Shown: one piece after another, positions 1 through 64,000 of the stretch
How the letters are laid out: each line of letters starts with the position of its first letter
Position numbering within the stretch: position 1 is the first letter of the stretch
Notes under the pieces: generated by a model
Seen by the model: only the letters and a program-made list of their open reading frames with translations
The model's database searches: none
What the model was told of the DNA's origin: nothing
Made by a program: the position numbers and the translations under genes
DNA from: a virus
UHGV virus genome: UHGV-0209617
DNA length: 64,000 nucleotides
Direction: 5' to 3' (one strand)

Positions 1-267
1 AAGGATATGAACCTGCCTACCAAGGAACTTATGAAGCTGACATTGGAAAAAAGAATAGCTCATGGAGGCCACCCGGTGCTTAGATGGATGATGGATAACA
101 TCTTCATAAAAACGGATCCGGCGGGAAATATAAAGCCGGACAAAGAAAAATCCACAGAGAAGATTGACGGTGTGGTAGCAACCATAATGGCACTGGACCG
201 AGCAATCCGCTGTGGATTGGATGATGATGAAAGCGTGTATGATGAACGTGGGATATTACTGTTGTAA
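1..267 (+). CDS. Phage terminase large subunit, C-terminal end (gene continues upstream of the window)
   Basis: Frame is open from nt 1; the last ~85 aa (KELMKLTLEK...DRAIRCGL...RGILL) closely match the C-terminus of the intact terL at 38563-40170. Confidence 0.7.
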   Translation, partial: KDMNLPTKELMKLTLEKRIAHGGHPVLRWMMDNIFIKTDPAGNIKPDKEKSTEKIDGVVATIMALDRAIRCGLDDDESVYDERGILLL

Positions 268-639
268 GGGTGGCATATCTGAAAGAGAAACCTTAGCATA
301 AGCACCATTCTTTTTATCTTCTGGATGTGGTTCAAGTCCAATCACTGTAATAGCTTTATGGTCAGGTCCATACACCCAATACATACGCATGGCGCGGCTT
401 GTTTTGTTTTCTAAATAAGATTGCCATACTTTCATTCCATATCTTTTTGTAAGATCAGATATTTCATGGGTGTTCAAACTAGGATAAAATTGGTTTTCCG
501 AGAGCAGCTTCATGGTTTTACCCCATTTTTTATAGAGTTGAACGTCTGACTTTGATATTGTGCCTTCAGCATTTGATTTTTTGAGTCTGGTCCATAAAGC
601 AAGTATTTCAGGAATACCCAAGTGAATAGAAAATTTCAT
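256..639 (-). CDS. Putative toxin of a two-gene toxin-antitoxin-like module (RelE/ParE-like C-terminal region; family uncertain)
   Basis: About 127 aa from ATG at 639; C-terminal MRMYWVYGPDHKAITVIGLEPHPE resembles the RelE/ParE-type core; 4-nt gap to the upstream small ORF. Confidence 0.35.
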   Translation of the reverse strand: MKFSIHLGIPEILALWTRLKKSNAEGTISKSDVQLYKKWGKTMKLLSENQFYPSLNTHEISDLTKRYGMKVWQSYLENKTSRAMRMYWVYGPDHKAITVIGLEPHPEDKKNGAYAKVSLSDMPPLQQ

Positions 640-643
640 AATA

Positions 644-889
644 TCAGAACTCCGATAAATCAATTGCTTCAGAAACATTTCCCACAGTTATATTTTTTAC
701 AGCATTATCCATCATTTTTAGGGTATTTGCGGATATTTCTGCAGGAACCACAAGCTCACGAGGTTCAAGAAGAATGAAGCCATTATCATATTCCTTAACA
801 TTGTAGTACTCATGAGAGGCACCTCTTAATGTAAGGCGTTTTTTGGCATCAAGATGTGCATTATAGTTTGTTCTTATAGCAGCTTCCAT
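644..889 (-). CDS. Putative antitoxin partner (small protein directly upstream of the toxin-like ORF)
   Basis: 81-aa ORF, same strand, immediately upstream of 256-639; classic antitoxin-toxin order. Confidence 0.35.
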   Translation of the reverse strand: MEAAIRTNYNAHLDAKKRLTLRGASHEYYNVKEYDNGFILLEPRELVVPAEISANTLKMMDNAVKNITVGNVSEAIDLSEF

Positions 890-985
890 AATTTTTACCT
901 CCGTTCATAATGGTGGGATTTCCCACTGTTGTATATATCTATTTTAAACTAAAAAGAAATTTTTTTCAAGAGTAAAATGTAGAGA

Positions 986-1203
986 AACGAATAGTTCATG
1001 GAGGCCACCCGGTGCTTAGATGGATGATGGATAATATTTTCATAAAAACGGATCCAGCGGGAAATATAAAACCGGACAAAGAAAAATCCACAGAGAAGAT
1101 TAACGGTGTGGTAGCAACCATAATGGCGCTAGACCGTGCAATCCGCTGTGGATTGGATAATAGTGAAAGTGTTTATGATGAGCGTGGAATATTACTTATC
1201 TGA
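986..1203 (+). pseudogene. Duplicated 3' fragment of the terminase large subunit gene (no 5' body)
   Basis: About 216 bp at roughly 90% identity to 52-267; translation MLRWMMDNIFIKTDPAGNIKPDKEKSTEKINGVVATIMALDRAIRCGL matches the terL C-terminus. Confidence 0.7.
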
Positions 1204-1587
1204 AAAAGAATGATGCTCAGATGGGTTCATATAAAGGGTAGCCGTTTTGACACCATATTTCTTTACGGTGCATCGTTCTTTCTGGGAAGTGTATCCAAGT
1301 ACATACTTGAACACATAGCCCATTAAAGCACCCATGCACTGGCTTTCACTAGGAGAAAATTTAAAGTCGGGTGCTGGATTCATGGTTCGTTCATATATCA
1401 GAAGAAGTGATTTTACCGGGGGAATCTCAAGGTCATTGGCAAATACAATGTTTCCCATATGTACTGGATTAGCAATTGTGTTAATACAGAAATTCCACAA
1501 AGCACCAGAATTAACAAAAGGGGTTGCAGTTTTATAGGTAGTAGAGAAATCGGAATTGATTGCTTTTATAATTTCGCTGGTATTCAT
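1192..1587 (-). CDS. Hypothetical protein (131 aa)
   Basis: ORF in the intergenic space between the terL fragment and the portal fragment; no recognisable motif. Confidence 0.4.
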   Translation of the reverse strand: MNTSEIIKAINSDFSTTYKTATPFVNSGALWNFCINTIANPVHMGNIVFANDLEIPPVKSLLLIYERTMNPAPDFKFSPSESQCMGALMGYVFKYVLGYTSQKERCTVKKYGVKTATLYMNPSEHHSFSDK

Positions 1588-1720
1588 ATTAAAACCTCAT
1601 AAAAATATAACAGACAAAATATTGATGGTTTTATTATAAGCGTTTACATTGCCATTGTCAATAGTGAACATACAAAAAAATAATGGTTTAATAAGATTGA
1701 TATAAAGGAGGCATCAGCCT

Positions 1721-2212
1721 ATGAATTTCTTTTCTAAACTGTTCCGTTCAGGGGACAAGCCGACAAATTTTTTATCTACCCATTGGCCGTTCCTTTGGGG
1801 GCAGACCATATCAGGGCGGTCGGTAAATGACAGAACCGCTATGCAGGTTACAGCTGTTTATGCCTGTGTCAGAATTCTGGCAGAAGCTATAGCTGGGTTG
1901 CCGCTTAATGTGTATCAGTACCGCCCAGATGGTAGCAAGGAAAAACTTTACAGCCATCCGCTTTACCATCTTCTGCATGATGAGCCAAATCCTGAAATGA
2001 CCAGCTTCATTTTTAGGGAAACCATGATGAGCCATCTTCTGCTCCATGGTAATGCCTATGCCCAGATTATTCGTAATGGCAGGGGAGAGGTTGTGGCTTT
2101 GTACCCATTGCTTCCAAACAAGATGGATGTGAGCCGGGATAACTCTGGAAGACTTTACTACACCTACACCAGAAATTCTGACGAGCCAAATGGCAGACAG
2201 AATTATGTTTGA
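1721..2212 (+). pseudogene. Truncated phage portal protein gene (N-terminal 163 codons only)
   Basis: MNFFSKLFRSGDKPTNF...MQVTAVYACVRILAEAIAGLPL...HDEPNPEMTSFIFRET aligns with the N-terminus of the 425-aa portal at 40890-42167 and ends prematurely. Confidence 0.75.
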
Positions 2213-2543
2213 ACCACATAATACCAGTGCTATCTTCTCTGAAGTTGTATTAGCACGTTTTGCTTTTGTTTTATGGGTAGCCCCAACAGCAATTAATAGA
2301 GAACTTTTTATACATCCAGTGAGTGAGGCGTTATGCATCTATTTCATATATAGCCAATATTCAAGATAAATATCTACTGCTTCAGCGGCAGATACTTTAG
2401 TTGGTTGTACGGCAATAGAACAGCCAATAAAACTGCAATAGTAAGAAGAAAAATAGTAAAAATTTTTTTCGATGTAATCATCTAAAAAAGTATATTATCT
2501 GTCATTTGGAATACTTATTCATTAGAAGAATGTTTTCAGAAAA

Positions 2544-3044
2544 TCAATCTAGATACTGGCTGAGGTCAGCATAATAAGCTGACTTCCAGAATAATCTTTT
2601 CAGAAATCCGTTGTCCCATTTCACCATGCTTTTGGTAATATTTTCTCCTGTTTTTTGAAGAACAACGCTGTCAAGCATTATTATCCTTGTATTATTCATG
2701 CTTAATGTGCGGAATTTGTAAATTGCAGGAGTTACCTTGGCGGGAGAACCATCAGGGTTGGCACCACCGCCAGTGTTATATACCAAGCAACCGACTATTG
2801 CATAATCGCCATCAATGTAGTAATTGCAACTGGATGGATCAATATAATATGCACTTGATTCGCTGGCTCCTACCATTGGGTACTTACCATAAAGCATACG
2901 ATCGGGGTGTTCTTCCTCATTCATAGGGATAATTCCCCAAGGCTTCAGTAAATCGTGGTTTGAATTGGTGATGTTGTAAGAAGCAAAGCATACATTTGCT
3001 ACAAGGGATAGCATTAACATAGTGATAAATAAGATTTTTTTCAT
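2544..3044 (-). CDS. Secreted hypothetical protein (N-terminal signal peptide)
   Basis: ATG at 3044 gives MKKILFITMLMLSLVANVCFA..., a signal-peptide-like N-terminus; SD-like GAGGAGA upstream on the minus strand. Confidence 0.6.
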   Translation of the reverse strand: MKKILFITMLMLSLVANVCFASYNITNSNHDLLKPWGIIPMNEEEHPDRMLYGKYPMVGASESSAYYIDPSSCNYYIDGDYAIVGCLVYNTGGGANPDGSPAKVTPAIYKFRTLSMNNTRIIMLDSVVLQKTGENITKSMVKWDNGFLKRLFWKSAYYADLSQYLD

Positions 3045-3780
3045 ATCAGTATTATCTCCTCTCATATAATGGTTATTTGTGGTTATAGTAACACAACATA
3101 TTACTGTTTTCACTTTATAGGAAAGTTCTAGATTCTTTATCGTGATAAAGGCTCTAGAATAATAAAATATGACACAGCAAACAGAAGAATTAGTCAAATA
3201 ATTCTTCAAAAGGATCATCTTCGTTTAAAAAGTAGTCCATGTCTAGAATATCTTCATCTGTCATTTGTTGAATTTCTTTTTTGCTGAAGCCCTCTGGTAG
3301 ACGTTTTAGGTATTTTTTCGTATTTCTGCTACATTTTTTGGATTCATTTTATCCCTCCTCACTATTATATATTAACAAGTGGGGAGGGATTTTTCCAGTT
3401 AGAATTAAATCCTCTCTTTTCTTTGAGATAAAATTCAACAAATGGAATATTGTGATGTTCGTGGTATAGGGCGATCATCTTCATTGATGTACGGCAGTGG
3501 GGACAAGATAGTGGATCATAGCCAAATGATACCATTATTCGACAACGCCATGATTCTAGAGATCGCATATAGTTTTGCTGTTCTGGAAAATTTAAAAGAG
3601 TAGTATATAAAGGTGGTATGTAATTATGAACAGGGAAGAAATAAAAAAGGCAGCTGGGAAAGATATTGGGTGCCTTATTTTTTTGCAGGAGATTTGGGAT
3701 TTATGTAGAATAATTAAGATAGGATAGTAGATACATAGGTAAATAAAACTAAGGCTATAGGTATGGGAGGAAATGAGAAT

Positions 3781-4326
3781 ATGTATAAAAGAATATTCAT
3801 AATGATTATCGTGTTGCAGGCACTTTTTATAGGGGTATGCTCTGCCAATTCGGGCAGATTAGCAGACATTGGAGCAGAAGTATTTAAAGAAAGAATAGCT
3901 GCAGTCTCATCTTGTCGAGTGACGGAATTTGTCATTAGTACCCCAACAGGTGTTATAGCAAATTCGCGTCCAGAAACAACGGAGTATGAGTTCCGCATTT
4001 TCAATACCTCAGACAATATGGTACTTTTTGATGTATATGTGAATCAAGAAGGGTATATTGACAGTATAGTAATAAGTGGCCCATTCGCTAATCAAACAAA
4101 TCGTAAATTTTTATCCGATCTTGTAGTTAAATCAATGCTTGTTATTGGCTTGAGTTATGATGAGATGAGGTGGTTAGTTAACAATGGTAGTAATCAAAGT
4201 AGGCTATACGAAGGTAGGGTATATTCTGAAAAATTACTTAGGGATGTTTATTACTCTTTATGCATAGAATCAAACGGTTTTTGTATAAATACCATAGACA
4301 AAGTGTCGTTTAAAGATAGGTTGTAA
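3781..4326 (+). CDS. Secreted protein, paralog family member 1 (unknown function)
   Basis: MYKRIFIMIIVLQALFIGVCSANSGRLADIGAEVF signal-peptide-like N-terminus; conserved VYVNQEGYIDSI and GRDVYY motifs shared with 7393-7959 and 8061-8633; GGGAGG upstream. Confidence 0.7.
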   Translation: MYKRIFIMIIVLQALFIGVCSANSGRLADIGAEVFKERIAAVSSCRVTEFVISTPTGVIANSRPETTEYEFRIFNTSDNMVLFDVYVNQEGYIDSIVISGPFANQTNRKFLSDLVVKSMLVIGLSYDEMRWLVNNGSNQSRLYEGRVYSEKLLRDVYYSLCIESNGFCINTIDKVSFKDRL

Positions 4327-4441
4327 TAAGGAGAGATGTTTTTAAGATAATAAGCTAGTAGGATGTGTAGAATACTATAAAATAGGTTAACGGATACATC
4401 GGTAAATAAAATTAAGGTTATATGTATGGTGGCCAGATGAT

Positions 4442-4740
4442 ATGATAAAAAGAGTATTTTTTACGTTTATCGTGCTGCAGATATTTTTATAGGTCCGTGC
4501 TATGCAAGTTCAGACAGATTAGCAGATATTGGAGCGGAGTTATTTAAAGAAAGAATTGTAGAAGATATACCTTTCAAGGTTGCAGATTTCAAAATAACAA
4601 ATGAAGCGACCGTTGCTAGAGAACAGCCACATATGGCTGGTGACTCTAAATACGAATTTATGGCAGTGCAGAATCAAAATGTAATGCTTATGATTGATGT
4701 TTATGTGAACCGAGAAGGTTACATAGATAGTATTATTAAC
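4442..4740 (+). pseudogene. Frameshifted and 3'-truncated copy of the secreted paralog family (closest to 8061-8633)
   Basis: Near-identical DNA to the 5' part of 8061-8633 but with one T missing in a T-run (5 T vs 6 T), giving a stop after 16 codons; homology ends near 4740 where the 536-aa ORF begins. Confidence 0.7.
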
Positions 4741-4754
4741 TGTGGGGAAAATAT

Positions 4755-6365
4755 ATGGATGAGAAGAATTTTATCAGATATGGGGAGAAAGCTATAGAAT
4801 ACCTACATATGGGAGATGAACAAGGTTTTTTTGAGGCCTTGGGGGTTATTAAACATGTTGGAAATAAAGACTACGCTAATATGCTAACATCACTCTATTT
4901 TTATAAGAAAAAGCAGTTTAGAAAATGTATGGACTGTTTAGAAAAAATAGCAGAATGCAAAAACGATAATTTGAAGGAGATGTTAACGGTATGGTATTGG
5001 GATTTTAAAATATGTTGTTTGGCAGAGCAAAAAAAGTTTTCTGAAATATCGAGTATTTTTTGTGAAGATAAAGGACTGTTTAGCGAAGATGATGAGATCA
5101 TAATGCAATATTCAAGCTACGTATATGCTAGATATCTTGCAATAAAAAGTGGATTTCAAAAAGATAAAAACACTGTATATTATCCTGGAATTTTGGGTAA
5201 GAATGTTATTCGTACAGAAGATCAGTTTATGTCTGTTATTTACAGAGAATTAGGTCGAGATTTACTAGATATACATTTAAATTATCATGCTCTTTTACAA
5301 TTGAAGAAGGCAAATGTTGAAAAGAACATTTGTAGGGAAATGAAGGAAAAATTGTTAGTCAAGGTACAATATATCTGTGATTTAGGTGACCAGAAATATT
5401 ATGCATTAACACCGCAAGTTGTTAAATACATGGAGTATATTACAAATATCATTACCAATGAAAAAAATTTAAATGAGGATAAACTTAATGATTTGATTAT
5501 TTCTTTATTTTCAGACGAAATTTTAATCCAAGATATAGACAATTGGTTATTTATGGTTGATTTATTTTCTGTAACGGCAGATAATGAAAAATTTATTAAT
5601 TTCTTTAGATGTTATGATCAATTTATACTTAAATGTCTAAGTAGAGATAATGAGATCGTAGCAAAAAAATTAATATGGATGTGTAATGACGAGAGATTTT
5701 CCTCATTAAAATATGAACATACAACCTTTAAAGATTATTGGGAACATAAGATTGAGCTGTATATGCCTGGGTTTATTGCAAATAGTAGAGTTTATTCATG
5801 TGATAAATATATTCTTGATAATTTATCAGAAAAGAGTAAATGGGCATATGAAGCAGCAATATGGCAGTATGAAAATGTTATGGAATATGGCAGTGAATAT
5901 ATGGATGCTGGTTTGTTGAGTCTAGCGTTTATGAGAGTGCTAGAAACAGAATTGAATGCTAGAGTAATAGCGCCTTTATCAAAAGCTATAAGTGAAGATA
6001 CAAAGGGAAAAGCTTTACTAGACAAATTATTAGTTGGGGCTAATAGTTACCATTATAAGTTTTTGAAAAAAACGAATAAGGGAGCTACATTAGGTCAAAT
6101 CGGGCATTTTCTTGAGGGAATTCGGAAAAAAAGTATCGCAGAATATTCCTGTTTTTATAATATTTTATGTAATAGCTTATTGAGTATTTCTGGAAAAGAG
6201 GCCATAGATGCAGGGATATTCGAAGAAATGACTAGCCAAAAACTAATTGATAAGTATAGAAATCCACCTGCACATTCTAAATATCTTCAAAAGTCAGAAG
6301 CAGTAAAGGGAAAACTATTTGTAGAAGATAGTTTGAGAAAACTATTTACATATATTAACCGATAA
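4755..6365 (+). CDS. Hypothetical protein, 536 aa, unknown function, no signal peptide
   Basis: Long uninterrupted AT-rich ORF beginning where the paralog pseudogene homology stops; no P-loop, nuclease or other recognisable motif. Confidence 0.65.
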   Translation: MDEKNFIRYGEKAIEYLHMGDEQGFFEALGVIKHVGNKDYANMLTSLYFYKKKQFRKCMDCLEKIAECKNDNLKEMLTVWYWDFKICCLAEQKKFSEISSIFCEDKGLFSEDDEIIMQYSSYVYARYLAIKSGFQKDKNTVYYPGILGKNVIRTEDQFMSVIYRELGRDLLDIHLNYHALLQLKKANVEKNICREMKEKLLVKVQYICDLGDQKYYALTPQVVKYMEYITNIITNEKNLNEDKLNDLIISLFSDEILIQDIDNWLFMVDLFSVTADNEKFINFFRCYDQFILKCLSRDNEIVAKKLIWMCNDERFSSLKYEHTTFKDYWEHKIELYMPGFIANSRVYSCDKYILDNLSEKSKWAYEAAIWQYENVMEYGSEYMDAGLLSLAFMRVLETELNARVIAPLSKAISEDTKGKALLDKLLVGANSYHYKFLKKTNKGATLGQIGHFLEGIRKKSIAEYSCFYNILCNSLLSISGKEAIDAGIFEEMTSQKLIDKYRNPPAHSKYLQKSEAVKGKLFVEDSLRKLFTYINR

Positions 6366-6519
6366 TGTATTTTTGTTATTCATATCAAAAATAAGAAAAC
6401 ATAGATAATATTTACAGAATATATAGTTTATTAAATGAACTATATAATACGACGCAATTAAAATATGTACTGGGTTGATTAACAATTTTATTTCAAAGTG
6501 ATGATAGGAGTGTTTAAAG

Positions 6520-7197
6520 TTGAGGAGAATATTTTCATATTTTTTAGCATTAATAATCATGTTATCGGCTACCACAGGAATGGCTGCTGATGACAGATGG
6601 GTATGTATAGAAGATGATGGTATAGGTCAATTCTATTTAGATTCCAAGACAACGTCATATGATTCAGCAGCAAATACAGTAAAGTTCTGGGTTAAATACG
6701 AAGAGAATTCCAAAATCGTAAATATGGATTACTATTTGGTGGATATCAGTAACACAAAATATGGTATTATGCGTTCAGCATTTTATCAAAATAAAACATA
6801 TCCGGAGATAAAGAATTATGAAAATGTGGTACCGCAAAATCCGATTTGGCCAGATGATATTATAGAGAAGGCAGCTAACATGGTATGTGATAATAACAAC
6901 GCTAAGCATATGTATCCTAGTGGTGTCGACAGGTGGCATTGGCTGTATTCCACTGAGCAGTGCACATACAATTATGCTCCTGGTATGGTAGTTGTAGATA
7001 AAGAAAAACGCACAGTGACAGTGTGGACGCAATCTGTATACCCGGAGCATGGAATTGGTGGTGTAACACGGTGGGTATGTTATTTTAATGAAAATATGGT
7101 GGAGCACACTAATAGCAGAGGTGTATATAAGCAGTATGTCTTGCCAGATACATTAGAGGAAGCTGTCTGGGAAAAAGCTGAGCCATATATGAAGTAA
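6520..7197 (+). CDS. Secreted hypothetical protein (TTG start, signal peptide)
   Basis: TTG preceded by AGGAG at 9-nt spacing; N-terminus RRIFSYFLALIIMLSATTGMAADD is signal-peptide-like. Confidence 0.55.
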   Translation: MRRIFSYFLALIIMLSATTGMAADDRWVCIEDDGIGQFYLDSKTTSYDSAANTVKFWVKYEENSKIVNMDYYLVDISNTKYGIMRSAFYQNKTYPEIKNYENVVPQNPIWPDDIIEKAANMVCDNNNAKHMYPSGVDRWHWLYSTEQCTYNYAPGMVVVDKEKRTVTVWTQSVYPEHGIGGVTRWVCYFNENMVEHTNSRGVYKQYVLPDTLEEAVWEKAEPYMK

Positions 7198-7392
7198 ATT
7201 ATTTATTTCATATATGGCCTATAGGTTAGAATTAAGGTCTAACTTTTTGAGGTTGGTACAACATAGGGGGAAATCTTTGCTGTCTTATTTTTTGTGCATG
7301 AAATTAGGAATTTATGTGGAATACTATAAAATATGTCAATAGATACATCAGTAAATAAGACTAAGGTTATAAGTATGGGAGGGGACCATAAT

Positions 7393-7959
7393 ATGCTTAA
7401 AAGAATATTCATAATGATTATCGTGTTGCAGGCATTTTTTATAGGGGTATGCTCTGCCAATTCGGGCAGATTAGCAGATATTGGAGCAGAAGTATTTAGA
7501 GGAAAAATGGTGGAGAGTACGAATTCTTTTGTGAGTGGATTAGAAATTAAAAAGCTATCAGGAGGAATGGCAAAGCTATATCCAGGAACAACATTATATA
7601 CATTTTTTATGTTTGATAATTTGAATACAGATAAAGTTGTCAGTGTTTCGGTATTTGTAAATCAAGAAGGTTATATTGATGCTATAGGCGTAGCTGGCTC
7701 AGGAGCAAGTGAAAGCAGTAGAGCGTTTTCGACAAATATTGTGGAAGAGTCTATGAGGGCTATTGGTTTAAGTAATGATGACATTAACTGCTTGACAACT
7801 AAAGGTATACAAGGGAAAAAATATCAAGGGGTAGTTTTTTCTGAAAATATGGGTAGAGACGTTTATTATACATTTTGGATGGGACCTAATGCTGTCCATT
7901 CAAGTATTATAGATAGAATGTCTTATACGAATAGGGGTAATTTGTTTAGAGCAAGTTAG
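7393..7959 (+). CDS. Secreted protein, paralog family member 2
   Basis: MLKRIFIMIIVLQAFFIGVCSANSGRLADIGAEVF...FVNQEGYIDAI...GRDVYY; conserved ~70-nt upstream leader shared with the copy at 3781. Confidence 0.7.
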   Translation: MLKRIFIMIIVLQAFFIGVCSANSGRLADIGAEVFRGKMVESTNSFVSGLEIKKLSGGMAKLYPGTTLYTFFMFDNLNTDKVVSVSVFVNQEGYIDAIGVAGSGASESSRAFSTNIVEESMRAIGLSNDDINCLTTKGIQGKKYQGVVFSENMGRDVYYTFWMGPNAVHSSIIDRMSYTNRGNLFRAS

Positions 7960-8060
7960 TAAAATATACACAAAATGTATGTCACGGCTATGTATAGCTT
8001 AAGGGAGATAGGTATAAAGAAATAAATTTTTGAGTATATTTATGTAAAGGGGAAGATGAT

Positions 8061-8633
8061 ATGATAAAAAGAATATTTTTTACGTTTATCGTGCTGCAGA
8101 TATTTTTTATAGGGCCATGCTATGCAAGTTCAGACAGATTAGCAGATATTGGAGCGGAGTTATTTAAAGAAAGAATTGTAGAAGATATACCTTTTGAGGT
8201 TACAGATTTCAAAATAGCAAATGAAGCGTCCGTTGCTAGAGAACAGCCACATATGGCTTGTGACTCTAAATACGAATTTATGGCAGTGCAGAATCAAAAT
8301 GTAATGCTTATGATTGATGTTTATGTAAACCGAGAAGGTTACATAGATAGTATTATTATATGTGGGCCATCCGTCGAAAAAAGAAATAGCAAGTTTTTAA
8401 CACTCGTATTAGCAGAGTCTATGAAGGCTATAGGATTAAATATGGATGAGATAATGTGGTTATGTTCTAAAGGTTCAATATCAGGAAATACATATGAGGG
8501 GAGTGTTTTTTCTACAGGAATGGGAAGAACTGTCTATTATAGTATGAGTTTAACATCGGATGGCTTTGGTATTAATAGAATCGATAGAATGTCTTTAACA
8601 GATAGGTTTACAAGATCAATGTTAGCTAACTAA
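8061..8633 (+). CDS. Secreted protein, paralog family member 3
   Basis: MIKRIFFTFIVLQIFFIGPCYASSDRLADIGAELF...VYVNREGYIDSI...GRTVYY; SD-like AAAGGGGAAG upstream. Confidence 0.7.
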   Translation: MIKRIFFTFIVLQIFFIGPCYASSDRLADIGAELFKERIVEDIPFEVTDFKIANEASVAREQPHMACDSKYEFMAVQNQNVMLMIDVYVNREGYIDSIIICGPSVEKRNSKFLTLVLAESMKAIGLNMDEIMWLCSKGSISGNTYEGSVFSTGMGRTVYYSMSLTSDGFGINRIDRMSLTDRFTRSMLAN

Positions 8634-8702
8634 GTTTAGATGATTGGCCTTTGGTTTGTGTTTTAGGTTGTTTACTAATAATTTTGCGTGTTAAATGGCA
8701 AT

Positions 8703-8736
8703 AAGGCAGCAGGGAAAATATCCTTGCTGCTTTATT
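8703..8736 (+). terminator. Rho-independent terminator candidate after paralog 3
   Basis: Imperfect hairpin GGCAGCAGGG / CCTTGCTGC followed by a T-rich run. Confidence 0.45.
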
Positions 8737-8988
8737 GTAGACAATTAAACAGAATGGCTAAGGAAAATAGATATTAATTCATTTTTACAGAACGTATGTA
8801 GATATGAGAGGTAGGCAGAAATGAACTTTCTTTTTTATGGGAAATTTGGGATAAATTTGTGTGATTTGCTCCAGTATTTTTCATTTTCATACTTTTTCAA
8901 AGCTTATTATGGTACAATATTATAAATAGATAATGCCTTAACTTATACTTTGAAGTGTTAATTGCTAGCTGAAATGGGTGTGATATAA

Positions 8989-9231
8989 ATGAGCGTTGTA
9001 GTAAAAAAAATAGGTGATATGTCTGTAAAAGTAATCAGTGCAGACGATATTGCTTCAATCCGCCGGGAAATAAGTAGTAGAGATATGGAAATGGATAAAA
9101 GAGCTGTTGTAGCCGTAAATTCAGCTATAAATAGGGCGCAGGTATGTAATAAGCCTATAGCTAAATATGATTTGGCAAGTGGAAGGGCATATTTAGAATA
9201 TGCTGATGGGAGTAGGGATTATGTCAACTAA
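8989..9231 (+). CDS. Hypothetical small protein (80 aa) overlapping the start of the zeta-like kinase pseudogene
   Basis: ORF with an extended -10-like TGgTACAAT upstream; its 3' end overlaps the ATG at 9221 by 11 nt. Confidence 0.5.
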   Translation: MSVVVKKIGDMSVKVISADDIASIRREISSRDMEMDKRAVVAVNSAINRAQVCNKPIAKYDLASGRAYLEYADGSRDYVN

Positions 9232-9773
9232 GAAGCAGATGATATTGGTGTTAGTTGGTTCCAATGGCTCTGGAAAAAGTACTATTACCAAATTCTTTGA
9301 TGTTGTTGGCGAATATACTAATGCTGATGATATTGTAGCAGCCACTGGAATGGATAATCTTGCTGCAGCACGAATGGCTGATGAAAAATGTATTCTGCTA
9401 TAAAAGAAAAACGGGATTTTACCTTTGAAACGGTACTATCTTCAGAGTATAAGTTTGATATATTAAATAAGGCTAAAGCAGAGGGTATTTTATTAAGTGT
9501 GTATTTGTATTGACCGTGAATCCCTACATAAATGTAGCTAGAGTGCAGATGCGTGTAGCTAATGGTGGTCATTTTGTGGAAAAAGATAAGATTTTATCAA
9601 GATACTATAAATCATTGACAAATATAAAGAAACTGTTAGAAATATGTGATATTATGCATGTTTATGATAATACCGTTACCCCAACGCGTATCATACGAAA
9701 GCATAAGGATGATATTTCTACTTTTGCTAGTGAAATATGGAGCGAAGAGCAGATTCTAAAACTTATGTATTAA
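9221..9773 (+). pseudogene. Zeta-toxin-like P-loop kinase gene disrupted by at least two frame changes
   Basis: Walker A LVGSNGSGKST in the first segment, ...RDFTFETVLSSEYKFDILNKAKAEGILLSVYLY in a second frame, ...RVQMRVANGGHFVEKDKILSRYY in a third; stops at 9403 and about 9511. Confidence 0.55.
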
Positions 9774-9815
9774 GATGGTTTATGTGTTTGTATTTGTGTA
9801 AAAATAAGTGAGGAT

Positions 9816-10085
9816 ATGATTTATCCATTTATGACATTGGAAGATGATACAGAAATTACTAATTCTGAAATGCAGGCAAATGGTGAGGTAAAGGTGTATG
9901 TTGAAACACCAGATGAAAAGGATTGTTTCCATAGTATGATATGTTATCTTCCTGATTATCGTGTTGAAAAGGTAGAGGGGTATTCAGAAGAAGTGGAAAA
10001 GTATCTTGATTTTATTCGCAAGGCTGCGAATCTTATCCTTGAATTTTCTCAGGAAGGTGGATTTAACCATGCCAAAGCTGTTTAA
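9816..10085 (+). CDS. Hypothetical protein (89 aa)
   Basis: ORF only; no recognisable motif. Confidence 0.4.
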   Translation: MIYPFMTLEDDTEITNSEMQANGEVKVYVETPDEKDCFHSMICYLPDYRVEKVEGYSEEVEKYLDFIRKAANLILEFSQEGGFNHAKAV

Positions 10086-10380
10086 GATTGGTTGCCTCAT
10101 ATTCCAGATACATTAAGAAACATTATGCGTATTTTTAGCAATGGGGCAGAATAGGGCATAACGGGGCATTTTAGAGCATTTCAGGAAAGGAAAATGGCAT
10201 GAATAAGATTTTGTTTATCTGCCACGGCAGCGTATAAGGATAGAGTCGATAAACCGCATGGCTACGGGACTTTTGCAACGGTTAAATGATATTCATATAC
10301 TGAAAGCATACCGTTTATGCTGGGTCTTGTATATTCTATTGTGAAACGGTTACATTGAATTATTAAACGATACATATACA

Positions 10381-10399
10381 TTAACGATTTAATCGTTAA
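10381..10399. promoter_or_regulatory. Perfect 9-1-9 palindrome TTAACGATT-T-AATCGTTAA (operator-like)
   Basis: Read directly; lies just upstream of a hairpin plus T-run. Confidence 0.4.
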
Positions 10400-10411
10400 A
10401 TAATACCTTTG

Positions 10412-10439
10412 AGACTCCCGGCTGTGCCTGGGAGTTTTT
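10412..10439 (+). terminator. Rho-independent terminator candidate
   Basis: ACTCCC...GGGAGT stem followed by TTTTT. Confidence 0.45.
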
Positions 10440-10488
10440 CAATATAGGAGAAGGCGAATTTACTTCATAGGAAATGTTCTTATAGCTG

Positions 10489-10517
10489 TTGCCGTTGTAC
10501 TATTGACTTGCTATAAT
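10489..10517 (+). promoter_or_regulatory. Sigma-A-type promoter candidate (TTGCCG, 17-bp spacer, extended -10 TGcTATAAT)
   Basis: Hexamer spacing and extended -10 read directly; 49 nt upstream of the ATG at 10566. Confidence 0.5.
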
Positions 10518-10565
10518 TTAATAAATGACAATATTAATTTAATGAAGATACGGAGATTTGAGCAT

Positions 10566-11384
10566 ATGGAAAAGAATCTTGATGAGGCTGTTAAATGGTT
10601 GCGTAAGGCAGCAGAGCTTGGGCATAAGGATGCAATGGTAAAGCTGGGCGAGCTACTCAGTGGTACAGAGGAGCCATTGACAAAACTATTGGAAAAATCA
10701 TATATGGAAGGCTATGCAGATGGCAAAAATGGCAAGGCTAATAAATATTTCAAGGAAGCATATATTAAATCTACTATGGATAGAGCAGGTTTTGTTAATG
10801 TTAAGGTTGGAGATATAATCACATTTGGCAATTATTGGCAGGATAAAGATAAGTCAGCTGGTAAGCAGCCAGTAGAGTGGCAGGTGCTTGATGTCAAGGA
10901 TGGCAAGGCATTAGTTATTAGTAAATATGGTTTAATAAATCATAAATATAATAAAGAATGGACGGATGTTACATGGGAAACATGTACCTTGAGAAAATGG
11001 CTGAATGATACCTTTATTAAGGATATTTTCTCCGCAGAGGAAATGAAGGCTGTTATGTTATCAGATGTTAGTGCAGATAAAAATCCTAATTATAACACAA
11101 ATCAGGGAAATGACACTAAGGATAAATTGTTCCTGCTGAGTATAAAGGAAGTGGAGCAATATTTTGTTAGTGATGAAAAAAGACTGTGTAAGCCAACAGA
11201 ATATGCAGTTAACAACGGAGCTTATGAGAATAACCGTGGGCATAGTTGGTGGTGGCTACGCTCTGCTGGTGGCTATAGTAGCGATGCGGCGTATGTGGTC
11301 AGTTATGGCTGCGTCTACTACAGTGGCCGTAGTGTGTTCAGCGACGATGGTTCTGTGCGCCCAGCTTTTTGGCTAAATCTTTAG
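10566..11384 (+). CDS. Sel1-like repeat plus DUF6273-like domain protein
   Basis: N-terminal DEAVKWLRKAAELGHKDAMVKLGELL is Sel1/TPR-like; C-terminal W-rich block (WQVLDV...WETCTLRKWLN...WWWLRSAGGYS...VRPAFWLNL) is typical of the DUF6273 pattern as I recall it; start chosen at the ATG with a GGAG upstream. Confidence 0.6.
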   Translation: MEKNLDEAVKWLRKAAELGHKDAMVKLGELLSGTEEPLTKLLEKSYMEGYADGKNGKANKYFKEAYIKSTMDRAGFVNVKVGDIITFGNYWQDKDKSAGKQPVEWQVLDVKDGKALVISKYGLINHKYNKEWTDVTWETCTLRKWLNDTFIKDIFSAEEMKAVMLSDVSADKNPNYNTNQGNDTKDKLFLLSIKEVEQYFVSDEKRLCKPTEYAVNNGAYENNRGHSWWWLRSAGGYSSDAAYVVSYGCVYYSGRSVFSDDGSVRPAFWLNL

Positions 11385-11680
11385 TCTAAAATCTTCAAAT
11401 CTATGAATACGATAAGTGAAAAGTAGAAAAATAAAACAGGTAATTTACCTGCGAAGCAGGGGTGAAATTTTTTAGGAGTATAGGCTGTGAAAAAAAGGTT
11501 AGCGAAACTTTTGTAAGCAGATTGCAGAATTTAAGTTTATCAGCCATAGAAAATCTGTATAGAGCCAATGATATATTTGTGCAGCGTGGCAATTTGAGTG
11601 CCTTGGAACTGACAGGCACTTTTAATGATAAATAGTAATGTTAAATAGCTGTATTATAAAGACAGCTAGAAACAATTTTT

Positions 11681-11735
11681 CAGCGGGGTAACATACTCAA
11701 TAGGAAGCAAGAGTATGTTGCTCCGCTGATTTTTT
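11681..11735 (+). terminator. Long hairpin plus T-run (terminator or small-RNA 3' end)
   Basis: CAGCGGGGTAACATACTC / GAGTATGTTGCTCCGCTG, about 15 of 18 bp paired, followed by TTTTTT. Confidence 0.45.
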
Positions 11736-12357
11736 AGTTTAGGTTGAGTATGTAGAACTGCTATTGGCAGGGGTGGGTATGTAGGGACAATGTGGTTCTG
11801 AAATAGTGAACATATCGAAGCTGAAAGGTACGTGGATATTGAGGTTAGGTAGATATGTTCAGTGCGAGCAGGTTGAATAGATATGAAAAGAAAATGCCCC
11901 AGACCGTGGTATTCCACTTCCTACAATAATTCAGTATGGCAGTGCCGTAACCGCTATTCAGCCGTGAAATGCAAGACCATGAATATCTATGACAAGCTGC
12001 TGTTTATGTCCTGCACGATGTGGCAAAGGACATACGGACAGCAATAGTGGAATTCGCAGCAGATGTGGTCAGTGCTGACAGGCTGGCAGCCATTGAACGC
12101 TACATAGAGAACTTTGAAAGCATGAGTGCCTGGAAGATGCTTTCCAATGCAGATGACCTGTAATTCGTGATGAACATGGTTCTGGTCAAAACGGATAGGC
12201 GCATTGAGGTGATATGGTTGGACGGTGGTGTGGATGGATATGAAATTCCGAGGTATACACCGAAGGGGGGATAGAATGATTAGGTGTCTTTTTAGCATTG
12301 TAAAAGTAATTACATTTACAATGCTAAAAAGATGTAGAAAATATTTTGTAATAGGGA

Positions 12358-12386
12358 TTGTAATTACAGCTTAAATATGCTAAAAT
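12358..12386 (+). promoter_or_regulatory. Promoter candidate for the R-M operon (TTGTAA, 17 bp, TAAAAT) overlapped by palindrome TGTAATTACA; second GTAATTAC palindrome at 12306-12313
   Basis: Hexamers and palindromes read directly; the palindrome overlaps the -35. Confidence 0.4.
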
Positions 12387-12631
12387 ATAAGATGAAAGAC
12401 TATATGGAAATGGAGGAACTACAGTTGAGCGAAATGAAAAGAAAAATGCCTATGGAACATTTGAATATTGGTGAGTTCAACCGTGGGCAATCTTCAAAAC
12501 TAATCCGTAACTTGGTGGAAAAAGATAATGCTGCATTTATACAAAAAAATGGGAAGCCAATAGCCGTTGTTATCTCCTATGAACGATACGAGAGACTGCT
12601 TGAGTCTGGCATTGATATCAATGAGTTCTGA
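12377..12631 (+). CDS. Phd/YefM-fold small protein, first gene of the R-M operon (candidate controller); true start may be the in-frame TTG at 12425 or ATG at 12434-12452
   Basis: NIGEFNRGQSSKLIRNLVEKDNAAFIQKNGKPIAVVISYERYERLLE matches the Phd/YefM N-terminal pattern; ends 11 nt before the methyltransferase ORF; no toxin partner follows. Confidence 0.55.
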   Translation: MLKYKMKDYMEMEELQLSEMKRKMPMEHLNIGEFNRGQSSKLIRNLVEKDNAAFIQKNGKPIAVVISYERYERLLESGIDINEF

Positions 12632-12642
12632 GTATTCAAAAC

Positions 12643-14298
12643 ATGATTAAGGAGGTAACGGAGATGGTTGCGAAAAATTATGGTGTTGTTTACACACCGA
12701 ATAGACTGGCTGAGTTCGCAGCAGAACTTTTATATAGAGAGGCAGCAGAAACTAATACAGAAATAAAGTCGGTATTGGATCCTGCGTGTGGCGAATGCGC
12801 ATTGCTATGTGCTGCAAAGAAATATTTGAATGGTAATGTGAAATATTTGGGAATTGATGTCGATAAAGAAGCAATAATGAATGTTGAGGATGATTTTGAA
12901 ATTCTTTATAATGATTCAATTCTTCCGCGAAATGTAAAAAAACAGACGGCAGAATATTGGAAGAGCAAGATGCCAGTAATATCTGCTATAATTGCAAATC
13001 CACCGTGGAGTTCCGAAAAAATATATGTGCGAGAAGAATTGCAGAGTGCCGGTTTCTCGTTGACCACAGGACAATATGATAGCTTTGTGCTATTTATTGA
13101 GTTGGCATATAATCTGCTTGATGATGGAGGATACTTTTCGTTTATTATCCCCGATTCGTTATTTGATGCACAAAACGAAAAACTAAGAAGATTTTTGACT
13201 GAAAAGATGCAAATCAAAGTGATTGCCAGACTTGGAGAGAAGATTTTTGAAGAAGTGAATAGAGCAACTACTGTTATTGTTTGCAGAAAAGAAAAGCCAG
13301 TCAAAGATTCTGTCACCCACTGTTTCAGACTTACTACGGAAGAAAGAAGAAAGTTTTTGAATTCGAATCAGAGTTTGTTAAACTTTTACAACGAAGATGT
13401 GCATGATGTGTTGCAGGGGCGATTTGCTGAAAACGCTGCCTGTAACTTTGACGTTGATACGCGCACTGATGAAGAGGCATTGTTGGCTAAAATTAAGAAG
13501 CAGTCTATAAGTTGGGAGGATATATTCATTTTTGGTCGAGGTGTTGAGATATCCAAAACAGGAAAGGTCGTATTTTGTCCTTCGTGTGGTTATGCCCAAG
13601 GGTATAAAAAATCACAAATGGCTGAAGGAAAAAAAGAATGTACGAACTGTGGCAGTGAGATATCGGTTACTACGGCAAGTGTTCAAAATGTTATTTCACA
13701 AAGTCAAACGCCACAGACTGTTCAGATATATGTTGGAGAGAATGTTCGGAGATATGGAATAACAGGAGAATGCTATATCAAACCCAACATTCCCGGAATC
13801 AATTATAAAAATCGTGCGATGTACAACCCACCAAAACTGTTGGTGAGAAAGACTGGACTTGGAATATATGCATCGATTGATTATACGGGAAGCATGACAA
13901 GTCAGGCTGTATATATTTTGAAATTTAAAAACAGTCAACATAAGGCTCCGTTGGAATATTATCTGGCATTGCTTAACTCACGAGTGGTCTACTATTTTTA
14001 TTTGAAAGTATATGGAGAAAATGAATGGAAGTCCCATCCGTACTTTACGAAACAGATTATTTATTCTCTGCCTATTAGAGAATATGAGGATAGTGAGTTA
14101 GATAAACAGATCATTAAAGTGGCATCGGAATTGGCGCATAAATATGAATATGTCAAGGATGTTCAGCTTGAGAAGTTGGTAATGAAAAAGTATGGTCTGT
14201 CAGAGACCGAAAGCAATATGGTTTATGGTGAGATGAATCGTCTGCCTGACTTGAGTGCGATTAACAATATGAAAGTTGAGGTGGAAGCGAATGTATAG
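12643..14298 (+). CDS. N6-adenine DNA methyltransferase, gamma-class order (motif I then NPPW), with zinc ribbon and C-terminal recognition domain; probable start ATG at 12664
   Basis: VLDPACGECALL (motif I-like), IIANPPWS (motif IV), CPSCG...CTNCG zinc ribbon; AAGGAGGT 8 nt before the ATG at 12664. Confidence 0.85.
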   Translation: MIKEVTEMVAKNYGVVYTPNRLAEFAAELLYREAAETNTEIKSVLDPACGECALLCAAKKYLNGNVKYLGIDVDKEAIMNVEDDFEILYNDSILPRNVKKQTAEYWKSKMPVISAIIANPPWSSEKIYVREELQSAGFSLTTGQYDSFVLFIELAYNLLDDGGYFSFIIPDSLFDAQNEKLRRFLTEKMQIKVIARLGEKIFEEVNRATTVIVCRKEKPVKDSVTHCFRLTTEERRKFLNSNQSLLNFYNEDVHDVLQGRFAENAACNFDVDTRTDEEALLAKIKKQSISWEDIFIFGRGVEISKTGKVVFCPSCGYAQGYKKSQMAEGKKECTNCGSEISVTTASVQNVISQSQTPQTVQIYVGENVRRYGITGECYIKPNIPGINYKNRAMYNPPKLLVRKTGLGIYASIDYTGSMTSQAVYILKFKNSQHKAPLEYYLALLNSRVVYYFYLKVYGENEWKSHPYFTKQIIYSLPIREYEDSELDKQIIKVASELAHKYEYVKDVQLEKLVMKKYGLSETESNMVYGEMNRLPDLSAINNMKVEVEANV

Positions 14299-15349
14299 AT
14301 ATATAGGAAACAAATCAAAGCTGACTCCATACATTCTTGATAGGGTGGAACAGCTTATTGGAAAAACAGGAATTGTTGCTGACATTATGGCTGGAACAGG
14401 AACTGTGGCATTAGAATTGAGAAAAGCAGGTTATTCGGTTATCGCATCTGATGTAATGACCTATTCGTACCATCATTTGATGGTTAATCTTTGCTTAGAT
14501 TCAGCTCCTTCTTTTTCTGGGCTTGTGAATCATGGAGCAATAGGCAAGAATGAGGTGGATGCATATGGTGCAATCCTGACTTATTTAAATTGCATTGAAC
14601 CCAAAGAAGGTTTTTTCTTCAAGGAATTTTCTCCGGGTGGAACACCGCAGAATGGTTGCGACCCGAGAAAATATTTCACTACGGAAAATGCAAAGAAAAT
14701 TGATGCGATTAGAGAAAAAATAAATGAGTGGATTGATAATGGATATGTGAGCAAAGCTGAAGAATCGCTTTTAAAACATACTCTTATTATGGCAGTAAAC
14801 GAGGTTGCCAATATATCTGGAACTTACGGATATTTTTTGGCTGATTTCAAAAAGAATGCCAATGCACAGATTGATTTAAAACCTGTGGAATTTTGTTCTG
14901 TGAATTCAACTGGTCACATGGTAAAATTGGGATTTGCTGAAAATTTAGCTGCAACAATTACAGTTGATTTGTGCTACATCGACCCTCCGTATATGAAGAG
15001 ACAGTATGCTGCGAATTATCATATTCTGGAAACCATTGCACGAGGAGATTTCCCTGATGCTGTTGGTAAAAGTGGCTTGCGTGACTGGTGGGAGCAGCAC
15101 TCTAAATTGTGTACCAAAACACGAGGATTACAATCGTTTGAAAAGATATTAGGTGATATGCATTGCCCGAAATTTCTGATTAGCTACAGTGAGGATGGTT
15201 TGTTTACGCTGGGGCAATTAGAAGAATGTTTTAGCAAGTTTGGAACTGTTGACGTTCAAGAAATTGATTACAATCGATTTAGAAGCAATGATAGCAAGTT
15301 GCCTAAAAAACTGAAGGAATATTTGATTTCTATAGAAAGGCAGGTATAA
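14291..15349 (+). CDS. D12-class (Dam-like, alpha-order) N6-adenine DNA methyltransferase
   Basis: RYIGNKSKL N-terminal motif, ADIMAGTGTV (motif I), CYIDPPYM (motif IV); ATG overlaps the upstream stop (ATGTATAG). Confidence 0.85.
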   Translation: MYRYIGNKSKLTPYILDRVEQLIGKTGIVADIMAGTGTVALELRKAGYSVIASDVMTYSYHHLMVNLCLDSAPSFSGLVNHGAIGKNEVDAYGAILTYLNCIEPKEGFFFKEFSPGGTPQNGCDPRKYFTTENAKKIDAIREKINEWIDNGYVSKAEESLLKHTLIMAVNEVANISGTYGYFLADFKKNANAQIDLKPVEFCSVNSTGHMVKLGFAENLAATITVDLCYIDPPYMKRQYAANYHILETIARGDFPDAVGKSGLRDWWEQHSKLCTKTRGLQSFEKILGDMHCPKFLISYSEDGLFTLGQLEECFSKFGTVDVQEIDYNRFRSNDSKLPKKLKEYLISIERQV

Positions 15350-15353
15350 GTGA

Positions 15354-17024
15354 ATGGAGTGCATTGAAAGAATATTTTACAGAAAGATTAATCCTTCTGA
15401 TTTCAAAAAGTTGTATGATATTGACAAACCAGAAGGTGGCGGTGGTCAGACATACTTGGAAGCCGCTGGTATTTCAAATGAAAAAATCGTTGATTTCCTT
15501 TCCTATGCGGAGGTTACAAACAGTCCTTTGCCAGATGAAACAAGGTCTGTTTATACATTCAATGCCTATGTTTTGGGCGATTCAAAGGGTAAATGTTCGT
15601 TTGTAGAATTTGCACCTCGCAAAGGAAGAAATAACTATCGTATAAGCCGTCAGAACATGAAATATAAACATCCGGCATGGAGTTTGGATAATGGATTTCC
15701 CGAACCATCAAAAGGTGATGATGGCGAATACACATCTGCAGGCGATTTTGTGGGAATCATTGATAATCTTGTTATTCTTATCATAAGAACTACAAATCGG
15801 CGTTATTATGCAGGTTTTGTAAATATAGCGACAATGCCAGAGAACTGGCCACACAATATTGGCTTAGAGGGCATTTTTAGTGGTGAACGCAGAGATGTAC
15901 TAAAAATGGATGCGTATAAACTACAGTTTGTTAATGATGCCTGTAATCCATTCGGTGATTATGTCCCAACAATCGAAGAATGTAATCGAGCGACTACTGG
16001 TTGCAATGTGCTTTTGTACGGAGTTCCCGGAGCAGGAAAGAGTTGGACAATTGAACACGAATATTGTGCCGATGAAGGGTGTATGGAGCGATTGGTTTTC
16101 CATCCGGATTATATGTATTCGGATTTCGTTGGACAAATTTTGCCTGTAGTAAGGGACGATGACAAGGTTCGTTATGAGTTTACGCCGGGTCCGTTTACCA
16201 AATTATTAAAAAAAGCATATTGGAATACAGAACAGTCTTTTTACCTTATAATAGAAGAAATAAATCGTGGTAATGCACCAGCGATATTCGGTGAAATATT
16301 TCAGCTTTTGGATAGAAAAGATGAAGACGAAATAGATGAAAATAGGGAGATTCTCTACAAAAAAGGCACAAGTGAGTATGGAATAACAAATGCCAATATT
16401 GCACGAATCGTTTATGGCGATGAAAACCATAAGGTTCGAATTCCTGCAAATATGTCTATTTTGGGTACAATGAATACTTCTGACCAAAATGTTTTTACAT
16501 TAGACACAGCATTTCAGAGAAGATGGATTATGAGAATGATTCCGAATTCATTTGATAACCATAAGTTCGCAGACAAGAAGATTTTGGATACTGATATTTC
16601 CTGGAGACAGTTCTGTGAAGCAATTAATGAGGAAATTTTGCGTAGAAACAACATCACATCTTCTGAGGATAAGCGACTTGGGGCATATTTTATCTCGGCT
16701 TCGGATTTGGAGATGAAACCAATCACAGACGGGATGAGCGAAAAAGAAAAAATCCAAGTGGAGCATAGCAACAGCAGATTTGCAGAAAAAGTATTGAAAT
16801 ATTTATGGGATGATGCTTTCAAATTTTCCCATCAAGATACATTTAACACAAGACAGTTTGGTAGTCTTGAAAAAGTTATCGAAGGCTTTATGAATCCTGC
16901 CAAGCCTAAAAATGAGCGTTTTCGTGTATTCAATGAGAACCTTCGTAAAATGATTTTGGATGGAGTAACAGCAGAATCAAACGAGGTTTCTGATGATGAC
17001 AGCGAAGGCTCACAGGAATCTTAA
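15354..17024 (+). CDS. McrB-like AAA+ GTPase restriction subunit with an N-terminal domain of about 200 aa that I cannot assign
   Basis: LLYGVPGAGKSW (Walker A), LIIEEINRGNAPAIFGEIFQLLDR (McrB-type IDEINRAN-like motif), ILGTMNTSDQN (NTxD-type motif). Confidence 0.85.
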   Translation: MECIERIFYRKINPSDFKKLYDIDKPEGGGGQTYLEAAGISNEKIVDFLSYAEVTNSPLPDETRSVYTFNAYVLGDSKGKCSFVEFAPRKGRNNYRISRQNMKYKHPAWSLDNGFPEPSKGDDGEYTSAGDFVGIIDNLVILIIRTTNRRYYAGFVNIATMPENWPHNIGLEGIFSGERRDVLKMDAYKLQFVNDACNPFGDYVPTIEECNRATTGCNVLLYGVPGAGKSWTIEHEYCADEGCMERLVFHPDYMYSDFVGQILPVVRDDDKVRYEFTPGPFTKLLKKAYWNTEQSFYLIIEEINRGNAPAIFGEIFQLLDRKDEDEIDENREILYKKGTSEYGITNANIARIVYGDENHKVRIPANMSILGTMNTSDQNVFTLDTAFQRRWIMRMIPNSFDNHKFADKKILDTDISWRQFCEAINEEILRRNNITSSEDKRLGAYFISASDLEMKPITDGMSEKEKIQVEHSNSRFAEKVLKYLWDDAFKFSHQDTFNTRQFGSLEKVIEGFMNPAKPKNERFRVFNENLRKMILDGVTAESNEVSDDDSEGSQES

Positions 17025-17040
17025 AGCGAGGTGAGCGACA

Positions 17041-18321
17041 TTGGATTTAGGCTTAAACTTAAAAGTTAAATGTCATGTGAATAAAAATGGTGATGGCGAT
17101 AGGTTTGTCGGGATTAAGGCTGATGCTAATCAAGCAATGGTCTATTTTCCAATGGGGTATCGCCTGCCAGACAATGAAGAAGATATTAGGGATGATATTC
17201 TAAAATTGATTTCTGTATTAGCTGAGTTTACGGATTCAAAAGACAAGGTATTGGCTATGCAGAAATTTGAAGCACCACAGTCTGTGAATTTTCCAATCAA
17301 TGCCTATATGAATATTATCCGATACTATTTGGAACAACGTTCATATTACACAGAAAAGGATCCTATTCTAAAGACGAGTGACAGAGGAAAAATCGACTTT
17401 GCAGCATCTTTGCGTAGAAATGTTAGCTTTTTTCAAGAAGATGGAACTCCGTTTTTTGATAAATATACAGTAAAAGGGTCAACTCCTAATGATAAAAATT
17501 TAATAACTATGATTCACAAATACTGTGTGCATGAAAGTTTTGCTCAGATGGGTTGGCTGTTTATGCCGGATGTCCCACAAGATCCACATATTGAACGAAA
17601 CATTCCGCTTTTCCTCAGTGTACTGAAGAAAAAATTGGCAGTCACGCATCTTGAAAAGGATATTCTGCTATTTGAAGCAATGATTTCTATGCTGGAATAT
17701 TTGGATGAGAAAAGTGACGATAAACAATACTATTTTGGAACAGATAGATTTGAATATGTGTGGGAAAAACTGATAGATGCAGTGTTTGGCATAAAAGAAA
17801 AGAATGATTATTTTCCACGAACCTCTTGGAAACTAAACTATGGTGACCAACGAAGAAATTATGCATTAGAGCCGGACACCATAATGCTTTGTAATGGAAA
17901 AATCTATGTCATTGATGCAAAGTATTATAGATACGGTGTAACCGGTACACCTTCGCATTTGCCGGAATCATCATCTATCAACAAGCAGATTACATATGGT
18001 GAGTACATATATAATCATAAGAAATTTAAGGATGTATATGGTGATGATGTTCCTGTGTATAACGCATTCCTTATGCCGTATAACAAACAGGATAATCCAT
18101 TTCATATCAATGAGTATTTCGCCAATATTGGTGAGGCTGATAGTGACTGGAAATATGGCAATCATAATTATGAACGGGTGCAAGGAATTGTAGTTGATAT
18201 TCGTTTCTTGATGAACAATTACTATGGTTCGCACAAGAGTAAAATTATTAAGATGGCGAAGCTCATCGAGGAAGCCCTGCAGGAAAATGCAGATACGCTT
18301 CCAGAAGAAAAGACTGAATAA
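17041..18321 (+). CDS. McrC-like PD-(D/E)xK nuclease subunit (TTG start)
   Basis: ALEPDTIMLCNGKIYVIDAKYY gives PD...D-x-K; position immediately after the McrB-like gene; GAGGTGA 7 nt before the TTG. Confidence 0.75.
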   Translation: MDLGLNLKVKCHVNKNGDGDRFVGIKADANQAMVYFPMGYRLPDNEEDIRDDILKLISVLAEFTDSKDKVLAMQKFEAPQSVNFPINAYMNIIRYYLEQRSYYTEKDPILKTSDRGKIDFAASLRRNVSFFQEDGTPFFDKYTVKGSTPNDKNLITMIHKYCVHESFAQMGWLFMPDVPQDPHIERNIPLFLSVLKKKLAVTHLEKDILLFEAMISMLEYLDEKSDDKQYYFGTDRFEYVWEKLIDAVFGIKEKNDYFPRTSWKLNYGDQRRNYALEPDTIMLCNGKIYVIDAKYYRYGVTGTPSHLPESSSINKQITYGEYIYNHKKFKDVYGDDVPVYNAFLMPYNKQDNPFHINEYFANIGEADSDWKYGNHNYERVQGIVVDIRFLMNNYYGSHKSKIIKMAKLIEEALQENADTLPEEKTE

Positions 18322-18362
18322 AAAATCCGCAAGCAGTGATTATGCTGTTTGCGGATTTTTTA
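18321..18362. terminator. Bidirectional rho-independent terminator between the R-M operon and the convergent CGNR gene
   Basis: A-run, ATCCGCAAGCAG / CTGTTTGCGGAT stem, then TTTTTT. Confidence 0.65.
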
Positions 18363-19544
18363 TTTGCCCTTTTGAACTTTGATGCGATGGGAACGTTGAT
18401 TATTTGCGTTTCTACAGTTACTGCAACAATATTTATTTCTACTATTGGATGTCTTTACTAAGAAATATTTATGGCAAGAAGGATTGGCACACTTTCTATA
18501 TATTTCAGATCCGGGTTTCATGTAGAAAATAGAAAAATATAATGCAGAAAGCAATGATGGTGCCTTCCACGACGGTTCCAGTGAATTGGGACTGTAGAAA
18601 GGTTTTATACTTCTGGTATTATGATTTATTTCCCCACTTAAAACGAGTCGTGCGATAAGAGTAGCAGCCTCTTTTAATGGACTGTTAAATTTGCTGAAAT
18701 CTGGACTACTATAGTATTCAATGCCGCCCTCGAAAGTTACAGCTTTTATTACACCAACAGAATGCATATAGTGAAACAGGAATTCAACCATTAGTCGGAG
18801 CTTCTTGGATTGAATATTGTTATTCTTGTAAGCAATAGTAACCTGGCGATACAGCGTATCATTAATTCCAGGATAATCGTATGTAAATGTTTCTCCGTTT
18901 GAAATATCATCATATTCATCAGCATTTAATTCATATGAAGGAGCATAAATCATGTCTTTTACGGTAATAGATTCTGTTTCAGAGGATTGCTGTAGTGAAT
19001 CGATAGAGGCTTGATTTCTGATGCTATCATGAAATGGATGCCGATAGGTTGAATAAGTAATTCGTGCAGTGCCATTAAGCGTAACTTGTGTCCCAAGAAG
19101 CAAATACAAAGTTAAATGTAGAATCTGTTCATAATCAAGTGATGGTTTTTCCACTGCGGCCATAAGGAGAACTGTAGCCTTTATTCGATTCAAGACTTCT
19201 ACAAGCGCTACTATATCAATTTCCGTTCCTTCGGGCGAAATAGGAAGTAGATAACCATGTTCCTCGAAAAAACCAAGGACCTTTTTTACATTGGTTGCCG
19301 GAAGCGATATCAGAGAACCGAGAACATTTTTATTTTGAAGTGAACCGTGTGGAGTCGTTAAACATAAACCTCGGCTTCCGCTAAAGGCATAATTTATAAT
19401 TTCATCATTCACGGGATAGACTGTTAATATTTTATGCGCCTGCCCGTCCGTCTTTAAGACTTCTTCTATTCTAAATGTACATTTTTTGCAACTCAAAGAA
19501 AAATAATCGTTGCTAAGATTGAAAAAATTGTCTAACTCAGTCAT
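18360..19544 (-). CDS. Protein with C-terminal CGNR-type zinc finger; N-terminal ~340 aa unassigned
   Basis: C-terminus CANPSCHKYFLVKTSNSRNKYCCSNCRNANNQRSHRIK fits the CGNR zinc-finger pattern (C-x2-C ... C-x2-C-R). Confidence 0.65.
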   Translation of the reverse strand: MTELDNFFNLSNDYFSLSCKKCTFRIEEVLKTDGQAHKILTVYPVNDEIINYAFSGSRGLCLTTPHGSLQNKNVLGSLISLPATNVKKVLGFFEEHGYLLPISPEGTEIDIVALVEVLNRIKATVLLMAAVEKPSLDYEQILHLTLYLLLGTQVTLNGTARITYSTYRHPFHDSIRNQASIDSLQQSSETESITVKDMIYAPSYELNADEYDDISNGETFTYDYPGINDTLYRQVTIAYKNNNIQSKKLRLMVEFLFHYMHSVGVIKAVTFEGGIEYYSSPDFSKFNSPLKEAATLIARLVLSGEINHNTRSIKPFYSPNSLEPSWKAPSLLSALYFSIFYMKPGSEIYRKCANPSCHKYFLVKTSNSRNKYCCSNCRNANNQRSHRIKVQKGK

Positions 19545-19978
19545 AAAAAACTACTCCATATTTCCTTGCCCCTCGTAGAAGGGTCTTTTTTTATGTCGAA
19601 AAGTAAGTGATTACATAAGTAATAATGTAATTATAACGCTTACTATTGCTTGTTTCAAGCTAGTATAGTAATGAAATACACAGAAAGTAAGTGATTATAT
19701 CAGAAATTTACTTACTATACTGAAATTCTTATACTTAAAGACAGTGAAGGACAACCAAACTTTATATACAGCGGAGGTGTTTTTCACATCCCTGTTTCAA
19801 TGTTCATCGCCTGATCAGCGATGCCCAGAGCGGAGAAACGGACACAAGTAAATATCAGTCAACCCACTGGGACGGTTGGCCAGCTAAGAAATGAGGATTT
19901 CATTCTTATGGCCAATTATTATGGGAAGTTCAGTGTGGGTCCTCATTTCGGTTTTCAGACCGAAGGAGGGTCTACACG

Positions 19979-20488
19979 ATGGACAAATTTGAAAATCTAC
20001 AGACAAGCAACGAGAAGCAGTATTACATTCCTTTGGAAGTAACCGCAGAAACTATCAGAGATTTTGGCATCAACCCTAAAGATGTGGTATGGACGAGAAT
20101 CGGGAACAAGCCTAAAAAGGTTGTTATGATTCCCGTAACCGAGGAGCAGTACAAAACATTTATGCGTCCTCTGTGGCGTGAGGACAAGCGTCAGCAAAGA
20201 CAGGAGCCGATGGCATCGCTGGATAAGATGTACGAAAAAACCGAGTACGAAGCGGCTGATACCGACTCTGACCTTGAAGCGAATATTATGAAGAAAATGC
20301 TGATTGATGAGCTTCACAAGGCACTGGATGAACTGGAAGAAATCGACCGCACCATTATGAAGATGTACAGCAATAACCATAGCGAAGCCGAAATCGGACA
20401 GACTATCGGTATGAGCCAGAAGGGTGTTAATAAACGTAAGCACAAGGTGCTGCTGAAACTTAACACCAGATTGAAAGACTTCAGATAA
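19979..20488 (+). CDS. Sigma-70 region-4-like HTH protein (putative phage transcription factor)
   Basis: C-terminal EIGQTIGMSQKGVNKRKHKVLLKL HTH; GAAGGAGGG SD. Confidence 0.65.
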   Translation: MDKFENLQTSNEKQYYIPLEVTAETIRDFGINPKDVVWTRIGNKPKKVVMIPVTEEQYKTFMRPLWREDKRQQRQEPMASLDKMYEKTEYEAADTDSDLEANIMKKMLIDELHKALDELEEIDRTIMKMYSNNHSEAEIGQTIGMSQKGVNKRKHKVLLKLNTRLKDFR

Positions 20489-20502
20489 GGGATAATACCC
20501 TG

Positions 20503-20541
20503 CCTGCTCTGCCACAGCATTATCCGGTGGAGCAGGTTTTT
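20503..20541 (+). terminator. Rho-independent terminator candidate
   Basis: CCTGCTC ... GAGCAGG stem then TTTTT, 15 nt after the stop. Confidence 0.5.
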
Positions 20542-20562
20542 ATATTGTTTTCAAAAAATAGT

Positions 20563-20629
20563 GGTTCTTAAAACAACCGTATATGTCCTTTCACTCTCAG
20601 AGGGGCAAACAAGGCACCTCGGAAAGGAC
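20563..20629 (+). promoter_or_regulatory. Conserved leader element copy 1 (GGTTCTTAAAAC ... GTCCTTTCACTCTCAGAGGGG ... GAAAGGAC)
   Basis: Same blocks recur at 25507-25571; TCCTTTC and GAAAGGA can pair as a stem. Confidence 0.45.
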
Positions 20630-20807
20630 GGTGTCAAACGATGACAACCAGATGTAGAACAGGCACGAGGGGCTGCGGCAGTCAGGAACTCGACCGAGAG
20701 TTATCTGATGCGCTTATCGCAATCAGTGTCGTGTCAAAAAGAATCGCTGACCGTATTACAGCAGTCAGCGGCAGAGAAAAAAAAGAATATGGAAGGAGGA
20801 AGCCTAA

Positions 20808-21170
20808 ATGGGAAAGATGAACGAGTTGTCTATGCTCACAGAGGAACTTCGCAAATGTGGTGAAACGCTTATCAGCATTTCAGAGGAATTGGCGGGTATG
20901 TTCAGCGGCTCTGCGGAAGAAAAGCAGCCTGTCAAAAAGAGTGCTGCTAAGAATAAAGCCGCCGAGGCGACGAAGCCAGAAGCGCCGAAGAAAAAGGCTC
21001 TCACGCTGGAAGATGTCCGTGCCGTGTGTGCAGACAAATCCCGCAGTGGTTTTACGGCAGAAGTCAAAGCAATCCTGAATAAGCACGGTGTGGAAAAGCT
21101 GTCGGAGGTTAATCCAGCAGAATATAAGGCACTGCTTGCTGAAGTGGAGGTGCTGGGAAATGCCGGATAA
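20808..21170 (+). CDS. Hypothetical phage protein (120 aa, lysine- and alanine-rich middle)
   Basis: ORF with GAAGGAGG SD. Confidence 0.55.
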   Translation: MGKMNELSMLTEELRKCGETLISISEELAGMFSGSAEEKQPVKKSAAKNKAAEATKPEAPKKKALTLEDVRAVCADKSRSGFTAEVKAILNKHGVEKLSEVNPAEYKALLAEVEVLGNAG

Positions 21171-22332
21171 ACAGAAGGTGAATTGCACCGCAGGTGCAAG
21201 AGAGGCTGGCCTGGGCCACGCAGTTTTATCAGCATCATCCAGTCACCGCTGGCTTGCCTGCCCTCCTTCGGCTTTGCTTTGTGCGAAAGTCGGAGATACC
21301 ATAAGCGAGTTTGCTATGCAGGGTACCGATGCCCACAGCCTTTGCGAACATAAGGTGAAAACAGCATTGGGGCAGCAGTCGAAAGACCCTACAGAGAATT
21401 TAACGTTCTTTGACGAGGAGATGGCAGACTGTTCCGATATGTATGCTCAGTATGTGATGGAGCAGCTTGGGGCGGCAAAGGAAAAGTGCAAAGACCCAAT
21501 CGTTCTGATTGAACAGCGTCTTGATTTTTCCAAGTGGGTACCGCAGGGGTTCGGCACCGGGGACTGTGTCATTGTAGCTGATGAAACGCTGACAATCATT
21601 GACATGAAATACGGAGTCGGGATTCTTGTTTACGCAGAGAAAAATCCGCAAATGATGTGTTACGCATTGGGAGCTTTGGCGCTGTTTGATGGGATTTACG
21701 ATATAACACAGGTATCAATGACAATCTTCCAGCCGCGAAGAGACAATGTCAGCACATACACCATTTCTAAAGTAGAACTTCTGAAATGGGCGGATGAGGT
21801 GCTTGCTCCGACCGCACAGCTTGCAGCCAAGGGAGAAGGAGAATACAAGGCCGGAGACCACTGCCAGTTCTGCAAGGTCAAAGCCAAGTGTCGCAAAAGA
21901 GCCGAATACAACCTGGAACTTGCCCGTTATGATTTTGAAATGCCTTCCACCCTTGAAGACGATGAGATTGAGGCCATTTTAGAAAAAGCAGACGCGCTGG
22001 TATCCTGGGCGGGCGATGTCAAGGAATATGCATTGCAGCAGGCAGTCAGCGGCAAGCAGTGGAAAGACTGGAAGATTGTCGAAGGACGCTCCAACAGGAA
22101 GTATGTAAATGAAACAGCCGTGGCAGATACGGTCAAGGATGCAGGTTATGACCCGTTTGAACATAAGGTTCTGGGGATTACCGCAATGACCAAACTACTC
22201 GGCAAGGCAAAATTTGAAGAATTGCTCTCCGGGTTTATTGAAAAAACACAGGGCAAGCCAACATTGGTACCTATGTCGGACAAACGTCCGGCAATGAATA
22301 CAGCAGCTAACGATTTTAAGGAGGACAACTAA
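21160..22332 (+). CDS. DUF2800-type PD-(D/E)xK nuclease (Cas4/RecB-like, with Cys cluster)
   Basis: SASSSHRWLACP N-terminal motif, IIDMKYG, C-terminal CQFCKVKAKC cysteine cluster. Confidence 0.75.
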   Translation: MPDKQKVNCTAGAREAGLGHAVLSASSSHRWLACPPSALLCAKVGDTISEFAMQGTDAHSLCEHKVKTALGQQSKDPTENLTFFDEEMADCSDMYAQYVMEQLGAAKEKCKDPIVLIEQRLDFSKWVPQGFGTGDCVIVADETLTIIDMKYGVGILVYAEKNPQMMCYALGALALFDGIYDITQVSMTIFQPRRDNVSTYTISKVELLKWADEVLAPTAQLAAKGEGEYKAGDHCQFCKVKAKCRKRAEYNLELARYDFEMPSTLEDDEIEAILEKADALVSWAGDVKEYALQQAVSGKQWKDWKIVEGRSNRKYVNETAVADTVKDAGYDPFEHKVLGITAMTKLLGKAKFEELLSGFIEKTQGKPTLVPMSDKRPAMNTAANDFKEDN

Positions 22333-22333
22333 T

Positions 22334-22900
22334 ATGTCAAAGAATTACACAAATCCTACCAAGGTAATCACAGGAGTCAATACTCGTTGGTCTTACGCAA
22401 ATGTGTGGGATCCGAAATCCATCAACGGCGGTGCACCGAAGTACAGCGTGAGCCTTATCATTCCGAAGTCTGATACCGCAACGGTAAACAAGATAAAGGC
22501 AGCTATCCAGTCTGCTTATGAAGAGGGCGAATCCAAGCTGAAGGGCAATGGCAAGAGTGTACCTGCTCTTTCCATTATTAAGACCCCTCTTCGTGATGGT
22601 GATTTGGAGCGTCCGGATGATGTAGCGTATGCAGGCTGTTACTTCGTCAATGCCAACTCTGCAACTGCTCCCGGTATTGTTGACGCAGAACGTCAGCCGA
22701 TTCTTGACCGCAGTGAGGTATACAGCGGTGTGTATGGCCGTGCATCCATCAACTTCTATGCCTTCAATTCCAATGGGAATAAGGGTATCGCCTGCGGTCT
22801 TAATAACCTGCAGAAGATCCGTGATGGTGAGCCTCTTGGTGGAAAGAGCCGTGCCGAGGACGATTTTGCTACCGATGCAGATGAAGATTTTCTCGCATAA
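22334..22900 (+). CDS. DUF2815-type phage protein (SSB-like, usually partnered with DUF2800 and DNA polymerase)
   Basis: Size, position and sequence character fit my recollection of this family; AAGGAGGA SD. Confidence 0.6.
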   Translation: MSKNYTNPTKVITGVNTRWSYANVWDPKSINGGAPKYSVSLIIPKSDTATVNKIKAAIQSAYEEGESKLKGNGKSVPALSIIKTPLRDGDLERPDDVAYAGCYFVNANSATAPGIVDAERQPILDRSEVYSGVYGRASINFYAFNSNGNKGIACGLNNLQKIRDGEPLGGKSRAEDDFATDADEDFLA

Positions 22901-23127
22901 GGAGGACGGCTTATTATGACAACCATTCAGAGTATGATGCTGTGTGTTTCGGTGCCGTGATGGGAACTTTCATTGCAGATGTGGGGTTTCTCATCAAGTG
23001 TGTCATTGACAAGCACAAGGAGAAAAAGAGTAAGAAAAAAGAAGAGTCTGCTGATAAGGCAGAGTAAATGACAGCGGGCGGCGTAGGTGTATTCTTCGCC
23101 GCCTTGCTTATATGAAGGAGTGACAAT

Positions 23128-25119
23128 ATGGGAAAAATACAAACATTGTCCTTGGACTTGGAGACTTATTCTGATGTGGATTTGCAGAAGTGCGGGGTCT
23201 ATAAATATGCCCAGTCTCCTAATTTTGAAATTCTGCTATTTGGTGTATCCGTAAATGGCGGTGCGGTTGTGGTCTATGACCTGGCACAGGGCGATACCGT
23301 GCCGATTGAAATTATCAAAGCACTGACCGATGAAACCGTAACCAAATGGGCATATAATGCGGCTTTCGAGAGAATCTGTTTGTCAGTGTGGCTGCAGAGA
23401 AACTACCCGGAATATTTTTGCAGTTACAGCATCAATGAGGATACTGTCGGGGATTATCTGGATCCTTCTGCCTGGAAATGCTCCATGATATGGGCGGCAT
23501 ACATGGGACTGCCGTTATCCCTTGCGGGAGCCGGCACGGTGTTGGGATTGGAGGAACAGAAACTCAAGGAGGGCAAAGACCTTATAAGGTATTTCTGTGT
23601 TCCCTGCAAGCCGACCAAAGTGAACGGCGGCAGGACACGCAATCTGCCGGAGCATGATATGGAGAAATGGAATACCTTCGTTTTATATAACAAGCGAGAT
23701 GTGGAAGTGGAGACGTCCATACAGGACAAACTAAAAAAATTCCCTGTGCCGGATTTTGTGTGGGATGAGTACCACCTCGACCAGGAAATCAACGACCGTG
23801 GGATTGCTCTTGATATGGCGGTAGTGGAGAATGCCATTGCTTTTGATGCAAAATCCAAGGCGGAACTGGCAGAGAAAATGCAGGAACTGACTGACCTTGA
23901 TAACCCAAACTCCGTGGTACAGATGAAGCAGTGGCTATTGGATAACGGTTTGGAGATGGACAGCCTTGGAAAAAAGAAAGTAGCACAGGCGATAAAAACT
24001 GCTCCGAAGGAACTGGCGGAGGTTCTGCAGCTGCGACAACAATTATCCAAGTCCTCCGTAAAAAAGTATCAGGCAATGCAGAATGCTGTCTGTGAGGATG
24101 GCAGAGCCAGAGGGATGTTTCAGTTTTACGGGGCAAACAGAAGCGGCAGATGGGCAGGCAGAATGATACAGCTGCAAAATCTGCCTCAGAACCATATGCC
24201 GGATTTGGAACAGGCACGAGGACTGGTGAAGTCTGGTAATTACGCAGCGATGGAACTCTTATATGATGATATCCCCGATACTCTATCGCAGCTTATCCGC
24301 ACTGCCTTTGTGCCGAGACCGGGTATGAAATTTGTCGTGGCGGACTTCTCGGCAATTGAAGCAAGGGTGCTGTCGCATCTTGCAAAAGAAAACTGGCGAA
24401 CAGAAGTCTTTGCAAATAACAGGGATATTTATTGTGCATCGGCATCAGCCATGTTCGGTGTTCCTGTGGAAAAACATGGTGTCAACGGAAACCTCCGTCA
24501 AAAGGGCAAAATTGCTGAATTGGCTCTGGGCTACGGCGGTTCAGTCGGTGCTTTGAAAGCAATGGGTGCCATTGATATGGGACTTTCCGAAGAGGAATTA
24601 CAGCCACTGGTGGATTCTTGGAGAGCCGCCAACCCTAACATTGTGAAGTTCTGGTGGGAGGTTGACCGATGTGTCAAGGAAACTGTGAAAAAGAGAGTGC
24701 CGACCGAAACGCATGGCATCCGTTTTATCTATCAGAGCGGGATGCTTTTTATCAAGCTCCCTTCCGGCAGACAGCTTTCCTATGTGAAGCCTCGCATGGG
24801 AGAAAACCGTTTTGGCGGTGAGTCCGTAACCTATGAAGGTGTCGGAGGTACAAAGAAATGGGAACGCATCGAAAGTTATGGTCCAAAGTTTGTGGAAAAT
24901 ATCGTGCAGGCAATCAGCAGGGACATTTTGGCGCATTCCATGAGAACCTTGTCGCACTGCTTTATCTGCGGTCATGTGCATGATGAATTGATTATTGAGT
25001 GTAGTATGGGAGTTTCCCTTGATGCCGTGTGTGAACAGATGGGCAGGACTCCGGCCTGGATACCGGGTCTGCTTCTCCGTGCAGATGGGTACGAATGCAG
25101 CTTCTATAAAAAAGATTAA
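23128..25119 (+). CDS. Family A DNA polymerase (phage type, with 3'-5' exonuclease domain)
   Basis: LSLDLETYS (exo I), DFSAIEARV (motif A), RQKGKIAELALGYGG (motif B), VHDELIIE (motif C). Confidence 0.9.
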   Translation: MGKIQTLSLDLETYSDVDLQKCGVYKYAQSPNFEILLFGVSVNGGAVVVYDLAQGDTVPIEIIKALTDETVTKWAYNAAFERICLSVWLQRNYPEYFCSYSINEDTVGDYLDPSAWKCSMIWAAYMGLPLSLAGAGTVLGLEEQKLKEGKDLIRYFCVPCKPTKVNGGRTRNLPEHDMEKWNTFVLYNKRDVEVETSIQDKLKKFPVPDFVWDEYHLDQEINDRGIALDMAVVENAIAFDAKSKAELAEKMQELTDLDNPNSVVQMKQWLLDNGLEMDSLGKKKVAQAIKTAPKELAEVLQLRQQLSKSSVKKYQAMQNAVCEDGRARGMFQFYGANRSGRWAGRMIQLQNLPQNHMPDLEQARGLVKSGNYAAMELLYDDIPDTLSQLIRTAFVPRPGMKFVVADFSAIEARVLSHLAKENWRTEVFANNRDIYCASASAMFGVPVEKHGVNGNLRQKGKIAELALGYGGSVGALKAMGAIDMGLSEEELQPLVDSWRAANPNIVKFWWEVDRCVKETVKKRVPTETHGIRFIYQSGMLFIKLPSGRQLSYVKPRMGENRFGGESVTYEGVGGTKKWERIESYGPKFVENIVQAISRDILAHSMRTLSHCFICGHVHDELIIECSMGVSLDAVCEQMGRTPAWIPGLLLRADGYECSFYKKD

Positions 25120-25131
25120 AGCATAAAAAAT

Positions 25132-25157
25132 GGAGAGACGAAATAAATCGTCTCTCC
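25132..25157. terminator. Perfect 9-bp hairpin GGAGAGACG-AAATAAAT-CGTCTCTCC with an A-run on its 5' side
   Basis: Read directly; no T-run on the plus strand, so it is oriented to stop leftward transcription or to act as a structured site. Confidence 0.4.
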
Positions 25158-25506
25158 TGAAAGTCCAATCGGTTTGAGCATCTGTGAGAGGCTTGATTGG
25201 TTCTGTCAAATCCCAAAATGCAAGGAGAGCCGGATTTCTCTGACTCTCTCAAGTATGTATCCTTGAATACATACCCCAATTAGTGTCCATATTATACAGC
25301 TTCCGTTCGAAATATGCAAGACCTAAATGAAATTTTTCAAGGCAGACATTCGTGCTGATAAATCCGGATGAATGACGATTGCTGCTACTGCGGGATTGAC
25401 GGATATTTTATAGTCATCTGTGATTTTCTCAAATTCTCGAATGAAGGCCTTTATTTCGGTTTTGGCATATGTAGCAATTTTAAGAGCAAAAAAAGATTAA
25501 AAATAC

Positions 25507-25571
25507 GGTTCTTAAAACGCAGGGTTTTGTCCTTTCACTATCAGAGGGCAAGACCCTACTTTTATGAAAGG
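25507..25571 (+). promoter_or_regulatory. Conserved leader element copy 2; 3' arm overlaps the SD of the Rha gene
   Basis: GGTTCTTAAAAC ... GTCCTTTCACTATCAGAGGG ... GAAAGG; CCTTTCA can pair with TGAAAGG, which includes the SD. Confidence 0.45.
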
Positions 25572-25581
25572 CGGTATTTTT

Positions 25582-26247
25582 ATGAAAGAATTGATACCCA
25601 AAGACGAATACGGCATCTTTGCCGATGCACATGACACCGCAAGAGTAGACAGCTTGTTTGTAGCGGAGTTTTTTGAGAAGAACCATAAAGAGGTGCTGCG
25701 AGATATCCGCAAAATCACTGACCCCACATCCGGGTTAAGTGAAGAATTCCGACAGCGCAATTTTGCGCCGTCCTCATACACCAACAACCAGAATAAAAAG
25801 CAGCCGTGCTACTGCATGACTCGTGATGGATTCACAATGTTGGCAATGGGATATACCGGGCAAAAGGCAATGAAGTTCAAAGAACTGTACATTCACAGAT
25901 TTAATGAGATGGATGCTTTTATTAAGAACCTGGTATCTGCAAGACAGGAGTTTCCTCTTCTGACTGAAAATATCAAACTGCTCCATGACAAGCCGAAGCC
26001 TTACCACTTCAGCAATGAGTGCGATATGTTAAACCGCATCGTGCTTGGTATGACGGCAAAGCAGTTCAGACTTGCCAATAACATCGAAAAAGGCAAAAGT
26101 ATCAGACCGTATCTGACCAAAGAACAAATTGAGATGCTGGAAATCCTGCAGAAAGTTGATGTGGGTCTGCTCGTAGCATTCCCTGCTTACGAAGACAGAA
26201 AACGCCATCTTGAATGGTACAAAACCAAATTAGAGGAGGACAAATAA
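25582..26247 (+). CDS. Rha family phage regulatory protein
   Basis: DTARVDSLFVAEFFEKNHKEVLRDIRKI matches the Rha N-terminal domain. Confidence 0.8.
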   Translation: MKELIPKDEYGIFADAHDTARVDSLFVAEFFEKNHKEVLRDIRKITDPTSGLSEEFRQRNFAPSSYTNNQNKKQPCYCMTRDGFTMLAMGYTGQKAMKFKELYIHRFNEMDAFIKNLVSARQEFPLLTENIKLLHDKPKPYHFSNECDMLNRIVLGMTAKQFRLANNIEKGKSIRPYLTKEQIEMLEILQKVDVGLLVAFPAYEDRKRHLEWYKTKLEEDK

Positions 26248-26249
26248 AG

Positions 26250-26474
26250 ATGTTTTATGTGAAAGAACAGCTGAATGATGCGATGGAGGTTTCCATTGAA
26301 ATTAACGATGAGAATGTATTCTGCCGCTGCCCGTCCTGCGGGTCTGAGGTACAGGTTGACCTGGCAAAGGTATTTTCCGATGGTGACGGTGATCTGTTTG
26401 GCACATCGGTACTTTGCGACAGCTGCAGCAGAAAAATGATGGGAGGAAAGCCTTGTGGGAGTGAACAGGTATAA
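26250..26474 (+). CDS. Small zinc-ribbon protein
   Basis: CRCPSCG...CDSC four-cysteine ribbon; GAGGAGGA SD. Confidence 0.55.
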   Translation: MFYVKEQLNDAMEVSIEINDENVFCRCPSCGSEVQVDLAKVFSDGDGDLFGTSVLCDSCSRKMMGGKPCGSEQV

Positions 26475-26886
26475 CAGCGAGGGTTATCCTGCTCCGACCA
26501 CCTATGTGGCACTCACTTCCATCGAAAAAGAAACGAAAGCGGCAAGAGCGTACAGACCGATTGTGTATGTATGCTCTCCGTTTTCCGGAGATATTGCCGG
26601 GAACATTGCAAATGCACGAAAGTACAGTCGATTTGCTGTAGAGCAGGGGTATATCCCCATTGCTCCGCATTTGCTGTTTCCGCAGTTTCTTAATGATAAC
26701 GATTTAAGGTCACGTGAGCTGGGGCTTCATTTTGGAAATGTGCTGATGAGCCATTGCAGCGAGGTTTGGGTGTTCGGAGAAATTGTATCAGCCGGAATGG
26801 ATGCTGAAATCAGGAGAGCCAAAAGAAAAAATTACAGGCTGCGCTACTTTGGCAGTGATTTGAAGGAGGTTACAGAAAATGCGTGA
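26455..26886 (+). CDS. DUF4406-like (nucleoside 2-deoxyribosyltransferase-like) phage protein, GTG start
   Basis: RPIVYVCSPFSGD...GYIPIAPHLLF...CSEVWVFGE pattern; family name recalled with moderate certainty. Confidence 0.5.
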   Translation: MGVNRYNSEGYPAPTTYVALTSIEKETKAARAYRPIVYVCSPFSGDIAGNIANARKYSRFAVEQGYIPIAPHLLFPQFLNDNDLRSRELGLHFGNVLMSHCSEVWVFGEIVSAGMDAEIRRAKRKNYRLRYFGSDLKEVTENA

Positions 26887-29209
26887 TTTGAGTATTGCCT
26901 ATGGGAACGGCAGGACGGCAAAATTCTGGTCGAATAAAACGATTCGATTTGATGAATTATGTGACCGCCTGCGCAGTCCTATTTATACTTCGGAAACGGC
27001 AGAGGAATATCCGAAACTGCCCAAAGGTCAGCGTGATGATATCAAGGACAAAGGCGGATTTGTTGCCGGACATTTGCGTGATAACCGCAGACAGGCAAAT
27101 AAAGTGGTGTGCCGTTCTATGTTGGTGTATGACCTTGACAGCATCGAAGCAGAGTTTTTGAAGGACATCGGCAGCAAAATTTCCAACAAGGGATGCTATT
27201 ACACTACCCACAGCCATACCCCGGAGCATCCGAGGGCGAGAATGATTATTCCGGTCAGCCGTGATATGTCTCCGGATGAGTTCAATGCGGCTGCAAGATA
27301 TTATGCCCAAGATAACGGCTTTATCAGTATGCTTGATCCGTGTTCGTTTTCTCCACATCAGCTGATGTATTGGCCGACCTGTTCGTCCAATGGAGAATAC
27401 CTCTTTGACACAATAGACGGTGGCTGGCTTGACCCAGATACGATTTTTGCGAAGCATCCTAATTGGAGAGATTGTTCGCTGCTTCCTACCACACCGAAGG
27501 AGAGTAAGGCATCCGACCATAATGTAAAACAGCAGAAAGACCCGCTTGAAAAAGAGGGGGTGGTCGGTCTGTTCAACCGTGTTTATTTCCCTATCAGCAC
27601 GGCAATTGATGAGTTCCTTCAAGGTGTATATGAGCCGACCGCAGATACCTCCGGCAGATATGATTTTATCCCCGGCGAGGGTTCTGCGGGTGTTGTAATT
27701 TATGATGATAAATTCTCCTACAGCCACCATGCAACTGACCCTGCAGGCGGTAAACTGTGCAATGCCTTTGACCTTGTCCGCCTTCATAAATTCAGTGAGG
27801 ACGATGAGAAAAAATCCTATAAGCAGATGTGCGAGTTTGCCATGACCCTTGATAAAGTCAAACTGCAGGATCTTGAGGAAAAGAAACAAAGGGCAGCAGA
27901 TGATTTTTCGGAGAATGCCAACTGGCAGACCAAACTTCGCTATATGCCAAGAAGCAAGTGCCTGGAAAACAGCGTGTGGAATCTGATGCTGATATTAAAC
28001 AATGACCCGGATTTTGCAAATATTGCCTTCAATGAACTGGTAGGCAGAGTGCAGATTACGGGTGCCATTCCGTGGACAAGACCCAGTGACAATAAGTTCT
28101 GGAGGGATGCGGATACAGCACAGCTGAAGGCACTCATTGACATTCGTTATGAAACTTTCTCAAGCAGAAACCATGATGTGGCTTTTACTAAGGTGGTTGA
28201 GGACAGACATTTCAATCCCCTTCGTGATTGGCTTGACGCATTGCCAGAATGGGATGGTGTGGTAAGGCTTGAAAATCTGTATATCGATTTTCTTGGTGCG
28301 AATAACACGGTATATGTTAAGGCTGCGACCAGAAAATCCTTTGTGGCGGCTGTAGCGAGAATTTACGAGCCGGGTACAAAGTTTGATTCGGTTGTTGTAT
28401 TGGTGGGTCCGCAGGGCTGTGGTAAGTCTACGATTTTTGCAAGGATGGGAAATGAGTATTATTCCGACAGCTTGAATCTGACGGATATGAAGGACAAGAG
28501 CGGTGCGGAGAAACTGCAGGGATACTGGATTTTGGAACTAGGCGAACTGGCAGGACTCAAAAAAGCGGATGTTGAGGTAGTGAAAGCCTTTGTCAGCCGT
28601 ACCGATGATATTTACCGCCCTTCCTATGGTAGAACGATTGAAAGCCACCCAAGGCAGTGCATTATTGTGGGGACAACAAACTCGGAGTCCGGCTTTCTGC
28701 GTGATATTACGGGAAACCGCAGATTCTGGCCTATTAAGGTCACAGGTGTCAGCAAAAGAAAATCATGGGATATGACTGATGAAGAAGTCCTGCAAATGTG
28801 GGCGGAGGCAAAGTACCTGTATGGGCAGGGCGAGCCTTTGTATCTGAATTCGCAGGAAAGCAGTGAAGCATTGAGCGAACAGATTGATGCAATGGAAAGC
28901 GATGAGCGCCAGGGCATAGTCGAGGAGTACTTAAATACACTTCTGCCGGATAACTGGAACAGCATGGATCTGTATGAGAGAAGGAATTTTCTGACAGACA
29001 GCGCTTCGGCAAAGGGTACGGTACAAAGAAAGACCGTAAGCAATGCGGAAATATGGAGCGAGTGTTTTTGCAGAAACTTGTCCGACCTCAAGCCCTCTGA
29101 CTCCTATGCGATAGCTGCCCTTATGACCAAAGTGGACGGTTGGCAGAGAACCGACAAAATCAGAAAGCTTGCCATCTATGGAAGGCAGAGGATTTACGAG
29201 AGGTTGTGA
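26879..29209 (+). CDS. VirE-family (virulence-associated protein E) phage primase/helicase-like P-loop NTPase
   Basis: VLVGPQGCGKST Walker A; 776 aa; position in the replication module. Confidence 0.8.
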   Translation: MRDLSIAYGNGRTAKFWSNKTIRFDELCDRLRSPIYTSETAEEYPKLPKGQRDDIKDKGGFVAGHLRDNRRQANKVVCRSMLVYDLDSIEAEFLKDIGSKISNKGCYYTTHSHTPEHPRARMIIPVSRDMSPDEFNAAARYYAQDNGFISMLDPCSFSPHQLMYWPTCSSNGEYLFDTIDGGWLDPDTIFAKHPNWRDCSLLPTTPKESKASDHNVKQQKDPLEKEGVVGLFNRVYFPISTAIDEFLQGVYEPTADTSGRYDFIPGEGSAGVVIYDDKFSYSHHATDPAGGKLCNAFDLVRLHKFSEDDEKKSYKQMCEFAMTLDKVKLQDLEEKKQRAADDFSENANWQTKLRYMPRSKCLENSVWNLMLILNNDPDFANIAFNELVGRVQITGAIPWTRPSDNKFWRDADTAQLKALIDIRYETFSSRNHDVAFTKVVEDRHFNPLRDWLDALPEWDGVVRLENLYIDFLGANNTVYVKAATRKSFVAAVARIYEPGTKFDSVVVLVGPQGCGKSTIFARMGNEYYSDSLNLTDMKDKSGAEKLQGYWILELGELAGLKKADVEVVKAFVSRTDDIYRPSYGRTIESHPRQCIIVGTTNSESGFLRDITGNRRFWPIKVTGVSKRKSWDMTDEEVLQMWAEAKYLYGQGEPLYLNSQESSEALSEQIDAMESDERQGIVEEYLNTLLPDNWNSMDLYERRNFLTDSASAKGTVQRKTVSNAEIWSECFCRNLSDLKPSDSYAIAALMTKVDGWQRTDKIRKLAIYGRQRIYERL

Positions 29210-29430
29210 TTCTATCCTCTTGTGTTTCCAGCAGAAGTTGTGAACCGTAAAAAAGCCATTAAAACAGGCACTTCCAAGCACCAACTGACACAAGTATCAC
29301 AAGAATTTCTATATTAAATGAAATCTATTATATAGAGAATATCGTAAGCGTGTATACGCACATACACACGTATAGGATTTTTCCGAAACTGTTGTGTCAG
29401 TTGTGTCTTGTGAATTTTAGGAGGAATGGA

Positions 29431-29715
29431 ATGCGAGAAAAAACGATTGAACAGAAACTTGTAACGGCAGTAAAAAAGCATGGCGGGATTTGTCCGAAGT
29501 TTGTATCTCCCGGCTTCGATGGAATGCCAGACCGTTTATTGCTTTTACCACATGGCAGGTTTGCCTTTGTGGAAGTCAAAGCACCGGGAGAAAAACCAAG
29601 ACCACTGCAATTGGCAAGACACCGACTCCTTCACCGTTTGGGACTTATGGTATATGTCCTGGACAGCGAAGGACAGATTGGGGGGATAATAGATGAAATT
29701 ATCAATTCAATGTGA
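29431..29715 (+). CDS. VRR-NUC domain nuclease
   Basis: GICPKFVSPGFDGMPDRLLLLPHGRFAFVEVKAPGEK has the PD...E-x-K core. Confidence 0.7.
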   Translation: MREKTIEQKLVTAVKKHGGICPKFVSPGFDGMPDRLLLLPHGRFAFVEVKAPGEKPRPLQLARHRLLHRLGLMVYVLDSEGQIGGIIDEIINSM

Positions 29716-30202
29716 TTGGTGCGGGAAAGAATTTGTAAGAGATTCTTCCAAATTGAAAGGTAAAAAGCATCACTTTTGTTGCAGACAGTGTCTTGCCGAT
29801 TTTAGCAATAAGGCAAAGAATCCTAGTGGGTATGCCTCCTTGAAGGACTTTACAAATATCAGCAAAAATATGACACAGATTAATGAGCGTATGAATCCAA
29901 GCAGGATGATGAAGAAAACGAGAAAAAAACTGAGAGAGGCTCATCTTGGAAAAGGAGAATGCACTGGGTATTCAAAAATCTACAGTAGGCTTGCACATCG
30001 TGTAATTGCAGAGAAAATGTTAGGCAGACCACTTAAACCAGAGGAAGTAGTGCATCACAGGGATGGAAACAGGTATAACAATATTCCAGAAAACTTGGTC
30101 GTGTTCCCTTCGGTTAGTGAGCATTCAAGATTTCATAACGAGTTTAGATGGTTTCTGCGAGAGTTGGAGAGATTGGAGATGGAGAATGTTGAAACGAAGT
30201 GA
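29693..30202 (+). CDS. HNH endonuclease
   Basis: CxxC pairs and VVHHRDGNRYNNIPENL. Confidence 0.75.
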   Translation: MKLSIQCDWCGKEFVRDSSKLKGKKHHFCCRQCLADFSNKAKNPSGYASLKDFTNISKNMTQINERMNPSRMMKKTRKKLREAHLGKGECTGYSKIYSRLAHRVIAEKMLGRPLKPEEVVHHRDGNRYNNIPENLVVFPSVSEHSRFHNEFRWFLRELERLEMENVETK

Positions 30203-31568
30203 CCTGCATTATTATCAATCATATTGTGTGGAATACATTAAGCAAAATCACACTGCTGCAGTTTTATTGGATTGTGGATTAGGAAAAACTTCAATAACTT
30301 TGACGGCTCTTGCCGATTTGCTGTTTGACAGCTTCGAGATTCATAAGGTTTTGGTTATCGCACCTCTTCGAGTGGCTTCTGTAACATGGAGCGCGGAGAT
30401 TGAAAAATGGGAGCATTTGAAAATTCTAAAGTATTCCGTGGCAGTGGGTACCGAAGCAGAAAGGCTGGCGGCACTGAATGCACAGGCAGATATTTATATC
30501 ATAAACCGAGAAAACGTGCAGTGGCTGATTGAGAAAAGTGGTATTCCCTTTGATTTTGATATGCTTGTTGTCGATGAACTGTCAAGTTTCAAGAACCACC
30601 AGTCCAAGCGATTCAAGGCACTGATGAAGGTAAGACCAAAAGTAAAAAGAGCCGTGGGTCTGACAGGTACTCCTTTCAGCAACGGTTTAATGGATTTATT
30701 CGCAGAATTTAAACTGCTGGATATGGGAGCAAGGCTTGGCAGATTTATCGGTCAATACCGAAATGCCTACTTCTCCCCGGATAAGCGAAACGGTCAGATT
30801 ATTTACAGTTATAAGCCACTGCCGGATGCTGAACAGCAGATTTATGAGAAAATCTCCGATATTACGATTTCCATGAAATCCACGGACCATTTGAAAATGC
30901 CGGAGCTGATCAACACGCAGTATGAAGTGGTGCTTTCCAACAAGGAGCAGGAAAAGTACGAGGAGCTTAAAAAGGATCTGGTGCTGCAGCTTCCAAACGG
31001 AGAAATCACAGCCGCCAATGCTGCAAGTCTTACCGGAAAACTGTCACAGATGGCAAATGGTGCGGTGTATGGGGATGATGAGAAAGTTCTGGAGATACAC
31101 GAAAAGAAGCTGGATGCTTTGGAGGATATCATTGAAGCCGCAAATGGGAAACCGATACTGGTGGCATATTGGTTTAAGCACGATTTGGAACGCATCTGCA
31201 GACGGCTGGAGGAACTGAAGGTGGAGTATGCCAGAATATCTTCTCCCGGCAGTATCGAAATGTGGAACAGAGGTGAGTTTGCAGTAGGTCTTATCCATCC
31301 CGCATCAGCTGGTCACGGCTTGAATTTGCAGGCTGGAGGAAGTACACTGATATGGTATGGCTTAACCTGGAGCCTTGAACTTTACCAGCAGACCAATGCG
31401 AGGCTCTATCGCCAGGGACAGAAGGATACGGTGGTCATTCAGCACATCGTGGCTGAAGGCACCATTGATGAAAGAGTCCTTGCTGCTCTTGAAGCAAAGG
31501 ATAAAACACAGTCAGCACTCATGGATGCCGTGAAAGCTGAACTTGGAGGTGATGGCTGTGTCGGATAA
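30186..31568 (+). CDS. SNF2-family helicase
   Basis: LDCGLGKTS (motif I), VVDELSSF (motif II), QTNARLYRQGQ (motif VI). Confidence 0.85.
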   Translation: MLKRSDLHYYQSYCVEYIKQNHTAAVLLDCGLGKTSITLTALADLLFDSFEIHKVLVIAPLRVASVTWSAEIEKWEHLKILKYSVAVGTEAERLAALNAQADIYIINRENVQWLIEKSGIPFDFDMLVVDELSSFKNHQSKRFKALMKVRPKVKRAVGLTGTPFSNGLMDLFAEFKLLDMGARLGRFIGQYRNAYFSPDKRNGQIIYSYKPLPDAEQQIYEKISDITISMKSTDHLKMPELINTQYEVVLSNKEQEKYEELKKDLVLQLPNGEITAANAASLTGKLSQMANGAVYGDDEKVLEIHEKKLDALEDIIEAANGKPILVAYWFKHDLERICRRLEELKVEYARISSPGSIEMWNRGEFAVGLIHPASAGHGLNLQAGGSTLIWYGLTWSLELYQQTNARLYRQGQKDTVVIQHIVAEGTIDERVLAALEAKDKTQSALMDAVKAELGGDGCVG

Positions 31569-31782
31569 AGGTATAGAAAATCTCCGTAATGCTATCATCC
31601 TTCAGGCAGTAAATGATTTGAAGAGAGCGTACAGAAACCTAAAGAGGAATCCAGACAGCGTACAGCTGAAGGCTGCTGCAGAATACGAGGAGAGGTTCTT
31701 CAGTTCCAAATGGTACAAGACCCTTACCACGATTGATGGCAGTATGGTGGTAGCCCATGTAAGAGAGGAGGCAGGCTTATGA
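31558..31782 (+). CDS. Hypothetical small phage protein (probable GTG start)
   Basis: ORF overlapping the SNF2 3' end; GGAGGTGA upstream. Confidence 0.45.
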   Translation: MSDKGIENLRNAIILQAVNDLKRAYRNLKRNPDSVQLKAAAEYEERFFSSKWYKTLTTIDGSMVVAHVREEAGL

Positions 31783-32222
31783 CAGCAAAAGAATACTTGA
31801 GTCAGGCATTCCTGCTGAACGAACAGATAAACACAAAGCTTGAGCAGGTCAGTGCCTTGAGGCATCTTGCCACAAAGACCTGCACACCTATAAACGATAT
31901 GCCGGGTTCTCCAACAAAGCGTGTTGATGGAATGGAGGAAACCATAATCAAGATGGTTACCTTAGAGAATGAAATCAATGCAGACATCGATAAGCTGGTG
32001 GATTTGAAGGTTGAAATAACACGGCTCATCAACAAGGTGAGCAAGGTTGAATGCAGACTGCTCCTGGAGAAAAGATATCTCTGCATGGAAGCATGGGAGG
32101 TTATAGCAGCGGGGCTTAATTACAACCTGAGGTATATCCACAAACTGCACAGCAAAGCATTATCTTCTTTTGATGAAGTCATGGCAGAATATAAAGTAGA
32201 CACCAAAGGGCACTATTTGTGA
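31779..32222 (+). CDS. Putative late-gene transcriptional activator (sigma-region-4-like HTH; ArpU/RinA-type position)
   Basis: Small protein just upstream of HNH, terS and terL with an HTH-like C-terminus. Confidence 0.5.
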   Translation: MTAKEYLSQAFLLNEQINTKLEQVSALRHLATKTCTPINDMPGSPTKRVDGMEETIIKMVTLENEINADIDKLVDLKVEITRLINKVSKVECRLLLEKRYLCMEAWEVIAAGLNYNLRYIHKLHSKALSSFDEVMAEYKVDTKGHYL

Positions 32223-32325
32223 CTGCCAAACTATAGTATAATGTAAACTGTGAAAAGAATATAATCATAGAGCCATTGGAGAGCAATCTTCGATGGCTTT
32301 TCTTATGCCCGAAAGAGGTGAAGCC

Positions 32326-32697
32326 ATGCCAAGGAAACCAAAGCGTCCCTGCAGATACAGCGGATGCCCGAAGCTGACAGAAGGATACTATTGCGATGAA
32401 CATCAGAAGCTAATGGACAGGCAGTACGATAAATACCGCCGCCCGGCTGAAGCCAAGAAAAGGTATGGCTATCAGTGGAGAAAGATAAGAGCTGCGGTAC
32501 TGGCAAGAGAGCCGTTCTGTCTGGAGTGCCGAAAGGCTGGAAGAATAACCAAGGCCACAGAGGTGCATCATGCTGTGCCATTAGACCACGGCGGTACCAA
32601 CGAGGATAGTAATTTGATACCGCTCTGCAAGCCGTGTCACTCCCGCATAACTGTGGAGATGGGGGATAGATGGCATAAGAAAAAGCTGCCCATATGA
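32326..32697 (+). CDS. HNH endonuclease (packaging-associated)
   Basis: CxxC...EVHHAVPLDHGG...CKPCH; AGGTGA SD. Confidence 0.8.
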   Translation: MPRKPKRPCRYSGCPKLTEGYYCDEHQKLMDRQYDKYRRPAEAKKRYGYQWRKIRAAVLAREPFCLECRKAGRITKATEVHHAVPLDHGGTNEDSNLIPLCKPCHSRITVEMGDRWHKKKLPI

Positions 32698-32778
32698 GCA
32701 GCTTAAAATAAATCGGAATGGCTTCCTGTGCGAGATAGAAAGAGCATTAAATCATTACCATCAATTCGATAGATGATA

Positions 32779-33060
32779 TTAAGCATCACCTAATACCTCG
32801 TTGCGTAATTCCTTGAATGAAGAATAACGTTTATACTTTTCCGGATTAGCTTTCATTGTATAGTATTCATTCATGGCATCGAGTGTTTCCGGATTAGGTA
32901 CTGAACGCTTGATGTCGAAGGGAATGCGCTGTTCACGAACAGCCTGCCGAAGGAATATTGTGACAGCTGTAGTCAAATCCATACCAAGGTCTGAAAAAAG
33001 ACTTTGTGCATTGAGCTTCAACTGAGGGTCTAATGCTATGTTTGTACTTACTTTAGCCAT
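32779..33060 (-). CDS. RelB/DinJ-family antitoxin-like protein with no adjacent toxin gene
   Basis: MAKVSTNIALDPQLKLNAQSLFSDLGMDLTTAVTIFLRQAVREQRIPFDI matches the RelB/DinJ fold; strong SD AGGAGGTG; opposite strand to all neighbours. Confidence 0.7.
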   Translation of the reverse strand: MAKVSTNIALDPQLKLNAQSLFSDLGMDLTTAVTIFLRQAVREQRIPFDIKRSVPNPETLDAMNEYYTMKANPEKYKRYSSFKELRNEVLGDA

Positions 33061-33119
33061 ATCTATGCACCTCCTATTAAGGTTAATTGTAGCATAATAT
33101 GTGCAAAAAGAAAGCATGA

Positions 33120-33129
33120 CATGCGCATG
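33120..33129. promoter_or_regulatory. Perfect palindrome CATGCGCATG upstream of the DinJ-like gene (operator candidate)
   Basis: Read directly, about 60 nt upstream of the minus-strand ATG. Confidence 0.35.
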
Positions 33130-33252
33130 ATAAGCATAAAAATAACGGGAGGGGGTGTCTGATTCTCTACAGATGTACAAATGTAGACCGGGGGGCTCCC
33201 TTCACGCGCAAAAAAGGCGATTTCAAAAGGGTAAAAGAAGGGAGGAGTTGGA

Positions 33253-33804
33253 TTGCCAACAAAATCCAACAACACCGGCGGCCGTGGAGGTAAAAGACTA
33301 GGTGCCGGACGCAAGAAAAAAGCACTGGCAGACAAGCTGGAAACAAATAATCCAGGTGGCCGCCCGCTGGTGGTTTTAGACATACCAGAATTTGAAGGAA
33401 TGGATATGCCACCGCCCAGGGAATTTCTATCCGCCCAGCAGCGTGATGGAAGTGACCTGCAAGCAAATGAGATATATGAGGAAACATGGGAGTGGCTGAA
33501 GAAAATCGGCATGGCAGGAAAGGTAAGCAAGCAGCTTCTTGAACGCTATGCAATGTGCGCTGCCCGCTGGGTGCAGTGCGAGGAAATGACCAGCCGAATG
33601 GGTATGCTTTCTAAGCACCCTACAACGGGAAAACCTATCCCAAGTCCATTCATAAACATCGGGATAAACTACATGAATCAGGCTAACAGGCTGTGGGGAG
33701 AAATCTTCCAGCTTGTTAAGGAGAACTGCTCGACAGGCTATGAGGGAGCCAATCCAACAGACGATGTGATGGAGCGGCTGCTCAGAGCAAGGAGCGGAAG
33801 GTAA
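33253..33804 (+). CDS. Phage terminase small subunit (P27-like), TTG start
   Basis: Basic glycine-rich N-terminus NTGGRGGKRLGAGRKKK and position before terL; GGAGGAG SD. Confidence 0.75.
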   Translation: MPTKSNNTGGRGGKRLGAGRKKKALADKLETNNPGGRPLVVLDIPEFEGMDMPPPREFLSAQQRDGSDLQANEIYEETWEWLKKIGMAGKVSKQLLERYAMCAARWVQCEEMTSRMGMLSKHPTTGKPIPSPFINIGINYMNQANRLWGEIFQLVKENCSTGYEGANPTDDVMERLLRARSGR

Positions 33805-33849
33805 TATGCTAGTGCAGAATTGTACTGGCTATTTTTTATGGAGGCAGCA

Positions 33850-35127
33850 ATGGCGAATACAGAACGATTTGAAAAAGTACATATAGACAAGCTGGTGCCC
33901 TATGCCAGAAATGCCAGGACACACAGCAAGGAGCAGGTCATGGAACTGAGAGCGTCCTTAAGGGAGTTCGGATTCGTTACTCCCGTCCTGGTAGATGAAA
34001 ACTATACAATCCTCGCGGGGCACGGACGTGTCAGGGCTGCAAAGGAAGAAGGCATTACCGAGGTGCCATGTGTATTTGCGAACCAGCTGACGGATGCACA
34101 GAAGAAAGCCTATATCCTAGCAGATAACCGTCTTGCGCTTAATGCGGGATGGGATAACGAGATGCTGGCAGTTGAACTGGCTGATCTGCAGGGCGAGGCT
34201 TTTGATATCGGCCTTTTGGGATTTGATGACAAGGAGCTGGAGAAGCTCCTTGGCAATAACGATGAGGCAGAGGATGATGATTTCGATGTTGATGCCGAAC
34301 TTCAAAAACCATGCTTCAGCCGCCCAGGAGATATCTGGAAACTCGGCAGGCACAAGGTTATCTGTGGTGACAGCACTGACCCGAATGTTTACACTTCTCT
34401 TCTTGGAGATGTGAAAGTAAACCTAGTCTGCACTGACCCGCCGTATTTTGTAGCCTTCGAGAATAAATCAGGGAAAATCCAGAATGACAATCTGGGTGAT
34501 GAGGAAGGATATAAATTCCTCAAATCCGCTATGGATAATTTCCATAATGCTATGGCAAAGGATGCCAGCATTTATGTGTTTTATGCTACATCCAAAGCCA
34601 GGGTATTCCATGATGCTTTTGAGGATGCAGGGTTTAAGGTTGGAGCAGGACTTGTCTGGAAGAAGGATCGCCTGGTGCTGACCCGCACGGATTGGAAGTA
34701 CATCCATGAGCCAATTATCTTCGGCTGGCGTAAGGACGGAAAGCATATCTGGTACGGAGATCAGAAGCAGACTACTGTATTTGAGTTTTCCCGTATCAAG
34801 GATTCTGGCAAGGATGGATACGGTCATCCTACCAGCAAGCCTGTACCTCTCATTGCTTATCTCATTAAGCAGTGCACCCAGACTAACGGTATTGTGCTGG
34901 ATGGCTTCTTGGGTTCTGCCAGCACCCTTATTGCCTGTGAGCAGCTTGAAAGAAACTGTTATGGCGTAGAGCTTGAGCCGAAGTTCGTGGATGTGGCTGT
35001 AAACAGATACATCGCAGCCCATGATGGCTCCGCCCAGGATGTTGTCCTTATCCGAGATGGAAAAGAATACAGCTACGAAGAGTCCCAAGCGATGATGGAG
35101 GATAGTGCTGAAAATGACGAACAATAA
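33850..35127 (+). CDS. ParB-like nuclease domain fused to a DNA methyltransferase (N6-adenine or N4-cytosine)
   Basis: N-terminal ParB-N pattern (VPYARNARTHSKEQV...GHGRVRAAKEEG); C-terminal LVCTDPPYF and HPTSKPVPL methyltransferase motifs. Confidence 0.85.
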   Translation: MANTERFEKVHIDKLVPYARNARTHSKEQVMELRASLREFGFVTPVLVDENYTILAGHGRVRAAKEEGITEVPCVFANQLTDAQKKAYILADNRLALNAGWDNEMLAVELADLQGEAFDIGLLGFDDKELEKLLGNNDEAEDDDFDVDAELQKPCFSRPGDIWKLGRHKVICGDSTDPNVYTSLLGDVKVNLVCTDPPYFVAFENKSGKIQNDNLGDEEGYKFLKSAMDNFHNAMAKDASIYVFYATSKARVFHDAFEDAGFKVGAGLVWKKDRLVLTRTDWKYIHEPIIFGWRKDGKHIWYGDQKQTTVFEFSRIKDSGKDGYGHPTSKPVPLIAYLIKQCTQTNGIVLDGFLGSASTLIACEQLERNCYGVELEPKFVDVAVNRYIAAHDGSAQDVVLIRDGKEYSYEESQAMMEDSAENDEQ

Positions 35128-35246
35128 CGGAGTCGATACTTTAATCGTTTAAAGTCGAGCCACTAGCTGGTGTGAAAGTCAAAGTATACAGTATCTTCTG
35201 CCCTAAGAGAGAAAAAGCCGCCCGCAGGCGGCAGGGAGAAGATGAG

Positions 35247-35420
35247 TTATTCTCCGTAGAGAATGAACTTCACATAAGCGGCACGGTCTTCCTCAATGAA
35301 GCATACCAGCTCGTAGTAGTGGCTTTCAAAGGCCAGCCGCTGTACATAATTGGTATCAAGCATATTGGTCTTGCCGGTGTCCCTGATTGCCAGAATCTGT
35401 TCCTTGATTTTCTCTGTCAT
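35247..35420 (-). CDS. DUF5049-like small protein
   Basis: MTEKIKEQILAIRDTGKTNMLDTNYVQRLAFESHYYELVCFIEEDRAAYVKFILYGE; SD AAAGGAGG on the minus strand. Confidence 0.65.
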   Translation of the reverse strand: MTEKIKEQILAIRDTGKTNMLDTNYVQRLAFESHYYELVCFIEEDRAAYVKFILYGE

Positions 35421-35596
35421 TGAAATGACCTCCTTTGTTTTTGGTATGTACATATATCACTCTAAAGAGGACAAATAGCAAGTCATTTCTTTGGAATATG
35501 TAATAAATATTTTTACAAAAAATATCTACAAAACCCTTGCTATTACTGGCGTTTAGAGTGATTAATGTAGTACCGAAATTAAAGGAGGCAAACAAA

Positions 35597-36298
35597 ATGA
35601 TTTACAAGCTGAAAATGGAAAACGGCACCCGCAAGGAGCTGGCAAAGGAAATCGGAAAGATTATCGCCCAGGAAGCAAAGTACATGGGAGTTCCAAGCTG
35701 CGGCTACAGGATCGGGGACATGGTCTTGGATAAGGATTGGAACCTTGAGGTTCCGGATGGCATGGATGCGCGGGAGCTTCTGATGGCACTAACAGACCTT
35801 GGCTTCTACGAGCCGAAGGAAGAAATACCCGCAAAGACAGAAGAAGAGCCAACACAGGCGGCCACAGCCCCTCTTACGGGTCTTGTGGTAAAGATTCCGC
35901 TGAGTGCCATGACCACGGAAGCAATCATAAACCTTACGGATTTGCTTATCGCAAAGGACAAGCTGCTCTGCCACGCATTTGGCATAGAAAGCCTTGACCT
36001 TATCCGAAACGAGGAGAACATAGAGTTCAGATGGTTTGAAGGGATGGATATCGGAGCGGAGGAAGCCAATGCTTACATGACCTTTATTTCCAAGCTCTGC
36101 GATTTGGCAAGAACCCTCAAGAGGGTAAACGGTAAGGAAAAAGAAGTGCCGAATGAGAAATACGCCTTCAGATGTTTCCTGCTGAGACTTGGCTTTGTCG
36201 GCAAGGAATACAAGGAGCAGAGAAAAATCCTTTTAAGTAAGCTCAGCGGTTCATCCGCATTCAGGGATGGGAGGAAAAAAGATGAAGTATCCGAATAA
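35597..36298 (+). CDS. Protein whose C-terminal ~100 aa are homologous to the C-terminal region of the adjacent amidoligase; lacks the amidoligase N-terminal catalytic part
   Basis: IEFRWFEGMDIGAEEANAYMTF...NEKYAFRCFLLRLGFVGKEYKEQRKILLSKLSGSSAFR versus VEFRLFNSTLHAGELKAYIQF...[38 protein letters not shown]. Confidence 0.7.
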   Translation: MIYKLKMENGTRKELAKEIGKIIAQEAKYMGVPSCGYRIGDMVLDKDWNLEVPDGMDARELLMALTDLGFYEPKEEIPAKTEEEPTQAATAPLTGLVVKIPLSAMTTEAIINLTDLLIAKDKLLCHAFGIESLDLIRNEENIEFRWFEGMDIGAEEANAYMTFISKLCDLARTLKRVNGKEKEVPNEKYAFRCFLLRLGFVGKEYKEQRKILLSKLSGSSAFRDGRKKDEVSE

Positions 36299-36500
36299 GG
36301 AATTGCTGGAAAGTCTCAGAAAGGAATACCCAAATGGGTGCAGGGTGGAGCTGGTGCAGATGGATGATGCACAGGCACCGCCGCCCGGCACGAAGGGAAC
36401 GGTAAAGCACGTGGATGATATCGGCACCATCCATATCAGCTGGGATACCGGCTCAGGACTTGGGGCGGTTTACGGTGAAGATATCATCAGAAAGGTCTAA
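36282..36500 (+). CDS. DUF4314-like small phage protein
   Basis: MKYPNKELLESLRKEYPNGCRVELVQMDD...GTKGTVKHVDDIGTIHISWDTGSGLGAVYGEDIIRKV. Confidence 0.6.
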   Translation: MKYPNKELLESLRKEYPNGCRVELVQMDDAQAPPPGTKGTVKHVDDIGTIHISWDTGSGLGAVYGEDIIRKV

Positions 36501-36575
36501 TGGAAAGGCGGGGATAAAACCCCGCCAGCCCAGTAAAATAGTGTAAAAATAATCCATAAATCTCGCATAAATGAC

Positions 36576-36604
36576 TTGATAATAATACAGATGTACGGTA
36601 ATAT
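36576..36604 (+). promoter_or_regulatory. Near-consensus sigma-A promoter (TTGATA, 17 bp, TAATAT) upstream of the amidoligase gene
   Basis: Hexamers and spacing read directly; the same architecture and flanking sequence recur at 38144-38172. Confidence 0.6.
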
Positions 36605-36653
36605 ACACACAACAAAAGGGAACACCCCACCAAGAGAAAGCGAGGAAAACAAA

Positions 36654-37541
36654 ATGGATTTAAGAGCACAGACCTTCGGAGTAGAGATTGAGATGACCGG
36701 CCTTACAAGAAACAGGGCCGCAAAGGTAATCGCCGCATACTTCGGAACGGAGGCAACCTACTTCGGAGGCGGATACGATGAGCACCACGCAAAGGACAGC
36801 AAGGGCAGAATCTGGAAGGCCATGAGCGATTCAAGCATCAGGGCAGAAAAGAAGGACGGCTCCTACGCAAGCGACCTTTACAAGACCGAGGTGGTAACCC
36901 CAATCCTCAGATACGAGGACATTGAAGACCTACAGGAAATCCTGAGAAAGCTCAGAAAGGCAGGGGCGATGGTAAACAGCAGCACAGGGATTCACATCCA
37001 CATCGGAGCGGAGAATTTCACCCCGGCTACCCTTTGCAACCTTCTGAAGAACATCCGAAGCAAGGAGGACATTCTTTACAGAGCCATTCAGGTCAAGGAA
37101 AACCGCGCAAGGTACTGCAGAAAAACAAACCAGAAGCTCATCGAGATGATTGAGGCACACCGCCCCAAGACAAAGGAGCAGCTTGCAGACCTTTGGTATG
37201 CAGAAGCACCATACGGAAGAAACAGGCATTACAACGACAGCAGATACCACGGACTTAACCTCCACGCATACTTCACTAAGGGAACGGTCGAGTTCAGGCT
37301 TTTCAACAGCACCCTCCACGCAGGCGAATTGAAAGCCTACATACAGTTCTGCATGGCGGTTACAGCAAAGGCCATAAACACCAAGAAGGCAAGCGCGAAG
37401 CCAAGCATCAGCGACAACGAAAAATACACTTTCAGATGCTGGCTCCTCCGCCTGGGCCTTAACGGAGAAGAATTCAAGACCTGCAGAACCCACCTTTTGA
37501 AGCACCTCGAAGGAAACAGCGCCTGGAGGCACCTTTCCTAA
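36654..37541 (+). CDS. Amidoligase-family enzyme (phage-associated amidoligase)
   Basis: N-terminal FGVEIEMTG and overall pattern consistent with the Amidoligase_2 family; GGCT-like gene follows. Confidence 0.7.
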   Translation: MDLRAQTFGVEIEMTGLTRNRAAKVIAAYFGTEATYFGGGYDEHHAKDSKGRIWKAMSDSSIRAEKKDGSYASDLYKTEVVTPILRYEDIEDLQEILRKLRKAGAMVNSSTGIHIHIGAENFTPATLCNLLKNIRSKEDILYRAIQVKENRARYCRKTNQKLIEMIEAHRPKTKEQLADLWYAEAPYGRNRHYNDSRYHGLNLHAYFTKGTVEFRLFNSTLHAGELKAYIQFCMAVTAKAINTKKASAKPSISDNEKYTFRCWLLRLGLNGEEFKTCRTHLLKHLEGNSAWRHLS

Positions 37542-37638
37542 AACAAACCGGCCTACCAGCCCCGAAAGGGGCCTTTCGGTGGTAGAAGCACCTAGCTTCT
37601 GAATAAACCGATTTGCTTTAGGAAGGGAGTCTTCAACA

Positions 37639-38097
37639 ATGAAAAGAAAAATCTATCTGGCCTACGGAAGCAACATGAGCCTTTTGCAGATGTACCACCG
37701 TTGCCCTGATGCAGAACCGATTGGCAAGGGCATCATCAAGGATTACCGCCTGATGTTTAAGGGAAGTAAGAGTGGCAACTATGCGACCATCGAATACGAG
37801 GAAGGACGGCAGGTGCCTGTGGTAGCCTGGGCAATCAGTGAAAGGGATGAAAAATGCCTTGACCGCTATGAAGGATTTCCGAGCTTTTATGTGAAGGACA
37901 CCATCGCATTTGAATATATCGGTGATCGCCCAGGAAGAAGGATGAAGGATGAGGGCATGGTTTATGTGATGCCGCCAGATGAGACTGTTCTGGGGCTTCC
38001 AAGTGGTCACTACATGGATGTCCTTCTTGAAGGCTACCATCGCTTCGGATTTAATTCCAGAATCCTTTGGGAAGCCTACGAATACAGCGATGAGTGA
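37639..38097 (+). CDS. Gamma-glutamylcyclotransferase-like (GGCT/AIG2-like) protein
   Basis: N-terminal YLAYGSNMS motif typical of the GGCT fold; GGAAGGGAG SD. Confidence 0.75.
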   Translation: MKRKIYLAYGSNMSLLQMYHRCPDAEPIGKGIIKDYRLMFKGSKSGNYATIEYEEGRQVPVVAWAISERDEKCLDRYEGFPSFYVKDTIAFEYIGDRPGRRMKDEGMVYVMPPDETVLGLPSGHYMDVLLEGYHRFGFNSRILWEAYEYSDE

Positions 38098-38143
38098 GCC
38101 GATAAAGTATACAAAAATATCCTCCGAATGTGTGAAGTATAAC

Positions 38144-38172
38144 TTGATATAAGTACGAATGTACGGTAATAT
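38144..38172 (+). promoter_or_regulatory. Second copy of the TTGATA-17-TAATAT promoter, upstream of an unlisted small ORF
   Basis: Identical -35 and -10 and near-identical spacer and downstream sequence (GTACGGTAATATACACACAAC) to the copy at 36576. Confidence 0.6.
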
Positions 38173-38220
38173 ACACACAACGAAAGGGGAACAGCCCTAA
38201 AGCAAAAGGAGGAAACCACA

Positions 38221-38400
38221 ATGACAAAGAAGGAAAGCGCAAGGATTTTAGAGATTGCAAAGAAGTACATTTACGCAATCGAAGTGAGAGGGAGCCTTGA
38301 GATGATGCAGTCCGACAGCGATGACTTCATCGAAACCTCGGTCGGCAGCATCGAGGCAGCCCTTGAAGCGGCCTACAGAGCAGGCAAGGCCGCAAGATAA
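38221..38400 (+). CDS. Small protein (59 aa), just below the ORF-track length cutoff
   Basis: ATG preceded by AAAGGAGGAAACCACA; MTKKESARILEIAKKYIYAIEVRGSLEMMQSDSDDFIETSVGSIEAALEAAYRAGKAAR; its own promoter upstream and hairpin downstream. Confidence 0.55.
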   Translation: MTKKESARILEIAKKYIYAIEVRGSLEMMQSDSDDFIETSVGSIEAALEAAYRAGKAAR

Positions 38401-38562
38401 CAAAGAAAAGCCGGAAGGACCTCGGAAGGGGGCCTTTTGGTCGTGGTAGCATAAATAGACTTTACAAGTTCCCAACTACACCATGTTAAAGTATCGGCTC
38501 CGATGGGAGCTTCATATCTAACCGCCTCTGGGCGGATTTTTTTATGTCTGGAAGTGAGAGAA

Positions 38563-40170
38563 ATGGCAATAAGGAAACTGAAAAAATACATACCGACAAA
38601 ATTCATGTCTGAAGACAGCCATTATGATAAGGGGGCGGCTGACTATGCCGTAGCATTTATTGAAGCCTTATGCCATACCAAGGGAACTTGGGCAGGTAAG
38701 CCTTTTGAGCTAATCGATTGGCAGGAACAGATTATTCGTGACCTTTTTGGTATCCTAAAGCCAAATGGATATAGGCAGTTTAATACAGCCTATGTTGAAA
38801 TACCCAAAAAGCAAGGAAAATCTGAGCTGGCAGCGGCCGTTGCAATCCTTTTAACCTGCGGTGATGGTGAGGAACGTGCGGAGGTTTATGGCTGTGCTGC
38901 AGACCGGCAACAGGCATCCATTGTTTTTGATGTTGCTGCGGATATGGTCAGTATGTGTCCTGCTTTAGCCAAGCGCGTAAAAATACAGAAATCTATGAAG
39001 CGCATGATATATCTTCCTACGAACAGCTTCTACCAGGTGCTTTCGGCAGAGGCCTATTCAAAGCATGGCTTCAATATCCATGGTGTTATCTTTGATGAGC
39101 TTCATACCCAGCCAGACCGCAAGCTGTATGATGTAATGACCAAAGGCTCCGGCGATGCAAGAATGCAGCCGATGTATTTTAATATAACTACAGCAGGGAC
39201 GGATACTCATTCCATATGCTACGAAATACATCAGAAGGCAAAGGATATTATTGCTGGGCGGAAGATTGATACAACCTTCTATCCTGTGATTTATGGTGCG
39301 GATGAAGGAGAGGATTGGACTTCTCCAGAAGTGTGGAAGAAGGCAAATCCGTCTCTTGGCATTACTGTTGGCATGGATAAGGTTGAAGTTGCTTGTGAGT
39401 CTGCAAGGCAGAATCCAGGGGAAGAAAATGCTTTTCGCCAACTTCGTCTTAACCAATGGGTAAAGCAGTCGGTTCGTTGGATGCCTATGGAAAAATGGGA
39501 TGAGTGCAGCTTCAAAGTTAACCCTGATGACCTAGAAGGACGCGTATGCTATGGAGGTCTTGACCTATCCAGCACCACAGATATAACAGCCTTTGTATTG
39601 GTGTTTCCTCCGGAGGATGAGGAGGATAAATATCATATACTGCCTTATTTCTGGATACCGGAGGAAACAATGGATCTTCGTGTAAAGCGTGACCATGTGC
39701 CCTATGATATCTGGCATAAGCAGGGATTCCTTGAAACCACCGAAGGCAATGTAGTCCACTATGGCTACATCGAGAAATTCATTGAATCCCTCGGTGAAAA
39801 ATATAATATCCGTGAGATTGCCTTTGATAGATGGGGTGCGACACAGATGGTGCAGAATCTTGAGGGCATGGGATTTACTGTTGTTCCCTTTGGACAAGGT
39901 TACAAGGATATGAGTCCGCCAACCAAGGAGCTGATGAAGCTGACCCTTGAAAAGAAACTGGCTCATGGCGGTCATCCAGTTCTGAGGTGGATGGCAGACA
40001 ATATCTTCATCCGAAGGGATCCCGCTGGGAACATCAAGGCAGACAAAGAAAAGTCCACAGAGAAGATTGACGGTGTCATAGCCACCATAATGGGGCTGGA
40101 CAGAGCAATTCGCTGTGGATTGAATTCTGGAGATTCCGTTTATGATGGGCGAGGAATTTTGTTAATATAA
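38563..40170 (+). CDS. Phage terminase large subunit (intact)
   Basis: 536-aa ORF; nuclease-domain C-terminus matches the fragments at 1-267 and 986-1203; preceded by CCGCC/GGCGG hairpin plus T-run at 38523-38543. Confidence 0.9.
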   Translation: MAIRKLKKYIPTKFMSEDSHYDKGAADYAVAFIEALCHTKGTWAGKPFELIDWQEQIIRDLFGILKPNGYRQFNTAYVEIPKKQGKSELAAAVAILLTCGDGEERAEVYGCAADRQQASIVFDVAADMVSMCPALAKRVKIQKSMKRMIYLPTNSFYQVLSAEAYSKHGFNIHGVIFDELHTQPDRKLYDVMTKGSGDARMQPMYFNITTAGTDTHSICYEIHQKAKDIIAGRKIDTTFYPVIYGADEGEDWTSPEVWKKANPSLGITVGMDKVEVACESARQNPGEENAFRQLRLNQWVKQSVRWMPMEKWDECSFKVNPDDLEGRVCYGGLDLSSTTDITAFVLVFPPEDEEDKYHILPYFWIPEETMDLRVKRDHVPYDIWHKQGFLETTEGNVVHYGYIEKFIESLGEKYNIREIAFDRWGATQMVQNLEGMGFTVVPFGQGYKDMSPPTKELMKLTLEKKLAHGGHPVLRWMADNIFIRRDPAGNIKADKEKSTEKIDGVIATIMGLDRAIRCGLNSGDSVYDGRGILLI

Positions 40171-40178
40171 ATTATAGG

Positions 40179-40207
40179 TTGAATATATCCTAGAGATGGT
40201 ATATAAT
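40179..40207 (+). promoter_or_regulatory. Promoter candidate for Phd-Doc (TTGAAT, 17 bp, TATAAT)
   Basis: Hexamers and spacing read directly. Confidence 0.5.
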
Positions 40208-40230
40208 AGCCATGAAAGGAGATGATACCT

Positions 40231-40473
40231 ATGATGGTTGATACTAATAATCTTGTTTCAATAACTGAGGCAAACCAGAATTTTTCAAAGGTCGCTCGTA
40301 TGGTAGATGAGTCAGGTTCTGTTGTAATCCTAAAAAATAATGTACCTAAATATTTAGTAGTTAATTTTGATGTGGCTGATAGCGTGGATTATACTTCAGA
40401 TGAAGAGCTGCTCATGGTATCAGATAAATTTATGAAGAAAAATAAAAAGGCGTATGAGGTATTGGCAAAATGA
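40231..40473 (+). CDS. phd: Phd/YefM-family antitoxin
   Basis: VSITEANQNFSKVARMVDESGSVVILKNNVPKYLVV; stop overlaps the Doc start (ATGA). Confidence 0.8.
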   Translation: MMVDTNNLVSITEANQNFSKVARMVDESGSVVILKNNVPKYLVVNFDVADSVDYTSDEELLMVSDKFMKKNKKAYEVLAK

Positions 40474-40844
40474 AGCGAATATCTAAACGTCAGGTATTAT
40501 TGCTGCATAATAAGCTGATAGAGGAAAGTGGCGGCTCTGATGGTATCAGGGAAGATGGACTCTTGGAATCAGCTTTGAATGCGCCTTACCATGAGTTTGC
40601 AGGTTTTTCAAACTATCCCACGATAGAAGAAAAAGCTGCCAGGCTCGGTTATGGTATAATCAAGAACCATCCATTTGTTGATGGGAATAAAAGAATTGGT
40701 ACCCATATTATGCTTCTGCTTTTGTATATCAATGGTGTTGAGTTGGTATATGAACAGGAGGAGCTGATAGACATAATTCTACAAGTTGCATCAGGACAAG
40801 CTGATTATGAAGAGTTATATGCTTGGGTTTTAGATCATGAATAA
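40470..40844 (+). CDS. doc: Doc (death-on-curing) Fic-family toxin
   Basis: Fic motif HPFVDGNKRIG. Confidence 0.85.
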   Translation: MKRISKRQVLLLHNKLIEESGGSDGIREDGLLESALNAPYHEFAGFSNYPTIEEKAARLGYGIIKNHPFVDGNKRIGTHIMLLLLYINGVELVYEQEELIDIILQVASGQADYEELYAWVLDHE

Positions 40845-40889
40845 CAAGGGTGTTGCCGTAATGGTAACGCCTATTTTTATGGAGGAAAA

Positions 40890-42167
40890 ATGAATATATT
40901 TACAAAACTTTTCAAGTCGAGGGATAAGCCGACCAACTATCTGGGCGGTTTATCCTTTTTATTTGGTCAGACTGCAGCCGGTAAGCCGGTTAATGAGAAG
41001 TCTGCCATGCAGGTAACAGCAGTTTATGCCTGTGTCAGAATTTTGGCAGAATCCATAGCAGGGCTGCCGCTTCATGTGTATAGGTACAATTCGGGTGGCG
41101 GCAAGGAAATGGTGACAGACCATAATCTGTACCGCATCCTGCATGATGAGCCTAATCCGGATATGACAAGCTTCATATTTAGGGAAACACTGATGAGCCA
41201 TCTTCTCTTGTGGGGTAATGCCTATGCACAGATTATTCGTGATCATGCTGGCAGGATGATAGGGCTGTATCCTTTACTTCCAGATAAGGTAGAGGTAGAT
41301 AGGGACAGCAGCACCGGTGAAATCTTCTATACCTATACCAAAAGCACAGACGAAAATCCGAACTTCAAGCAGGGCGGACAGATAAGGCTTAACAAGAATG
41401 CTGTACTTCATATTCCAGGTCTTGGCTTTGATGGACTTGTAGGATATAGTCCTATTGCCATGGCGAAAAATGCTGTAGGTATTGCTCTTGCCACCGAAGA
41501 ATATGGTGCTACCTTCTTTGCTAACGGTGCAACACCGGGCGGTATCTTAGAGCACCCTGGTGTGGTAAAAGACCCAGAACGTCTACGTCAGAGCTGGCAG
41601 AGTCAGTTTGGGCAGAAGAACAGCCACAGGGTAGCTGTGCTGGAAGAAGGCATGACCTTTCACCAGATGACCATACCGCCAGAAGAAGCACAGTTCCTGG
41701 AAACAAGGAAGTTTCAGATTGATGAGATTGCCCGTATTTTCAGGGTACCGCCACACATGGTAGGTGACCTTGAAAAATCCAGCTTCTCTAATATTGAGCA
41801 GCAGAGCCTTGAGTTTGTGAAATACACACTGAACCCTTGGGTTATCCGCTGGGAGCAGGCCCTTCAGAAAGCACTCCTTACAGATAAGGAAAAGGGCGAG
41901 TATTTCGTAAAGTTCAACGTGGATGGACTTCTCCGTGGTGACTACCAGAGCCGTATGAACGGCTACGCCATTGGGCGGCAGAATGGCTGGTTTTCAGCCA
42001 ATGACATCAGGGAAATGGAGAACCTAAATCCAATACCTGATGAAGAAGGTGGAAATCTCTATCTTATTAATGGCAATATGACAAAATTAAAGGATGCTGG
42101 CCTTTTTGCCGGTCAGCAGAAAGGAAAAGAAAATGAAGAGAAAGTTTTGGAACTGGGTGCGAAATGA
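40890..42167 (+). CDS. Phage portal protein (HK97-like)
   Basis: 425 aa; position after terL; homolog of the fragment at 1721-2212. Confidence 0.85.
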   Translation: MNIFTKLFKSRDKPTNYLGGLSFLFGQTAAGKPVNEKSAMQVTAVYACVRILAESIAGLPLHVYRYNSGGGKEMVTDHNLYRILHDEPNPDMTSFIFRETLMSHLLLWGNAYAQIIRDHAGRMIGLYPLLPDKVEVDRDSSTGEIFYTYTKSTDENPNFKQGGQIRLNKNAVLHIPGLGFDGLVGYSPIAMAKNAVGIALATEEYGATFFANGATPGGILEHPGVVKDPERLRQSWQSQFGQKNSHRVAVLEEGMTFHQMTIPPEEAQFLETRKFQIDEIARIFRVPPHMVGDLEKSSFSNIEQQSLEFVKYTLNPWVIRWEQALQKALLTDKEKGEYFVKFNVDGLLRGDYQSRMNGYAIGRQNGWFSANDIREMENLNPIPDEEGGNLYLINGNMTKLKDAGLFAGQQKGKENEEKVLELGAK

Positions 42168-42846
42168 TGAAACCCAGGAGCGTATTCTTATGTTAAACGG
42201 TCAGATTTCCGATGAGACCTGGTTTGGTGACGAGGTAACTCCGGGACTGTTTCGTGATGAGCTTAATGCTGGTGATGGTGATGTTACTGTATGGATTAAC
42301 AGTCCAGGTGGTGACTGCTTTGCAGCCGCCCAGATTTACAATATGCTTATGAATTACAAGGGCAATGTAAATGTAAAGATTGATGGTCTTGCAGCGTCAG
42401 CGGCTTCCGTCATTGCCATGGCAGGCACTACCGTAGAAATGAGTCCTGTGGCCATGATGATGATTCATAATCCTATGACAGCAGCTATCGGTGACAGCAG
42501 GGAAATGCAGAAAGCCATCGAGATGCTGAGTGAGGTTAAGGAAAGTATTATCAATGCCTATAACCTTAAATCTGGTATGTCCAGAAATAAGCTATCTAAA
42601 CTGATGGATGCCGAAACTTGGATGAATGCCAAAAAGGCAGTGGAGCTAGGCCTAGCAGATAGTATCATGTTTTCAGATAAAGAAGCAGATGAAGATGATG
42701 AAAGGATAGAAGCTATGCTGTTTAGTCGGGCGGCGGTAAATAACTCGCTGATGGATAAGCTCAGAAGCAAGTTTACAGAAAACAAAATTGAAAATAAAGT
42801 TGATGCAGGGCAGCTTCAAAAGAGGCTGTCTTTAATTATGCACTGA
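42133..42846 (+). CDS. ClpP-like prohead maturation protease
   Basis: WINSPGGDCFAAAQIYNML and GLAASAASVIAMAG fit the ClpP-type serine protease pattern. Confidence 0.8.
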   Translation: MKRKFWNWVRNDETQERILMLNGQISDETWFGDEVTPGLFRDELNAGDGDVTVWINSPGGDCFAAAQIYNMLMNYKGNVNVKIDGLAASAASVIAMAGTTVEMSPVAMMMIHNPMTAAIGDSREMQKAIEMLSEVKESIINAYNLKSGMSRNKLSKLMDAETWMNAKKAVELGLADSIMFSDKEADEDDERIEAMLFSRAAVNNSLMDKLRSKFTENKIENKVDAGQLQKRLSLIMH

Positions 42847-42859
42847 GGAGGAATTTACA

Positions 42860-44056
42860 ATGGATAAGATTACAGAACTTCGTGAAAAAAGAGTAAAGGC
42901 ATGGGAGGATGCCAAGGCATTTCTTGATTCCCATACCGATGCAGATGGCAAGATGTCTGTTGAAGATGCAGCCGCCTATGACAAGATGGAAGCAGATATG
43001 GTGGAGCTGGGTAAGTCCATCGAGCGCTTTGAAAAGCAGGCGGCTATGGATAAGGCCATGGCTCAGCCTGTGGCAAAGCCTATAATGAATCAACCTACTA
43101 AGGATACTGCCGTAAAGATTGGCAGAGCTAGTGATGAGTATCGGGAAGCTATGCTGGCAGCTCTCCGTTCCAACTTTCAGAAGGTAAGCAATGTGCTTAT
43201 GGAGGGAACTGACACAGCTGGCGGTTATCTTGTTCCTGTGGAATATGACCGCCGCCTGGTGGATGTGCTGACTGAGGAGAACATTATGCGTGGCCTTGCT
43301 ACCAAGATTACTACCTCTGGTGAGCACAAAATTAATATCGCAGCTACTAAGCCTGCTGCCTCCTGGATTGAGGAAGGGGCGGCTATCAGCTTTGGTGATG
43401 CAACCTTTGACCAGATCATGATGGATGCCTATAAGCTGCATATCGCCATCAAGATTACCGAGGAGCTTCTTTATGATAATGCTTTTAATCTTGAAAGCTA
43501 CATTATTGAGCAGTTTGGTAAGGCTATGGCAAATGCCGAGGAGGATGCCTTCTTAAATGGTGATGGTAAGGGTAAGCCTACCGGTCTTTTTCATGCTACC
43601 CTGGGCGGTCAGTATAACTGCACTACAGCAACTGCAAATATTTCAGCTGATGATGTGATTAACCTTATCTACACCTTGAAGCGACCATACCGCCGTAACG
43701 CTTCCTTCATTACTAATGACCAGACCATTGCGGCCCTTCGTAAGCTGAAGGACAATAATGGTGCGTATATCTGGCAGCCAGCACTTACAGCAGGTGAGCC
43801 TGACCGTATCTTTGGCTATGCCATTCATACCTCGCAGTTTGCACCGGTGGCAGCTGCTGGAAAGCCTGTCATGTCTTTCGGTGATTACAGCTACTACAAT
43901 ATCGGTGATCGCGGTCCTCGTTCCCTGCAGCAGCTCCGTGAGCTCTTTGCGGGCAACGGCATGGTGGGTTATCTCATGAAGGAGCGTGTGGATGGCCGTC
44001 TGATTCTGCCGGAGGCAGTTCAGATTCTGAAAATGAAGGGGACAGCCTCTTCTTGA
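42860..44056 (+). CDS. Major capsid protein (HK97-like)
   Basis: 398 aa immediately after the protease; typical module order. Confidence 0.8.
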   Translation: MDKITELREKRVKAWEDAKAFLDSHTDADGKMSVEDAAAYDKMEADMVELGKSIERFEKQAAMDKAMAQPVAKPIMNQPTKDTAVKIGRASDEYREAMLAALRSNFQKVSNVLMEGTDTAGGYLVPVEYDRRLVDVLTEENIMRGLATKITTSGEHKINIAATKPAASWIEEGAAISFGDATFDQIMMDAYKLHIAIKITEELLYDNAFNLESYIIEQFGKAMANAEEDAFLNGDGKGKPTGLFHATLGGQYNCTTATANISADDVINLIYTLKRPYRRNASFITNDQTIAALRKLKDNNGAYIWQPALTAGEPDRIFGYAIHTSQFAPVAAAGKPVMSFGDYSYYNIGDRGPRSLQQLRELFAGNGMVGYLMKERVDGRLILPEAVQILKMKGTASS

Positions 44057-44069
44057 TGGGGTGATGTAA

Positions 44070-44348
44070 ATGCTGGTAACACTTGAGGAAATGAAGAACT
44101 ACCTACGGGTAGATTCGGAGGAGGACGATGTGCTTATTACCAGCCTTCTCATGACAGCGGAAAGCCTGTGCAGGGATATACTGAGGATTCAGGATGTGGC
44201 AGTCTTGGCGGATTCAGCTGAAACGCTAAAGACTGCCATTTTATATGCTGTGAGCTATATGTATGAGCATAGGGAAGAGGCAGACCATAAGGAGCTGGTG
44301 CTTACCCTGCGCTCACTGCTGTTTGGTATAAGAGAGGAGCAGTTCTAA
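44070..44348 (+). CDS. Head-tail connector (gp6-like)
   Basis: LEEMKNYLRVDSEEDDVLITSLLMTAESL pattern. Confidence 0.7.
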   Translation: MLVTLEEMKNYLRVDSEEDDVLITSLLMTAESLCRDILRIQDVAVLADSAETLKTAILYAVSYMYEHREEADHKELVLTLRSLLFGIREEQF

Positions 44349-44662
44349 TGAGGGTTTCAAGGCTTGATAAAAGAGTCGGCATCTATAAGCCTGTGTCAGA
44401 AGCTGATGAGTATGGCGGCAGGAACGAGTCCTTTGAGCTGGAATGTTACCGCTGGGCGGAGTTCCTGCGGCCTAACTTCTCCAGCCGTACCCTTGAAGGT
44501 GACGGAAGGGCGGAGATTATTACTCAGGGTATAAGGCTTAGAAACACAGATGCTGAGACCGGATGGCAGGTTCATCACAAGGGTCACATCTATGAGGTGC
44601 TTCATGTTGATGAGTCAGCCAAGGGTGAAATAATCCTTACTACATCGGAGGTGAACCGCTGA
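44348..44662 (+). CDS. Head closure / head-tail adaptor protein
   Basis: Size and position; translational coupling. Confidence 0.6.
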   Translation: MRVSRLDKRVGIYKPVSEADEYGGRNESFELECYRWAEFLRPNFSSRTLEGDGRAEIITQGIRLRNTDAETGWQVHHKGHIYEVLHVDESAKGEIILTTSEVNR

Positions 44663-45108
44663 TGGCCAGAAGTTTCTGGGTAAATACCAATAAGAGCCAG
44701 GCTATAAGCTCTGCTATACGGGATATAGATAAGTTTCAGGATAAGACACAGCGGAATATAAAGGATGCCATAGCAGACAGCACTAGAGCTGTAAAGGATG
44801 CGGCTGTATCAAGGGTCAGGGTGCATAGCGGTAAGCTTAAGAAATCTATCGGTATGAAGCTGAGTGAAAAGGAAACCACAGGCTTTGTATCAGCCAATGC
44901 TCCCCATGCCCATCTGGTAGAGTTTGGGGTATCTGCTGCTCTCGTCATGCCGAAGAATAAGAAGGCCATAAAGATTGGTGACAGGCTAGTGCATCATGCC
45001 ATTGTGCCTGAGCGAAAGGCCAAGCCTTTCATGAGGCCTGCTGCTGACAGTGAAAAAGCAAACCTTGAGAAAAGGATTGTGGAGGCGATAAAGGATGAGC
45101 GTCATTAA
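44662..45108 (+). CDS. HK97 gp10-like tail component
   Basis: RVHSGKLKKSIGMKL...PHAHLVEFG pattern. Confidence 0.6.
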   Translation: MARSFWVNTNKSQAISSAIRDIDKFQDKTQRNIKDAIADSTRAVKDAAVSRVRVHSGKLKKSIGMKLSEKETTGFVSANAPHAHLVEFGVSAALVMPKNKKAIKIGDRLVHHAIVPERKAKPFMRPAADSEKANLEKRIVEAIKDERH

Positions 45109-45511
45109 GACCAGGGTTCCTATACTGGCTTTTCATAAGGCGGTATATAAGCTTTTGTCTGAAGGGCAGACCACATCCGTATATGATGATGTGCTGCCTA
45201 AATCAAAGCCGCCCTATGTGACAATAGGAGCCATAAACATAAAGCCCAACGGCAGCAAGGACAAAGCAATATATGATGCAAGCGTACAGCTTCATATATG
45301 GTCCAGCTACCAGGGCAAGCGTGAAATAAACAGTATCATGAATGACATTTCTACAGTGCTCTCTTATGCGAAACTGAGCCTGGAGGATGGATTCCAGCTT
45401 ATTTCACAGGATGTAGATTTCTATGAGGTCTATTCCGAGGAGGAATACGGCTATCATGGAGTAATAACAGTGATTGCAAGAATACAGGATATGGAGTGTG
45501 AAAGACTATGA
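45095..45511 (+). CDS. Tail completion/terminator-like protein
   Basis: Position between gp10-like and major tail genes. Confidence 0.5.
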   Translation: MSVIKTRVPILAFHKAVYKLLSEGQTTSVYDDVLPKSKPPYVTIGAINIKPNGSKDKAIYDASVQLHIWSSYQGKREINSIMNDISTVLSYAKLSLEDGFQLISQDVDFYEVYSEEEYGYHGVITVIARIQDMECERL

Positions 45512-45990
45512 GTACTACTTTAGATAACATTACCCTTCCGCAGAATCCAGATGTAAGTGCGGCAGAGGTAGGCAAGGATTTTCTTTTGTATATAAATACT
45601 GGGACTGAGGCAGTTCCTGAGTGGCAGATGATTGGCGGTCAGCGAAACAGCGGTCTTACCCGTCAGGCTGAAACTATTGATGTGTCCCACAAGACCAGTG
45701 GTGGCTGGAGTGCTACCAAGGCAGGTCTTCGCTCCTGGAGCATCTCTCTTGATGGGCTGGTGCTTCTGCAGGACATCGGTGTCCGAGCAGTATCCCTTGC
45801 TTTTGAGGATGGCAAGGATGTTCATATCAAGCTGGAATATCCGGATAGCTCCTACCGAACCGGTTGGGCATCTGTGACAGAATTCAGCCTGGATAATCCG
45901 CATGATGGTGCGGCCACTATTTCTGGCACTTTATCTGGTAATGGTGCGCTTTCTGCACTTACAAAAGATAGTATTGGAGGTGGCATCTGA
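45508..45990 (+). CDS. Major tail protein
   Basis: 160 aa; position immediately before the chaperone pair. Confidence 0.65.
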   Translation: MSTTLDNITLPQNPDVSAAEVGKDFLLYINTGTEAVPEWQMIGGQRNSGLTRQAETIDVSHKTSGGWSATKAGLRSWSISLDGLVLLQDIGVRAVSLAFEDGKDVHIKLEYPDSSYRTGWASVTEFSLDNPHDGAATISGTLSGNGALSALTKDSIGGGI

Positions 45991-46328
45991 TGATTAAGTC
46001 AGTGACTGTAACAATAAATGGAAAGCCTCAGAGCATGGCTTTCAACATCAAGCGTCTGGCAAGGTTTGAGCAGTATATCGGTAAGAGTCTGTTTTTTGTA
46101 ATGAGTAGTGGCGGTATCCTAAAATCCATGGATATCAACTTTACCGTAGCTGGCATTGCAACCGCCCTGGATAAGGAAATGACTATGGAGGAGGCAGCTG
46201 ATCTGGTGCAGGCTCACTGCGATGGCGGCGGTCTTTTGGATGACCTTAATGATGGCATCTACAGAGCTATCATTGCATCCGGTCTATTCGTGAAGAATGA
46301 GGATTCAGCCAGCCAGGGAAACGACTGA
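45990..46328 (+). CDS. Tail assembly chaperone (short form)
   Basis: Position before the tape measure gene; overlapping -1 frame open to 46648. Confidence 0.7.
   Translation: MIKSVTVTINGKPQSMAFNIKRLARFEQYIGKSLFFVMSSGGILKSMDINFTVAGIATALDKEMTMEEAADLVQAHCDGGGLLDDLNDGIYRAIIASGLFVKNEDSASQGND
46316..46322 (+). promoter_or_regulatory. Slippery heptamer G_GGA_AAC for a programmed -1 frameshift producing the long chaperone form (45990-46648)
   Basis: X_XXY_YYZ heptamer in the 0 frame, 4 nt before the stop; the -1 frame is open from 46301 to 46648. Confidence 0.6.
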
Positions 46329-46871
46329 ACTCCTTTGCTGAGTGGGTAGAGTATGCCGAAGGTTATGCTTACGGCATACTCGCACTTAAGCCAAGGGAGC
46401 TTGATGAAATAACGCCTGGAGAGTTTTATAAGATGCTGAAGGGCTACGAGGAACGGCAGGAAGTACACAATACTACCACAGCCTATTTCGTGACTAATCT
46501 TATGAACCTCTTTGGTAAATCACTTAAATCCAGTATGACAGTAGAGAAGCTCATGAAGCCGCTTCTCGGAACAAAGAAGAAATCCCCATCAGACAGGAAA
46601 GCTGATGAGGAATATCTACGGACATTATTCAACTTGGCGAAGAAGTAATATCTTCTTTTGGTGGTGCAGGTTGTACGGTGGTTTTACGGATACCTTCGAC
46701 AACCTGTTCTTTAGCATCCATAAGGGCTTCGTTTAACCCTTCGAGAATGGCTTCTGCAGGTGCAGATATTTTTTAACCCATAATTCTCGGCCTCCTTTAT
46801 GGTAAGCACTGCTGATATAGATATTATGCTTGGTTAATTGTAGTAAGTCAACAAATTATGGAGGGATTAGT

Positions 46872-49800
46872 GTGTCGGTAATTTCAAATTTAATGGTTAA
46901 GATCGGTGCAGATTCCTCCGGTCTTAAAAAAGGGCTGGCAGAAGCCGGCAATCAGATAAAAACATCATTCAATACGGCGCCCGTTGAAGCATTCAGCACC
47001 CAGGTGGATGCTTCAAGGAAAACTGTCGAGGGTCTTATCGGAAAGATGAAAGGCTTTGCCGTTCTTGCTGCCGGCGGTTTTGGTATGACTGCCATGATTA
47101 AGGGCATTGCTGAAGCAGGAGATAACTCCTATCGCCTCGCACAGCGTATGCACATAACTGCAGCAGAGGCAGGTGCCTTATCCAGAATCATGAGCATAAC
47201 GGGCGGTGATGTAAACTCCCTCTCCGGTGCCATGATGCGTCTAGATAAATCCTTTTCGTCTGCATCCACGGATGGAGAGCAGACAAGGGCAATCCTTGAT
47301 GCGGTTGGAGTAAGCCTTACCAATCAGAAGGGACAGCTTCTTCCGATAAACGAACAGCTGAAGAACTTGGCGGCTGGATATAAGAAAGCAACGGATGCTG
47401 GCTACGGTCAGGAGTTTATCATGAACACCCTGGGCGTAAAGGGTATGGCTCTTGTATCTACCCTGGAGCAGTACAATGAGGCTGCTGAAGCTGCAGGAAA
47501 GGTAAAGACTGTAGGCCTTGACCCGAAGGCTATGCATGAGCTTAATATGCAGCTGAAGATCATGCAGATGGAAAGCGGTCAGATACAGAATGCCCTTGTG
47601 ATGGGATTTGCACCCGTGGTGCAGGAGTTTCTGCCAGGAATTATGACAGGGCTTCAGACAACGGCCTTATTCCTTCGTGAAAATAAGACTGAGATTGCTG
47701 CCCTTACCAAGGCGGCAGTTGAGTTCTACCTTACCATGAAGGCAATAAGCCTTGTTACTACAGCTGGTGCCAATGTACTGAATTTCTGGAAATCCATAAG
47801 CATGGCTGCCAAGGAAAGTGCGGTCGTTCAGGAAGCAGTATCAGCAGAACTTACAGCAAAGCAGATATCCCAGATAAACAAGGTGGTGGCAAAGTCCAAT
47901 CAGGGCTATGCCAAGATGCAGGTTGATGCAATTAAGGCCGCCCAGAAGCAAGGGATGGCTTCTGAAGAAGCAAGGGCTAAGCTTGAAAAAGACCTGCTTG
48001 CAATTCAACTTGAGGCAGAAAAGACTGCAGCCTTCATAACAAGAAGCTTTACGGCACACTTTATGGAGGTAAATGCAGCGGCTAATGCCATGGCTGCGGG
48101 AACTGCTGAATCCATGACTGCTATGGGGGCGGCTGGGGTTAAGGCAACTACTGCCCAGACCATGGCAACAGCAGAGCTTACGGCAGCTCATGCAGCAGAA
48201 GGAGCTGCGGCATTAAGGGCTGGCGAGAGCAATGTGGCTGCCAGTGCTATGGCAACAAAGGCCACTGTATCACAGACTGTTGCAACAGGTGAGCTTACCG
48301 TTGCTACGGTAGCGTCTGGAAATGCTGCAGCCGTGGCAGGAGCAAAGACAGTTTCCTTTACAGCAGGGGCATTGAAGGGAATCAAGGCACTGCAGGCAGG
48401 AGTTCTTGCTCTGACTGGCGGCTGGCTTGGCCTTGCAGCTGCCATTGCCTATGCCGGATACTGCCTTTATGAGTATCAGAGCGAGAAGATCGCAGAGGAA
48501 AAAGCACATACCTATACTGTTGATGGCCAGCAGTATGAAGAAAAGAATGGCTATTTCTATACCAAGGACAGGGTGAATCCTGATTGGGAGCCAAGCCCTT
48601 ATGATGAGTTTGATGATACTGCCATCATCAAGGGCGGTGAGCTGGTAACAGACAATGACCTCAATGAAAAGCTACAGGCAGCATGGTGGGAACGCCATAA
48701 GGATGACCCGGATTATAAGGCACATCTTGAGCAGGAGGCTGCCGAGACAAAGATGCGTGAGGCAGACAGCAAGCTGGCCGAACTAATGCAGAACCTTAAT
48801 GTAGGAACAGAAAGCGGCTCTAAGGCTCCAGTAAAGGAGCCTGTTACTTATGAGGTGGCTGTGCCAGTAGGTGAGGATGTTGTTGCGGCCGCTATGTATC
48901 ATGTTGGAGAGTCCTGGGGTGAAAATACCTGCTCCATCTTTGCGTCCAAGATGCTGGAAGAGGCAGGTATAACAGGACTATCAGATCCAAACGGGGATAA
49001 TATGGCAGCAAAAGCAGGAGCAGCCTATCACGATGTGAATGATGGTTACCAGCCGAAAGCTGGTGATGTCATTGAGTGGGGCGGTCATGTCGGTATTTAT
49101 GATGGAAATGGCGGATATATTGCATCCAACACAAAGACAGGAGTTCATCATGGCTCCATGGATGAAGCTGAAAGCTGGTTCGGACCGGTGCAGGGTTATA
49201 TCAGCACAGCAGAGTACACTGGGAACAAGACGGTGCTCAAGAACATGGATAGTGAAGCCAAGGCTGTGGAAGATGCCACCGCCAAGCTGAATAAGGCTAA
49301 AGAGGATGCCAAGAAATTATTCTCATCCATGGAATCCGAGATTCAGCGTGAGACAGGCACAGAATACAGCTATGGCATGAACCAGATTGAAGCCAATATC
49401 CGCAAAAAGCAGGTGGAAATTAATCAGCTGAAGGAGTCTGGGGTAGATACCGGTATGCTTGAAAAGGAGCTTCAGGACTATGAGACAGTGCTTAAATCCA
49501 AGATTATAGATAACTGGGAAAAAGCAAACGAGGAAATAAAGGGTTCTACCGCTGTAACCCTGGCAGAGGTAAAGAAAAACTACATCCAGGCAGCAGACGA
49601 AGAGTACAAGGTTACTCTTCAGAAGCTTGCCAGGGAGAGGGAGGAAAAGGAAAAAGAGCTGCTTCGGGATAAGGAGGATGCAGAAAGCCGCCTTGCTATA
49701 GATGAGTGGTATGCAGCTGAATCCTTGAAAGCTATGGAAACAAGGAATAAGAACATACGGGCAAGCTACAGCAAACTGATTTCAGATCTGGAAGAGACTG

Positions 49801-50579
49801 GTGATATAGATGCCCTGCAGGATTTTCTAGGTTCTAATGATGCGCAGGATATGATGTATCTTGAAGGACAGCAGAATCTTGCCAGAGCCTATGTGGATAT
49901 TTGGAAGGAAGCCCATAAAACCACCGAGGATATGGTGGCTGACCTTGCTGTAAGCGTCAACAGCTCAATGGCTGACAGCCTTAAAAGCTTCATTACTGGC
50001 TCAAAGACTGCAATGGATGTGGTGCATGACCTTGGCAGAACCATCATGAACACAATAGCTGAAATCGTAGCCAAGAAAGCTGCCACCCAGATTGTTACCT
50101 CCATGTTTGGAGGATTCTTCAAGGATGGCGGTGAGCTGCCAGGATTTGCTTCGGGAGGCTCTATTGCCGGCGGATATATCAGCGGTGCGGGGACGGGTAA
50201 AAGCGACAGCATAGTTGCGTATCTTGAGAGAAGCGGTCAGTTCGTAAGGCTCTCTGATGGAGAGTTCGTCATGACTGCCGAGGCTACAAGGAAGAACCGC
50301 CCAATGCTTGAAGCCATGAACGCAGGTGCCTATGCTAATGGTGGCTTCATAACAGCTCCGGGAGTAAGACCAGCCTATGCCGGTTCATATTCTGTTGGAA
50401 GCAATCAGCCGGCTGGTGGTGTCATAGTAAACATTACAAATAACTCCGACAGCAGGGTTGAAGCAAGACAGGCAGGATTTGACTCGCAGGCCCAGCGTTA
50501 TATTTTGGATATTGTGATAGACGGAGCACAGAGAAATGTAAACGGTTTTGGAAATAATCTTAAAGCAGTGATGGGGTGA
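46872..50579 (+). CDS. Tape measure protein with embedded CHAP/NlpC-P60-like peptidoglycan hydrolase domain (GTG start)
   Basis: 1236 aa, Ala/Gln-rich coiled-coil-like segments; ENTCSIFASKML...GDVIEWGGHVGIYDG Cys/His hydrolase-like block. Confidence 0.8.
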   Translation: MSVISNLMVKIGADSSGLKKGLAEAGNQIKTSFNTAPVEAFSTQVDASRKTVEGLIGKMKGFAVLAAGGFGMTAMIKGIAEAGDNSYRLAQRMHITAAEAGALSRIMSITGGDVNSLSGAMMRLDKSFSSASTDGEQTRAILDAVGVSLTNQKGQLLPINEQLKNLAAGYKKATDAGYGQEFIMNTLGVKGMALVSTLEQYNEAAEAAGKVKTVGLDPKAMHELNMQLKIMQMESGQIQNALVMGFAPVVQEFLPGIMTGLQTTALFLRENKTEIAALTKAAVEFYLTMKAISLVTTAGANVLNFWKSISMAAKESAVVQEAVSAELTAKQISQINKVVAKSNQGYAKMQVDAIKAAQKQGMASEEARAKLEKDLLAIQLEAEKTAAFITRSFTAHFMEVNAAANAMAAGTAESMTAMGAAGVKATTAQTMATAELTAAHAAEGAAALRAGESNVAASAMATKATVSQTVATGELTVATVASGNAAAVAGAKTVSFTAGALKGIKALQAGVLALTGGWLGLAAAIAYAGYCLYEYQSEKIAEEKAHTYTVDGQQYEEKNGYFYTKDRVNPDWEPSPYDEFDDTAIIKGGELVTDNDLNEKLQAAWWERHKDDPDYKAHLEQEAAETKMREADSKLAELMQNLNVGTESGSKAPVKEPVTYEVAVPVGEDVVAAAMYHVGESWGENTCSIFASKMLEEAGITGLSDPNGDNMAAKAGAAYHDVNDGYQPKAGDVIEWGGHVGIYDGNGGYIASNTKTGVHHGSMDEAESWFGPVQGYISTAEYTGNKTVLKNMDSEAKAVEDATAKLNKAKEDAKKLFSSMESEIQRETGTEYSYGMNQIEANIRKKQVEINQLKESGVDTGMLEKELQDYETVLKSKIIDNWEKANEEIKGSTAVTLAEVKKNYIQAADEEYKVTLQKLAREREEKEKELLRDKEDAESRLAIDEWYAAESLKAMETRNKNIRASYSKLISDLEETGDIDALQDFLGSNDAQDMMYLEGQQNLARAYVDIWKEAHKTTEDMVADLAVSVNSSMADSLKSFITGSKTAMDVVHDLGRTIMNTIAEIVAKKAATQIVTSMFGGFFKDGGELPGFASGGSIAGGYISGAGTGKSDSIVAYLERSGQFVRLSDGEFVMTAEATRKNRPMLEAMNAGAYANGGFITAPGVRPAYAGSYSVGSNQPAGGVIVNITNNSDSRVEARQAGFDSQAQRYILDIVIDGAQRNVNGFGNNLKAVMG

Positions 50580-50583
50580 TTGT

Positions 50584-50943
50584 ATGCTTGTTTTTCCGGA
50601 TATTGAACCTAATATATCCTCTGCCAATGGCTGCGGAGACAGCTATAAGATGTCTATAAAAGACAGTACCGTTTCAACGGTGACAGATGGAAACTATAAA
50701 ATGACCAGACCACGCACGACCAGGATGCTGGCTGCGTGGTCTTTTTCCTGGGTGGCCTTATCTGAGGATGAGTTCAGGAAAATAGAGGACTTCTTCCGAA
50801 AGGTGGGTACCTTCCAGAAGTTCCTCTTTAATAATCCCATGGATGGCAAGGAATACACTGTGAGATTTTCCGAGCCACTTACAGATTGGCAGTATGTTCA
50901 TCCCTATGGCTGGCAGGGAAAGCTCAGTTTTGAGGAGGTGTAA
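50584..50943 (+). CDS. Minor tail protein (lambda gpM-like position)
   Basis: Position and size after the tape measure gene. Confidence 0.5.
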   Translation: MLVFPDIEPNISSANGCGDSYKMSIKDSTVSTVTDGNYKMTRPRTTRMLAAWSFSWVALSEDEFRKIEDFFRKVGTFQKFLFNNPMDGKEYTVRFSEPLTDWQYVHPYGWQGKLSFEEV

Positions 50944-50946
50944 GCC

Positions 50947-51531
50947 ATGCAGGTATGGTCACAGGCGGCAACCCTTGAAAAGAACAGCCTATCTTCGGAT
51001 ACACCGTTTCTTCTTCTGGTTGAGGTCATATCCAAGGAGATGTCAGAGCCGATATATCTGGTCAGAAATACAGAGAATATCGTATGGCGTGGAAAGGAAT
51101 GGACGGCCTTTCCCATAGAGGTGGAATCATCCTCCGAGGATGGAAAGACAATACCGTACATAAACATCAAGGTCAGCAACTGCGGAGGCATGATAGGTGC
51201 CTACCTTCAAAGGTATAACGGCCTTGTGGATTCCGAGATAAGGATTTATGTGGTACTTGCTAGCAATCTGCGATCTGAGTCAGCTGAGTTTGAGCTGGAC
51301 TTTCTTATAACCGAGGCAAAGTACACCGAGGACTGGATAACCTTTGTCCTGGGGGCAAGTGCAGAGCTGGTATCAAGATTTCCCACATTCCGCTATAACA
51401 AGAATTTCTGTCCTTTTATCTGCGGAGATGTGCGGTGCGGCTATGTGGGAAATGAAAGCTGTGTTAATACCCTGGATTCATGTAAGATTCCAGGAAGATT
51501 TGGCGGGGAGCCAGGGATGGTGAGTGCATGA
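50947..51531 (+). CDS. Minor tail protein L-like, with C-terminal cysteine cluster
   Basis: C-terminal FCPFICGDVRCGYVGNESC...C cluster, as in gpL-type tail tip proteins. Confidence 0.6.
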   Translation: MQVWSQAATLEKNSLSSDTPFLLLVEVISKEMSEPIYLVRNTENIVWRGKEWTAFPIEVESSSEDGKTIPYINIKVSNCGGMIGAYLQRYNGLVDSEIRIYVVLASNLRSESAEFELDFLITEAKYTEDWITFVLGASAELVSRFPTFRYNKNFCPFICGDVRCGYVGNESCVNTLDSCKIPGRFGGEPGMVSA

Positions 51532-51911
51532 TGTACAGTGATTTGATTGGTGTGCCATTTGAAGATGGCGGCAGGAACAAAAATGGTATGGACTGCTGGG
51601 GTCTTGTGATGGAGTGCTTTTTCCGTAAGGGAATAGTTCTGCCGGAATATGGTATATCTGCAGAGGAGCTTCTAAGAATTTCAGACAAAATGGCATCTGA
51701 AGAATCCAAATGGGAAAAGCTCACTGAACCGACAGACGGATGCCTTGTGCTTATCCGCACTGCTGAAGGTGCATGGGCAAACCATGTGGGAATCTATATC
51801 GGGGATGGCAGGTTCATCCATGCATATCCCGCAGCAGGGGTATGCATTTCTAAAATCTCTCGCTGGAAGAGTCACATTGTAGGTTTTTATTATCCGAAGG
51901 AGGGCGGCTGA
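51528..51911 (+). CDS. NlpC/P60-family tail-associated peptidase (gpK-like)
   Basis: DCWGLVMECF...H...GDGRFIHA Cys/His pattern. Confidence 0.7.
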   Translation: MMYSDLIGVPFEDGGRNKNGMDCWGLVMECFFRKGIVLPEYGISAEELLRISDKMASEESKWEKLTEPTDGCLVLIRTAEGAWANHVGIYIGDGRFIHAYPAAGVCISKISRWKSHIVGFYYPKEGG

Positions 51912-54900
51912 TGGTAAAGGTCATAATAATTGAAAATCCATTCGAGCCGCATATCCATGATGCATATGAGGTTCTATATACCGGTAAATCCTTGGAAAGC
52001 TACACATCCCTTGAAAGCAGGGATGTGTTCATCAACGGTCATAAGGCTGAAGATATAGCTATTCCAGCAGACGAGGACTGTATCATTTCCATTCCACACA
52101 TAGCAGGAGGCGGTGTAGGAAAGATTCTAGGCTTTGTGGCTATGGTAGCACTTACTGTGGTTACAGGTGGTATTGCTGCTAATGGTCTTACTGGCTTTCT
52201 TGGGCTTACCGTAAAGGGAGCGACCCTTGCCAGCTGTCTTATCTCAGGCGCTGTGATGTATCTGGGCGGCAGGCTCATAAATGCAGTGTTTCCGCAGGGG
52301 GCAGCTACCCAAAGTATTGGAGGATACAGCGAAGGACAGAAGACTCAGACCTATGGCTGGGATCTTCCGACAGTAGCAACAAGAGAAGGCGGCATCATAG
52401 GAGAAACCTATGGCACCTGCATTCCACAGCCCCAGCTCTTGGAGGAGCACGTTGAAACAATCGGTGGAAAGCAGTACCTTAATCTTCTATATTGCGGCGG
52501 TTATGGTGAAGTGGACAACATAACGGATATGCGGATTGATTCTACTCCCATTGACTGCTTTTCAAATGTACAGATAGAAAAGAGGTTTGGCACCAATGAC
52601 CAGAAGCCAATCTCCTTCTTTGACGATACTCCGACCGACCAGGGCGTGAGCCTTCTATTAGACCTCAATAAGCCAATCATCCGTACCACGGATTCCATCA
52701 AGGCATCAGCTCTTGAGGTAACTTTGGAGTGGCCTAATGGACTATACCATCTGAACAATGATGGCAACTATGAAAGTGCCAGCATCGTATGCAGGATAGA
52801 TTACAGGCTTCGCGGGGATGAAGCATGGATTTACCATAATTCCTATACGGTCAGCAACTCATCAGCGGATGCCTTCAGGCGTTCCTTCAAGTGGAAGGTA
52901 TCAAAGGCAGGGCAGTATGATGTAAAGCTGGTGCTTACAACAAAGCCATCTGGCTCAAGGTATATGACCTACACCAGCTGGTCTATCCTGACCTCATATA
53001 ATTCTGGCATTTACAGCAGGCCCAATAAGGTGCTTATTGGCCTTCGCATCCTGGCAACGAATCAGCTGTCGGGCGGAGTTCCTAACCTTACCTGGAAACA
53101 GACACGAAGCAGGGTGTATGTCTATAATCCGCATCTTAAATGCTATGAGATTAAGCCTGCCGACAATCCAATCTGGGCGGCATATGATATCCTTCATGGC
53201 TGCAGGTATCTGAAGAATATCAACACAGGAAGCTTTGAGTATGTGGTGGACGGATGTGCTCATGAGAGACTTGATGCCTATTACGATGAGTGGCTAAGTG
53301 CAGCAGCTTATGCTGATGAAGAAATAGTAAACCATGATGGCGAAAAGGAAAGACGCTTCAAGTTTGATGCGTTCTATGATACCGCCCAGAAACGCTATGA
53401 TGCAGCAGTCAAGGCTGCGGCAGTAGGACACAGTAACATAATAATCCATGGCTGTAACTACGGCATCACAGTGGATAGGCCGGGTATCATAACCCAGGTG
53501 TTCAGCGAAGGGAGAACCACAAAATCCTCTGTGATAGGCTCATTCTTAAGCAGGAGCGAAAGAGCCAGGTCTGTAGAGATTACCTATAATGATGAAAACA
53601 ATGACTACAAGAATACTCAGTTCACCCTGAGAAGTGCCTTGTATGACAGGGATATGGAGCAGGATAATACCGCTCAGCTTACTCTCTTTGGTGTGAGCCG
53701 AAGAAGCCAGGCATACCGTGAGGGTATCATGGCCCTGGCTGCATCAGAAAGACAGCTACAGACAATCGAGCTATCTACGGACATAAATGGCATTACGGCA
53801 GAATACGGGGATATCGTTGGTTACTCACACAGTATCAGCAGAATTGGCATCGCATCCGGCAGGATCGTAAGTGCCACTAAAAACACAGTGAAGCTGGATA
53901 AGAGCGTAACCATGGATGAGGGCAGAACCTATGAAATCTATCTTCAGACACGGAAGGATGAGCTTATACATAGGCTGGTCAAGACCGAGGAGGGCACAAC
54001 TGACCTTCTTACTGTGATGCTGCCGTTTGACACTGCTGTATCTGAATACGACTGCTATTCCTTTGGTGAGGCTGAAAGGGCAGTAAAGCCTTTCCGCATT
54101 GTGGGAGCAGAGCGTGACGGAGATTTTCTGGTGAAGCTGAAGCTCATAGAATATGACGAGGCAGTCTATGCTACCGAAATGGACTATAGTAAATATCCAA
54201 GGATTGACTACACATCATCCGATAGCTTTACCACAGATAACATAACCCTTACGGAAGATACCTATGTGCAAAAAGACGGTACTGTGGTATCTGCTATAGA
54301 TATCGAGTGGGAAAGCCAGTCGGTGTATCAGTCCTCCTTGGATGGCTACAGCGTTGAGATAACGGATATGGAGACTGATACCACAGAGGAGTTCATCGTA
54401 AGCGGTCTGTCTTACAGATACTCTGGGGTAAAGGCAGGAAATACCTATAAGGTAAGGGTGCGGCCTGTGGTTCATGGCAACCGCATCAACGGAAGGTCAG
54501 CATCCATAACCATCACGGGAAAGGTTACGCCACCAGGGGATGTGGCTTATATGTCACTTGTAGAGGTGGATGGCAAAATCCTCGTAACAATCCAGCAGGT
54601 GGCAGAGCCGGATATTGACCACTATGAGCTTAGGCTTGGCAGCAGCTGGGATAATTCCTTTAAGGTATGTGATTTTTCAGGAAGTCCTGTAACTGTCCAG
54701 CCAAGTATGAACGGCACCTGCACATACTTTGTAAAGGCAGTGGATACCTCTGGTAATAAGTCGGAAAATGCCTGCAGGCAGATCATAAACATCAGCAGCA
54801 TCACGGCAAACAATGTAATCCTTGAAAGAAACTTTGATATTCATGACTTTGCTGACTGGGACAATTTTTATGAGCATAGGGGAGCTTTGCTGATGGCAAG

Positions 54901-55603
54901 CAGAGAAAGAATCACTGACTTTGAGTATTTCTGGGAAATCTTCGACCAGCTTACCTATCTTGATGGTTCGGTGTATCTTCCGCTTATTGATTTAGGGGAA
55001 AACATCATAGATACTGACTGCTACTACATAGACAGCAAGGGAATCATCCATCAGCAGAATCTACGGCGCATAAGGGATTTTAAGTATTTTTCCGAGCTAT
55101 TCGAGAAGGATGACCGCCTTGCGGCTCCCGTATCCCTGGACAGTACATTCTTAAGGATTGCCATTGATGGTGATAACAGCAGTGATGTACTGAAGGCAGT
55201 GGAGTATCGGACAAGCATTGATGGATATACCTTCAGCAATTGGATAGCCGCATCCCAGACAGCCTTCAAGGGAAGGTTCGTGCAGATAAGGATTAATCTC
55301 AGCAGCATATCCGGTCATACCCAAGGATACATTAAATCAGTATGTGTCAGCATAGATGTGCCAGATACGGAGGTAATCCTTGAAAATGTACTCCTTAATG
55401 CGGGAGATAACTACATTCGGTATAATCACCGCTTCATGGAAAAGCCATCCTCGGTTGCCGTTTTTACGGCAGATGATAACGGCATGGCTGCAACATGGCA
55501 GATTACGGATTATGACAGGGATGGAGTACACCTTACCATATTCAATGCAAAAGGTGAAAGCTGTAGTGGTAAATTAATAAGAGCCATGGTTCGTGGCTAC
55601 TAA
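51911..55603 (+). CDS. Host-specificity (gpJ-like) tail tip protein
   Basis: 1230 aa immediately after the gpK-like gene. Confidence 0.7.
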   Translation: MVKVIIIENPFEPHIHDAYEVLYTGKSLESYTSLESRDVFINGHKAEDIAIPADEDCIISIPHIAGGGVGKILGFVAMVALTVVTGGIAANGLTGFLGLTVKGATLASCLISGAVMYLGGRLINAVFPQGAATQSIGGYSEGQKTQTYGWDLPTVATREGGIIGETYGTCIPQPQLLEEHVETIGGKQYLNLLYCGGYGEVDNITDMRIDSTPIDCFSNVQIEKRFGTNDQKPISFFDDTPTDQGVSLLLDLNKPIIRTTDSIKASALEVTLEWPNGLYHLNNDGNYESASIVCRIDYRLRGDEAWIYHNSYTVSNSSADAFRRSFKWKVSKAGQYDVKLVLTTKPSGSRYMTYTSWSILTSYNSGIYSRPNKVLIGLRILATNQLSGGVPNLTWKQTRSRVYVYNPHLKCYEIKPADNPIWAAYDILHGCRYLKNINTGSFEYVVDGCAHERLDAYYDEWLSAAAYADEEIVNHDGEKERRFKFDAFYDTAQKRYDAAVKAAAVGHSNIIIHGCNYGITVDRPGIITQVFSEGRTTKSSVIGSFLSRSERARSVEITYNDENNDYKNTQFTLRSALYDRDMEQDNTAQLTLFGVSRRSQAYREGIMALAASERQLQTIELSTDINGITAEYGDIVGYSHSISRIGIASGRIVSATKNTVKLDKSVTMDEGRTYEIYLQTRKDELIHRLVKTEEGTTDLLTVMLPFDTAVSEYDCYSFGEAERAVKPFRIVGAERDGDFLVKLKLIEYDEAVYATEMDYSKYPRIDYTSSDSFTTDNITLTEDTYVQKDGTVVSAIDIEWESQSVYQSSLDGYSVEITDMETDTTEEFIVSGLSYRYSGVKAGNTYKVRVRPVVHGNRINGRSASITITGKVTPPGDVAYMSLVEVDGKILVTIQQVAEPDIDHYELRLGSSWDNSFKVCDFSGSPVTVQPSMNGTCTYFVKAVDTSGNKSENACRQIINISSITANNVILERNFDIHDFADWDNFYEHRGALLMASRERITDFEYFWEIFDQLTYLDGSVYLPLIDLGENIIDTDCYYIDSKGIIHQQNLRRIRDFKYFSELFEKDDRLAAPVSLDSTFLRIAIDGDNSSDVLKAVEYRTSIDGYTFSNWIAASQTAFKGRFVQIRINLSSISGHTQGYIKSVCVSIDVPDTEVILENVLLNAGDNYIRYNHRFMEKPSSVAVFTADDNGMAATWQITDYDRDGVHLTIFNAKGESCSGKLIRAMVRGY

Positions 55604-55617
55604 GGAGGTAGAGATGA

Positions 55618-57972
55618 ATGATAAAGTTTTACGATAGCATGGGAGCCGCCCAGGGCATATCCGTCCTGTCGGACCTGGTGGATGCCTGTGACTTCTGGCA
55701 AAATGGCAAAGAGATTAAGTCGGGCAGTATTGCAAGAAGCTCAACGGACAGCCTTATTTATGCTGAGTGCATTGCAGGAGGCATAACAGGTGATGCAGAA
55801 CCCATCTGGGGGATAACAGATGGAACAGAGATAAACGATGGCAGCGTTAAATGGAAGGTGCATGATTTAAGAAAGGCACTTACTGCAGAAACGACTGACA
55901 GGTTCTCAGTTCCAAGGAAAATAAACGGCATAGAATTTGATGGCAGCAAGGATATAATCCTTCCGGCAGATTCCGTAGACGAGTCCACCTACATTGCAAA
56001 GGGACTGAAGGTTGGCGGTTTCTCTGGGAAGGATTTATTTATTTCCAGCGGTACGGCAAAGGTCAATGGCCGTACTGTAAACTTTGATGGTGGCAGCATT
56101 GAATTAGGGGAAAGGGAAACAGCCCTTGTTCATGTCACGGCAGAGGGGAAGCTGGGCAAGCGAAAGGCGGCATATCCAACGGAGTGGATTGATGACAATA
56201 CCATTGGCTTTTGGATTTTCAACAAGACAATAGCTGGTGATGCCGTGCCTAACATTGCTGTTGGAAAGTCAGCTGTAGCACAGAAAAATGACTTCATTCC
56301 ATACGGTGGCATTACATCGGTTGATGGTTGGGCGGATTATTCCCTGCAGACTGATGTGGCAACAGGTTATTTTGAGCTTCAGAATAACCTTGGCTTTATG
56401 ACGGGTGTTGTGCCATTTGAGTACAACATCCTTATAACACCAGATAAGATTGATGGCTCTACAGACTTCATTTTCAATTATGCAGGAAATGTTACGACCA
56501 TATACATCAACAGCAACGGCCTTCTTTACTGCGGTGGTCAGAACACTGGCTATATCTGCGAGACAGGGAGAACCTTCTTCCTGACCTATCAGTATGATGG
56601 CAGGATTGCCTATGTGTATATTGACGGAAGGCTTGTATTCCAGGTTACAGTAAATATCTCTCTTTCTCTGAATACCAGCCAGAACACAAGAATTGGCTGT
56701 GCCTATGATAAGTCGGATATGTTTCCGGCCACATTCCATTTCGTGGAGATCAGAAAAGCAATCCGTAAGCCGGAGGAGATTGCACATATATCAAATGAAC
56801 TGCTTTTGCCATGCTTCTATGAAAAGGGCAGTTCTACTTATCCTGTCATTCCATCTGAGTATACCAATTATGCCGAGTGGAAATTCGATGATGAGACACC
56901 GGATACTTTGAAGGAAACCAACGGTATCAATAGCGGTGTGGTCGGCAGTACTGTTACTCCCACACAGGAAGAAAGCCAGCTTGGACTTGGCAAGGCTATG
57001 CGTTTTACGGGAGCCAATACCTGCTATATGAGTATCGGCACCATTACAATCCCAGAGGAGTTTACCATCATAGCTGTAGCTAATCCATTCCAGCTCACTG
57101 GACTGAACCGAATCTTTGGCAACAAGATTGGTGCAAGCCAAACCTTCATGTTCTGCTCCTCACAGGATGGAACGCTTGGAGTGTCATTTTACACGGGAAA
57201 TCAGAACAGCAACTCATGGATTAACTCTGGCCTTAAGCCGAATGTGGGAATGGAAAACTTCATTGCTCTTAGGACTACCGCCAAGAATCACTATTTTAGA
57301 GTGAACAGGGAAACGGCAGTAAGGCAAAATGCTTATTGGAGAAAGCCGGTATCTACAGAATTTGCCATAGGTGCCTGCTATGACAATAACTATCCATTCA
57401 AGGGTACATTAGCCTATCTGCTCTTTGTGCCTAGAGCCTTGACTGATGCAGAAATAGAGGAAATGTATGACTGCCTTATGGTAAAGGGCAGGAAGAACAT
57501 CATTGATGATATGGTTCCCGCAGATGCCGCAGTTGTTGCCATGGCAAGGGCTGATGGGGAGTCTGTCATTGAGTATAACGATGCTGACTACAAGTTCGGC
57601 AGGCGAGAAGGCGCGGTTGGCGGCAATAGGAAGGTGTTCCTTGGCTATAAGTATTTCTCTGGCACATCGGTATTATCATGGGATAACCCATTCGGGACAA
57701 GCAGAGTGAAACGATACTTCACATGGGCATCTGATGCCAAGGGTACCAATGAGATTGAAGCCATGAAGATGGTCTATGTGTATAACACTGGCTGGGGAGG
57801 TCTGTGGCCATTCTCGGATTCTGACACAGGAAACGATGATATGAAGATTACCTGTTATGTTAGCACCGTCTATGGAGGTGTTGCTCTATACAACGGAGCA
57901 TGGAAATCCTCTGGCTATATTGGCTGCTATGTGGAGGTAATGGAAGATTATACGGGGGTTGATGGCAGATGA
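55618..57972 (+). CDS. Tail fiber / receptor-binding protein candidate
   Basis: 784 aa at the end of the tail module. Confidence 0.55.
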   Translation: MIKFYDSMGAAQGISVLSDLVDACDFWQNGKEIKSGSIARSSTDSLIYAECIAGGITGDAEPIWGITDGTEINDGSVKWKVHDLRKALTAETTDRFSVPRKINGIEFDGSKDIILPADSVDESTYIAKGLKVGGFSGKDLFISSGTAKVNGRTVNFDGGSIELGERETALVHVTAEGKLGKRKAAYPTEWIDDNTIGFWIFNKTIAGDAVPNIAVGKSAVAQKNDFIPYGGITSVDGWADYSLQTDVATGYFELQNNLGFMTGVVPFEYNILITPDKIDGSTDFIFNYAGNVTTIYINSNGLLYCGGQNTGYICETGRTFFLTYQYDGRIAYVYIDGRLVFQVTVNISLSLNTSQNTRIGCAYDKSDMFPATFHFVEIRKAIRKPEEIAHISNELLLPCFYEKGSSTYPVIPSEYTNYAEWKFDDETPDTLKETNGINSGVVGSTVTPTQEESQLGLGKAMRFTGANTCYMSIGTITIPEEFTIIAVANPFQLTGLNRIFGNKIGASQTFMFCSSQDGTLGVSFYTGNQNSNSWINSGLKPNVGMENFIALRTTAKNHYFRVNRETAVRQNAYWRKPVSTEFAIGACYDNNYPFKGTLAYLLFVPRALTDAEIEEMYDCLMVKGRKNIIDDMVPADAAVVAMARADGESVIEYNDADYKFGRREGAVGGNRKVFLGYKYFSGTSVLSWDNPFGTSRVKRYFTWASDAKGTNEIEAMKMVYVYNTGWGGLWPFSDSDTGNDDMKITCYVSTVYGGVALYNGAWKSSGYIGCYVEVMEDYTGVDGR

Positions 57973-58202
57973 TGTATTACAACAGAAAAACAGGAGACTT
58001 GAGCAGTGTTCCACCATGGGGCGCTGCTTTTTTACTGCCCAAAATCAGGAAGGCAAGATTTCCAGATTGGGAAGAAGTGGATGATGGCTTTGTTCCAAAG
58101 AATAAGAAGGTTGAGCTATCTGAGCCTGAAACCAGCAAGGCTGACATCGAGCTTGCTGAGGCTTTAATAGAAATCTACAGCATATTGGAGGAGAGAAAAT
58201 GA
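57969..58202 (+). CDS. Hypothetical small phage protein
   Basis: ORF translationally coupled to the fiber gene. Confidence 0.5.
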   Translation: MMYYNRKTGDLSSVPPWGAAFLLPKIRKARFPDWEEVDDGFVPKNKKVELSEPETSKADIELAEALIEIYSILEERK

Positions 58203-58357
58203 AGATTTACAAGTACAAGGCAAAGGCCTACGCAGTGCTGGTAAAGGCAGGAAGGTACATACTGTCTGAAGATCAGAGGGAGAACAAGAAGCAGGAGCTT
58301 GTACCAGAGGAGTATGCAGATCTTGTGGCAGAGATTCTTCTTGGAGGCGATAGCTGA
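58199..58357 (+). CDS. Small protein (52 aa), not in the ORF track
   Basis: ATG overlaps the upstream stop (ATGA), GGAGGAGAGAAA SD, and its stop overlaps the next ATG (ATGA). Confidence 0.5.
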   Translation: MKIYKYKAKAYAVLVKAGRYILSEDQRENKKQELVPEEYADLVAEILLGGDS

Positions 58358-58725
58358 TGGATGAGAGGGATGTAGTCATGCTTTACATCCAGGTTGGTGG
58401 TGCGTTACTTGTCAGTGCCATCACAGGCGTAATGGGTGCTCTGGTACGTGAGGTATGGGCGCTTAGAAAGGAACGACAGGAAAAAGCCATAGAGGAAGAA
58501 GCTGAACGGGGAAAACGCAGAAAGGCATTAAAGGCACTCTTGAAGTTTCAGCTTCATCGCTCCTGGCAGTATCACACCAGCAATGGCTTCATGCCAGCCA
58601 ACGAGATGAGCCTTCAGACAGAGCTGTATGAGGCTTATCACGATATGGGAGGTAACGGCACCGGGACAAAGCTCTATAACGAGATGATGGAGCTGCCACA
58701 TATCAAGCACACGGAGGTAAAGTAA
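58357..58725 (+). CDS. Membrane protein, holin-like (one N-terminal TM segment plus charged coiled region)
   Basis: VMLYIQVGGALLVSAITGVMGALV hydrophobic segment; GGAGG SD; in the lysis cassette. Confidence 0.5.
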   Translation: MDERDVVMLYIQVGGALLVSAITGVMGALVREVWALRKERQEKAIEEEAERGKRRKALKALLKFQLHRSWQYHTSNGFMPANEMSLQTELYEAYHDMGGNGTGTKLYNEMMELPHIKHTEVK

Positions 58726-59030
58726 TGAAGAACTTAATAGTACAGTTTTCTGCATGGGCGCAGGCCAACTGGCTTGCGCTTGTTATTTTTATGATTTTTT
58801 CCATGATGGCATTCCTGTGCATGGTCATGGGAAGCTGGCTTTATGGCTACTGGTCAAATGCTCTCTGCGGCACGAAGTTTGAACTTGGTAGCTGCTGGCA
58901 GGGAATCACTGTTGTTATCACGGGCCTTGGCGGTGTTGCAGCACTGGCCAAGGCTGCATGGACCAAGTATTCAACGGACAGCCAGTATAACAGCATGATG
59001 GGGAGTCATCCATACGAAAGGGGTAAGTGA
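58725..59030 (+). CDS. Holin (two predicted TM segments)
   Basis: Two hydrophobic stretches; immediately upstream of the endolysin. Confidence 0.6.
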   Translation: MKNLIVQFSAWAQANWLALVIFMIFSMMAFLCMVMGSWLYGYWSNALCGTKFELGSCWQGITVVITGLGGVAALAKAAWTKYSTDSQYNSMMGSHPYERGK

Positions 59031-59602
59031 TTATGATTAAGGGTATTGATGTATCGGAGAACAACGGCACTGTAGATTGGCAGGCAGTAAAGAATGCCGG
59101 GATTGAGTTTGCTATTGTAAGAAGCTCCTATGGTAAGACGGGAGTGGATGAGAAGTTCCTGGAAAATGTAAATGGTGCTCATGCAGTGGGGCTGAAGGTT
59201 GGTGCTTACCATTATGGCTATGGCCTGACTCCGGCTGATGCAGTGCTTGAAGCAAGGAACTGCCGTGAGGTAATTGATGAGGCAGGAGTGCTTCTGGAGC
59301 TTCCTGTTTTCTATGACATGGAAGATGCTGATGGCTATAAAGAAAGACACGGATTTTGGTTTGACCCAGAGAATGCCACAGGTATCTGCAGGGCATTCCT
59401 GGATAACATTGGCCTGAACTGTGGTGTATACGCATCATACAGCTGGCTTTGTGATTTGATTGACTGGCGCAGTCTCGGCTGCTCAGTCTGGAACGCAGAA
59501 TGGGGAGGTAGCGATGATATTGAAGGATATATGTGGCAGTTTACGGAAAAGCTTTATATCTCTGGTAAGCAGTTTGATGGAAACTATCTCTACAACTGGT
59601 AA
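59027..59602 (+). CDS. GH25-family lysozyme endolysin (muramidase)
   Basis: IKGIDVSENNGTVDWQAVKNAGIEFAIVR ... GAYHY pattern typical of GH25. Confidence 0.8.
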   Translation: MIMIKGIDVSENNGTVDWQAVKNAGIEFAIVRSSYGKTGVDEKFLENVNGAHAVGLKVGAYHYGYGLTPADAVLEARNCREVIDEAGVLLELPVFYDMEDADGYKERHGFWFDPENATGICRAFLDNIGLNCGVYASYSWLCDLIDWRSLGCSVWNAEWGGSDDIEGYMWQFTEKLYISGKQFDGNYLYNW

Positions 59603-59616
59603 GGCGGTGATGGGGC

Positions 59617-60036
59617 ATGAGAAAATCATTCTGGTTTGTGCTGCTGTTATTGCTCTTGTGTGTGCCGCAGCTTTCCTTTGCTGCAGAGAGGACATACCAA
59701 GTGACGGAGACAGAGCTGACGAGGTTAGAACAGAACTTGACGGAGCTATCCGAAATGAACAGCAAGCAATCAATGAACTTAGAACAGCAGAAGATACAGC
59801 TTCAGAACTCGGATTTGCAGTTGAAGCAGGCCGAAGAGAAGTACAGTCTGCTATCCAGTCAAATGAAGAACTTGGAGAAGGAAATGCTAGAGCAGCAGGA
59901 CTCATTAGAGAATGCCAGGAAATCCTTCGAACAGTTCGCCAAAGAGGAACAATTGAAGAGAGATAAGCTGAAGCGTGAAAAGAATATAGGATACTGGCTT
60001 GCAGGGATACTAGCTGTAGTATGTATTGCCAGATAA
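59617..60036 (+). CDS. Signal peptide + coiled-coil + C-terminal membrane anchor protein (unknown function)
   Basis: MRKSFWFVLLLLLLCVPQLSFAAE signal-like N-terminus; heptad-like Q/E/K/L-rich middle; hydrophobic C-terminus IGYWLAGILAVVCIAR. Confidence 0.6.
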   Translation: MRKSFWFVLLLLLLCVPQLSFAAERTYQVTETELTRLEQNLTELSEMNSKQSMNLEQQKIQLQNSDLQLKQAEEKYSLLSSQMKNLEKEMLEQQDSLENARKSFEQFAKEEQLKRDKLKREKNIGYWLAGILAVVCIAR

Positions 60037-60040
60037 GTGA

Positions 60041-60084
60041 AAAGCCCGATGTGGAGAAAAAATTTCTCTGCATCGGGCTTTTTC
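60041..60084 (+). terminator. Rho-independent terminator after the lysis cassette
   Basis: AGCCCGATG ... CATCGGGCT stem followed by TTTTT. Confidence 0.7.
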
Positions 60085-60174
60085 AGTTATTGGTCATATA
60101 CATAACGAGTAGCAAACGGCGCTAATAAACGTGCGTATATAAATTATAAAATAAGCACGAATGTTAAAATTATC

Positions 60175-60203
60175 TTTACAACTGTGCTTATTTAATTTAT
60201 AAT
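60175..60203 (+). promoter_or_regulatory. Consensus-like promoter for abiE (TTTACA, 17 bp, TATAAT) flanked by ATAAGCAC repeats
   Basis: Hexamers read directly; ATAAGCACG at 60151 and 60204 and its inverse GTGCTTAT at 60184 overlap the promoter. Confidence 0.6.
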
Positions 60204-60228
60204 ATAAGCACGGTTGGAGGTGATTGCC

Positions 60229-60810
60229 ATGAATGACATTGAAAAGCTTGTTGATGAGTCAGGAATGATTACAACTAGAGATATAGTGAAAAATAATCAG
60301 TCAAAAGTAGAATTTTACAATTACCTGAGAAAAAATGATTTTGAACAAGTATCGCGTGGTATATATGCTTCTAAGGATGCGTGGGTAGACCCATTATTGA
60401 TTGCGCATATGAGATGTCCTAAAGCGGTGATCTCTCATGATGTGGCACTTCATTATTATGGCTTGGTTGATAGAGAGCCTTCAGCTCCAACGCTTACTAT
60501 TTATTCTGGATACAACACAAGCAGGTTAAAAGAAGCAGGGTACAAGGTGTTTTTCGTGAAGAAGGAATACCTTGATGCTGGCAAAGAAGAGGTTGTAAAT
60601 TTTGATGGCAACATCATTCCTATGTATAACCTTGAAAGAACGATGTGTGACCTTGTCAGAAACAGAAGCAGCTTTGAGATTCAAGATTTCAATGCAGCTA
60701 TAAAAGCGTATGCCAGAAAAAAGGAAAAGAATCTTACAAGGCTATTTGAATATGCGAAAATGCTTAGGGTGGAAAAATTGATGCGGTCATATATGGAGGT
60801 GCTTTTGTAA
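60229..60810 (+). CDS. abiEi: AbiEi-family antitoxin / transcriptional regulator
   Basis: N-terminal DNA-binding-like region ending ...VSRGIYA; paired with a DUF1814-type nucleotidyltransferase; GGAGGTGA SD. Confidence 0.75.
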   Translation: MNDIEKLVDESGMITTRDIVKNNQSKVEFYNYLRKNDFEQVSRGIYASKDAWVDPLLIAHMRCPKAVISHDVALHYYGLVDREPSAPTLTIYSGYNTSRLKEAGYKVFFVKKEYLDAGKEEVVNFDGNIIPMYNLERTMCDLVRNRSSFEIQDFNAAIKAYARKKEKNLTRLFEYAKMLRVEKLMRSYMEVLL

Positions 60811-61664
60811 TGATCTTATCAGCTGCACAGGCAAGAGGCAGGATTAAGAATATTGTGGCAAAAAATGGTGCGGACCCAAGACTGCTTATGAGAATTTATA
60901 TGATGGAGAGATTTTTGGAACGAGTATCCCTTTCTGCATACAAGGATAATTTCATCATTAAGGGCGGAATGCTTATAACATCATTGGTTGGTATTTCCAT
61001 GCGGTCAACTATGGATATTGACACAACTGTAAAAGGCCAGGATGTAAGCATGGAAAATGCACAGCGTATTGTTAAAGAAATTGCTGACATTCAGATTGAT
61101 GATGGGGTTTCTTTTGTGATTAAAGATGTAGAAAACATAATGGATGAGATGGAATATCCAGGAATCAAATTTCACTTGGAAGTGTTATTAGACAAAATGG
61201 TTACGCCAATAAAGATTGATGTTTCTACGGGCGATGCAATTACACCCAGAGCGATTGAATATAATTACAAGCTTATGCTTGAAGATAGAGAAATCGGGCT
61301 GTGGAGCTATAATCTGGAAACAATCCTTGGGGAAAAATTACAGACGATACTTGTACGTGAACGTGCAAACACCAGAATGAGAGATTTCTATGATATATGT
61401 GTATTGGTAGAAATGTATGACAGTAAGATAAATACTGTCAATTTCAAAGCAGCATATGAGGCGACCTGTAGAAAAAGAGGGTCATTACACTTATTTGGTA
61501 ATGAAGGAAAAATACTGGATATAATAGCTGGTGAAAGTAAAATGATTGATAGATGGACAAATTATCAGAAGAAGTTTTCTTATGCATCTGATATCAGTTT
61601 TGAGAAAGCTATTCAGTGTGCAAAGGGGTTAATTTCATTCTTGAAAAATAGTACCGGAAAATAA
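60810..61664 (+). CDS. abiEii: AbiEii-family nucleotidyltransferase toxin (DUF1814-type)
   Basis: 284 aa directly coupled to the AbiEi gene; typical gene pair. Confidence 0.75.
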   Translation: MILSAAQARGRIKNIVAKNGADPRLLMRIYMMERFLERVSLSAYKDNFIIKGGMLITSLVGISMRSTMDIDTTVKGQDVSMENAQRIVKEIADIQIDDGVSFVIKDVENIMDEMEYPGIKFHLEVLLDKMVTPIKIDVSTGDAITPRAIEYNYKLMLEDREIGLWSYNLETILGEKLQTILVRERANTRMRDFYDICVLVEMYDSKINTVNFKAAYEATCRKRGSLHLFGNEGKILDIIAGESKMIDRWTNYQKKFSYASDISFEKAIQCAKGLISFLKNSTGK

Positions 61665-61697
61665 TATGTCAGCTTAATAGTATATGGAAATGTACGT

Positions 61698-61736
61698 CCC
61701 TATGTGGAACTTGAGGTTCTGCATAGGGTATTTTTT
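61698..61736 (+). terminator. Rho-independent terminator after abiEii
   Basis: CCCTATG ... CATAGGG stem followed by TTTTTT. Confidence 0.65.
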
Positions 61737-61892
61737 GTTATCGCTGGTTCTAAAAATGGTTCTTGTTGTCCTTGTACTGTTGAGGTGAAGAATCATGACG
61801 GATTTCCGTTCAAAGAGTGCATTTCTGTCATGGGACTGTTAAAGGGGTTCGATTTGCCCTGATTTGCCGCATATAAGTAGGAGGGATGCATC

Positions 61893-62270
61893 ATGACAGA
61901 AGTAGAGAAGAAAAGAATAAAGGAGCTTCATTATCAGGGGCTGGGATATCGGAAGATTGCTGCCGAACTTGGCATGTCCCCTAATACTGTGAAATATGTA
62001 ACCAAGAATCTGGTAGCTACGGATAATCATACCTGCAGGAACTGCGGCATCAAAGTTTTACAGACAGCAGGACGCAAGGAGAAGAAGTTCTGTTCAGATA
62101 AATGCCGTATGGATTGGTGGAACAGCCATCTCGATACTGTTAATCGCAAGGGATATAAGACCTTTACCTGTAAATGCTGCAGTAAGGAATTCATGGCTTA
62201 TGCCAGGACAGGCAGGAAATACTGCAGCCGGGAATGTTATTTCAAGGCTAGATATGGAGGTGCAAGATGA
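61893..62270 (+). CDS. HTH protein with C-terminal zinc-ribbon motifs (Tn916 orf7-like position)
   Basis: LHYQGLGYRKIAAELGMSPNTVKY HTH followed by several CxxC pairs. Confidence 0.6.
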   Translation: MTEVEKKRIKELHYQGLGYRKIAAELGMSPNTVKYVTKNLVATDNHTCRNCGIKVLQTAGRKEKKFCSDKCRMDWWNSHLDTVNRKGYKTFTCKCCSKEFMAYARTGRKYCSRECYFKARYGGAR

Positions 62271-62458
62271 GTACGCCGTTGAATGAAAAGTACACACTTA
62301 GTATAAAGGAATCCGCCAAGTATTTCGGTATTGGCATGAAAAGGCTGCGGCGGCTTGCAGAAGAACATATGGACACCTTTGCTATCCGCTGTGGCAACAA
62401 GTATCTCATCATCCGCACTGAGTTTGAAGCCTTTCTGAAGGATTCAGAAGAAATATAG
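62267..62458 (+). CDS. xis: Excisionase-family DNA-binding protein (Tn916 Xis-like)
   Basis: EKYTLSIKESAKYFGIGMKRLRRLAEEH resembles the Tn916 Xis N-terminus. Confidence 0.7.
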   Translation: MSTPLNEKYTLSIKESAKYFGIGMKRLRRLAEEHMDTFAIRCGNKYLIIRTEFEAFLKDSEEI

Positions 62459-62526
62459 CTTATATGCCAAATAGTAGTTGAATAATATCGCAAACAGAGT
62501 GATATATAGTGTCGGAGGTGATGAGC

Positions 62527-62751
62527 ATGCAGAAATCAGATCTTGGGGAACGGGAATACCTTAGCAAGAAGTATACTGCCGTCTTCTTCGGACTCAGTCC
62601 CAGGCGGCTTGAGCGATTCCTCAAAGCAGATGACTATGATTTTGTTGTGTATTATAAGAAAAGAACACTGATATTAAGGGAGGCCTTCAACAGATATCTC
62701 TGGAGGAATCCTGATGTAAGGGAGATGTTGAAACGTGGCAAGACGAGGTGA
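62527..62751 (+). CDS. Second excisionase-like HTH protein
   Basis: YLSKKYTAVFFGLSPRRLERFLK; start chosen at the ATG 8 nt after GGAGG. Confidence 0.55.
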   Translation: MQKSDLGEREYLSKKYTAVFFGLSPRRLERFLKADDYDFVVYYKKRTLILREAFNRYLWRNPDVREMLKRGKTR

Positions 62752-64000
62752 AGTAAGAAGGGATTCAAGGAACAGGCTGTTAAGGATAGGTGAATCCCAG
62801 CGTAAAGATGGCAAGTACATGTTCAAATACCATGTGGATGGCAGACCGTATTTCGTCACCAGCTGGAGACTGCTGCCTTCAGATAGGCAGCCAAAAGGTA
62901 CAAAGCCTACCCTTTCACTGAGGGAATTGGAAAAGAAGGTAGGAAGGGAAATCGACCTGCAGATGAGCCTTGAACTCAGGAACTGCACGGTTAAGGATTT
63001 GGTTGAGCGGTATTTGGCTACCAGGATTAATGCAAAGCCGAATACCAAGATGGGGTATAATACTGTAAAGAATGTACTGGAAAGTGAGCCCTTTTATCAT
63101 AGGAAGATAAAAACAATCAAGGTATCTGATGCAAAGATATTCCTCATCAAGTTGCAGGAAAATGGCAGGAAGGCCAGCACGGTGAAATGCATCAGAGGGG
63201 TTCTCCGCCCGGCTTTTCAGATGGCTGTAGATGATGATATGCTGGTCAAGAATCCTTTTGCTTTCGAGCTGGCAGGTGTCCTGGTAAATGACTCAGTCAC
63301 AAGGGAGGCTGTCAGCAGGAGGGAAATGAAAAAGTTCTTGCAGTTTGTCAGGAACGATGATTGCTACTGCAAATACTATGAGGCAGTACATATACTGTTC
63401 CATACGGGAATGCGAATATCTGAATTCTGCGGTCTGACGATAAATGACCTTGATATGGAGAACAGAATCATAGATATAAACCATCAGCTGGTGCGTGTGG
63501 GAATGAAGCTGATAATACAGACCACAAAGACCAACGCAGGCACCAGAAGGATTCCGATGTCTGAGGATGTATATGAAATGTTCAAGAGCATATTGGCTAA
63601 CAGGCCAACAGGCATAGATGAGAAAGCCGTTGATGGGTATAAGGGGTTCCTCTACCTTGATAATGCCGGACTGCCACTTGTGGCAATGCACTGGTCAAAC
63701 AGGTTCAGGCATATGGTCGGGCGCTACAATGACATTTACAAAGAACAGATGCCTAAAATCACTCCTCACGTCTGCCGCCATACCTACTGCAGCAACATGG
63801 CAAAATCGGGAATGCATCCAAAGATCCTGCAGTACCTTATGGGGCATTCGGACATTGGTGTGACGCTCAATACATATACCCACTTAGGGCTTGAGGACGC
63901 CCAGGGCGAGATGGACAGACTGAAGGATGCCCAACAGGAGATTGACAAGGGCAAGGTAAGGGAACTGCCACCAACCAAGGCTCAATTCAAAGTAGTATAA
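62735..64000 (+). CDS. int: Tyrosine site-specific integrase (Tn916 Int-like), GTG start, stop codon at the window end
   Basis: N-terminal RRDSRNRLLRIGESQRKDGKYMFKY resembles the Tn916 Int arm-binding domain; C-terminal ...HVCRHTYCSNMAKSG...LMGHSDIGVTLNTYTH carries the recombinase R...H-x-x-R...Y region. Confidence 0.85.
   Translation: MARRGEVRRDSRNRLLRIGESQRKDGKYMFKYHVDGRPYFVTSWRLLPSDRQPKGTKPTLSLRELEKKVGREIDLQMSLELRNCTVKDLVERYLATRINAKPNTKMGYNTVKNVLESEPFYHRKIKTIKVSDAKIFLIKLQENGRKASTVKCIRGVLRPAFQMAVDDDMLVKNPFAFELAGVLVNDSVTREAVSRREMKKFLQFVRNDDCYCKYYEAVHILFHTGMRISEFCGLTINDLDMENRIIDINHQLVRVGMKLIIQTTKTNAGTRRIPMSEDVYEMFKSILANRPTGIDEKAVDGYKGFLYLDNAGLPLVAMHWSNRFRHMVGRYNDIYKEQMPKITPHVCRHTYCSNMAKSGMHPKILQYLMGHSDIGVTLNTYTHLGLEDAQGEMDRLKDAQQEIDKGKVRELPPTKAQFKVV

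What the first reader, a model, noticed from the sequence alone, without database searches (positions are those of the whole stretch)
32779..33129. Orphan RelB/DinJ-like antitoxin on the opposite strand inside the packaging module
An intact DinJ-like gene with a strong SD sits antisense between the HNH endonuclease and terS, with a perfect CATGCGCATG palindrome upstream and no toxin gene next to it. Stand-alone antitoxin homologs carried by phages are candidates for neutralising host toxin-antitoxin abortive-infection systems.
Basis: partly seen in the sequence, partly recalled or inferred. Interest (0 to 1): 0.5.

Follow-up and report, generated by a model that had tools for sequence, protein, structure and literature searches.

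The report
Antitoxin left after toxin gene deletion
This small prophage gene is the intact antidote half of a DinJ-YafQ toxin-antitoxin pair whose toxin gene was recently gutted by a 189-base in-frame deletion, so it is a decaying two-gene module and not a purpose-built stand-alone anti-defence gene.

Summary
The gene is real. Window 32779..33060 (-) encodes 93 aa behind a GGAGGTG ribosome-binding site and scores as a full-length RelB/DinJ antitoxin (TIGR02384, 62.3 bits against a cut-off of 45.65). It lies antisense between an HNH endonuclease and terS.

It is not a born orphan. Eighteen related phage loci carry a complete pair in the same slot: a 93-aa DinJ and a 90-aa YafQ overlapping by 8 nt. 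The window has a clean 189-nt (63-codon) in-frame deletion inside yafQ. A 27-codon stub remains (32703..32786 -), overlapping the dinJ stop. The stub lacks the equivalents of E. coli YafQ H50, H63 and D67.

The same deleted allele occurs on at least 24 independent human-gut contigs at 99.7-100% identity, so it is real and young. The two closest full-length relatives carry Tyr at the catalytic H87 position, a second independent toxin inactivation.

The CATGCGCATG palindrome is present but is neither rarer than chance nor conserved. 75 of 75 more distant relatives have HNH and terS adjacent with no cassette, so the pair is an accessory insert.

Verdict: an ordinary toxin-first decay of a type II module. 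A trans-acting antidote role is not excluded but has no support here.

The parts
32779..33060 (-). dinJ-like antitoxin CDS, 93 aa, intact
   Evidence: Translation. TIGR02384 62.3 bits, covering residues 1-88 of the protein and positions 1-84 of the 85-position profile. Pfam RelB. All 37 columns that are at least 90% conserved among 39 toxin-paired homologs are kept.
33068..33074 (-). Shine-Dalgarno GGAGGTG, 7 nt before the ATG
   Evidence: Read from the sequence. Conserved in L001 and L186.
33086..33122 (-). Promoter-like region. It holds an extended -10 (TATGcTACAAT, 33096..33086), the alternative pair ATGTCA-17-TATTAT (33122..33094), and the conserved block TTTTGCAYATAYTATG between them.
   Evidence: Consensus scan. 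In the upstream alignment L002-L013 have a perfect TTGACA-17-TATAAT promoter at the homologous place. The spacer/-10 block is the only part conserved across sublineages. Function is inferred.
33120..33129 (.). Perfect palindrome CATGCGCATG. It overlaps the scanned -35. It is lineage-specific and not statistically unusual.
32703..32786 (-). yafQ remnant, 27 codons plus stop: MLNI|IYRIDGNDLMLFLSRTGSHSDLF. Its ATG overlaps the end of dinJ.
   Evidence: Translation. tblastn match to residues 67-90 of the L001 toxin. Alignment A1.
32774..32775 (-). Junction of the 189-nt (63-codon) in-frame deletion that removed YafQ residues 5-67
   Evidence: A 189-column gap in alignment A1. The blastn break between L001 5286 and 5476 agrees. 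The exact junction is ambiguous by about one codon.
32683..32704 (-). Terminator-like hairpin AAGCTGCTCATATGGGCAGCTT followed by a T run. It closes the dinJ(-yafQ) unit and overlaps the HNH stop codon on the other strand.
   Evidence: Scan. Identical hairpin right after the intact toxin in L001 and L186.
32293..32697 (+). HNH endonuclease (flank)
   Evidence: Pfam HNH 47.3 bits.
33253..33804 (+). Small terminase, Terminase_4 (flank)
   Evidence: Pfam 27.8 bits against cut-off 24.7.

Best explanation
The gene is the antitoxin half of a type II DinJ-YafQ toxin-antitoxin cassette. The cassette sits as an accessory, antisense 'moron' between HNH and terS in one branch of a large family of gut Bacillota siphovirus-type prophages.

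In the lineage of this window a single 189-nt in-frame deletion removed codons 5-67 of yafQ. Those codons hold the ribosome-binding basic patches and the equivalents of catalytic H50, H63 and D67. What remains is a 27-codon stub, still positioned for translational coupling.

dinJ, its ribosome-binding site, its promoter-like region and the shared terminator survive untouched.

Inferred mechanism today: DinJ is still made from its own promoter in the lysogen. It dimerises through its N-terminal ribbon-helix-helix and represses its own promoter. Its C-terminal toxin-wrapping helices have no partner in cis. The gene is therefore most likely a recent relic of toxin-first decay. Any neutralisation of YafQ toxins brought in by sibling phages or encoded by the host would be a by-product, not a demonstrated function.
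For: Shown:
- Family assignment. The only PDB sequence hits are DinJ chains, and the only fold hits are DinJ of the V. cholerae DinJ-YafQ complex (weak).
- Thirteen of 13 sibling loci reached through three homologs (L001-L013), plus five further metagenome loci (L186, L191, L201, L203, L204), have terS<-[dinJ->yafQ->]<-HNH with a full-length 90-aa toxin.
- That toxin is a bona fide YafQ: HP0892 at E 4e-22 and E. coli YafQ at 7.5e-16.
- Alignment A1 shows a clean 189-nt gap, with both ends of yafQ and the terminator retained.
- The deleted residues include the equivalents of H50, H63 and D67 (mapping). These are needed for YafQ toxicity and catalysis (PMC4652777).
- The same allele is on at least 24 contigs from independent assemblies, 99.7-100% identical over up to 12.3 kb.
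- No other YafQ-like ORF exists in the 64-kb window.
- 75 of 75 IMG/VR relatives found by terS lack the cassette. HNH and terS are 104-179 nt apart in 70 of them, and the other five carry different antisense cargo, including an Abi_2 gene.
- The nearest full-length alleles, L186 and L001, have Tyr at the H87 equivalent and His or Cys at the R83 equivalent. This is an independent toxin inactivation.
- Toxin decay with intact dinJ recurs elsewhere in the family.

Inferred: expression, autorepression and the lack of present function.
Against: - The antitoxin shows no decay at all. All 37 conserved columns are kept, and the ribosome-binding site, -10 and terminator are intact.
- The toxin-less lineage is widespread in human gut samples.
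- Toxin inactivation happened at least twice in this small sublineage.
- In Lancefieldella/Atopobium, 36 of 44 genomes are toxin-less and dinJ is intact in every one, with omega about 0.05.

These points are compatible with selection for an antitoxin-only state. None is decisive. The window lineage is too young to test. The window-versus-L186 divergence mostly pre-dates inactivation. The Lancefieldella dinJ haplotypes are shared between toxin-bearing and toxin-less loci.
Confidence: 0.74

Rival explanations
1. Selected orphan antidote. After toxin loss, DinJ is kept because it neutralises YafQ-family toxins in trans. The toxins could come from sibling phages or prophages carrying the intact cassette (anti-addiction, or escape from exclusion), or from host DinJ-YafQ systems acting as abortive infection.
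For: - The antitoxin is fully intact.
- Sibling phages with cognate-type toxins at 63-68% toxin identity are common in the same habitat.
- A truncated portal of a second related prophage lies in the same window, so the host meets such phages.
- Toxin inactivation is repeated while dinJ is retained.
- There is precedent for phage orphan antitoxins (PMC11825919) and for the anti-addiction idea (PMC7354431).
Against: - The orphan state here is very young.
- No relative holds dinJ as a conserved orphan in this slot.
- Type II antitoxins are usually specific to their cognate toxin (stated in the abstract of PMC12301738, listed).
- The gene is antisense to the late operon and built like a lysogeny-expressed moron, not an early anti-defence gene.
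- The selection test in Lancefieldella is confounded.
- No host YafQ could be examined.
Confidence: 0.2
2. Co-opted transcription factor. The ribbon-helix-helix protein now regulates other phage or host genes. The adjacent terS/late region is one candidate target, since the two promoters face each other in a 192-nt spacer. E. coli DinJ is reported to regulate genes outside its own locus.
For: - The abstract of PMC4996492 (listed) calls E. coli DinJ a global regulator.
- The dinJ promoter region abuts a strongly conserved block upstream of terS.
Against: - 75 of 75 relatives run the HNH-terS junction without any such protein.
- No second copy of the conserved operator-like block was looked for or found.
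- The explanation is not needed to account for any observation.
Confidence: 0.05
3. Artefact: the deletion is an assembly or sequencing error and the toxin is really intact.
For: None beyond the general possibility.
Against: The identical junction is present on at least 24 contigs from different studies and assemblers.
Confidence: 0.01

Closest known systems
E. coli DinJ-YafQ (PDB 4ML0, 4Q2U), V. cholerae DinJ-YafQ (9LEW), H. pylori HP0892-type YafQ toxins
   Same: - The same two families in the same order, antitoxin first with overlapping ORFs, in sibling loci.
- The DinJ N-terminal region aligns to E. coli DinJ.
- The sibling toxin aligns end to end with HP0892 and E. coli YafQ, with H50, H63, D67, H87 and F91 equivalents conserved in the family consensus.
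   Different: - In the window the toxin is reduced to 27 codons.
- Sequence identity of DinJ to the solved proteins is low (E about 0.002).
- The location is a phage HNH-terS junction, not a chromosome.
- No LexA-type control was examined.
Degraded TA loci that leave orphan antitoxins, for example the Klebsiella survey summarised in PMC7354431
   Same: An intact antitoxin sits next to recognisable remains of its toxin. Loss of the toxin first is the tolerated order of decay.
   Different: Here the event can be dated as very recent, and it can be mapped to the nucleotide against intact sister alleles.
Phage-encoded stand-alone antitoxins used as counter-defence (T4 Dmd against RnlA/LsoA; phage NADAR/DarG-like enzymes against DarT1, PMC11825919)
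   Same: A phage genome carries an antitoxin-type protein with no toxin of its own.
   Different: Those genes are conserved as orphans across phage relatives and act on host toxins. This one is orphan by a fresh deletion. Its relatives carry the pair or nothing, and no target toxin is known.
Anti-addiction modules (chromosomal CcdA of Erwinia chrysanthemi neutralising F-plasmid CcdB; reviewed in PMC7354431)
   Same: A resident antitoxin could blunt a homologous toxin arriving on another mobile element.
   Different: This is not demonstrated here. The resident element is itself a prophage.
Prophage-stabilising type II TA (ParE/CopA of CP4So, cited in PMC12548467)
   Same: This is the likely original role of the intact cassette: a lysogeny-expressed TA carried by a prophage.
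   Different: With the toxin gone, this role is lost. The prophage still has Phd-Doc and AbiEi/AbiEii modules.

Membership tests
RelB/DinJ antitoxin family (TIGR02384 / PF04221) | Full-length profile match above the curated cut-off | tested here: met
   TIGR02384 62.3 bits against 45.65, covering residues 1-88 of the protein and positions 1-84 of the 85-position profile. PF04221 32.8 bits against 22.4.
RelB/DinJ antitoxin family (TIGR02384 / PF04221) | N-terminal ribbon-helix-helix DNA-binding domain followed by C-terminal toxin-binding helices | tested here: inconclusive
   The monomer AlphaFold model has helices at 12-24, 29-42, 57-71 and 82-92, but mean pLDDT is only 64. The only Foldseek PDB hits are V. 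cholerae DinJ chains at E 0.02. The sequence alignment to E. coli DinJ covers residues 8-63.
RelB/DinJ antitoxin family (TIGR02384 / PF04221) | Family-conserved residues retained | tested here: met
   37 of 37 columns that are at least 90% conserved among 39 toxin-paired homologs are kept.
Complete type II DinJ-YafQ toxin-antitoxin module | Adjacent co-oriented YafQ/RelE-fold toxin gene with catalytic residues | tested here: not met
   Only a 27-codon stub remains. Residues 5-67, including the H50, H63 and D67 equivalents, are deleted. The feature is met in 18 sibling loci.
Complete type II DinJ-YafQ toxin-antitoxin module | Antitoxin binds and neutralises the toxin and autorepresses the operon | not testable with these tools
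   Needs co-expression, pull-down and EMSA experiments.
Phage stand-alone antitoxin used as counter-defence (Dmd-like or NADAR-like logic) | Gene conserved as an orphan across related phages | tested here: not met
   Non-deleted relatives with the gene all have a full-length toxin ORF. 75 of 75 terS relatives lack both genes.
Phage stand-alone antitoxin used as counter-defence (Dmd-like or NADAR-like logic) | Neutralises a host-encoded toxin during infection | not testable with these tools
   The host genome beyond the window is not available. There is no YafQ-like ORF in the 64-kb window.
Known anti-phage defence system component (PADLOC) | Match to a PADLOC model | tested here: not met
   0 families matched.

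The most novel reading that the evidence does not exclude
Toxin-less DinJ is a selected state, not a way-station to loss. Under this reading, prophages and bacteria of this family repeatedly discard YafQ but keep DinJ as a trans-acting antidote. The antidote would disarm the DinJ-YafQ cassettes of competing sibling phages or of host abortive-infection systems. Three things would then be explained: the two independent toxin knock-outs in this sublineage, the wide spread of the deleted clone, and the intact low-omega dinJ in 36 toxin-less Lancefieldella/Atopobium genomes.
Probability: 0.2. Interest if true: 0.55.

Novelty: new member of a known kind. Interest (0 to 1): 0.25.

Why it matters
The main value is corrective. 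An apparently stand-alone phage antitoxin turns out to be a freshly broken toxin-antitoxin pair, so orphan antitoxins in phage genomes should be checked against sister alleles before being called counter-defence genes.

There are two smaller positive results. The HNH-terS junction of this widespread gut phage family is an accessory-gene hot spot that can hold TA or Abi cargo. The locus also offers a natural allelic series for testing whether an orphaned type II antitoxin protects against homologous toxins. The series is: intact toxin, point-inactivated toxin (H87-equivalent changed to Tyr), and toxin with a 63-codon deletion.

Tried and rejected
- **Palindrome as operator.** Rejected as evidence. 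CATGCGCATG is one of 38 perfect 10-mers in the window and is not conserved in any relative. The block TTTTGCAYATAYTATG overlapping the -10 is the better operator candidate, but it is untested.
- **Doc as the missing partner.** The Fic/Doc toxin at 40470..40844 has its own overlapping Phd-like antitoxin at 40222..40473.
- **Another YafQ or RelE-like toxin in the window.** An HMM built from 39 intact toxins, run against all six-frame segments of at least 30 aa, found nothing better than E 3.9. This HMM would miss distant RelE/ParE relatives, and the stub itself was too short for the segment list.
- **Selection test inside the deleted lineage.** Impossible, because the contigs are 99.7-100% identical.
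- **Window versus L186/L001 dN/dS.** dinJ omega is 0.06 at dS 0.30, and the toxin stub omega is about 0.1. Both genes were therefore constrained for most of the divergence, and both inactivations are recent. The test is uninformative about the orphan state.
- **Lancefieldella/Atopobium orphans as a proxy.** Omega is about 0.05 within both deletion alleles. However, identical dinJ haplotypes occur with full, A-type and B-type loci. Recombination or recurrent deletion therefore confounds the test.
- **Close phage genomes in INPHARED.** None were found. The best megablast hit covers 11% of the query at 71% identity. Protein hits are at most 48% identical.
- **Structure.** The monomer model has low confidence, and the fold search gives only weak DinJ hits.

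Full report
**1. The observation**

The minus-strand ORF listed as 32779..33180 has an internal ATG at 33060. GGAGGTG precedes it at 33068..33074. From that ATG the product is 93 aa: MAKVSTNIALDPQLK...NEVLGDA.

- It matches NCBIfam TIGR02384 (RelB/DinJ antitoxin) over its whole length, 62.3 bits against a cut-off of 45.65.
- It matches Pfam RelB at 32.8 bits against 22.4.
- It matches phrog_2737, of unknown function, and no PADLOC model.
- The flanking plus-strand genes are an HNH endonuclease (32293..32697) and a Terminase_4 small terminase (33253..33804).
- A promoter-like pair (ATGTCA-17-TATTAT, 33122..33094) and a terminator-like hairpin (32704..32683) bracket the gene on the minus strand.
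- CATGCGCATG is at 33120..33129.

The descriptive part of the finding is therefore correct. The palindrome is not remarkable, however. The window holds 38 perfect 10-nt palindromes, against 67 in shuffles.

**2. What surrounds it**

From about 20 kb to its right end, the window is a prophage.

- Replication and early genes: DUF2800/PD-(D/E)XK, family A DNA polymerase, VapE, HNH_3, SNF2 helicase.
- Packaging region: HNH, [dinJ], terS, then a ParB-N6/N4 methyltransferase, DUF5049, amidoligase_2 and GGACT, then terL.
- A Phd-Doc pair, then portal, ClpP and an HK97-type capsid.
- Further downstream come tail genes (not scanned against Pfam), then an AbiEi/AbiEii pair and a Tn916-type tyrosine integrase at the right edge.

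The public phage collection holds no close relative.

**3. The decisive comparison**

A search of the protein collection returned 486 homologs. Most are exactly 93 aa and 65-75% identical, and one cluster is 95% identical.

I looked up the genomic places of three of them. All 13 loci (L001-L013) show the same neighbourhood as the window: SNF2, a small ORF, HNH, then on the other strand two overlapping genes, then terS. The two genes are the 93-aa RelB/DinJ protein and a 90-aa protein hitting YafQ_toxin and ParE_toxin.

The sibling toxin is a clear YafQ. It aligns end to end with H. pylori HP0892 (E 4e-22) and with E. coli YafQ (E 7.5e-16).

Aligning the window against L001 (alignment A1) shows near-identity on both sides of a single 189-column gap that lies wholly inside the toxin gene. 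An independent blastn places the same break.

- 189 nt is 63 codons, so the frame is kept.
- The window retains ATGCTTAATATC, the toxin start, which overlaps the last dinJ codons.
- It also retains the last 23 codons and the terminator hairpin.
- Together these give a 27-codon ORF at 32703..32786: MLNIIYRIDGNDLMLFLSRTGSHSDLF.

Using the alignment to E. coli YafQ, the deleted residues 5-67 contain the equivalents of H50, H63 and D67 and the N-terminal basic patches. H50, H63, D67, H87 and F91 are each needed for toxicity, and the basic patches are needed for ribosome binding (PMC4652777). The stub cannot be an active YafQ.

**4. The deletion is real and young**

The exact 93-aa protein is indexed in 32 blocks of the assembly collection. 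The 24 contigs that were read come from independent ENA and Logan assemblies of human gut samples. All ten loci fetched (L014-L023) carry the same stub. They are 99.7-100% identical to the window over up to 12.3 kb.

This excludes an assembly artefact. It also means the deleted lineage is a recent clone, so no test of selection after the deletion is possible within it.

**5. The cassette is accessory**

A scan of IMG/VR with the window's terS returned 80 loci at 73-80% identity. HNH is in view in 75 of them, and none has dinJ or yafQ.

- In 70 loci, HNH and terS are 104-179 nt apart.
- The five with larger gaps carry other cargo, always antisense: an Abi_2 protein, a 210-aa protein, a 109-aa protein and a 125-aa protein.

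The HNH-terS junction is therefore a slot for lysogeny-type accessory genes, and DinJ-YafQ is one such insert. A metagenome scan added five further distinct phage-slot loci, all with a full-length toxin ORF.

**6. A second, independent toxin knock-out**

The two closest full-length alleles are L186 (DinJ 96% identical) and L001 (95%). They are 98.9% identical to each other.

- Both have Tyr where every other family member has the H87-equivalent His.
- They have His or Cys where the family has the R83-equivalent Arg.
- L186 also has Ser for the Pro of the PDW motif.

In E. coli YafQ, H87A abolishes cleavage. The window stub still has Arg and His at these positions, so the deletion and the point changes arose separately.

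Window versus L186 gives dinJ dS 0.30 with omega 0.06. The 23 shared toxin codons give omega about 0.1. Both genes were therefore constrained for most of their divergence, and both inactivations are recent.

**7. State of the antitoxin**

All 37 alignment columns that are at least 90% conserved among 39 distinct toxin-paired homologs are kept in the window protein. The ribosome-binding site and the extended -10 (TATGcTACAAT) are in place.

The -35 hexamer is a perfect TTGACA in L002-L013. It is not recognisable in the window, L001 or L186.

The only upstream block shared by all sublineages is TTTTGCAYATAYTATG, which runs into the -10. From what is known of RHH antitoxins this is the more likely operator. 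That is an inference and was not tested.

A monomer AlphaFold model is of low confidence (pLDDT 64). It shows two N-terminal and two C-terminal helices. Its only PDB fold hits are DinJ chains of the V. cholerae DinJ-YafQ complex at E 0.02.

**8. Is an orphan DinJ ever kept on purpose?**

Toxin decay with an intact dinJ is common in this family.

- Among 80 species-representative genomes, 33 have an intact adjacent toxin and 47 do not.
- Among 80 metagenome loci, 54 are intact, 22 are toxin-less or partial, and 4 contigs are too short to tell.
- In a chromosomal locus of Lancefieldella/Atopobium, 36 of 44 genomes carry one of two different internal deletions of yafQ. dinJ is intact in all of them, with omega about 0.05 at dS about 0.1.

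That would be strong evidence for a selected orphan. However, identical dinJ haplotypes occur with full, A-type and B-type loci. Either the alleles recombine or the deletions recur, so constraint acting in toxin-bearing genomes cannot be separated out. I count this result as suggestive only.

**9. Mechanism and rivals**

Shown:
- The family of the gene.
- The former partner and the exact lesion that removed it.
- The accessory nature of the cassette.
- The youth of the orphan state.

Inferred:
- DinJ is still transcribed in the lysogen from its own promoter and stops at the hairpin.
- It represses itself through its RHH domain.
- It has no cis partner for its C-terminal helices.

The most economical reading is toxin-first decay. 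This is the order expected because losing the antitoxin first would be lethal, and it is the commonest origin of orphan antitoxins in surveys (summarised in PMC7354431).

The main rival is a selected trans-antidote role against the YafQ of sibling phages or of the host. Precedents in principle include phage NADAR orphan antitoxins (PMC11825919), Dmd, and anti-addiction CcdA. That rival would also fit the repeated toxin losses, but nothing here requires it. I put it at about 0.2.

I put a co-opted regulator role at about 0.05. An assembly artefact is excluded.

**10. Verdict**

The gene is a genuine, intact DinJ-family antitoxin. Its 'orphan' status is the product of a recent 63-codon deletion in its YafQ partner. 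This is a new instance of a known kind of event. It has modest interest as a natural allelic series for testing trans-protection by orphaned antitoxins.

Noticed in passing
window 40222..40844: A complete Phd/YefM-like antitoxin (83 aa) overlaps by 4 nt a 124-aa Fic/Doc toxin. The pair is inserted between terL and the portal gene, so the same prophage keeps an intact type II TA module.
   Followed up: partly
window 60214..61664: An AbiEi-like (weak hit) and AbiEii nucleotidyltransferase pair (type IV TA / abortive infection) lies near the right end of the prophage. It is followed by an HTH protein and a Tn916-type tyrosine integrase at 62735..end.
   Followed up: partly
window 1721..2212: A 163-aa ORF matches only the first third of the Phage_portal profile and resembles the N-terminus of the prophage's own portal (40890..). 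It is probably a remnant of a second, related prophage.
   Followed up: partly
window 12643..18321: A restriction-modification island lies just left of the prophage: N6_Mtase/Eco57I/TaqI_C methylase, D12 adenine methylase, AAA_5 protein and RE_LlaJI endonuclease, a LlaJI-like arrangement. Whether it belongs to the prophage is not established.
   Followed up: no
window 33820..38178: Several accessory genes sit between terS and terL: a ParB_N-N6/N4 methyltransferase, an antisense DUF5049 gene, amidoligase_2 and a GGACT gamma-glutamyl cyclotransferase-like gene. Sibling loci have an S-AdoMet synthetase-like gene and a cytosine methylase there instead.
   Followed up: no
L186 2775..3047 and L001 5275..5547: The closest full-length YafQ alleles carry Tyr at the H87 equivalent, His or Cys at the R83 equivalent, and in L186 Ser for the Pro of the PDW motif. 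These are probably already dead toxins next to an intact DinJ.
   Followed up: yes
L042-L094 (Lancefieldella/Atopobium chromosomal locus, dinJ at about 3001..3279): Two different internal deletions of yafQ leave a 42-nt or a 40-nt remainder before a conserved landmark. They segregate in 36 of 44 species-representative genomes. dinJ is always intact with omega about 0.05. Identical dinJ haplotypes occur with full, A-type and B-type loci, implying recombination or recurrent deletion.
   Followed up: partly
L158 1625..3000; L171, L156, L113/L114 at the HNH-terS gap: In five of 75 terS relatives the HNH-terS junction holds other antisense cargo: an Abi_2 protein (327 aa) and unknown proteins of 210, 109 and 125 aa. 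The slot is a hot spot for accessory genes.
   Followed up: partly
window 33130..33252: The spacer upstream of terS is strongly conserved across sublineages (GAAGGGAG..CGCAAAAAAGCGAAATC-like block). In the window, L001 and L186 it contains an inverted repeat TCTACA-N10-TGTAGA. It may be the cos or late-promoter region, but this was not analysed.
   Followed up: no
L014 9841..12171 and 9073..9366: In some members of the deleted lineage VapE is split into two ORFs and the TRASH-HNH_3 gene is truncated. Parts of this prophage clone are accumulating other lesions. The window copy has both genes intact.
   Followed up: no

Follow-up and report, generated by a model that had tools for sequence, protein, structure and literature searches.

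A ParB-fold gene upstream of terL, on the same strand, defines the ParB-Tls locus (Iyer et al., 2013), and such loci are known homes of hypermodification enzymes. In the papers that discuss it, the concept is a comparative-genomics prediction, including the proposed coupling of modification to packaging (PMC4738411; PMC6536676), and our literature search found no ParB-Tls member for which coupling of methylation to packaging had been demonstrated. A survey of Paracoccus prophages recorded 36 ParB-fused m6A/m4C methyltransferases, all of them upstream of terminase genes (PMC6536676), and fusions of ParB folds to N6_N4 domains are enriched in prophages (PMC12704722). Among individual phages, Orf32 of phi1207.3, a Streptococcus pyogenes prophage (AY657002), has the same two domains as the protein described here (ParB-like at residues 5-93 and DNA methylase at 189-381) and is 45% identical to it, while the ParB-MTase of Javan191 is 65% identical. 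The Javan streptococcal prophages and the Ca. Heliusvirales gut phages carry ParB-MTases as well, and their place upstream of the terminase is shared.

The window analysed here, the 64,000-nucleotide stretch of UHGV virus genome UHGV-0209617, carries a gene of this kind in which ParB fold and modifying enzyme form a single fusion protein.

33850..35127, plus strand: ParB-MTase fusion gene, 425 aa, with ParB_N, then a linker, then N6_N4_Mtase
aa 6-88 (nt 33865-34113), plus strand: ParB_N domain (Pfam PF02195)
after ParB_N to about aa 165, plus strand: helical, acidic linker
aa 190-384 (nt 34417-35001), plus strand: beta-class N6_N4 methyltransferase domain (Pfam PF01555)
aa 195-199: TDPPY, catalytic motif
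aa 326-331: HPTSKP, motif in the methyltransferase domain
aa 351-359: DGFLGSAST, SAM-binding motif

Both halves are recognized by Pfam, ParB_N with 38.2 bits against a cutoff of 26.3 (E 1.5e-9) and N6_N4_Mtase with 107.2 bits against 26.7 (E 1.5e-30), the latter match taking in profile positions 1-220 of 221. The PHROGs family phrog_498, "DNA methyltransferase", covers residues 2-423 (E 2e-167) and the PADLOC model MTase_II PDLC03229 the full protein (E 1.4e-130); among NCBIfam models nothing rose above any curated cutoff. Matches of this strength mean that the assignment is not due to chance, and the fusion that the first-pass annotation had placed in a prophage is confirmed. For a phage the gene is nothing unusual, and it is very widespread: the identical 425-aa product was found in 19 public contigs, full-length homologues occur in 301 phage records, the databases hold more than 8000 relatives, and few DNA-modification genes of phages are as common as fusions of a ParB fold to a methyltransferase. 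The open reading frame spans 33820 (TTG) to 35127, and the true start is the ATG at 33850, which is preceded by GGAGG with a 5-nt spacer. The ribosome-binding site is a good one, 45 nt separate the terS stop from this ATG, and the gene shares its strand with all late genes. A weak hairpin followed by a T-run lies between the two genes (33808-33829) and could lower read-through from terS into the fusion gene. A promoter scan found 8 sites against 9.4 expected from shuffled sequence, and thus no excess.

The methyltransferase half shows the beta permutation, with the catalytic TDPPY N-terminal to the SAM-binding motif. TDPPY, HPxxKP and DxFxGSxST are invariant across 28 homologues of 38-86% identity; motif I reads FLGSA and not the textbook FxGxG, and the replacement of its last G by A is likewise invariant throughout the family. 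The enzyme is predicted to be an amino-methyltransferase of the beta class and to be catalytically competent. Its closest solved relatives in sequence and fold are the N6-adenine enzymes M1.HpyAVI, CcrM, M.BceJIV and MboIIA, the first three as matches to residues ~166-390, and N4-cytosine enzymes are also present among the fold matches; going solely by DPPY and the nearest solved structures, the target base is most likely N6-adenine. M1.HpyAVI (5hek/5hfj), CcrM (6pbd) and M.BceJIV (8urk) share the catalytic and SAM-binding motifs with the fusion protein, but they are only ~20% identical to it and have no ParB domain, and their recognition sequences are not transferable. The structure model is of moderate quality (pLDDT 68), with low confidence in the loops expected at the DNA. 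Our literature searches returned no characterised recognition sequence for any ParB-MTase fusion, and papers on Streptococcus equi, C. difficile, P. freudenreichii and E. coli O145 dealt with ParB in unrelated contexts only.

A parallel is offered by M.EcoGII, which is also a prophage-borne beta-class enzyme (DPPY before FxGxG), is silent in the lysogen and is thought to overcome host restriction (PMC5778455). It is, however, a sequence-nonspecific protein of 349 aa, whereas the protein described here has a ParB-fold N-terminus; M.EcoGII was considered as a ParB fusion and rejected, as its description gives no additional domain (PMC5778455). The single-strand-specific plasmid enzymes M.EcoGIX and M.BceJIII were also dropped as models, the ParB homologues in that paper being merely neighbouring genes.

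The ParB half matches Spo0J, Noc and ParB-CDP by sequence and by fold. Residues N21, R23, G57, H58, R60 and N93 are invariant in the 28 homologues, and invariant residues in both domains indicate that both halves are under purifying selection. Box I (NxR) is retained as N21 and R23; Box II reads GHGRVRAA against GERRxRA, with the second Arg and RAA kept, and Box III reads DN against the EN of ENLQR, both versions being invariant in the family. Nucleotide binding by ParB folds is not predictable from sequence, and N6_N4 fusions are not named among the nucleotide binders in the main text of the study concerned (PMC12704722), which makes a nucleotide-gated role no more than a possibility. Pfam detects neither an HTH nor a C-terminal dimerisation domain in the fusion protein, the prophage genes include no parA, and TIGR00180 scores 35, below its cutoff of 58; the fusion protein is not a canonical partition ParB of the ParABS type. 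A ParB fold that serves a DNA-modifying enzyme and not partition has been described in ParB176, the activator of the phage thymine dioxygenase 5mYOX176, which is required on dsDNA only and whose nucleotide-binding residues were dispensable in the assays used (PMC13229309). ParB176, however, is a polypeptide of its own that carries a C-terminal dimerisation domain and acts with a dioxygenase, whereas the ParB fold described here is joined in cis to a methyltransferase.

The neighbours of the fusion gene are those of a packaging module.

32293..32697, plus strand: packaging-module HNH endonuclease, which precedes TerS; related viral contigs also have it ahead of the fusion gene
33253..33804, plus strand: TerS, terminase small subunit (Terminase_4 / phrog_83)
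35597..38097, plus strand: cassette between the fusion gene and TerL, which recurs with the fusion gene in relatives
35597-36298, in this cassette: amidoligase-like 233-aa protein
36282-36500, in this cassette: DUF4314
36654-37541, in this cassette: Amidoligase_2
37639-38097, in this cassette: GGACT/AIG2-like cyclotransferase
38563..40170, plus strand: TerL, terminase large subunit

The order in the window is TerS, ParB-MTase, five to six genes and TerL. Among 80 IMG/VR contigs with relatives 50-76% identical to the fusion protein, all 30 loci that extend 6 kb or more past the gene have TerL downstream on that strand, and of the 62 that reach 1.5 kb or more ahead of it, 60 have TerS upstream. 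The module order is matched in Javan191, phi1207.3, PV036412 and PV036454, with the difference that in phi1207.3 the fusion gene stands before TerS and is followed by a C5 methyltransferase, whereas here it stands between TerS and TerL and is followed by the amidoligase cassette. The fusion gene thus sits in a conserved HNH-TerS-ParB-MTase-...-TerL module, which is a ParB-Tls DNA-modification locus.

We consider it likely that the product is a late-expressed orphan adenine methyltransferase that marks progeny genomes, ahead of packaging or in its course, as a protection from the next host's restriction, and that a LlaJI-type restriction operon on the same phage (see below) is separate cargo. 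After induction, the fusion gene would be transcribed with terS and the other late genes, and it is probably silent in the lysogen. Newly replicated phage DNA would then be methylated at the enzyme's own motif before or while it is packaged, and the genome would arrive in the next cell pre-modified and resistant to the restriction systems there. Protection against restriction had already been suggested by the first-pass annotation, and we infer, likewise, that this standard reading of a phage orphan methyltransferase is the most likely one. Its ParB fold, which has no partition HTH or dimerisation domain, is probably a DNA- or nucleotide-dependent tether or activator that would make the enzyme more active on double-stranded phage DNA or link it to the packaging machinery.

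The same neighbourhood allows a second reading, in which methylation is mainly a regulatory or packaging signal that marks cos or pac, or times terminase/HNH cleavage or late transcription, with the ParB fold targeting the enzyme to the packaging region. Dam methylation acts at the P1 pac site and provides a precedent. The gene's place between HNH-TerS and TerL is invariable, and the ParB-Tls literature proposes a coupling of modification to packaging (PMC4738411; PMC6536676). However, neither a repeated site nor a parS-like element came to light, the protein has no ParB HTH domain able to read a specific site, and the loci of relatives carry extra, unrelated methyltransferases (C5 in phi1207.3 and Javan191), which better fit an anti-restriction arsenal; we regard this reading as rather unlikely. 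A further and unlikely reading takes the ParB fold for a nucleotide-gated clamp or activator that licenses the methyltransferase only on DNA engaged by HNH-TerS-TerL. Dense methylation at a relaxed motif would then be confined to phage DNA and spare the host chromosome, possibly with the help of the tightly linked DUF4314 and amidoligase proteins. If true, it would be the first case in which a ParB-fold switch is shown to couple DNA modification to packaging.

The first-pass annotation had set the fusion gene against a host island encoding a methylation-dependent, LlaJI-like restriction operon about 15 kb away. The operon is there, 15.5 kb upstream of the fusion gene, and consists of four genes, M1-M2-R1-R2; its setting proved to be different, and the mode of action ascribed to it is not supported.

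10199..10229, plus strand: attL, the orphaned 5' end (ATGAATAAGATTTTGTTTATC plus core TGCCACGGCA) of a host low-molecular-weight phosphatase gene
12664..18321, plus strand: prophage-borne LlaJI-type R-M operon, four genes, GC 0.374
12664-14298, plus strand: M1, gamma-class N6A methyltransferase with TaqI_C domain (N6_Mtase/Eco57I/TaqI_C)
14291-15349, plus strand: M2, D12-class N6A methyltransferase
15354-17024, plus strand: R1, McrB-like AAA_5 motor (AAA_5 E 1.5e-11)
17041-18321, plus strand: R2, RE_LlaJI (PF09563) nuclease (E 2.1e-28)
18360..19544, minus strand: 394-aa protein with C-terminal CGNR-type zinc finger, convergent with R2
62267-62458: Xis, beside the integrase
62735..64000, plus strand: Tn916-type tyrosine integrase, prophage right end

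At the left junction, TGCCACGGCA (10220-10229 of the window) is followed by GCGTATAAGG, with prophage DNA beginning at 10230; the right junction, attR, lies ~630 bp past the window end (L018 11897-11906), and the uninterrupted phosphatase target gene, the empty site, is present in an Anaerovibrio MAG (L026). The att core of 10 bp lies within the 5' end of the phosphatase gene and occurs once in the window. A direct-repeat search of the DNA right of the integrase against positions 1-21000 gave no shared 14-mer; with a core this short, the site was located through the related genome's empty site instead. The prophage so delimited measures ~54.4 kb, encodes TerS, TerL, portal, capsid and tail genes and an integrase, and is a Heliusvirales/phi1207.3-like temperate siphovirus integrated in an Anaerovibrio chromosome. 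phi1207.3 has a streptococcal host and serine recombinases, in contrast to the Negativicute host and tyrosine recombinase found here. The same temperate phage also carries an AbiE module and several toxin-antitoxin pairs.

The operon starts 2.4 kb inside the left end of the prophage and, being within the att boundaries, is low-GC cargo of the same element and not host DNA. The order R1-R2-zinc-finger-replication-ParB-MTase-terminase is common to phi1207.3 and the two Ca. Heliusvirales genomes PV036412 and PV036454, all three of which have the zinc-finger partner beside R2 (Orf15 in phi1207.3). The idea of a host island most likely arose from a drop in GC (0.37 against 0.46) that was taken for host DNA, the true host flank having a GC of 0.43-0.44. 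An intra-prophage shift was thus probably read as a host boundary, which created a supposed conflict between phage and host that does not exist.

By gene content, R2 with PF09563 and R1 with a McrB-like AAA+ motor after methyltransferases, the operon is of LlaJI type, and the LlaJI (pNP40) and SpyI cassettes likewise have R1 (McrB-like GTPase motor) and R2 (PF09563) downstream of their methyltransferase(s). R2 is 38-39% identical to its streptococcal phage homologues. LlaJI has two 5mC methyltransferases and a GACGC site, whereas both operon methyltransferases here are N6-adenine enzymes, so the likeness is confined to the restriction half, and the N-terminal specificity region of R1 is unrelated to that of the LlaJI and SpyI cassettes. 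Dependence of cleavage on methylation finds no support. LlaJI restricts unmethylated DNA (PMC1459862), PADLOC matches both R1 and R2 best to Type II restriction enzymes (REase_II, E 1e-117 and 1.6e-138), and the overlaps or gaps between the four genes amount to 8, 4 and 16 nt, the two methyltransferases being translationally coupled to R1/R2. R1 resembles McrB in the motor only (residues 191-491, 59.6 bits against a cutoff of 637); with cognate methyltransferases present and the McrB N-domain, the reader, absent, the gene content does not point to a Type IV, McrBC-like system. As separate cargo, the operon would protect its carrier through its own two methyltransferases, would act in superinfection defence of the lysogen or in addiction, and would neither threaten nor depend on the fusion enzyme.

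That last point bears on the interplay that had been proposed between fusion gene and operon. If the fusion enzyme shared the LlaJI-type specificity, it could shield replicating phage DNA from R1/R2, or its methylation could make or remove sites that R1/R2 sense. Both genes are on one element, all three of the related phages examined that have R1-R2 also have a ParB-MTase, and M1 and M2 might lag behind replication in a lytic burst. The co-occurrence, however, can be put down to the common descent of these phages, whose TerL proteins are 62-81% identical, and the operon already has two coupled methyltransferases of its own. Full-length fusions occur in 301 phage records and LlaJI-like R2 homologues in 7, so the gene is conserved in hundreds of cassette-free phages; the R2 count of 0/80 in the IMG/VR loci carries no weight here, as the cassette lies 15.5 kb upstream and the flanks cover 10 kb. 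Among phages that possess both, conservation of the fusion enzyme contrasts with differing cassette methyltransferases and a differing stretch of ~200 aa at the start of R1. Thus phi1207.3 has an M-R1-R2(LlaJI)-zinc-finger cassette beside its replication module with a C5 methyltransferase (M.SpyI), here there are two N6A methyltransferases, and the fusion enzymes are still 45% identical. A methyl-directed R1/R2 would moreover be suicidal with three methyltransferases on one element, and enzymes of the LlaJI type cut unmethylated DNA. An interplay of either kind is improbable.

The cassette between the fusion gene and TerL could also be taken to mean that the methyltransferase is one step of a DNA hypermodification pathway with the amidoligase-like proteins, DUF4314 and the GGACT cyclotransferase. 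Of 47 related loci in which the whole interval from the MTase to TerL is available, 44 contain DUF4314, 38 amidoligase-like genes and 13 GGACT, and ParB-Tls loci are known to house hypermodification enzymes. However, amidoligase genes are absent from the other 9 of the 47 and from phi1207.3, which has the fusion gene nonetheless, and the linkage may merely reflect a hot spot for cargo. We know of no precedent for Amidoligase_2 or GGACT proteins acting on DNA, and consider such a pathway very unlikely. Finally, it is hardly credible that the ParB fold is the main function, as a partition or clamp protein or a "ParB-like nuclease", with a vestigial methyltransferase half: some homologue records are annotated as "ParB-like partition protein" or "ParB-like partition nuclease", but all catalytic and SAM-binding motifs are invariant, the features of a partition ParB are missing as described above, and a phage that integrates does not need a partition system.

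Being well bounded and present in at least 24 gut metagenome contigs, this prophage is a reasonable test case for the role of the ParB half in ParB-MTase fusions. Its fusion gene offers nothing beyond what hundreds of other phages have. What the locus does present is one temperate phage that combines a complete restriction system, AbiE and toxin-antitoxin pairs with a separate methyltransferase in its packaging module.

A single long plus-strand ORF occupies 33820-35127 in the six-frame list, and its ATG at 33850, which follows a GGAGG at a 5-nt spacing and lies 45 nt beyond the terS stop, opens a 425-aa product held identically by 19 public contigs. Pfam places ParB_N at residues 6-88 (E 1.5e-9) and N6_N4_Mtase at residues 190-384 (E 1.5e-30), both above the curated cutoffs, while phrog_498 'DNA methyltransferase' covers residues 2-423 (PHROGs; E 2e-167) and a Type II methyltransferase model spans the full length (PADLOC; E 1.4e-130). 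ORF, ribosome-binding site and all three profile collections thus agree on the ParB-methyltransferase fusion (ParB-MTase) that the first-pass annotation had placed at 33850-35127. Between the terS stop and this ribosome-binding site lies a weak hairpin (33808-33829; 4 G-C among its 9 pairs) with TATTTTTTAT after it; the hairpin could attenuate read-through from terS.

ParB-MTase is a new example of a kind of gene that is both well described and very abundant. A protein search returned at least 8000 relatives, all two-domain, and 1283 of 50,697 phage records contain a match (full-length in 301), with hosts that include Streptococcus, Ruminococcus, Lachnospiraceae, Gordonia and Mycobacterium. 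The architecture was annotated in 2014 in Orf32 of phage phi1207.3 and has been treated for Wolbachia WO phage and for Paracoccus prophages (PMC6536676); a 2025 survey counts N6_N4 fusions among the most prophage-enriched of the ParB-fold fusions (PMC12704722).

Across 28 aligned homologues (38-86% identity), TDPPY (195-199), HPxxKP (326-331) and DxFxGSxST (351-359) are invariant, as are the ParB-fold residues N21, R23, G57, H58, R60 and N93. The catalytic motif precedes the SAM-binding motif, which is the order of the beta class. By both sequence and fold, the nearest solved relatives are the N6-adenine enzymes M1.HpyAVI, CcrM, M.BceJIV and MboIIA, with N4-cytosine enzymes ranking lower. The N-terminal domain can be aligned to Spo0J, ParB-CDP and Noc, although its Box II reads GHGRVRAA rather than GERRxRAA and its Box III DN rather than EN. 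Profile searches found neither an HTH nor a dimerisation domain in the protein, and no parA was found among the prophage genes. In an AlphaFold model built from a shallow alignment (mean pLDDT 68), both domain cores are confident and the linker and expected DNA-contact loops are of low confidence.

The gene lies within the packaging module:

Features around ParB-MTase (window positions)
32293-32697, plus: HNH, upstream of TerS
32779-33060 (raw ORF 32779-33180), minus: RelB-like antitoxin, between HNH and TerS
33253-33804, plus: terminase small subunit (TerS)
33850-35127, plus: ParB-MTase
35247-35420, minus: DUF5049
35597-36298, plus: amidoligase-like protein
36282-36500, plus: DUF4314
36654-37541, plus: Amidoligase_2
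37639-38097, plus: GGACT cyclotransferase
38221-38400: DUF6900, directly before TerL
38563-40170, plus: terminase large subunit (TerL)
40231-40844: Phd/YefM-like antitoxin and Fic/Doc toxin (Phd-Doc), inserted between TerL and portal
40890-42167: portal

Among 80 IMG/VR contigs encoding 50-76% identical relatives, with neighbours located by tblastn, each of the 30 loci that extend 6 kb or more downstream has TerL there, on the same strand, and 60 of the 62 that extend 1.5 kb or more upstream have TerS on that side. The HNH-TerS-ParB-MTase-TerL arrangement is the 'ParB-Tls locus' (Iyer et al., 2013, as cited in PMC4738411 and PMC6536676). Methylation by an enzyme so placed might serve as a regulatory or packaging signal, which we consider unlikely. 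The segment between ParB-MTase and TerL (35597-38097) was compared with 47 complete related viral intervals, where DUF4314 recurs in 44, amidoligase-like genes in 38 and GGACT in 13; we found no function for this tightly linked amidoligase/DUF4314/GGACT cassette. No partner toxin gene was seen for the lone RelB-family antitoxin between HNH and TerS. Since phage Javan191 carries DinJ-Doc at the position of Phd-Doc here, the TerL-portal junction looks like a hot spot for cargo.

The boundaries of the prophage were read from a three-way alignment and the raw sequences. ENA contig ERZ28638444 scaffold_39 is 100% identical to the window, and a look-up of the integrase (62735-64000) retrieved the sequence beyond it on the right, where a low-molecular-weight phosphatase (LMWPc) gene lies at a distance of about 600 bp, followed by ordinary chromosomal genes. 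Querying this phosphatase against one genome per species recovered, at locus L026 of an uncultured Anaerovibrio MAG, a copy with 95% identity. L026 runs collinear with the right flank, and the next 79 bp upstream in it match window 10151-10229 at 97%. The site in L026 is empty, with ATGAATAAGATTTTGTTTATC-TGCCACGGCA-ATATTTGCCG in the phosphatase gene. At the left junction its 5' end runs to TGCCACGGCA (10220-10229) and then into GCGTATAAGG; at the right, a phage-supplied substitute promoter and first codons (ATGAGTAAATCTATACTTTTCGTA) precede TGCCACGGCA (11897-11906 of comparison contig L018) and the rest of the gene. Integration targets the first codons of LMWPc at a 10-bp core encoding CHG of the active-site loop, with attL at 10199-10229 and attR at L018 11873-11906, about 610-640 bp past the window end; because the prophage brings a promoter-proximal replacement 5' end, the host gene stays intact. 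The left junction is identical behind three differing left flanks (the window, L011 and L012) and the core occurs once in the window, so the prophage extends from 10230 to ~630 bp beyond the window end, roughly 54.4 kb, and includes the LlaJI-like restriction operon (M1, M2, R1, R2). In all 24 contigs read with the zinc-finger gene that adjoins it, this operon remains attached to the replication module (identity 99.6-100%), and divergence is confined to the left of about 10.2-10.5 kb.

The operon had been assigned to a host island, most likely because its GC (0.374) is low against the phage core (0.463; true host flank 0.43-0.44); att mapping places it inside the prophage, and with that the proposed host-phage conflict falls away. 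The AbiE module at the other prophage end is equally low in GC (0.367). This AbiEi/AbiEii abortive-infection pair (60214-61664, between the lysis genes and xis/int; PADLOC E-values 4e-63 and 2.5e-93) is a second low-GC defence cargo.

Several other observations concern the ends and variants of the prophage. Left of it, amid small minus-strand genes, are three terL/portal-like fragments (7-267, 1012-1203 and 1721-2212), two with 81% identity to the C-terminus of its TerL and one with 65% identity to the N-terminal end of its portal; they are left over from one or more related phages. L011 has a second related integrase gene directly left of attL, so tandem occupancy of the site occurs. The DUF6273 gene at the left end (10566-11384) occurs twice in L011, and in L010 other cargo (DUF8245/Sel1 genes) precedes it, which makes roughly the first kilobase inside attL variable among near-identical prophages. 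The VapE-like primase/helicase (26879-29209; 776 aa), intact here, is split into 549 and 225 aa in L001 and L010, otherwise 99.8-99.9% identical to the window; either a frameshift polymorphism or a fault in assembly may account for the split.

With an 8-nt overlap between M1 and M2 and gaps of 4 nt (M2-R1) and 16 nt (R1-R2), the four genes form one operon. It had been called methylation-dependent, a label that does not fit coupled M1 and M2 both of N6-adenine classes, best PADLOC models for R1 and R2 that are Type II restriction enzymes, and a likeness of R1 to McrB limited to the motor domain. LlaJI itself acts on unmethylated DNA (PMC1459862). By tblastn R2 matches only seven phage records: phi1207.3, its relatives in streptococci, and two genomes of Ca. 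Heliusvirales. The Negativicutes host here fits the host range reported for that order. Phages phi1207.3, PV036412 and PV036454 share with the window the methyltransferase(s), R1, R2, the zinc-finger protein and replication genes (exonuclease, ssDNA-binding protein, polymerase A, primase/helicase, SNF2 helicase), and likewise carry ParB-MTase further along beside the terminase genes; their TerL is 62-81% identical to that of the window. The three differ in which way the replication block points and in the relative order of ParB-MTase and TerS. The zinc-finger protein (394 aa; 18360-19544, minus strand; C-terminal CGNR-type finger), convergent with R2, occurs in the same seven records and one more. 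It accompanies R2 in phi1207.3 (Orf15), PV036412 and PV036454 too, and may be a hitherto unrecognised fifth component or regulator of phage-borne LlaJI-like cassettes.

In these relatives, conservation of R1 is confined to the AAA+ motor, from about residue 175-209 onward. Residues 1 to ~200 (15354-15950) are unrelated, and the partner methyltransferases belong to different classes, that of phi1207.3 being a C5 enzyme. In LlaJI the N-terminal part of R1 is the specificity determinant, and the sequence differences suggest modular exchange of specificity. ParB-MTase stays conserved throughout, which argues against matched specificity of fusion enzyme and cassette and makes it quite improbable that ParB-MTase backs up the phage's own restriction system.

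Participation of ParB-MTase in a hypermodification pathway appears more improbable still, and a ParB-only function least probable of all. The anti-restriction part of the first-pass interpretation survives, shorn of the host-island conflict and the methylation-dependent label. Three precedents support the overall reading given below. M.EcoGII, which a prophage encodes and which is silent during lysogeny, is thought to counter restriction (PMC5778455); the Heliusvirales survey likewise reads its near-core methyltransferase as pre-modifying DNA against restriction; and the phage ParB176 activates a DNA dioxygenase specifically on dsDNA (PMC13229309). The motif, target base and timing of the enzyme, and the role of its ParB half, are inferred. 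The best-supported reading is that ParB-MTase is a putative orphan adenine methyltransferase of the packaging module, which would act late, with the ParB fold as its tether or activator, and would protect progeny DNA from restriction in the next host by modifying it beforehand.

Follow-up and report, generated by a model that had tools for sequence, protein, structure and literature searches.

The promoter-early stem-loop (PeSL) elements of T4-type phages are regulatory cassettes (Arbiol et al. 2010, PMC2839356; Comeau et al. 2014, PMC4122927) and resemble in several respects a 3.4-kb accessory region, between a ParB-methyltransferase gene (MTase) and terL, found in the 64-kb stretch of phage DNA that was analyzed as a whole (the window). 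In both, repeated and conserved promoters of sigma-70 type precede small ORFs that are non-essential and located in a plastic region, the copies are clustered by variable ORFs (four in 3.4 kb here, and three to six per 9 kb in close relatives), and the breakpoints of indels or replacements between close relatives fall in conserved regulatory sequences. Furthermore, the positions upstream of the -35 are A-rich and partly conserved at this locus, the geometry fits although the hexamers match the consensus at 7-9/12 only, and one copy is chimeric, as expected of recombination between copies. The locus differs from PeSLs in that promoter and stem-loop do not form one composite element, the hairpins being found behind genes, at their 3' ends, with hundreds of bases separating them from the following promoter; in that it has four copies, not dozens; in that its hexamers are conserved but non-consensus; and in that a temperate siphovirus of Firmicutes is involved instead of a lytic T4-like myovirus.

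The morons of lambdoid phages (Juhala/Hendrix) are described, in the passage of PMC2839356 that deals with them, as having their own unrelated signals and are thought to come by illegitimate recombination. A 59-aa DUF6900 gene of the array is moron-like, as a small gene with its own predicted promoter and a downstream hairpin whose neighbors are adjacent in the related contig L011. Insertion between genes that are adjacent in relatives is found for DUF6900 but not for the amidoligase and gamma-glutamyl cyclotransferase (GGCT) genes, which belong to a conserved core module; moreover, unlike in morons, the signals here are constant and lineage-specific, and the ORF alone changes. Integron cassettes also show exchangeable ORFs in an array with a structured element at the 3' side; however, the array lacks an integrase, its units are each headed by a promoter of their own and the hairpins, unlike attC, are RNA-strand-specific because G-U pairs permit their folding on the + strand only. 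In Pseudomonas and other phages, acr-aca loci have variable small ORFs behind a conserved promoter, in a fixed position by conserved genes. The array shares these features, but no aca-like conserved HTH regulator gene was found in it by Pfam, and DUF6900 gave no known anti-defence homology. The features of the locus are listed in the table.

Features of the accessory region between the methyltransferase gene and terL (positions in the window)
Feature	Position	Strand	Remarks
Inverted repeat I6, left arm	35128-35144		94% complementary to right arm
DUF5049 gene	35247-35420	-	On the + strand in most relatives
Promoter copy 3	35438-35486	-	Predicted to drive DUF5049; profile E 1.4e-9
Promoter copy 4 (weaker)	35536-35569	+	Predicted to drive amidoligase paralogue and DUF4314; profile alone E 0.24
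Amidoligase paralogue gene, phrog_2443	35597-36298	+	233 aa; without Pfam match
DUF4314 gene	36267-36500	+	In the predicted unit of copy 4
Promoter-leader copy 1	36571-36620	+	-35 TTGATA 36576-36581; -10 TAATAT 36599-36604; profile E 4e-9
Amidoligase_2 gene	36654-37541	+	Part of the lineage-core module
Hairpin 1 (H1)	37553-37588	+	GCCCC-GAAA-GGGGC within CUACCA/UGGUAG; between amidoligase and GGCT
GGCT (GGACT) gene	37639-38097	+	Without promoter of its own
Promoter-leader copy 2	38139-38188	+	-35 38144-38149; -10 38167-38172; profile E 5e-11
DUF6900 gene	38221-38400	+	59 aa; exchangeable cargo of the variable slot
Hairpin 2 (H2)	38410-38441	+	13-position stem, GGAA loop; 3' arm continues into UUUUGGUCGU
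Inverted repeat, right arm	38486-38502		Array-flanking; partner of 35128-35144
Canonical intrinsic terminator	38522-38543	+	CCGCCTCTGGGCGG and T7 (stem 38522-38535); 20 nt before terL start

The sequence-only reading had described two near-consensus promoters, each TTGATA and TAATAT with a 17-bp spacer, followed by about 20 identical nucleotides. The motif is present twice (36576-36604 and 38144-38172), as part of a 50-nt direct repeat with 86% identity, and the identical run common to both copies is the 23-mer ATGTACGGTAATATACACACAAC at 36591 and 38159, although this run overlaps the -10 hexamer instead of lying downstream of it. Both promoters show just 9/12 matches to the consensus, equal to several chance sites in the region, and therefore are not near-consensus. 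A generic promoter scan gave 15 sites with 9/12 matches, where 13.8 were expected from shuffled sequence, which is what would be seen if the repeats were chance or low-complexity, AT-rich sequence without function. The likelihood of this explanation is virtually nil: none of 100 shuffles gave any match to the 23-mer, dozens of independent viral contigs have conserved the motif and a gene is found behind 109/109 motif matches, and on these grounds chance resemblance was refuted.

Search of the window with a family profile, obtained by iterated nhmmer, showed that the two promoters are not an isolated pair but belong to a family with copies at 35486 (-), 35536 (+), 36571 (+) and 38139 (+) only, the next best match having E > 1. 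Copy 4 is divergent from copy 3, with an inverted repeat (I1) detected, and is backed by its position and by orthologous copies in contigs L011, L012, L023, and L026. The family form is T(T/G)G(C/A)TA, 17 nt and TAATAT, with conserved flanks, AGAG preceding the -10 and GTACAC or ACACAC following it. Of 83 non-redundant copies, 79 have a 17-nt spacer, and the -10 is kept as TAATAT or a shifted form, while TATAAT is found in 0/83 and TTGACA in 3/83. Family hexamers have just 7-9/12 matches to the sigma-70 consensus. An ORF of at least 40 aa with a Shine-Dalgarno sequence lies on the same strand, 14-44 nt downstream, in every one of the 109 motif matches, compared to 23% of random positions. Among 80 related viral contigs fetched, 37 loci were inspected and most of them show the motif upstream of the amidoligase homologue. 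Orthologues of copy 1 precede the amidoligase gene in L010, L011, and L022-26, and in the window the gap from family promoter to start is 49-50 nt for both amidoligase and DUF6900. Near-identical metagenome copies of the phage added no variation.

An exact 22-mer scan of IMG/VR gave zero matches, while a 16-mer scan gave nine loci, around half of them in the same promoter context and the remainder by chance; a plasmid database search gave a single irrelevant match, and the 63-nt promoter gave only weak matches when compared to phage records by BLAST. Sigma-54 or ECF-type geometry was ruled out by eye, as the spacings are unsuitable. The two papers defining the lineage do not discuss regulatory sequences, and the word 'promoter' is absent from the 2024 paper.

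As had been proposed, both sites resemble genuine promoters of separate transcription units. Copy 1 is predicted to drive the amidoligase and, apparently, also GGCT, and copy 2 would drive DUF6900; the unlisted 59-aa ORF behind copy 2 is genuine, with a Pfam DUF6900 match (E 9.4e-17) and the Shine-Dalgarno sequence AAGGAGG. The -35 to -10 core of copy 2 is like that of copy 1, while its leader is like the slot promoters of L101, L012, and L022.

The earlier suggestion of modular acquisition holds for DUF6900 and fails for the amidoligase. The DUF6900 unit is absent from L011, where H2 and then terL come directly after GGCT, and in L101, L026, and L022 unrelated ORFs are found between the same leader and the same H2; against L101, for instance, the window has the leader and H2 in common and the ORFs are unrelated. 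In comparisons of the window with L101, L022, L026, and L011, homology breaks off some 15 nt inside the ORF (38236) and restarts some 6 nt ahead of the stop codon (38394), so that the ORF is replaced approximately from start to stop codon. The slot contains 39 ORF families across 66 loci, and in more distant relatives its ORFs are not headed by a copy of the promoter family. By these alignments, the truly exchangeable slot is that of the 59-aa DUF6900 gene only. The amidoligase, in turn, is syntenic with GGCT, and the order MTase, amidoligase, GGCT, terL is kept in around 66 related viral contigs; since the two genes are at the same place in all these phages, they are, as judged by synteny, a core module of a Heliusvirales-like lineage and not recent cargo. 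The array had also been placed inside a late operon, which applies to the present subgroup only, as in most relatives the array is upstream of terS-terL.

These data bear on whether both units are classical morons, that is, independently acquired promoter-gene-terminator cargo, constitutive in the prophage and benefiting the lysogen. The DUF6900 unit, with its own promoter and downstream hairpin and missing from L011 between the same neighbors, agrees with such an origin, as does the filing of GGCT by PHROGs under 'moron, auxiliary metabolic gene and host takeover', and further moron-like units are located nearby, for example a Phd/Doc module whose promoter, at 40179, has 10/12 matches. We nevertheless consider classical morons unlikely, given the fixed position of amidoligase and GGCT in the related phages, a promoter that represents a phage-lineage family instead of a generic host-like one, and the location of the hairpins, H1 being inside an operon and H2 belonging to the array and not to DUF6900. 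Because the promoter family is lineage-specific and its non-consensus hexamers are conserved, it lends no particular support to constitutive expression from the prophage.

The two hairpins are similar, as first noticed: 22 of 27 positions are common, and 0/300 shuffles reached this value (maximum 19). They do not, however, frame two gene-terminator units, since H1 is intra-operonic, before GGCT, and H2 is an end common to the whole array. Neither has a strong T-tract. A terminator scan called neither of them, the U-tracts being short and interrupted; in H1, the GCCCC-GAAA-GGGGC stem-loop is followed by CUUUCGGU, a weak U-tract. The scan did call the canonical terminator at 38522, equivalents of which are present in L011, L012, and L025. 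No GC-rich stem-loop was found within or adjoining the four promoters, nor between GGCT and promoter 2. The H1 stem is kept via compensatory changes (GCCCC/GGGGC, GGCGG/CCGCC and GGCGGC/GCCGCC), which were read directly, as MAFFT with RNAalifold misaligned the stems and recovered just six pairs. H2 is stable (-19 kcal/mol, z -2.6), folds on the + strand only and holds 13 pairs while its loop varies (GGAA, UUCG, GGCA); it is conserved behind differing ORFs and lies directly behind GGCT in L011, and therefore is an element owned by the array.

H1 is predicted to be an intercistronic attenuator or stabilizer, and H2 a terminator-like end of the array. The H1 tail GGTGGTAG (37578-37585) and the sequence CTTTTGGTCGT in H2 are invariant, which suggests a sequence-specific function outside the socket model described below. 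A start in GGTGGTAG, behind H1, would open a peptide ORF of only seven codons in the window, and such an ORF was rejected for this reason. Rfam 15 gave nothing relevant at gathering score in the whole window, and between 35.1 and 38.7 kb, with E up to 10, its sole matches were spurious (E > 3).

The non-consensus hexamers together with the AGAG and GTACAC flanks could indicate a dedicated factor instead of plain sigma-A. The 49-nt motif would then be the target of a phage sigma factor, late activator or repressor, and the array a timed lytic-cycle regulon, for example of immediate-early counter-defence. In line with this, the non-consensus bases are strictly kept across hosts, conserved flanks lie on both sides of the -10, copies within a genome are more alike than copies at the same position elsewhere (for example, two L003 copies, or copies 1 and 2 of the window), and genes for a sigma-like protein (19979-20488) and for a phrog_36 transcriptional regulator (31779-32222) are present in the phage. 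On the other side, the two hexamers and their 17-nt spacer match sigma-A geometry, and within the window no copy precedes terS, the portal gene or any other structural gene. A homologue of the sigma-like ORF was found in only one other Heliusvirales record, while the promoter family is widespread; it therefore does not co-occur with the family and was rejected as the recognizing factor. A late-activator promoter was also rejected, as no family copy is found after the phrog_36 gene, before HNH or before terS. We regard control by a dedicated factor as rather unlikely. A bolder proposal, in which the non-consensus promoter, the constant leader and H2 are a dedicated socket under the control of a lineage-specific factor, maintained order-wide in gut phages, with counter-defence or host-takeover ORFs swapped from start to stop by recombination beside a universally kept amidoligase-GGCT operon, also seems to us unlikely.

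An inverted repeat flanks the whole array, immediately past the MTase stop and just ahead of the terL terminator, matching at 16/17 positions in the window and reaching 92 nt in L012 and, in L024 and L029, 26 nt. This arrangement, and the fact that DNA invertases are common in the order Heliusvirales (PMC11283538), would fit a discrete DNA element, mobile or invertible, that ends in inverted repeats and has the promoters and hairpins as its parts. However, the orientation of the array relative to MTase and terL is constant in all of the approximately 66 loci with the three genes, by which an invertible segment was rejected, the array was found to contain no recombinase gene, and the inverted repeat is absent in more distant relatives. 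We hold an element of this type to be very unlikely. The inverted repeat has no role in the socket model, and we count this against the model. The non-consensus hexamers with their conserved flanks, the short U-tracts of the hairpins, the invariant hairpin tails and the lack of a family promoter before slot ORFs of more distant relatives also weigh against it.

The socket model, in which lineage-specific promoter-leader paralogues divide the array into units with an exchange socket before H2, is in our view the probable explanation. The two repeats would be paralogous copies of a promoter of sigma-A type with its 5' leader, whose activity and recognition by host sigma-A we infer from their sequence. 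The four copies would split the 3.4-kb region into DUF5049 (leftward), the paralogue with DUF4314, amidoligase with GGCT, and DUF6900. The conserved amidoligase-GGCT operon is presumably old, its promoter being the ancestral copy, and H1 would act within it as a conserved weak attenuator or 3'-end stabilizer, while H2 would be the terminator-like closure of the array. Between GGCT and H2, the constant promoter-leader and the constant hairpin would bound a socket, in which different small ORFs may be swapped via homologous recombination in the constant flanks. Copy 2 would itself be a recombinant, with a core of the amidoligase type and a leader of the slot type.

Prophages of Heliusvirales type rank among the most widespread phages in Firmicutes of the human gut, and the 49-nt promoter-leader, conserved across many hosts, is a marker for their accessory region. 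It also gives a handle on the regulation of the conserved, uncharacterized amidoligase-GGCT operon. The slot is a tidy and unsurprising case of phages swapping small accessory genes, and a defined place to search for exchangeable small genes with candidate counter-defence or lysogen-benefit functions. The idea derived from the PeSLs of T4, that conserved regulatory sequences act as recombination linkers, would thus be extended to temperate siphoviruses, which is useful although not surprising.

The hexamer pair TTGATA-17-TAATAT is present twice in the window, as had been read from the sequence, at 36576-36604 before the amidoligase (copy 1) and at 38144-38172 before the DUF6900 gene (copy 2). 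Both sites are part of a direct repeat of 50 nt (36571-36620 and 38139-38188) with 86% identity, which contains an identical 23-mer, ATGTACGGTAATATACACACAAC; none of 100 shuffles gave even one such match, and chance resemblance of the repeats was excluded. The identical run had been placed downstream of the -10; it is common to both copies, but overlaps the -10 hexamer. "Near-consensus" is too strong a term for these promoters, as their hexamers score 9/12, and a generic promoter scan found as many 9/12 sites in shuffled sequence as in the real one. Copy 2 has a mosaic make-up. In spacer and -10 it follows the amidoligase promoter, with full identity to copy 1 and 90% identity to the amidoligase promoter of the related locus L011; in the leader it follows the promoters of the slot between GGCT and hairpin 2 in L101, L012 and L022. 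The 59-aa ORF behind copy 2, previously proposed, is a real gene, with a Pfam match to DUF6900 (E 9.4e-17) and an unchanged sequence in at least 24 metagenome contigs.

The core 16-mer of the repeat recurs in further viral contigs in the same context. In one of them (L003) it appears twice, 1,547 nt apart, each time before a small ORF, the two ORFs being unrelated; both an Anaerovibrio genome and a Veillonellaceae MAG also have it upstream of the amidoligase. Among 80 IMG/VR loci encoding amidoligase homologues, most of those inspected show a recognisably related sequence upstream of this gene. A family profile built by iterated nhmmer (consensus ATAACTTGCTATTTACCCCTTTCAGAGGTAATATGTACACAACCAAAGG) gave 109 matches across the amidoligase loci, and all 109 are followed on the same strand, 14-44 nt past the motif, by a Shine-Dalgarno sequence and an ORF of at least 40 aa (random positions, 23%). 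In the 64-kb window it matches four places only, all within 35.4-38.2 kb, with no fifth copy (next best match, E > 1). Among 83 non-redundant copies, the -35 hexamer is TTGCTA in 32, TGGATA in 21, TGGCTA in 13, TTGATA in 10 and TTGACA in three; the spacer is 17 nt in 79; and the -10 hexamer is TAATAT in 53, GATATA in 17 and TATAAT in none. Conservation extends to AAC ahead of the -35, AGAG ahead of the -10 and, following the latter, GTACAC or ACACAC. Judged by these alignments, the motif is organised as a promoter of sigma-A geometry, and its non-consensus bases appear to be under selection. Such strict keeping of non-consensus bases could reflect recognition by a dedicated phage factor; however, among other Heliusvirales records only one has a homologue of the phage's sole sigma-like protein (19979-20488), and the profile finds no motif before terS or any structural gene of the window, which leaves this explanation rather unlikely. 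No Rfam family matched in the accessory array (35.1-38.7 kb). The closest annotated phages are the 'Ca. Heliusvirales' gut phages, described as mostly temperate (PMC11283538). The word "promoter" does not occur in the 2024 Heliusvirales paper.

Features of the accessory array and of other parts of the window
Feature	Coordinates	Strand	Remark
LlaJI-type restriction-modification cluster	12643-18321		two methyltransferases, AAA protein, LlaJI endonuclease
394-aa ORF	18360-19544	-	no family match
DUF2800 RNA motif, then 169-aa sigma-70/ECF-like protein	19792-20488		Rfam RF02960, 81.8 bits
abiF RNA	25164-25200	-	RF03085
147-aa phage transcriptional regulator	31779-32222		phrog_36, E 7e-18; weak DUF1492 match
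HNH endonuclease	32293-32697
RelB-like antitoxin	32779-33054	-	no toxin partner identified
terS	33253-33804	+
ParB-N6/N4 methyltransferase	33850-35127	+
Inverted-repeat arms	35128-35144, 38486-38502		16/17 positions match
(A)AGTATAC(T) boxes	35182-35189, 38105-38112
DUF5049	35420-35247	-
Promoter-family copy	35486-35438	-	nhmmer profile
Promoter-family copy	35536-35569	+	nhmmer profile; weak match, divergent pair with 35486-35438
233-aa amidoligase paralogue	35597-36298	+	phrog_2443, E 1.6e-49; without Pfam match
DUF4314	36267-36500	+
Promoter-family copy	36571-36619	+	nhmmer profile
Amidoligase_2	36654-37541	+
Hairpin 1	37553-37588		tail at 37578-37585
GGCT (gamma-glutamyl cyclotransferase)	37639-38097	+
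Promoter-family copy	38139-38187	+	nhmmer profile
DUF6900	38221-38400	+
Hairpin 2	38410-38441
Terminator before terL	38522-38543		38522-38535 plus T7
terL	38563-40170	+
Phd/Doc(Fic) pair with own promoter and terminator	40179-40872		promoter 40179-40207 (10/12), terminator 40848-40872
Phd/Doc module	40222-40844	+
portal	40890-42167	+

The order methyltransferase-amidoligase-GGCT-terL is kept on a single strand in about 66 loci, and in all but two of them TerL shows 59-84% identity to that of the window. This gene order argues that amidoligase and GGCT form a core module of the lineage and not a recent acquisition. Most relatives show a 158-aa ORF directly before terL, taken to be terS by its size and position, so their array would precede the packaging genes. 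An array between terS and terL is confined to the subgroup of the window; in the window itself, the methyltransferase and array (4.7 kb) part the two genes. The 233-aa paralogue may be inactive or a partner subunit, because it has the C-terminal motif NEKY.FRC.LLRLG in common with the amidoligase.

The GGCT-terL interval contains 39 ORF families over 66 loci. The replacement is clean among the closest relatives: the window and L101 have promoter 2 in common, as well as a near-identical leader, ACAAC.AAAGGGGAACAGCCC.AAAGCAAAAGGAGGAA, and a near-identical hairpin 2, and the content from start to stop codon is DUF6900 in the former and an unrelated 76-aa ORF in the latter. The slot carries an 82-aa ORF in L026 and two promoter-ORF units in L022-25; in L011 it is empty, with hairpin 2 directly after GGCT. 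Furthermore, DUF5049 and its promoter are inverted in the window in relation to most relatives. Mosaic copy 2, the ORF replacement and the inverted DUF5049 are the traces expected if recombination between conserved regulatory sequences relocated and swapped the units. The sequence-only reading had both units as independent cargo acquired modularly, that is, as morons, with possible expression from the lysogen. The DUF6900 unit has the structure of one; however, the presence and absence pattern of the amidoligase unit is not that of a moron, and the reading as a whole is unlikely.

The similarity of the two hairpin regions was borne out (22/27 positions identical, reached in 0 of 300 shuffles), and both are predicted to fold stably on the + strand, hairpin 2 having no fold on the minus strand. 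Nevertheless, hairpin 1 does not end the first unit as had been claimed, but sits between amidoligase and GGCT. Neither hairpin has a long T-tract. Hairpin 1 follows the amidoligase in at least 10 distinct loci, with compensatory substitutions in its stem (GCCCC/GGGGC, GGCGG/CCGCC, GGCGGC/GCCGCC) and GNRA, UUCG or pentaloops. All 10 distinct loci compared have an identical tail directly 3' of it, GGTGGTAG, though the amidoligase proteins drop to about 51% identity, which simple hairpin function does not explain. Hairpin 2 ends the array in six distinct loci and has 13 predicted pairs, a loop varying between GGAA, UUCG and GGCA, and an invariant run, CTTTTGGTCGT. It is probably a terminator with a four-U tract; hairpin 1 may be a weak attenuator or 3'-end stabiliser, which would set the amidoligase-to-GGCT ratio. 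A canonical intrinsic terminator, whose stem has five pairs, all GC, stands 20 nt before the terL start, an arrangement also found in L011, L012 and L025. Therefore, late transcripts must either pass this terminator or be initiated at the array promoters, which hints at antitermination.

An inverted repeat brackets the array, with one arm immediately 3' of the methyltransferase stop codon and the other a short way ahead of the terL terminator; the arms reach 92 nt in L012 (1100-1191 and 4237-4328) and 26 nt in L024 (1854-1879 and 6484-6509) and L029, and their differences between genomes are mirrored in the two arms (window, CTCCG; relatives, CCCCG). This bracketing would suit a mobile or invertible element, but the orientation of the array is identical in every locus, no inverted variant being seen, and no recombinase lies within it, which makes such an element very improbable. 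Several related arrays have 7-11 instances per ~9 kb of the palindromic box (A)AGTATAC(T), where about one would be expected; it often stands just past a stop codon, with a family promoter 13-38 nt downstream. The box is seen in the window, L012, L022-L025 and L029, and is absent from L026, L010, L009 and L021. Two of the three AAGTATAC sites in the window are inside the array.

Elsewhere, the Phd/Doc(Fic) toxin-antitoxin pair between terL and portal reads as a textbook moron. In L025, this slot is occupied by a family promoter and a 106-aa ORF, and in NatCom_11393 by a PAPS reductase. The 147-aa regulator, just upstream of HNH and terS, occupies the usual site of a RinA/ArpU-type late-gene activator, and the RelB-like gene lies between HNH and terS. 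The probable prophage end has the LlaJI cluster immediately to its left. The terL homologue of L011 (a Veillonellaceae MAG) shows an apparent insertion soon past the ATPase P-loop region (~7690-8000), possibly an intein or the insert of a homing endonuclease.

The closest described systems are lambdoid morons and, in T4-type phages, the PeSL cassettes. These combine conserved early promoters with stem-loops, flank ORFans and recombine with one another, which produces mini-circles as well as insertions, deletions and replacements (PMC2839356, PMC4122927). As in PeSLs, a conserved promoter is repeated, its copies cluster in a plastic region and the breakpoints fall within regulatory sequence; however, the composite of promoter and stem-loop, one of the defining features of PeSLs, is absent here, and phage type and lifestyle differ. 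The best-supported reading is that paralogous promoter-leader modules would head short transcription units, together with one socket, from GGCT to hairpin 2, in which the constant flanks would let homologous recombination swap the ORF. On this comparative evidence, the arrangement would represent a new, well-supported variant of a known phage genome architecture.
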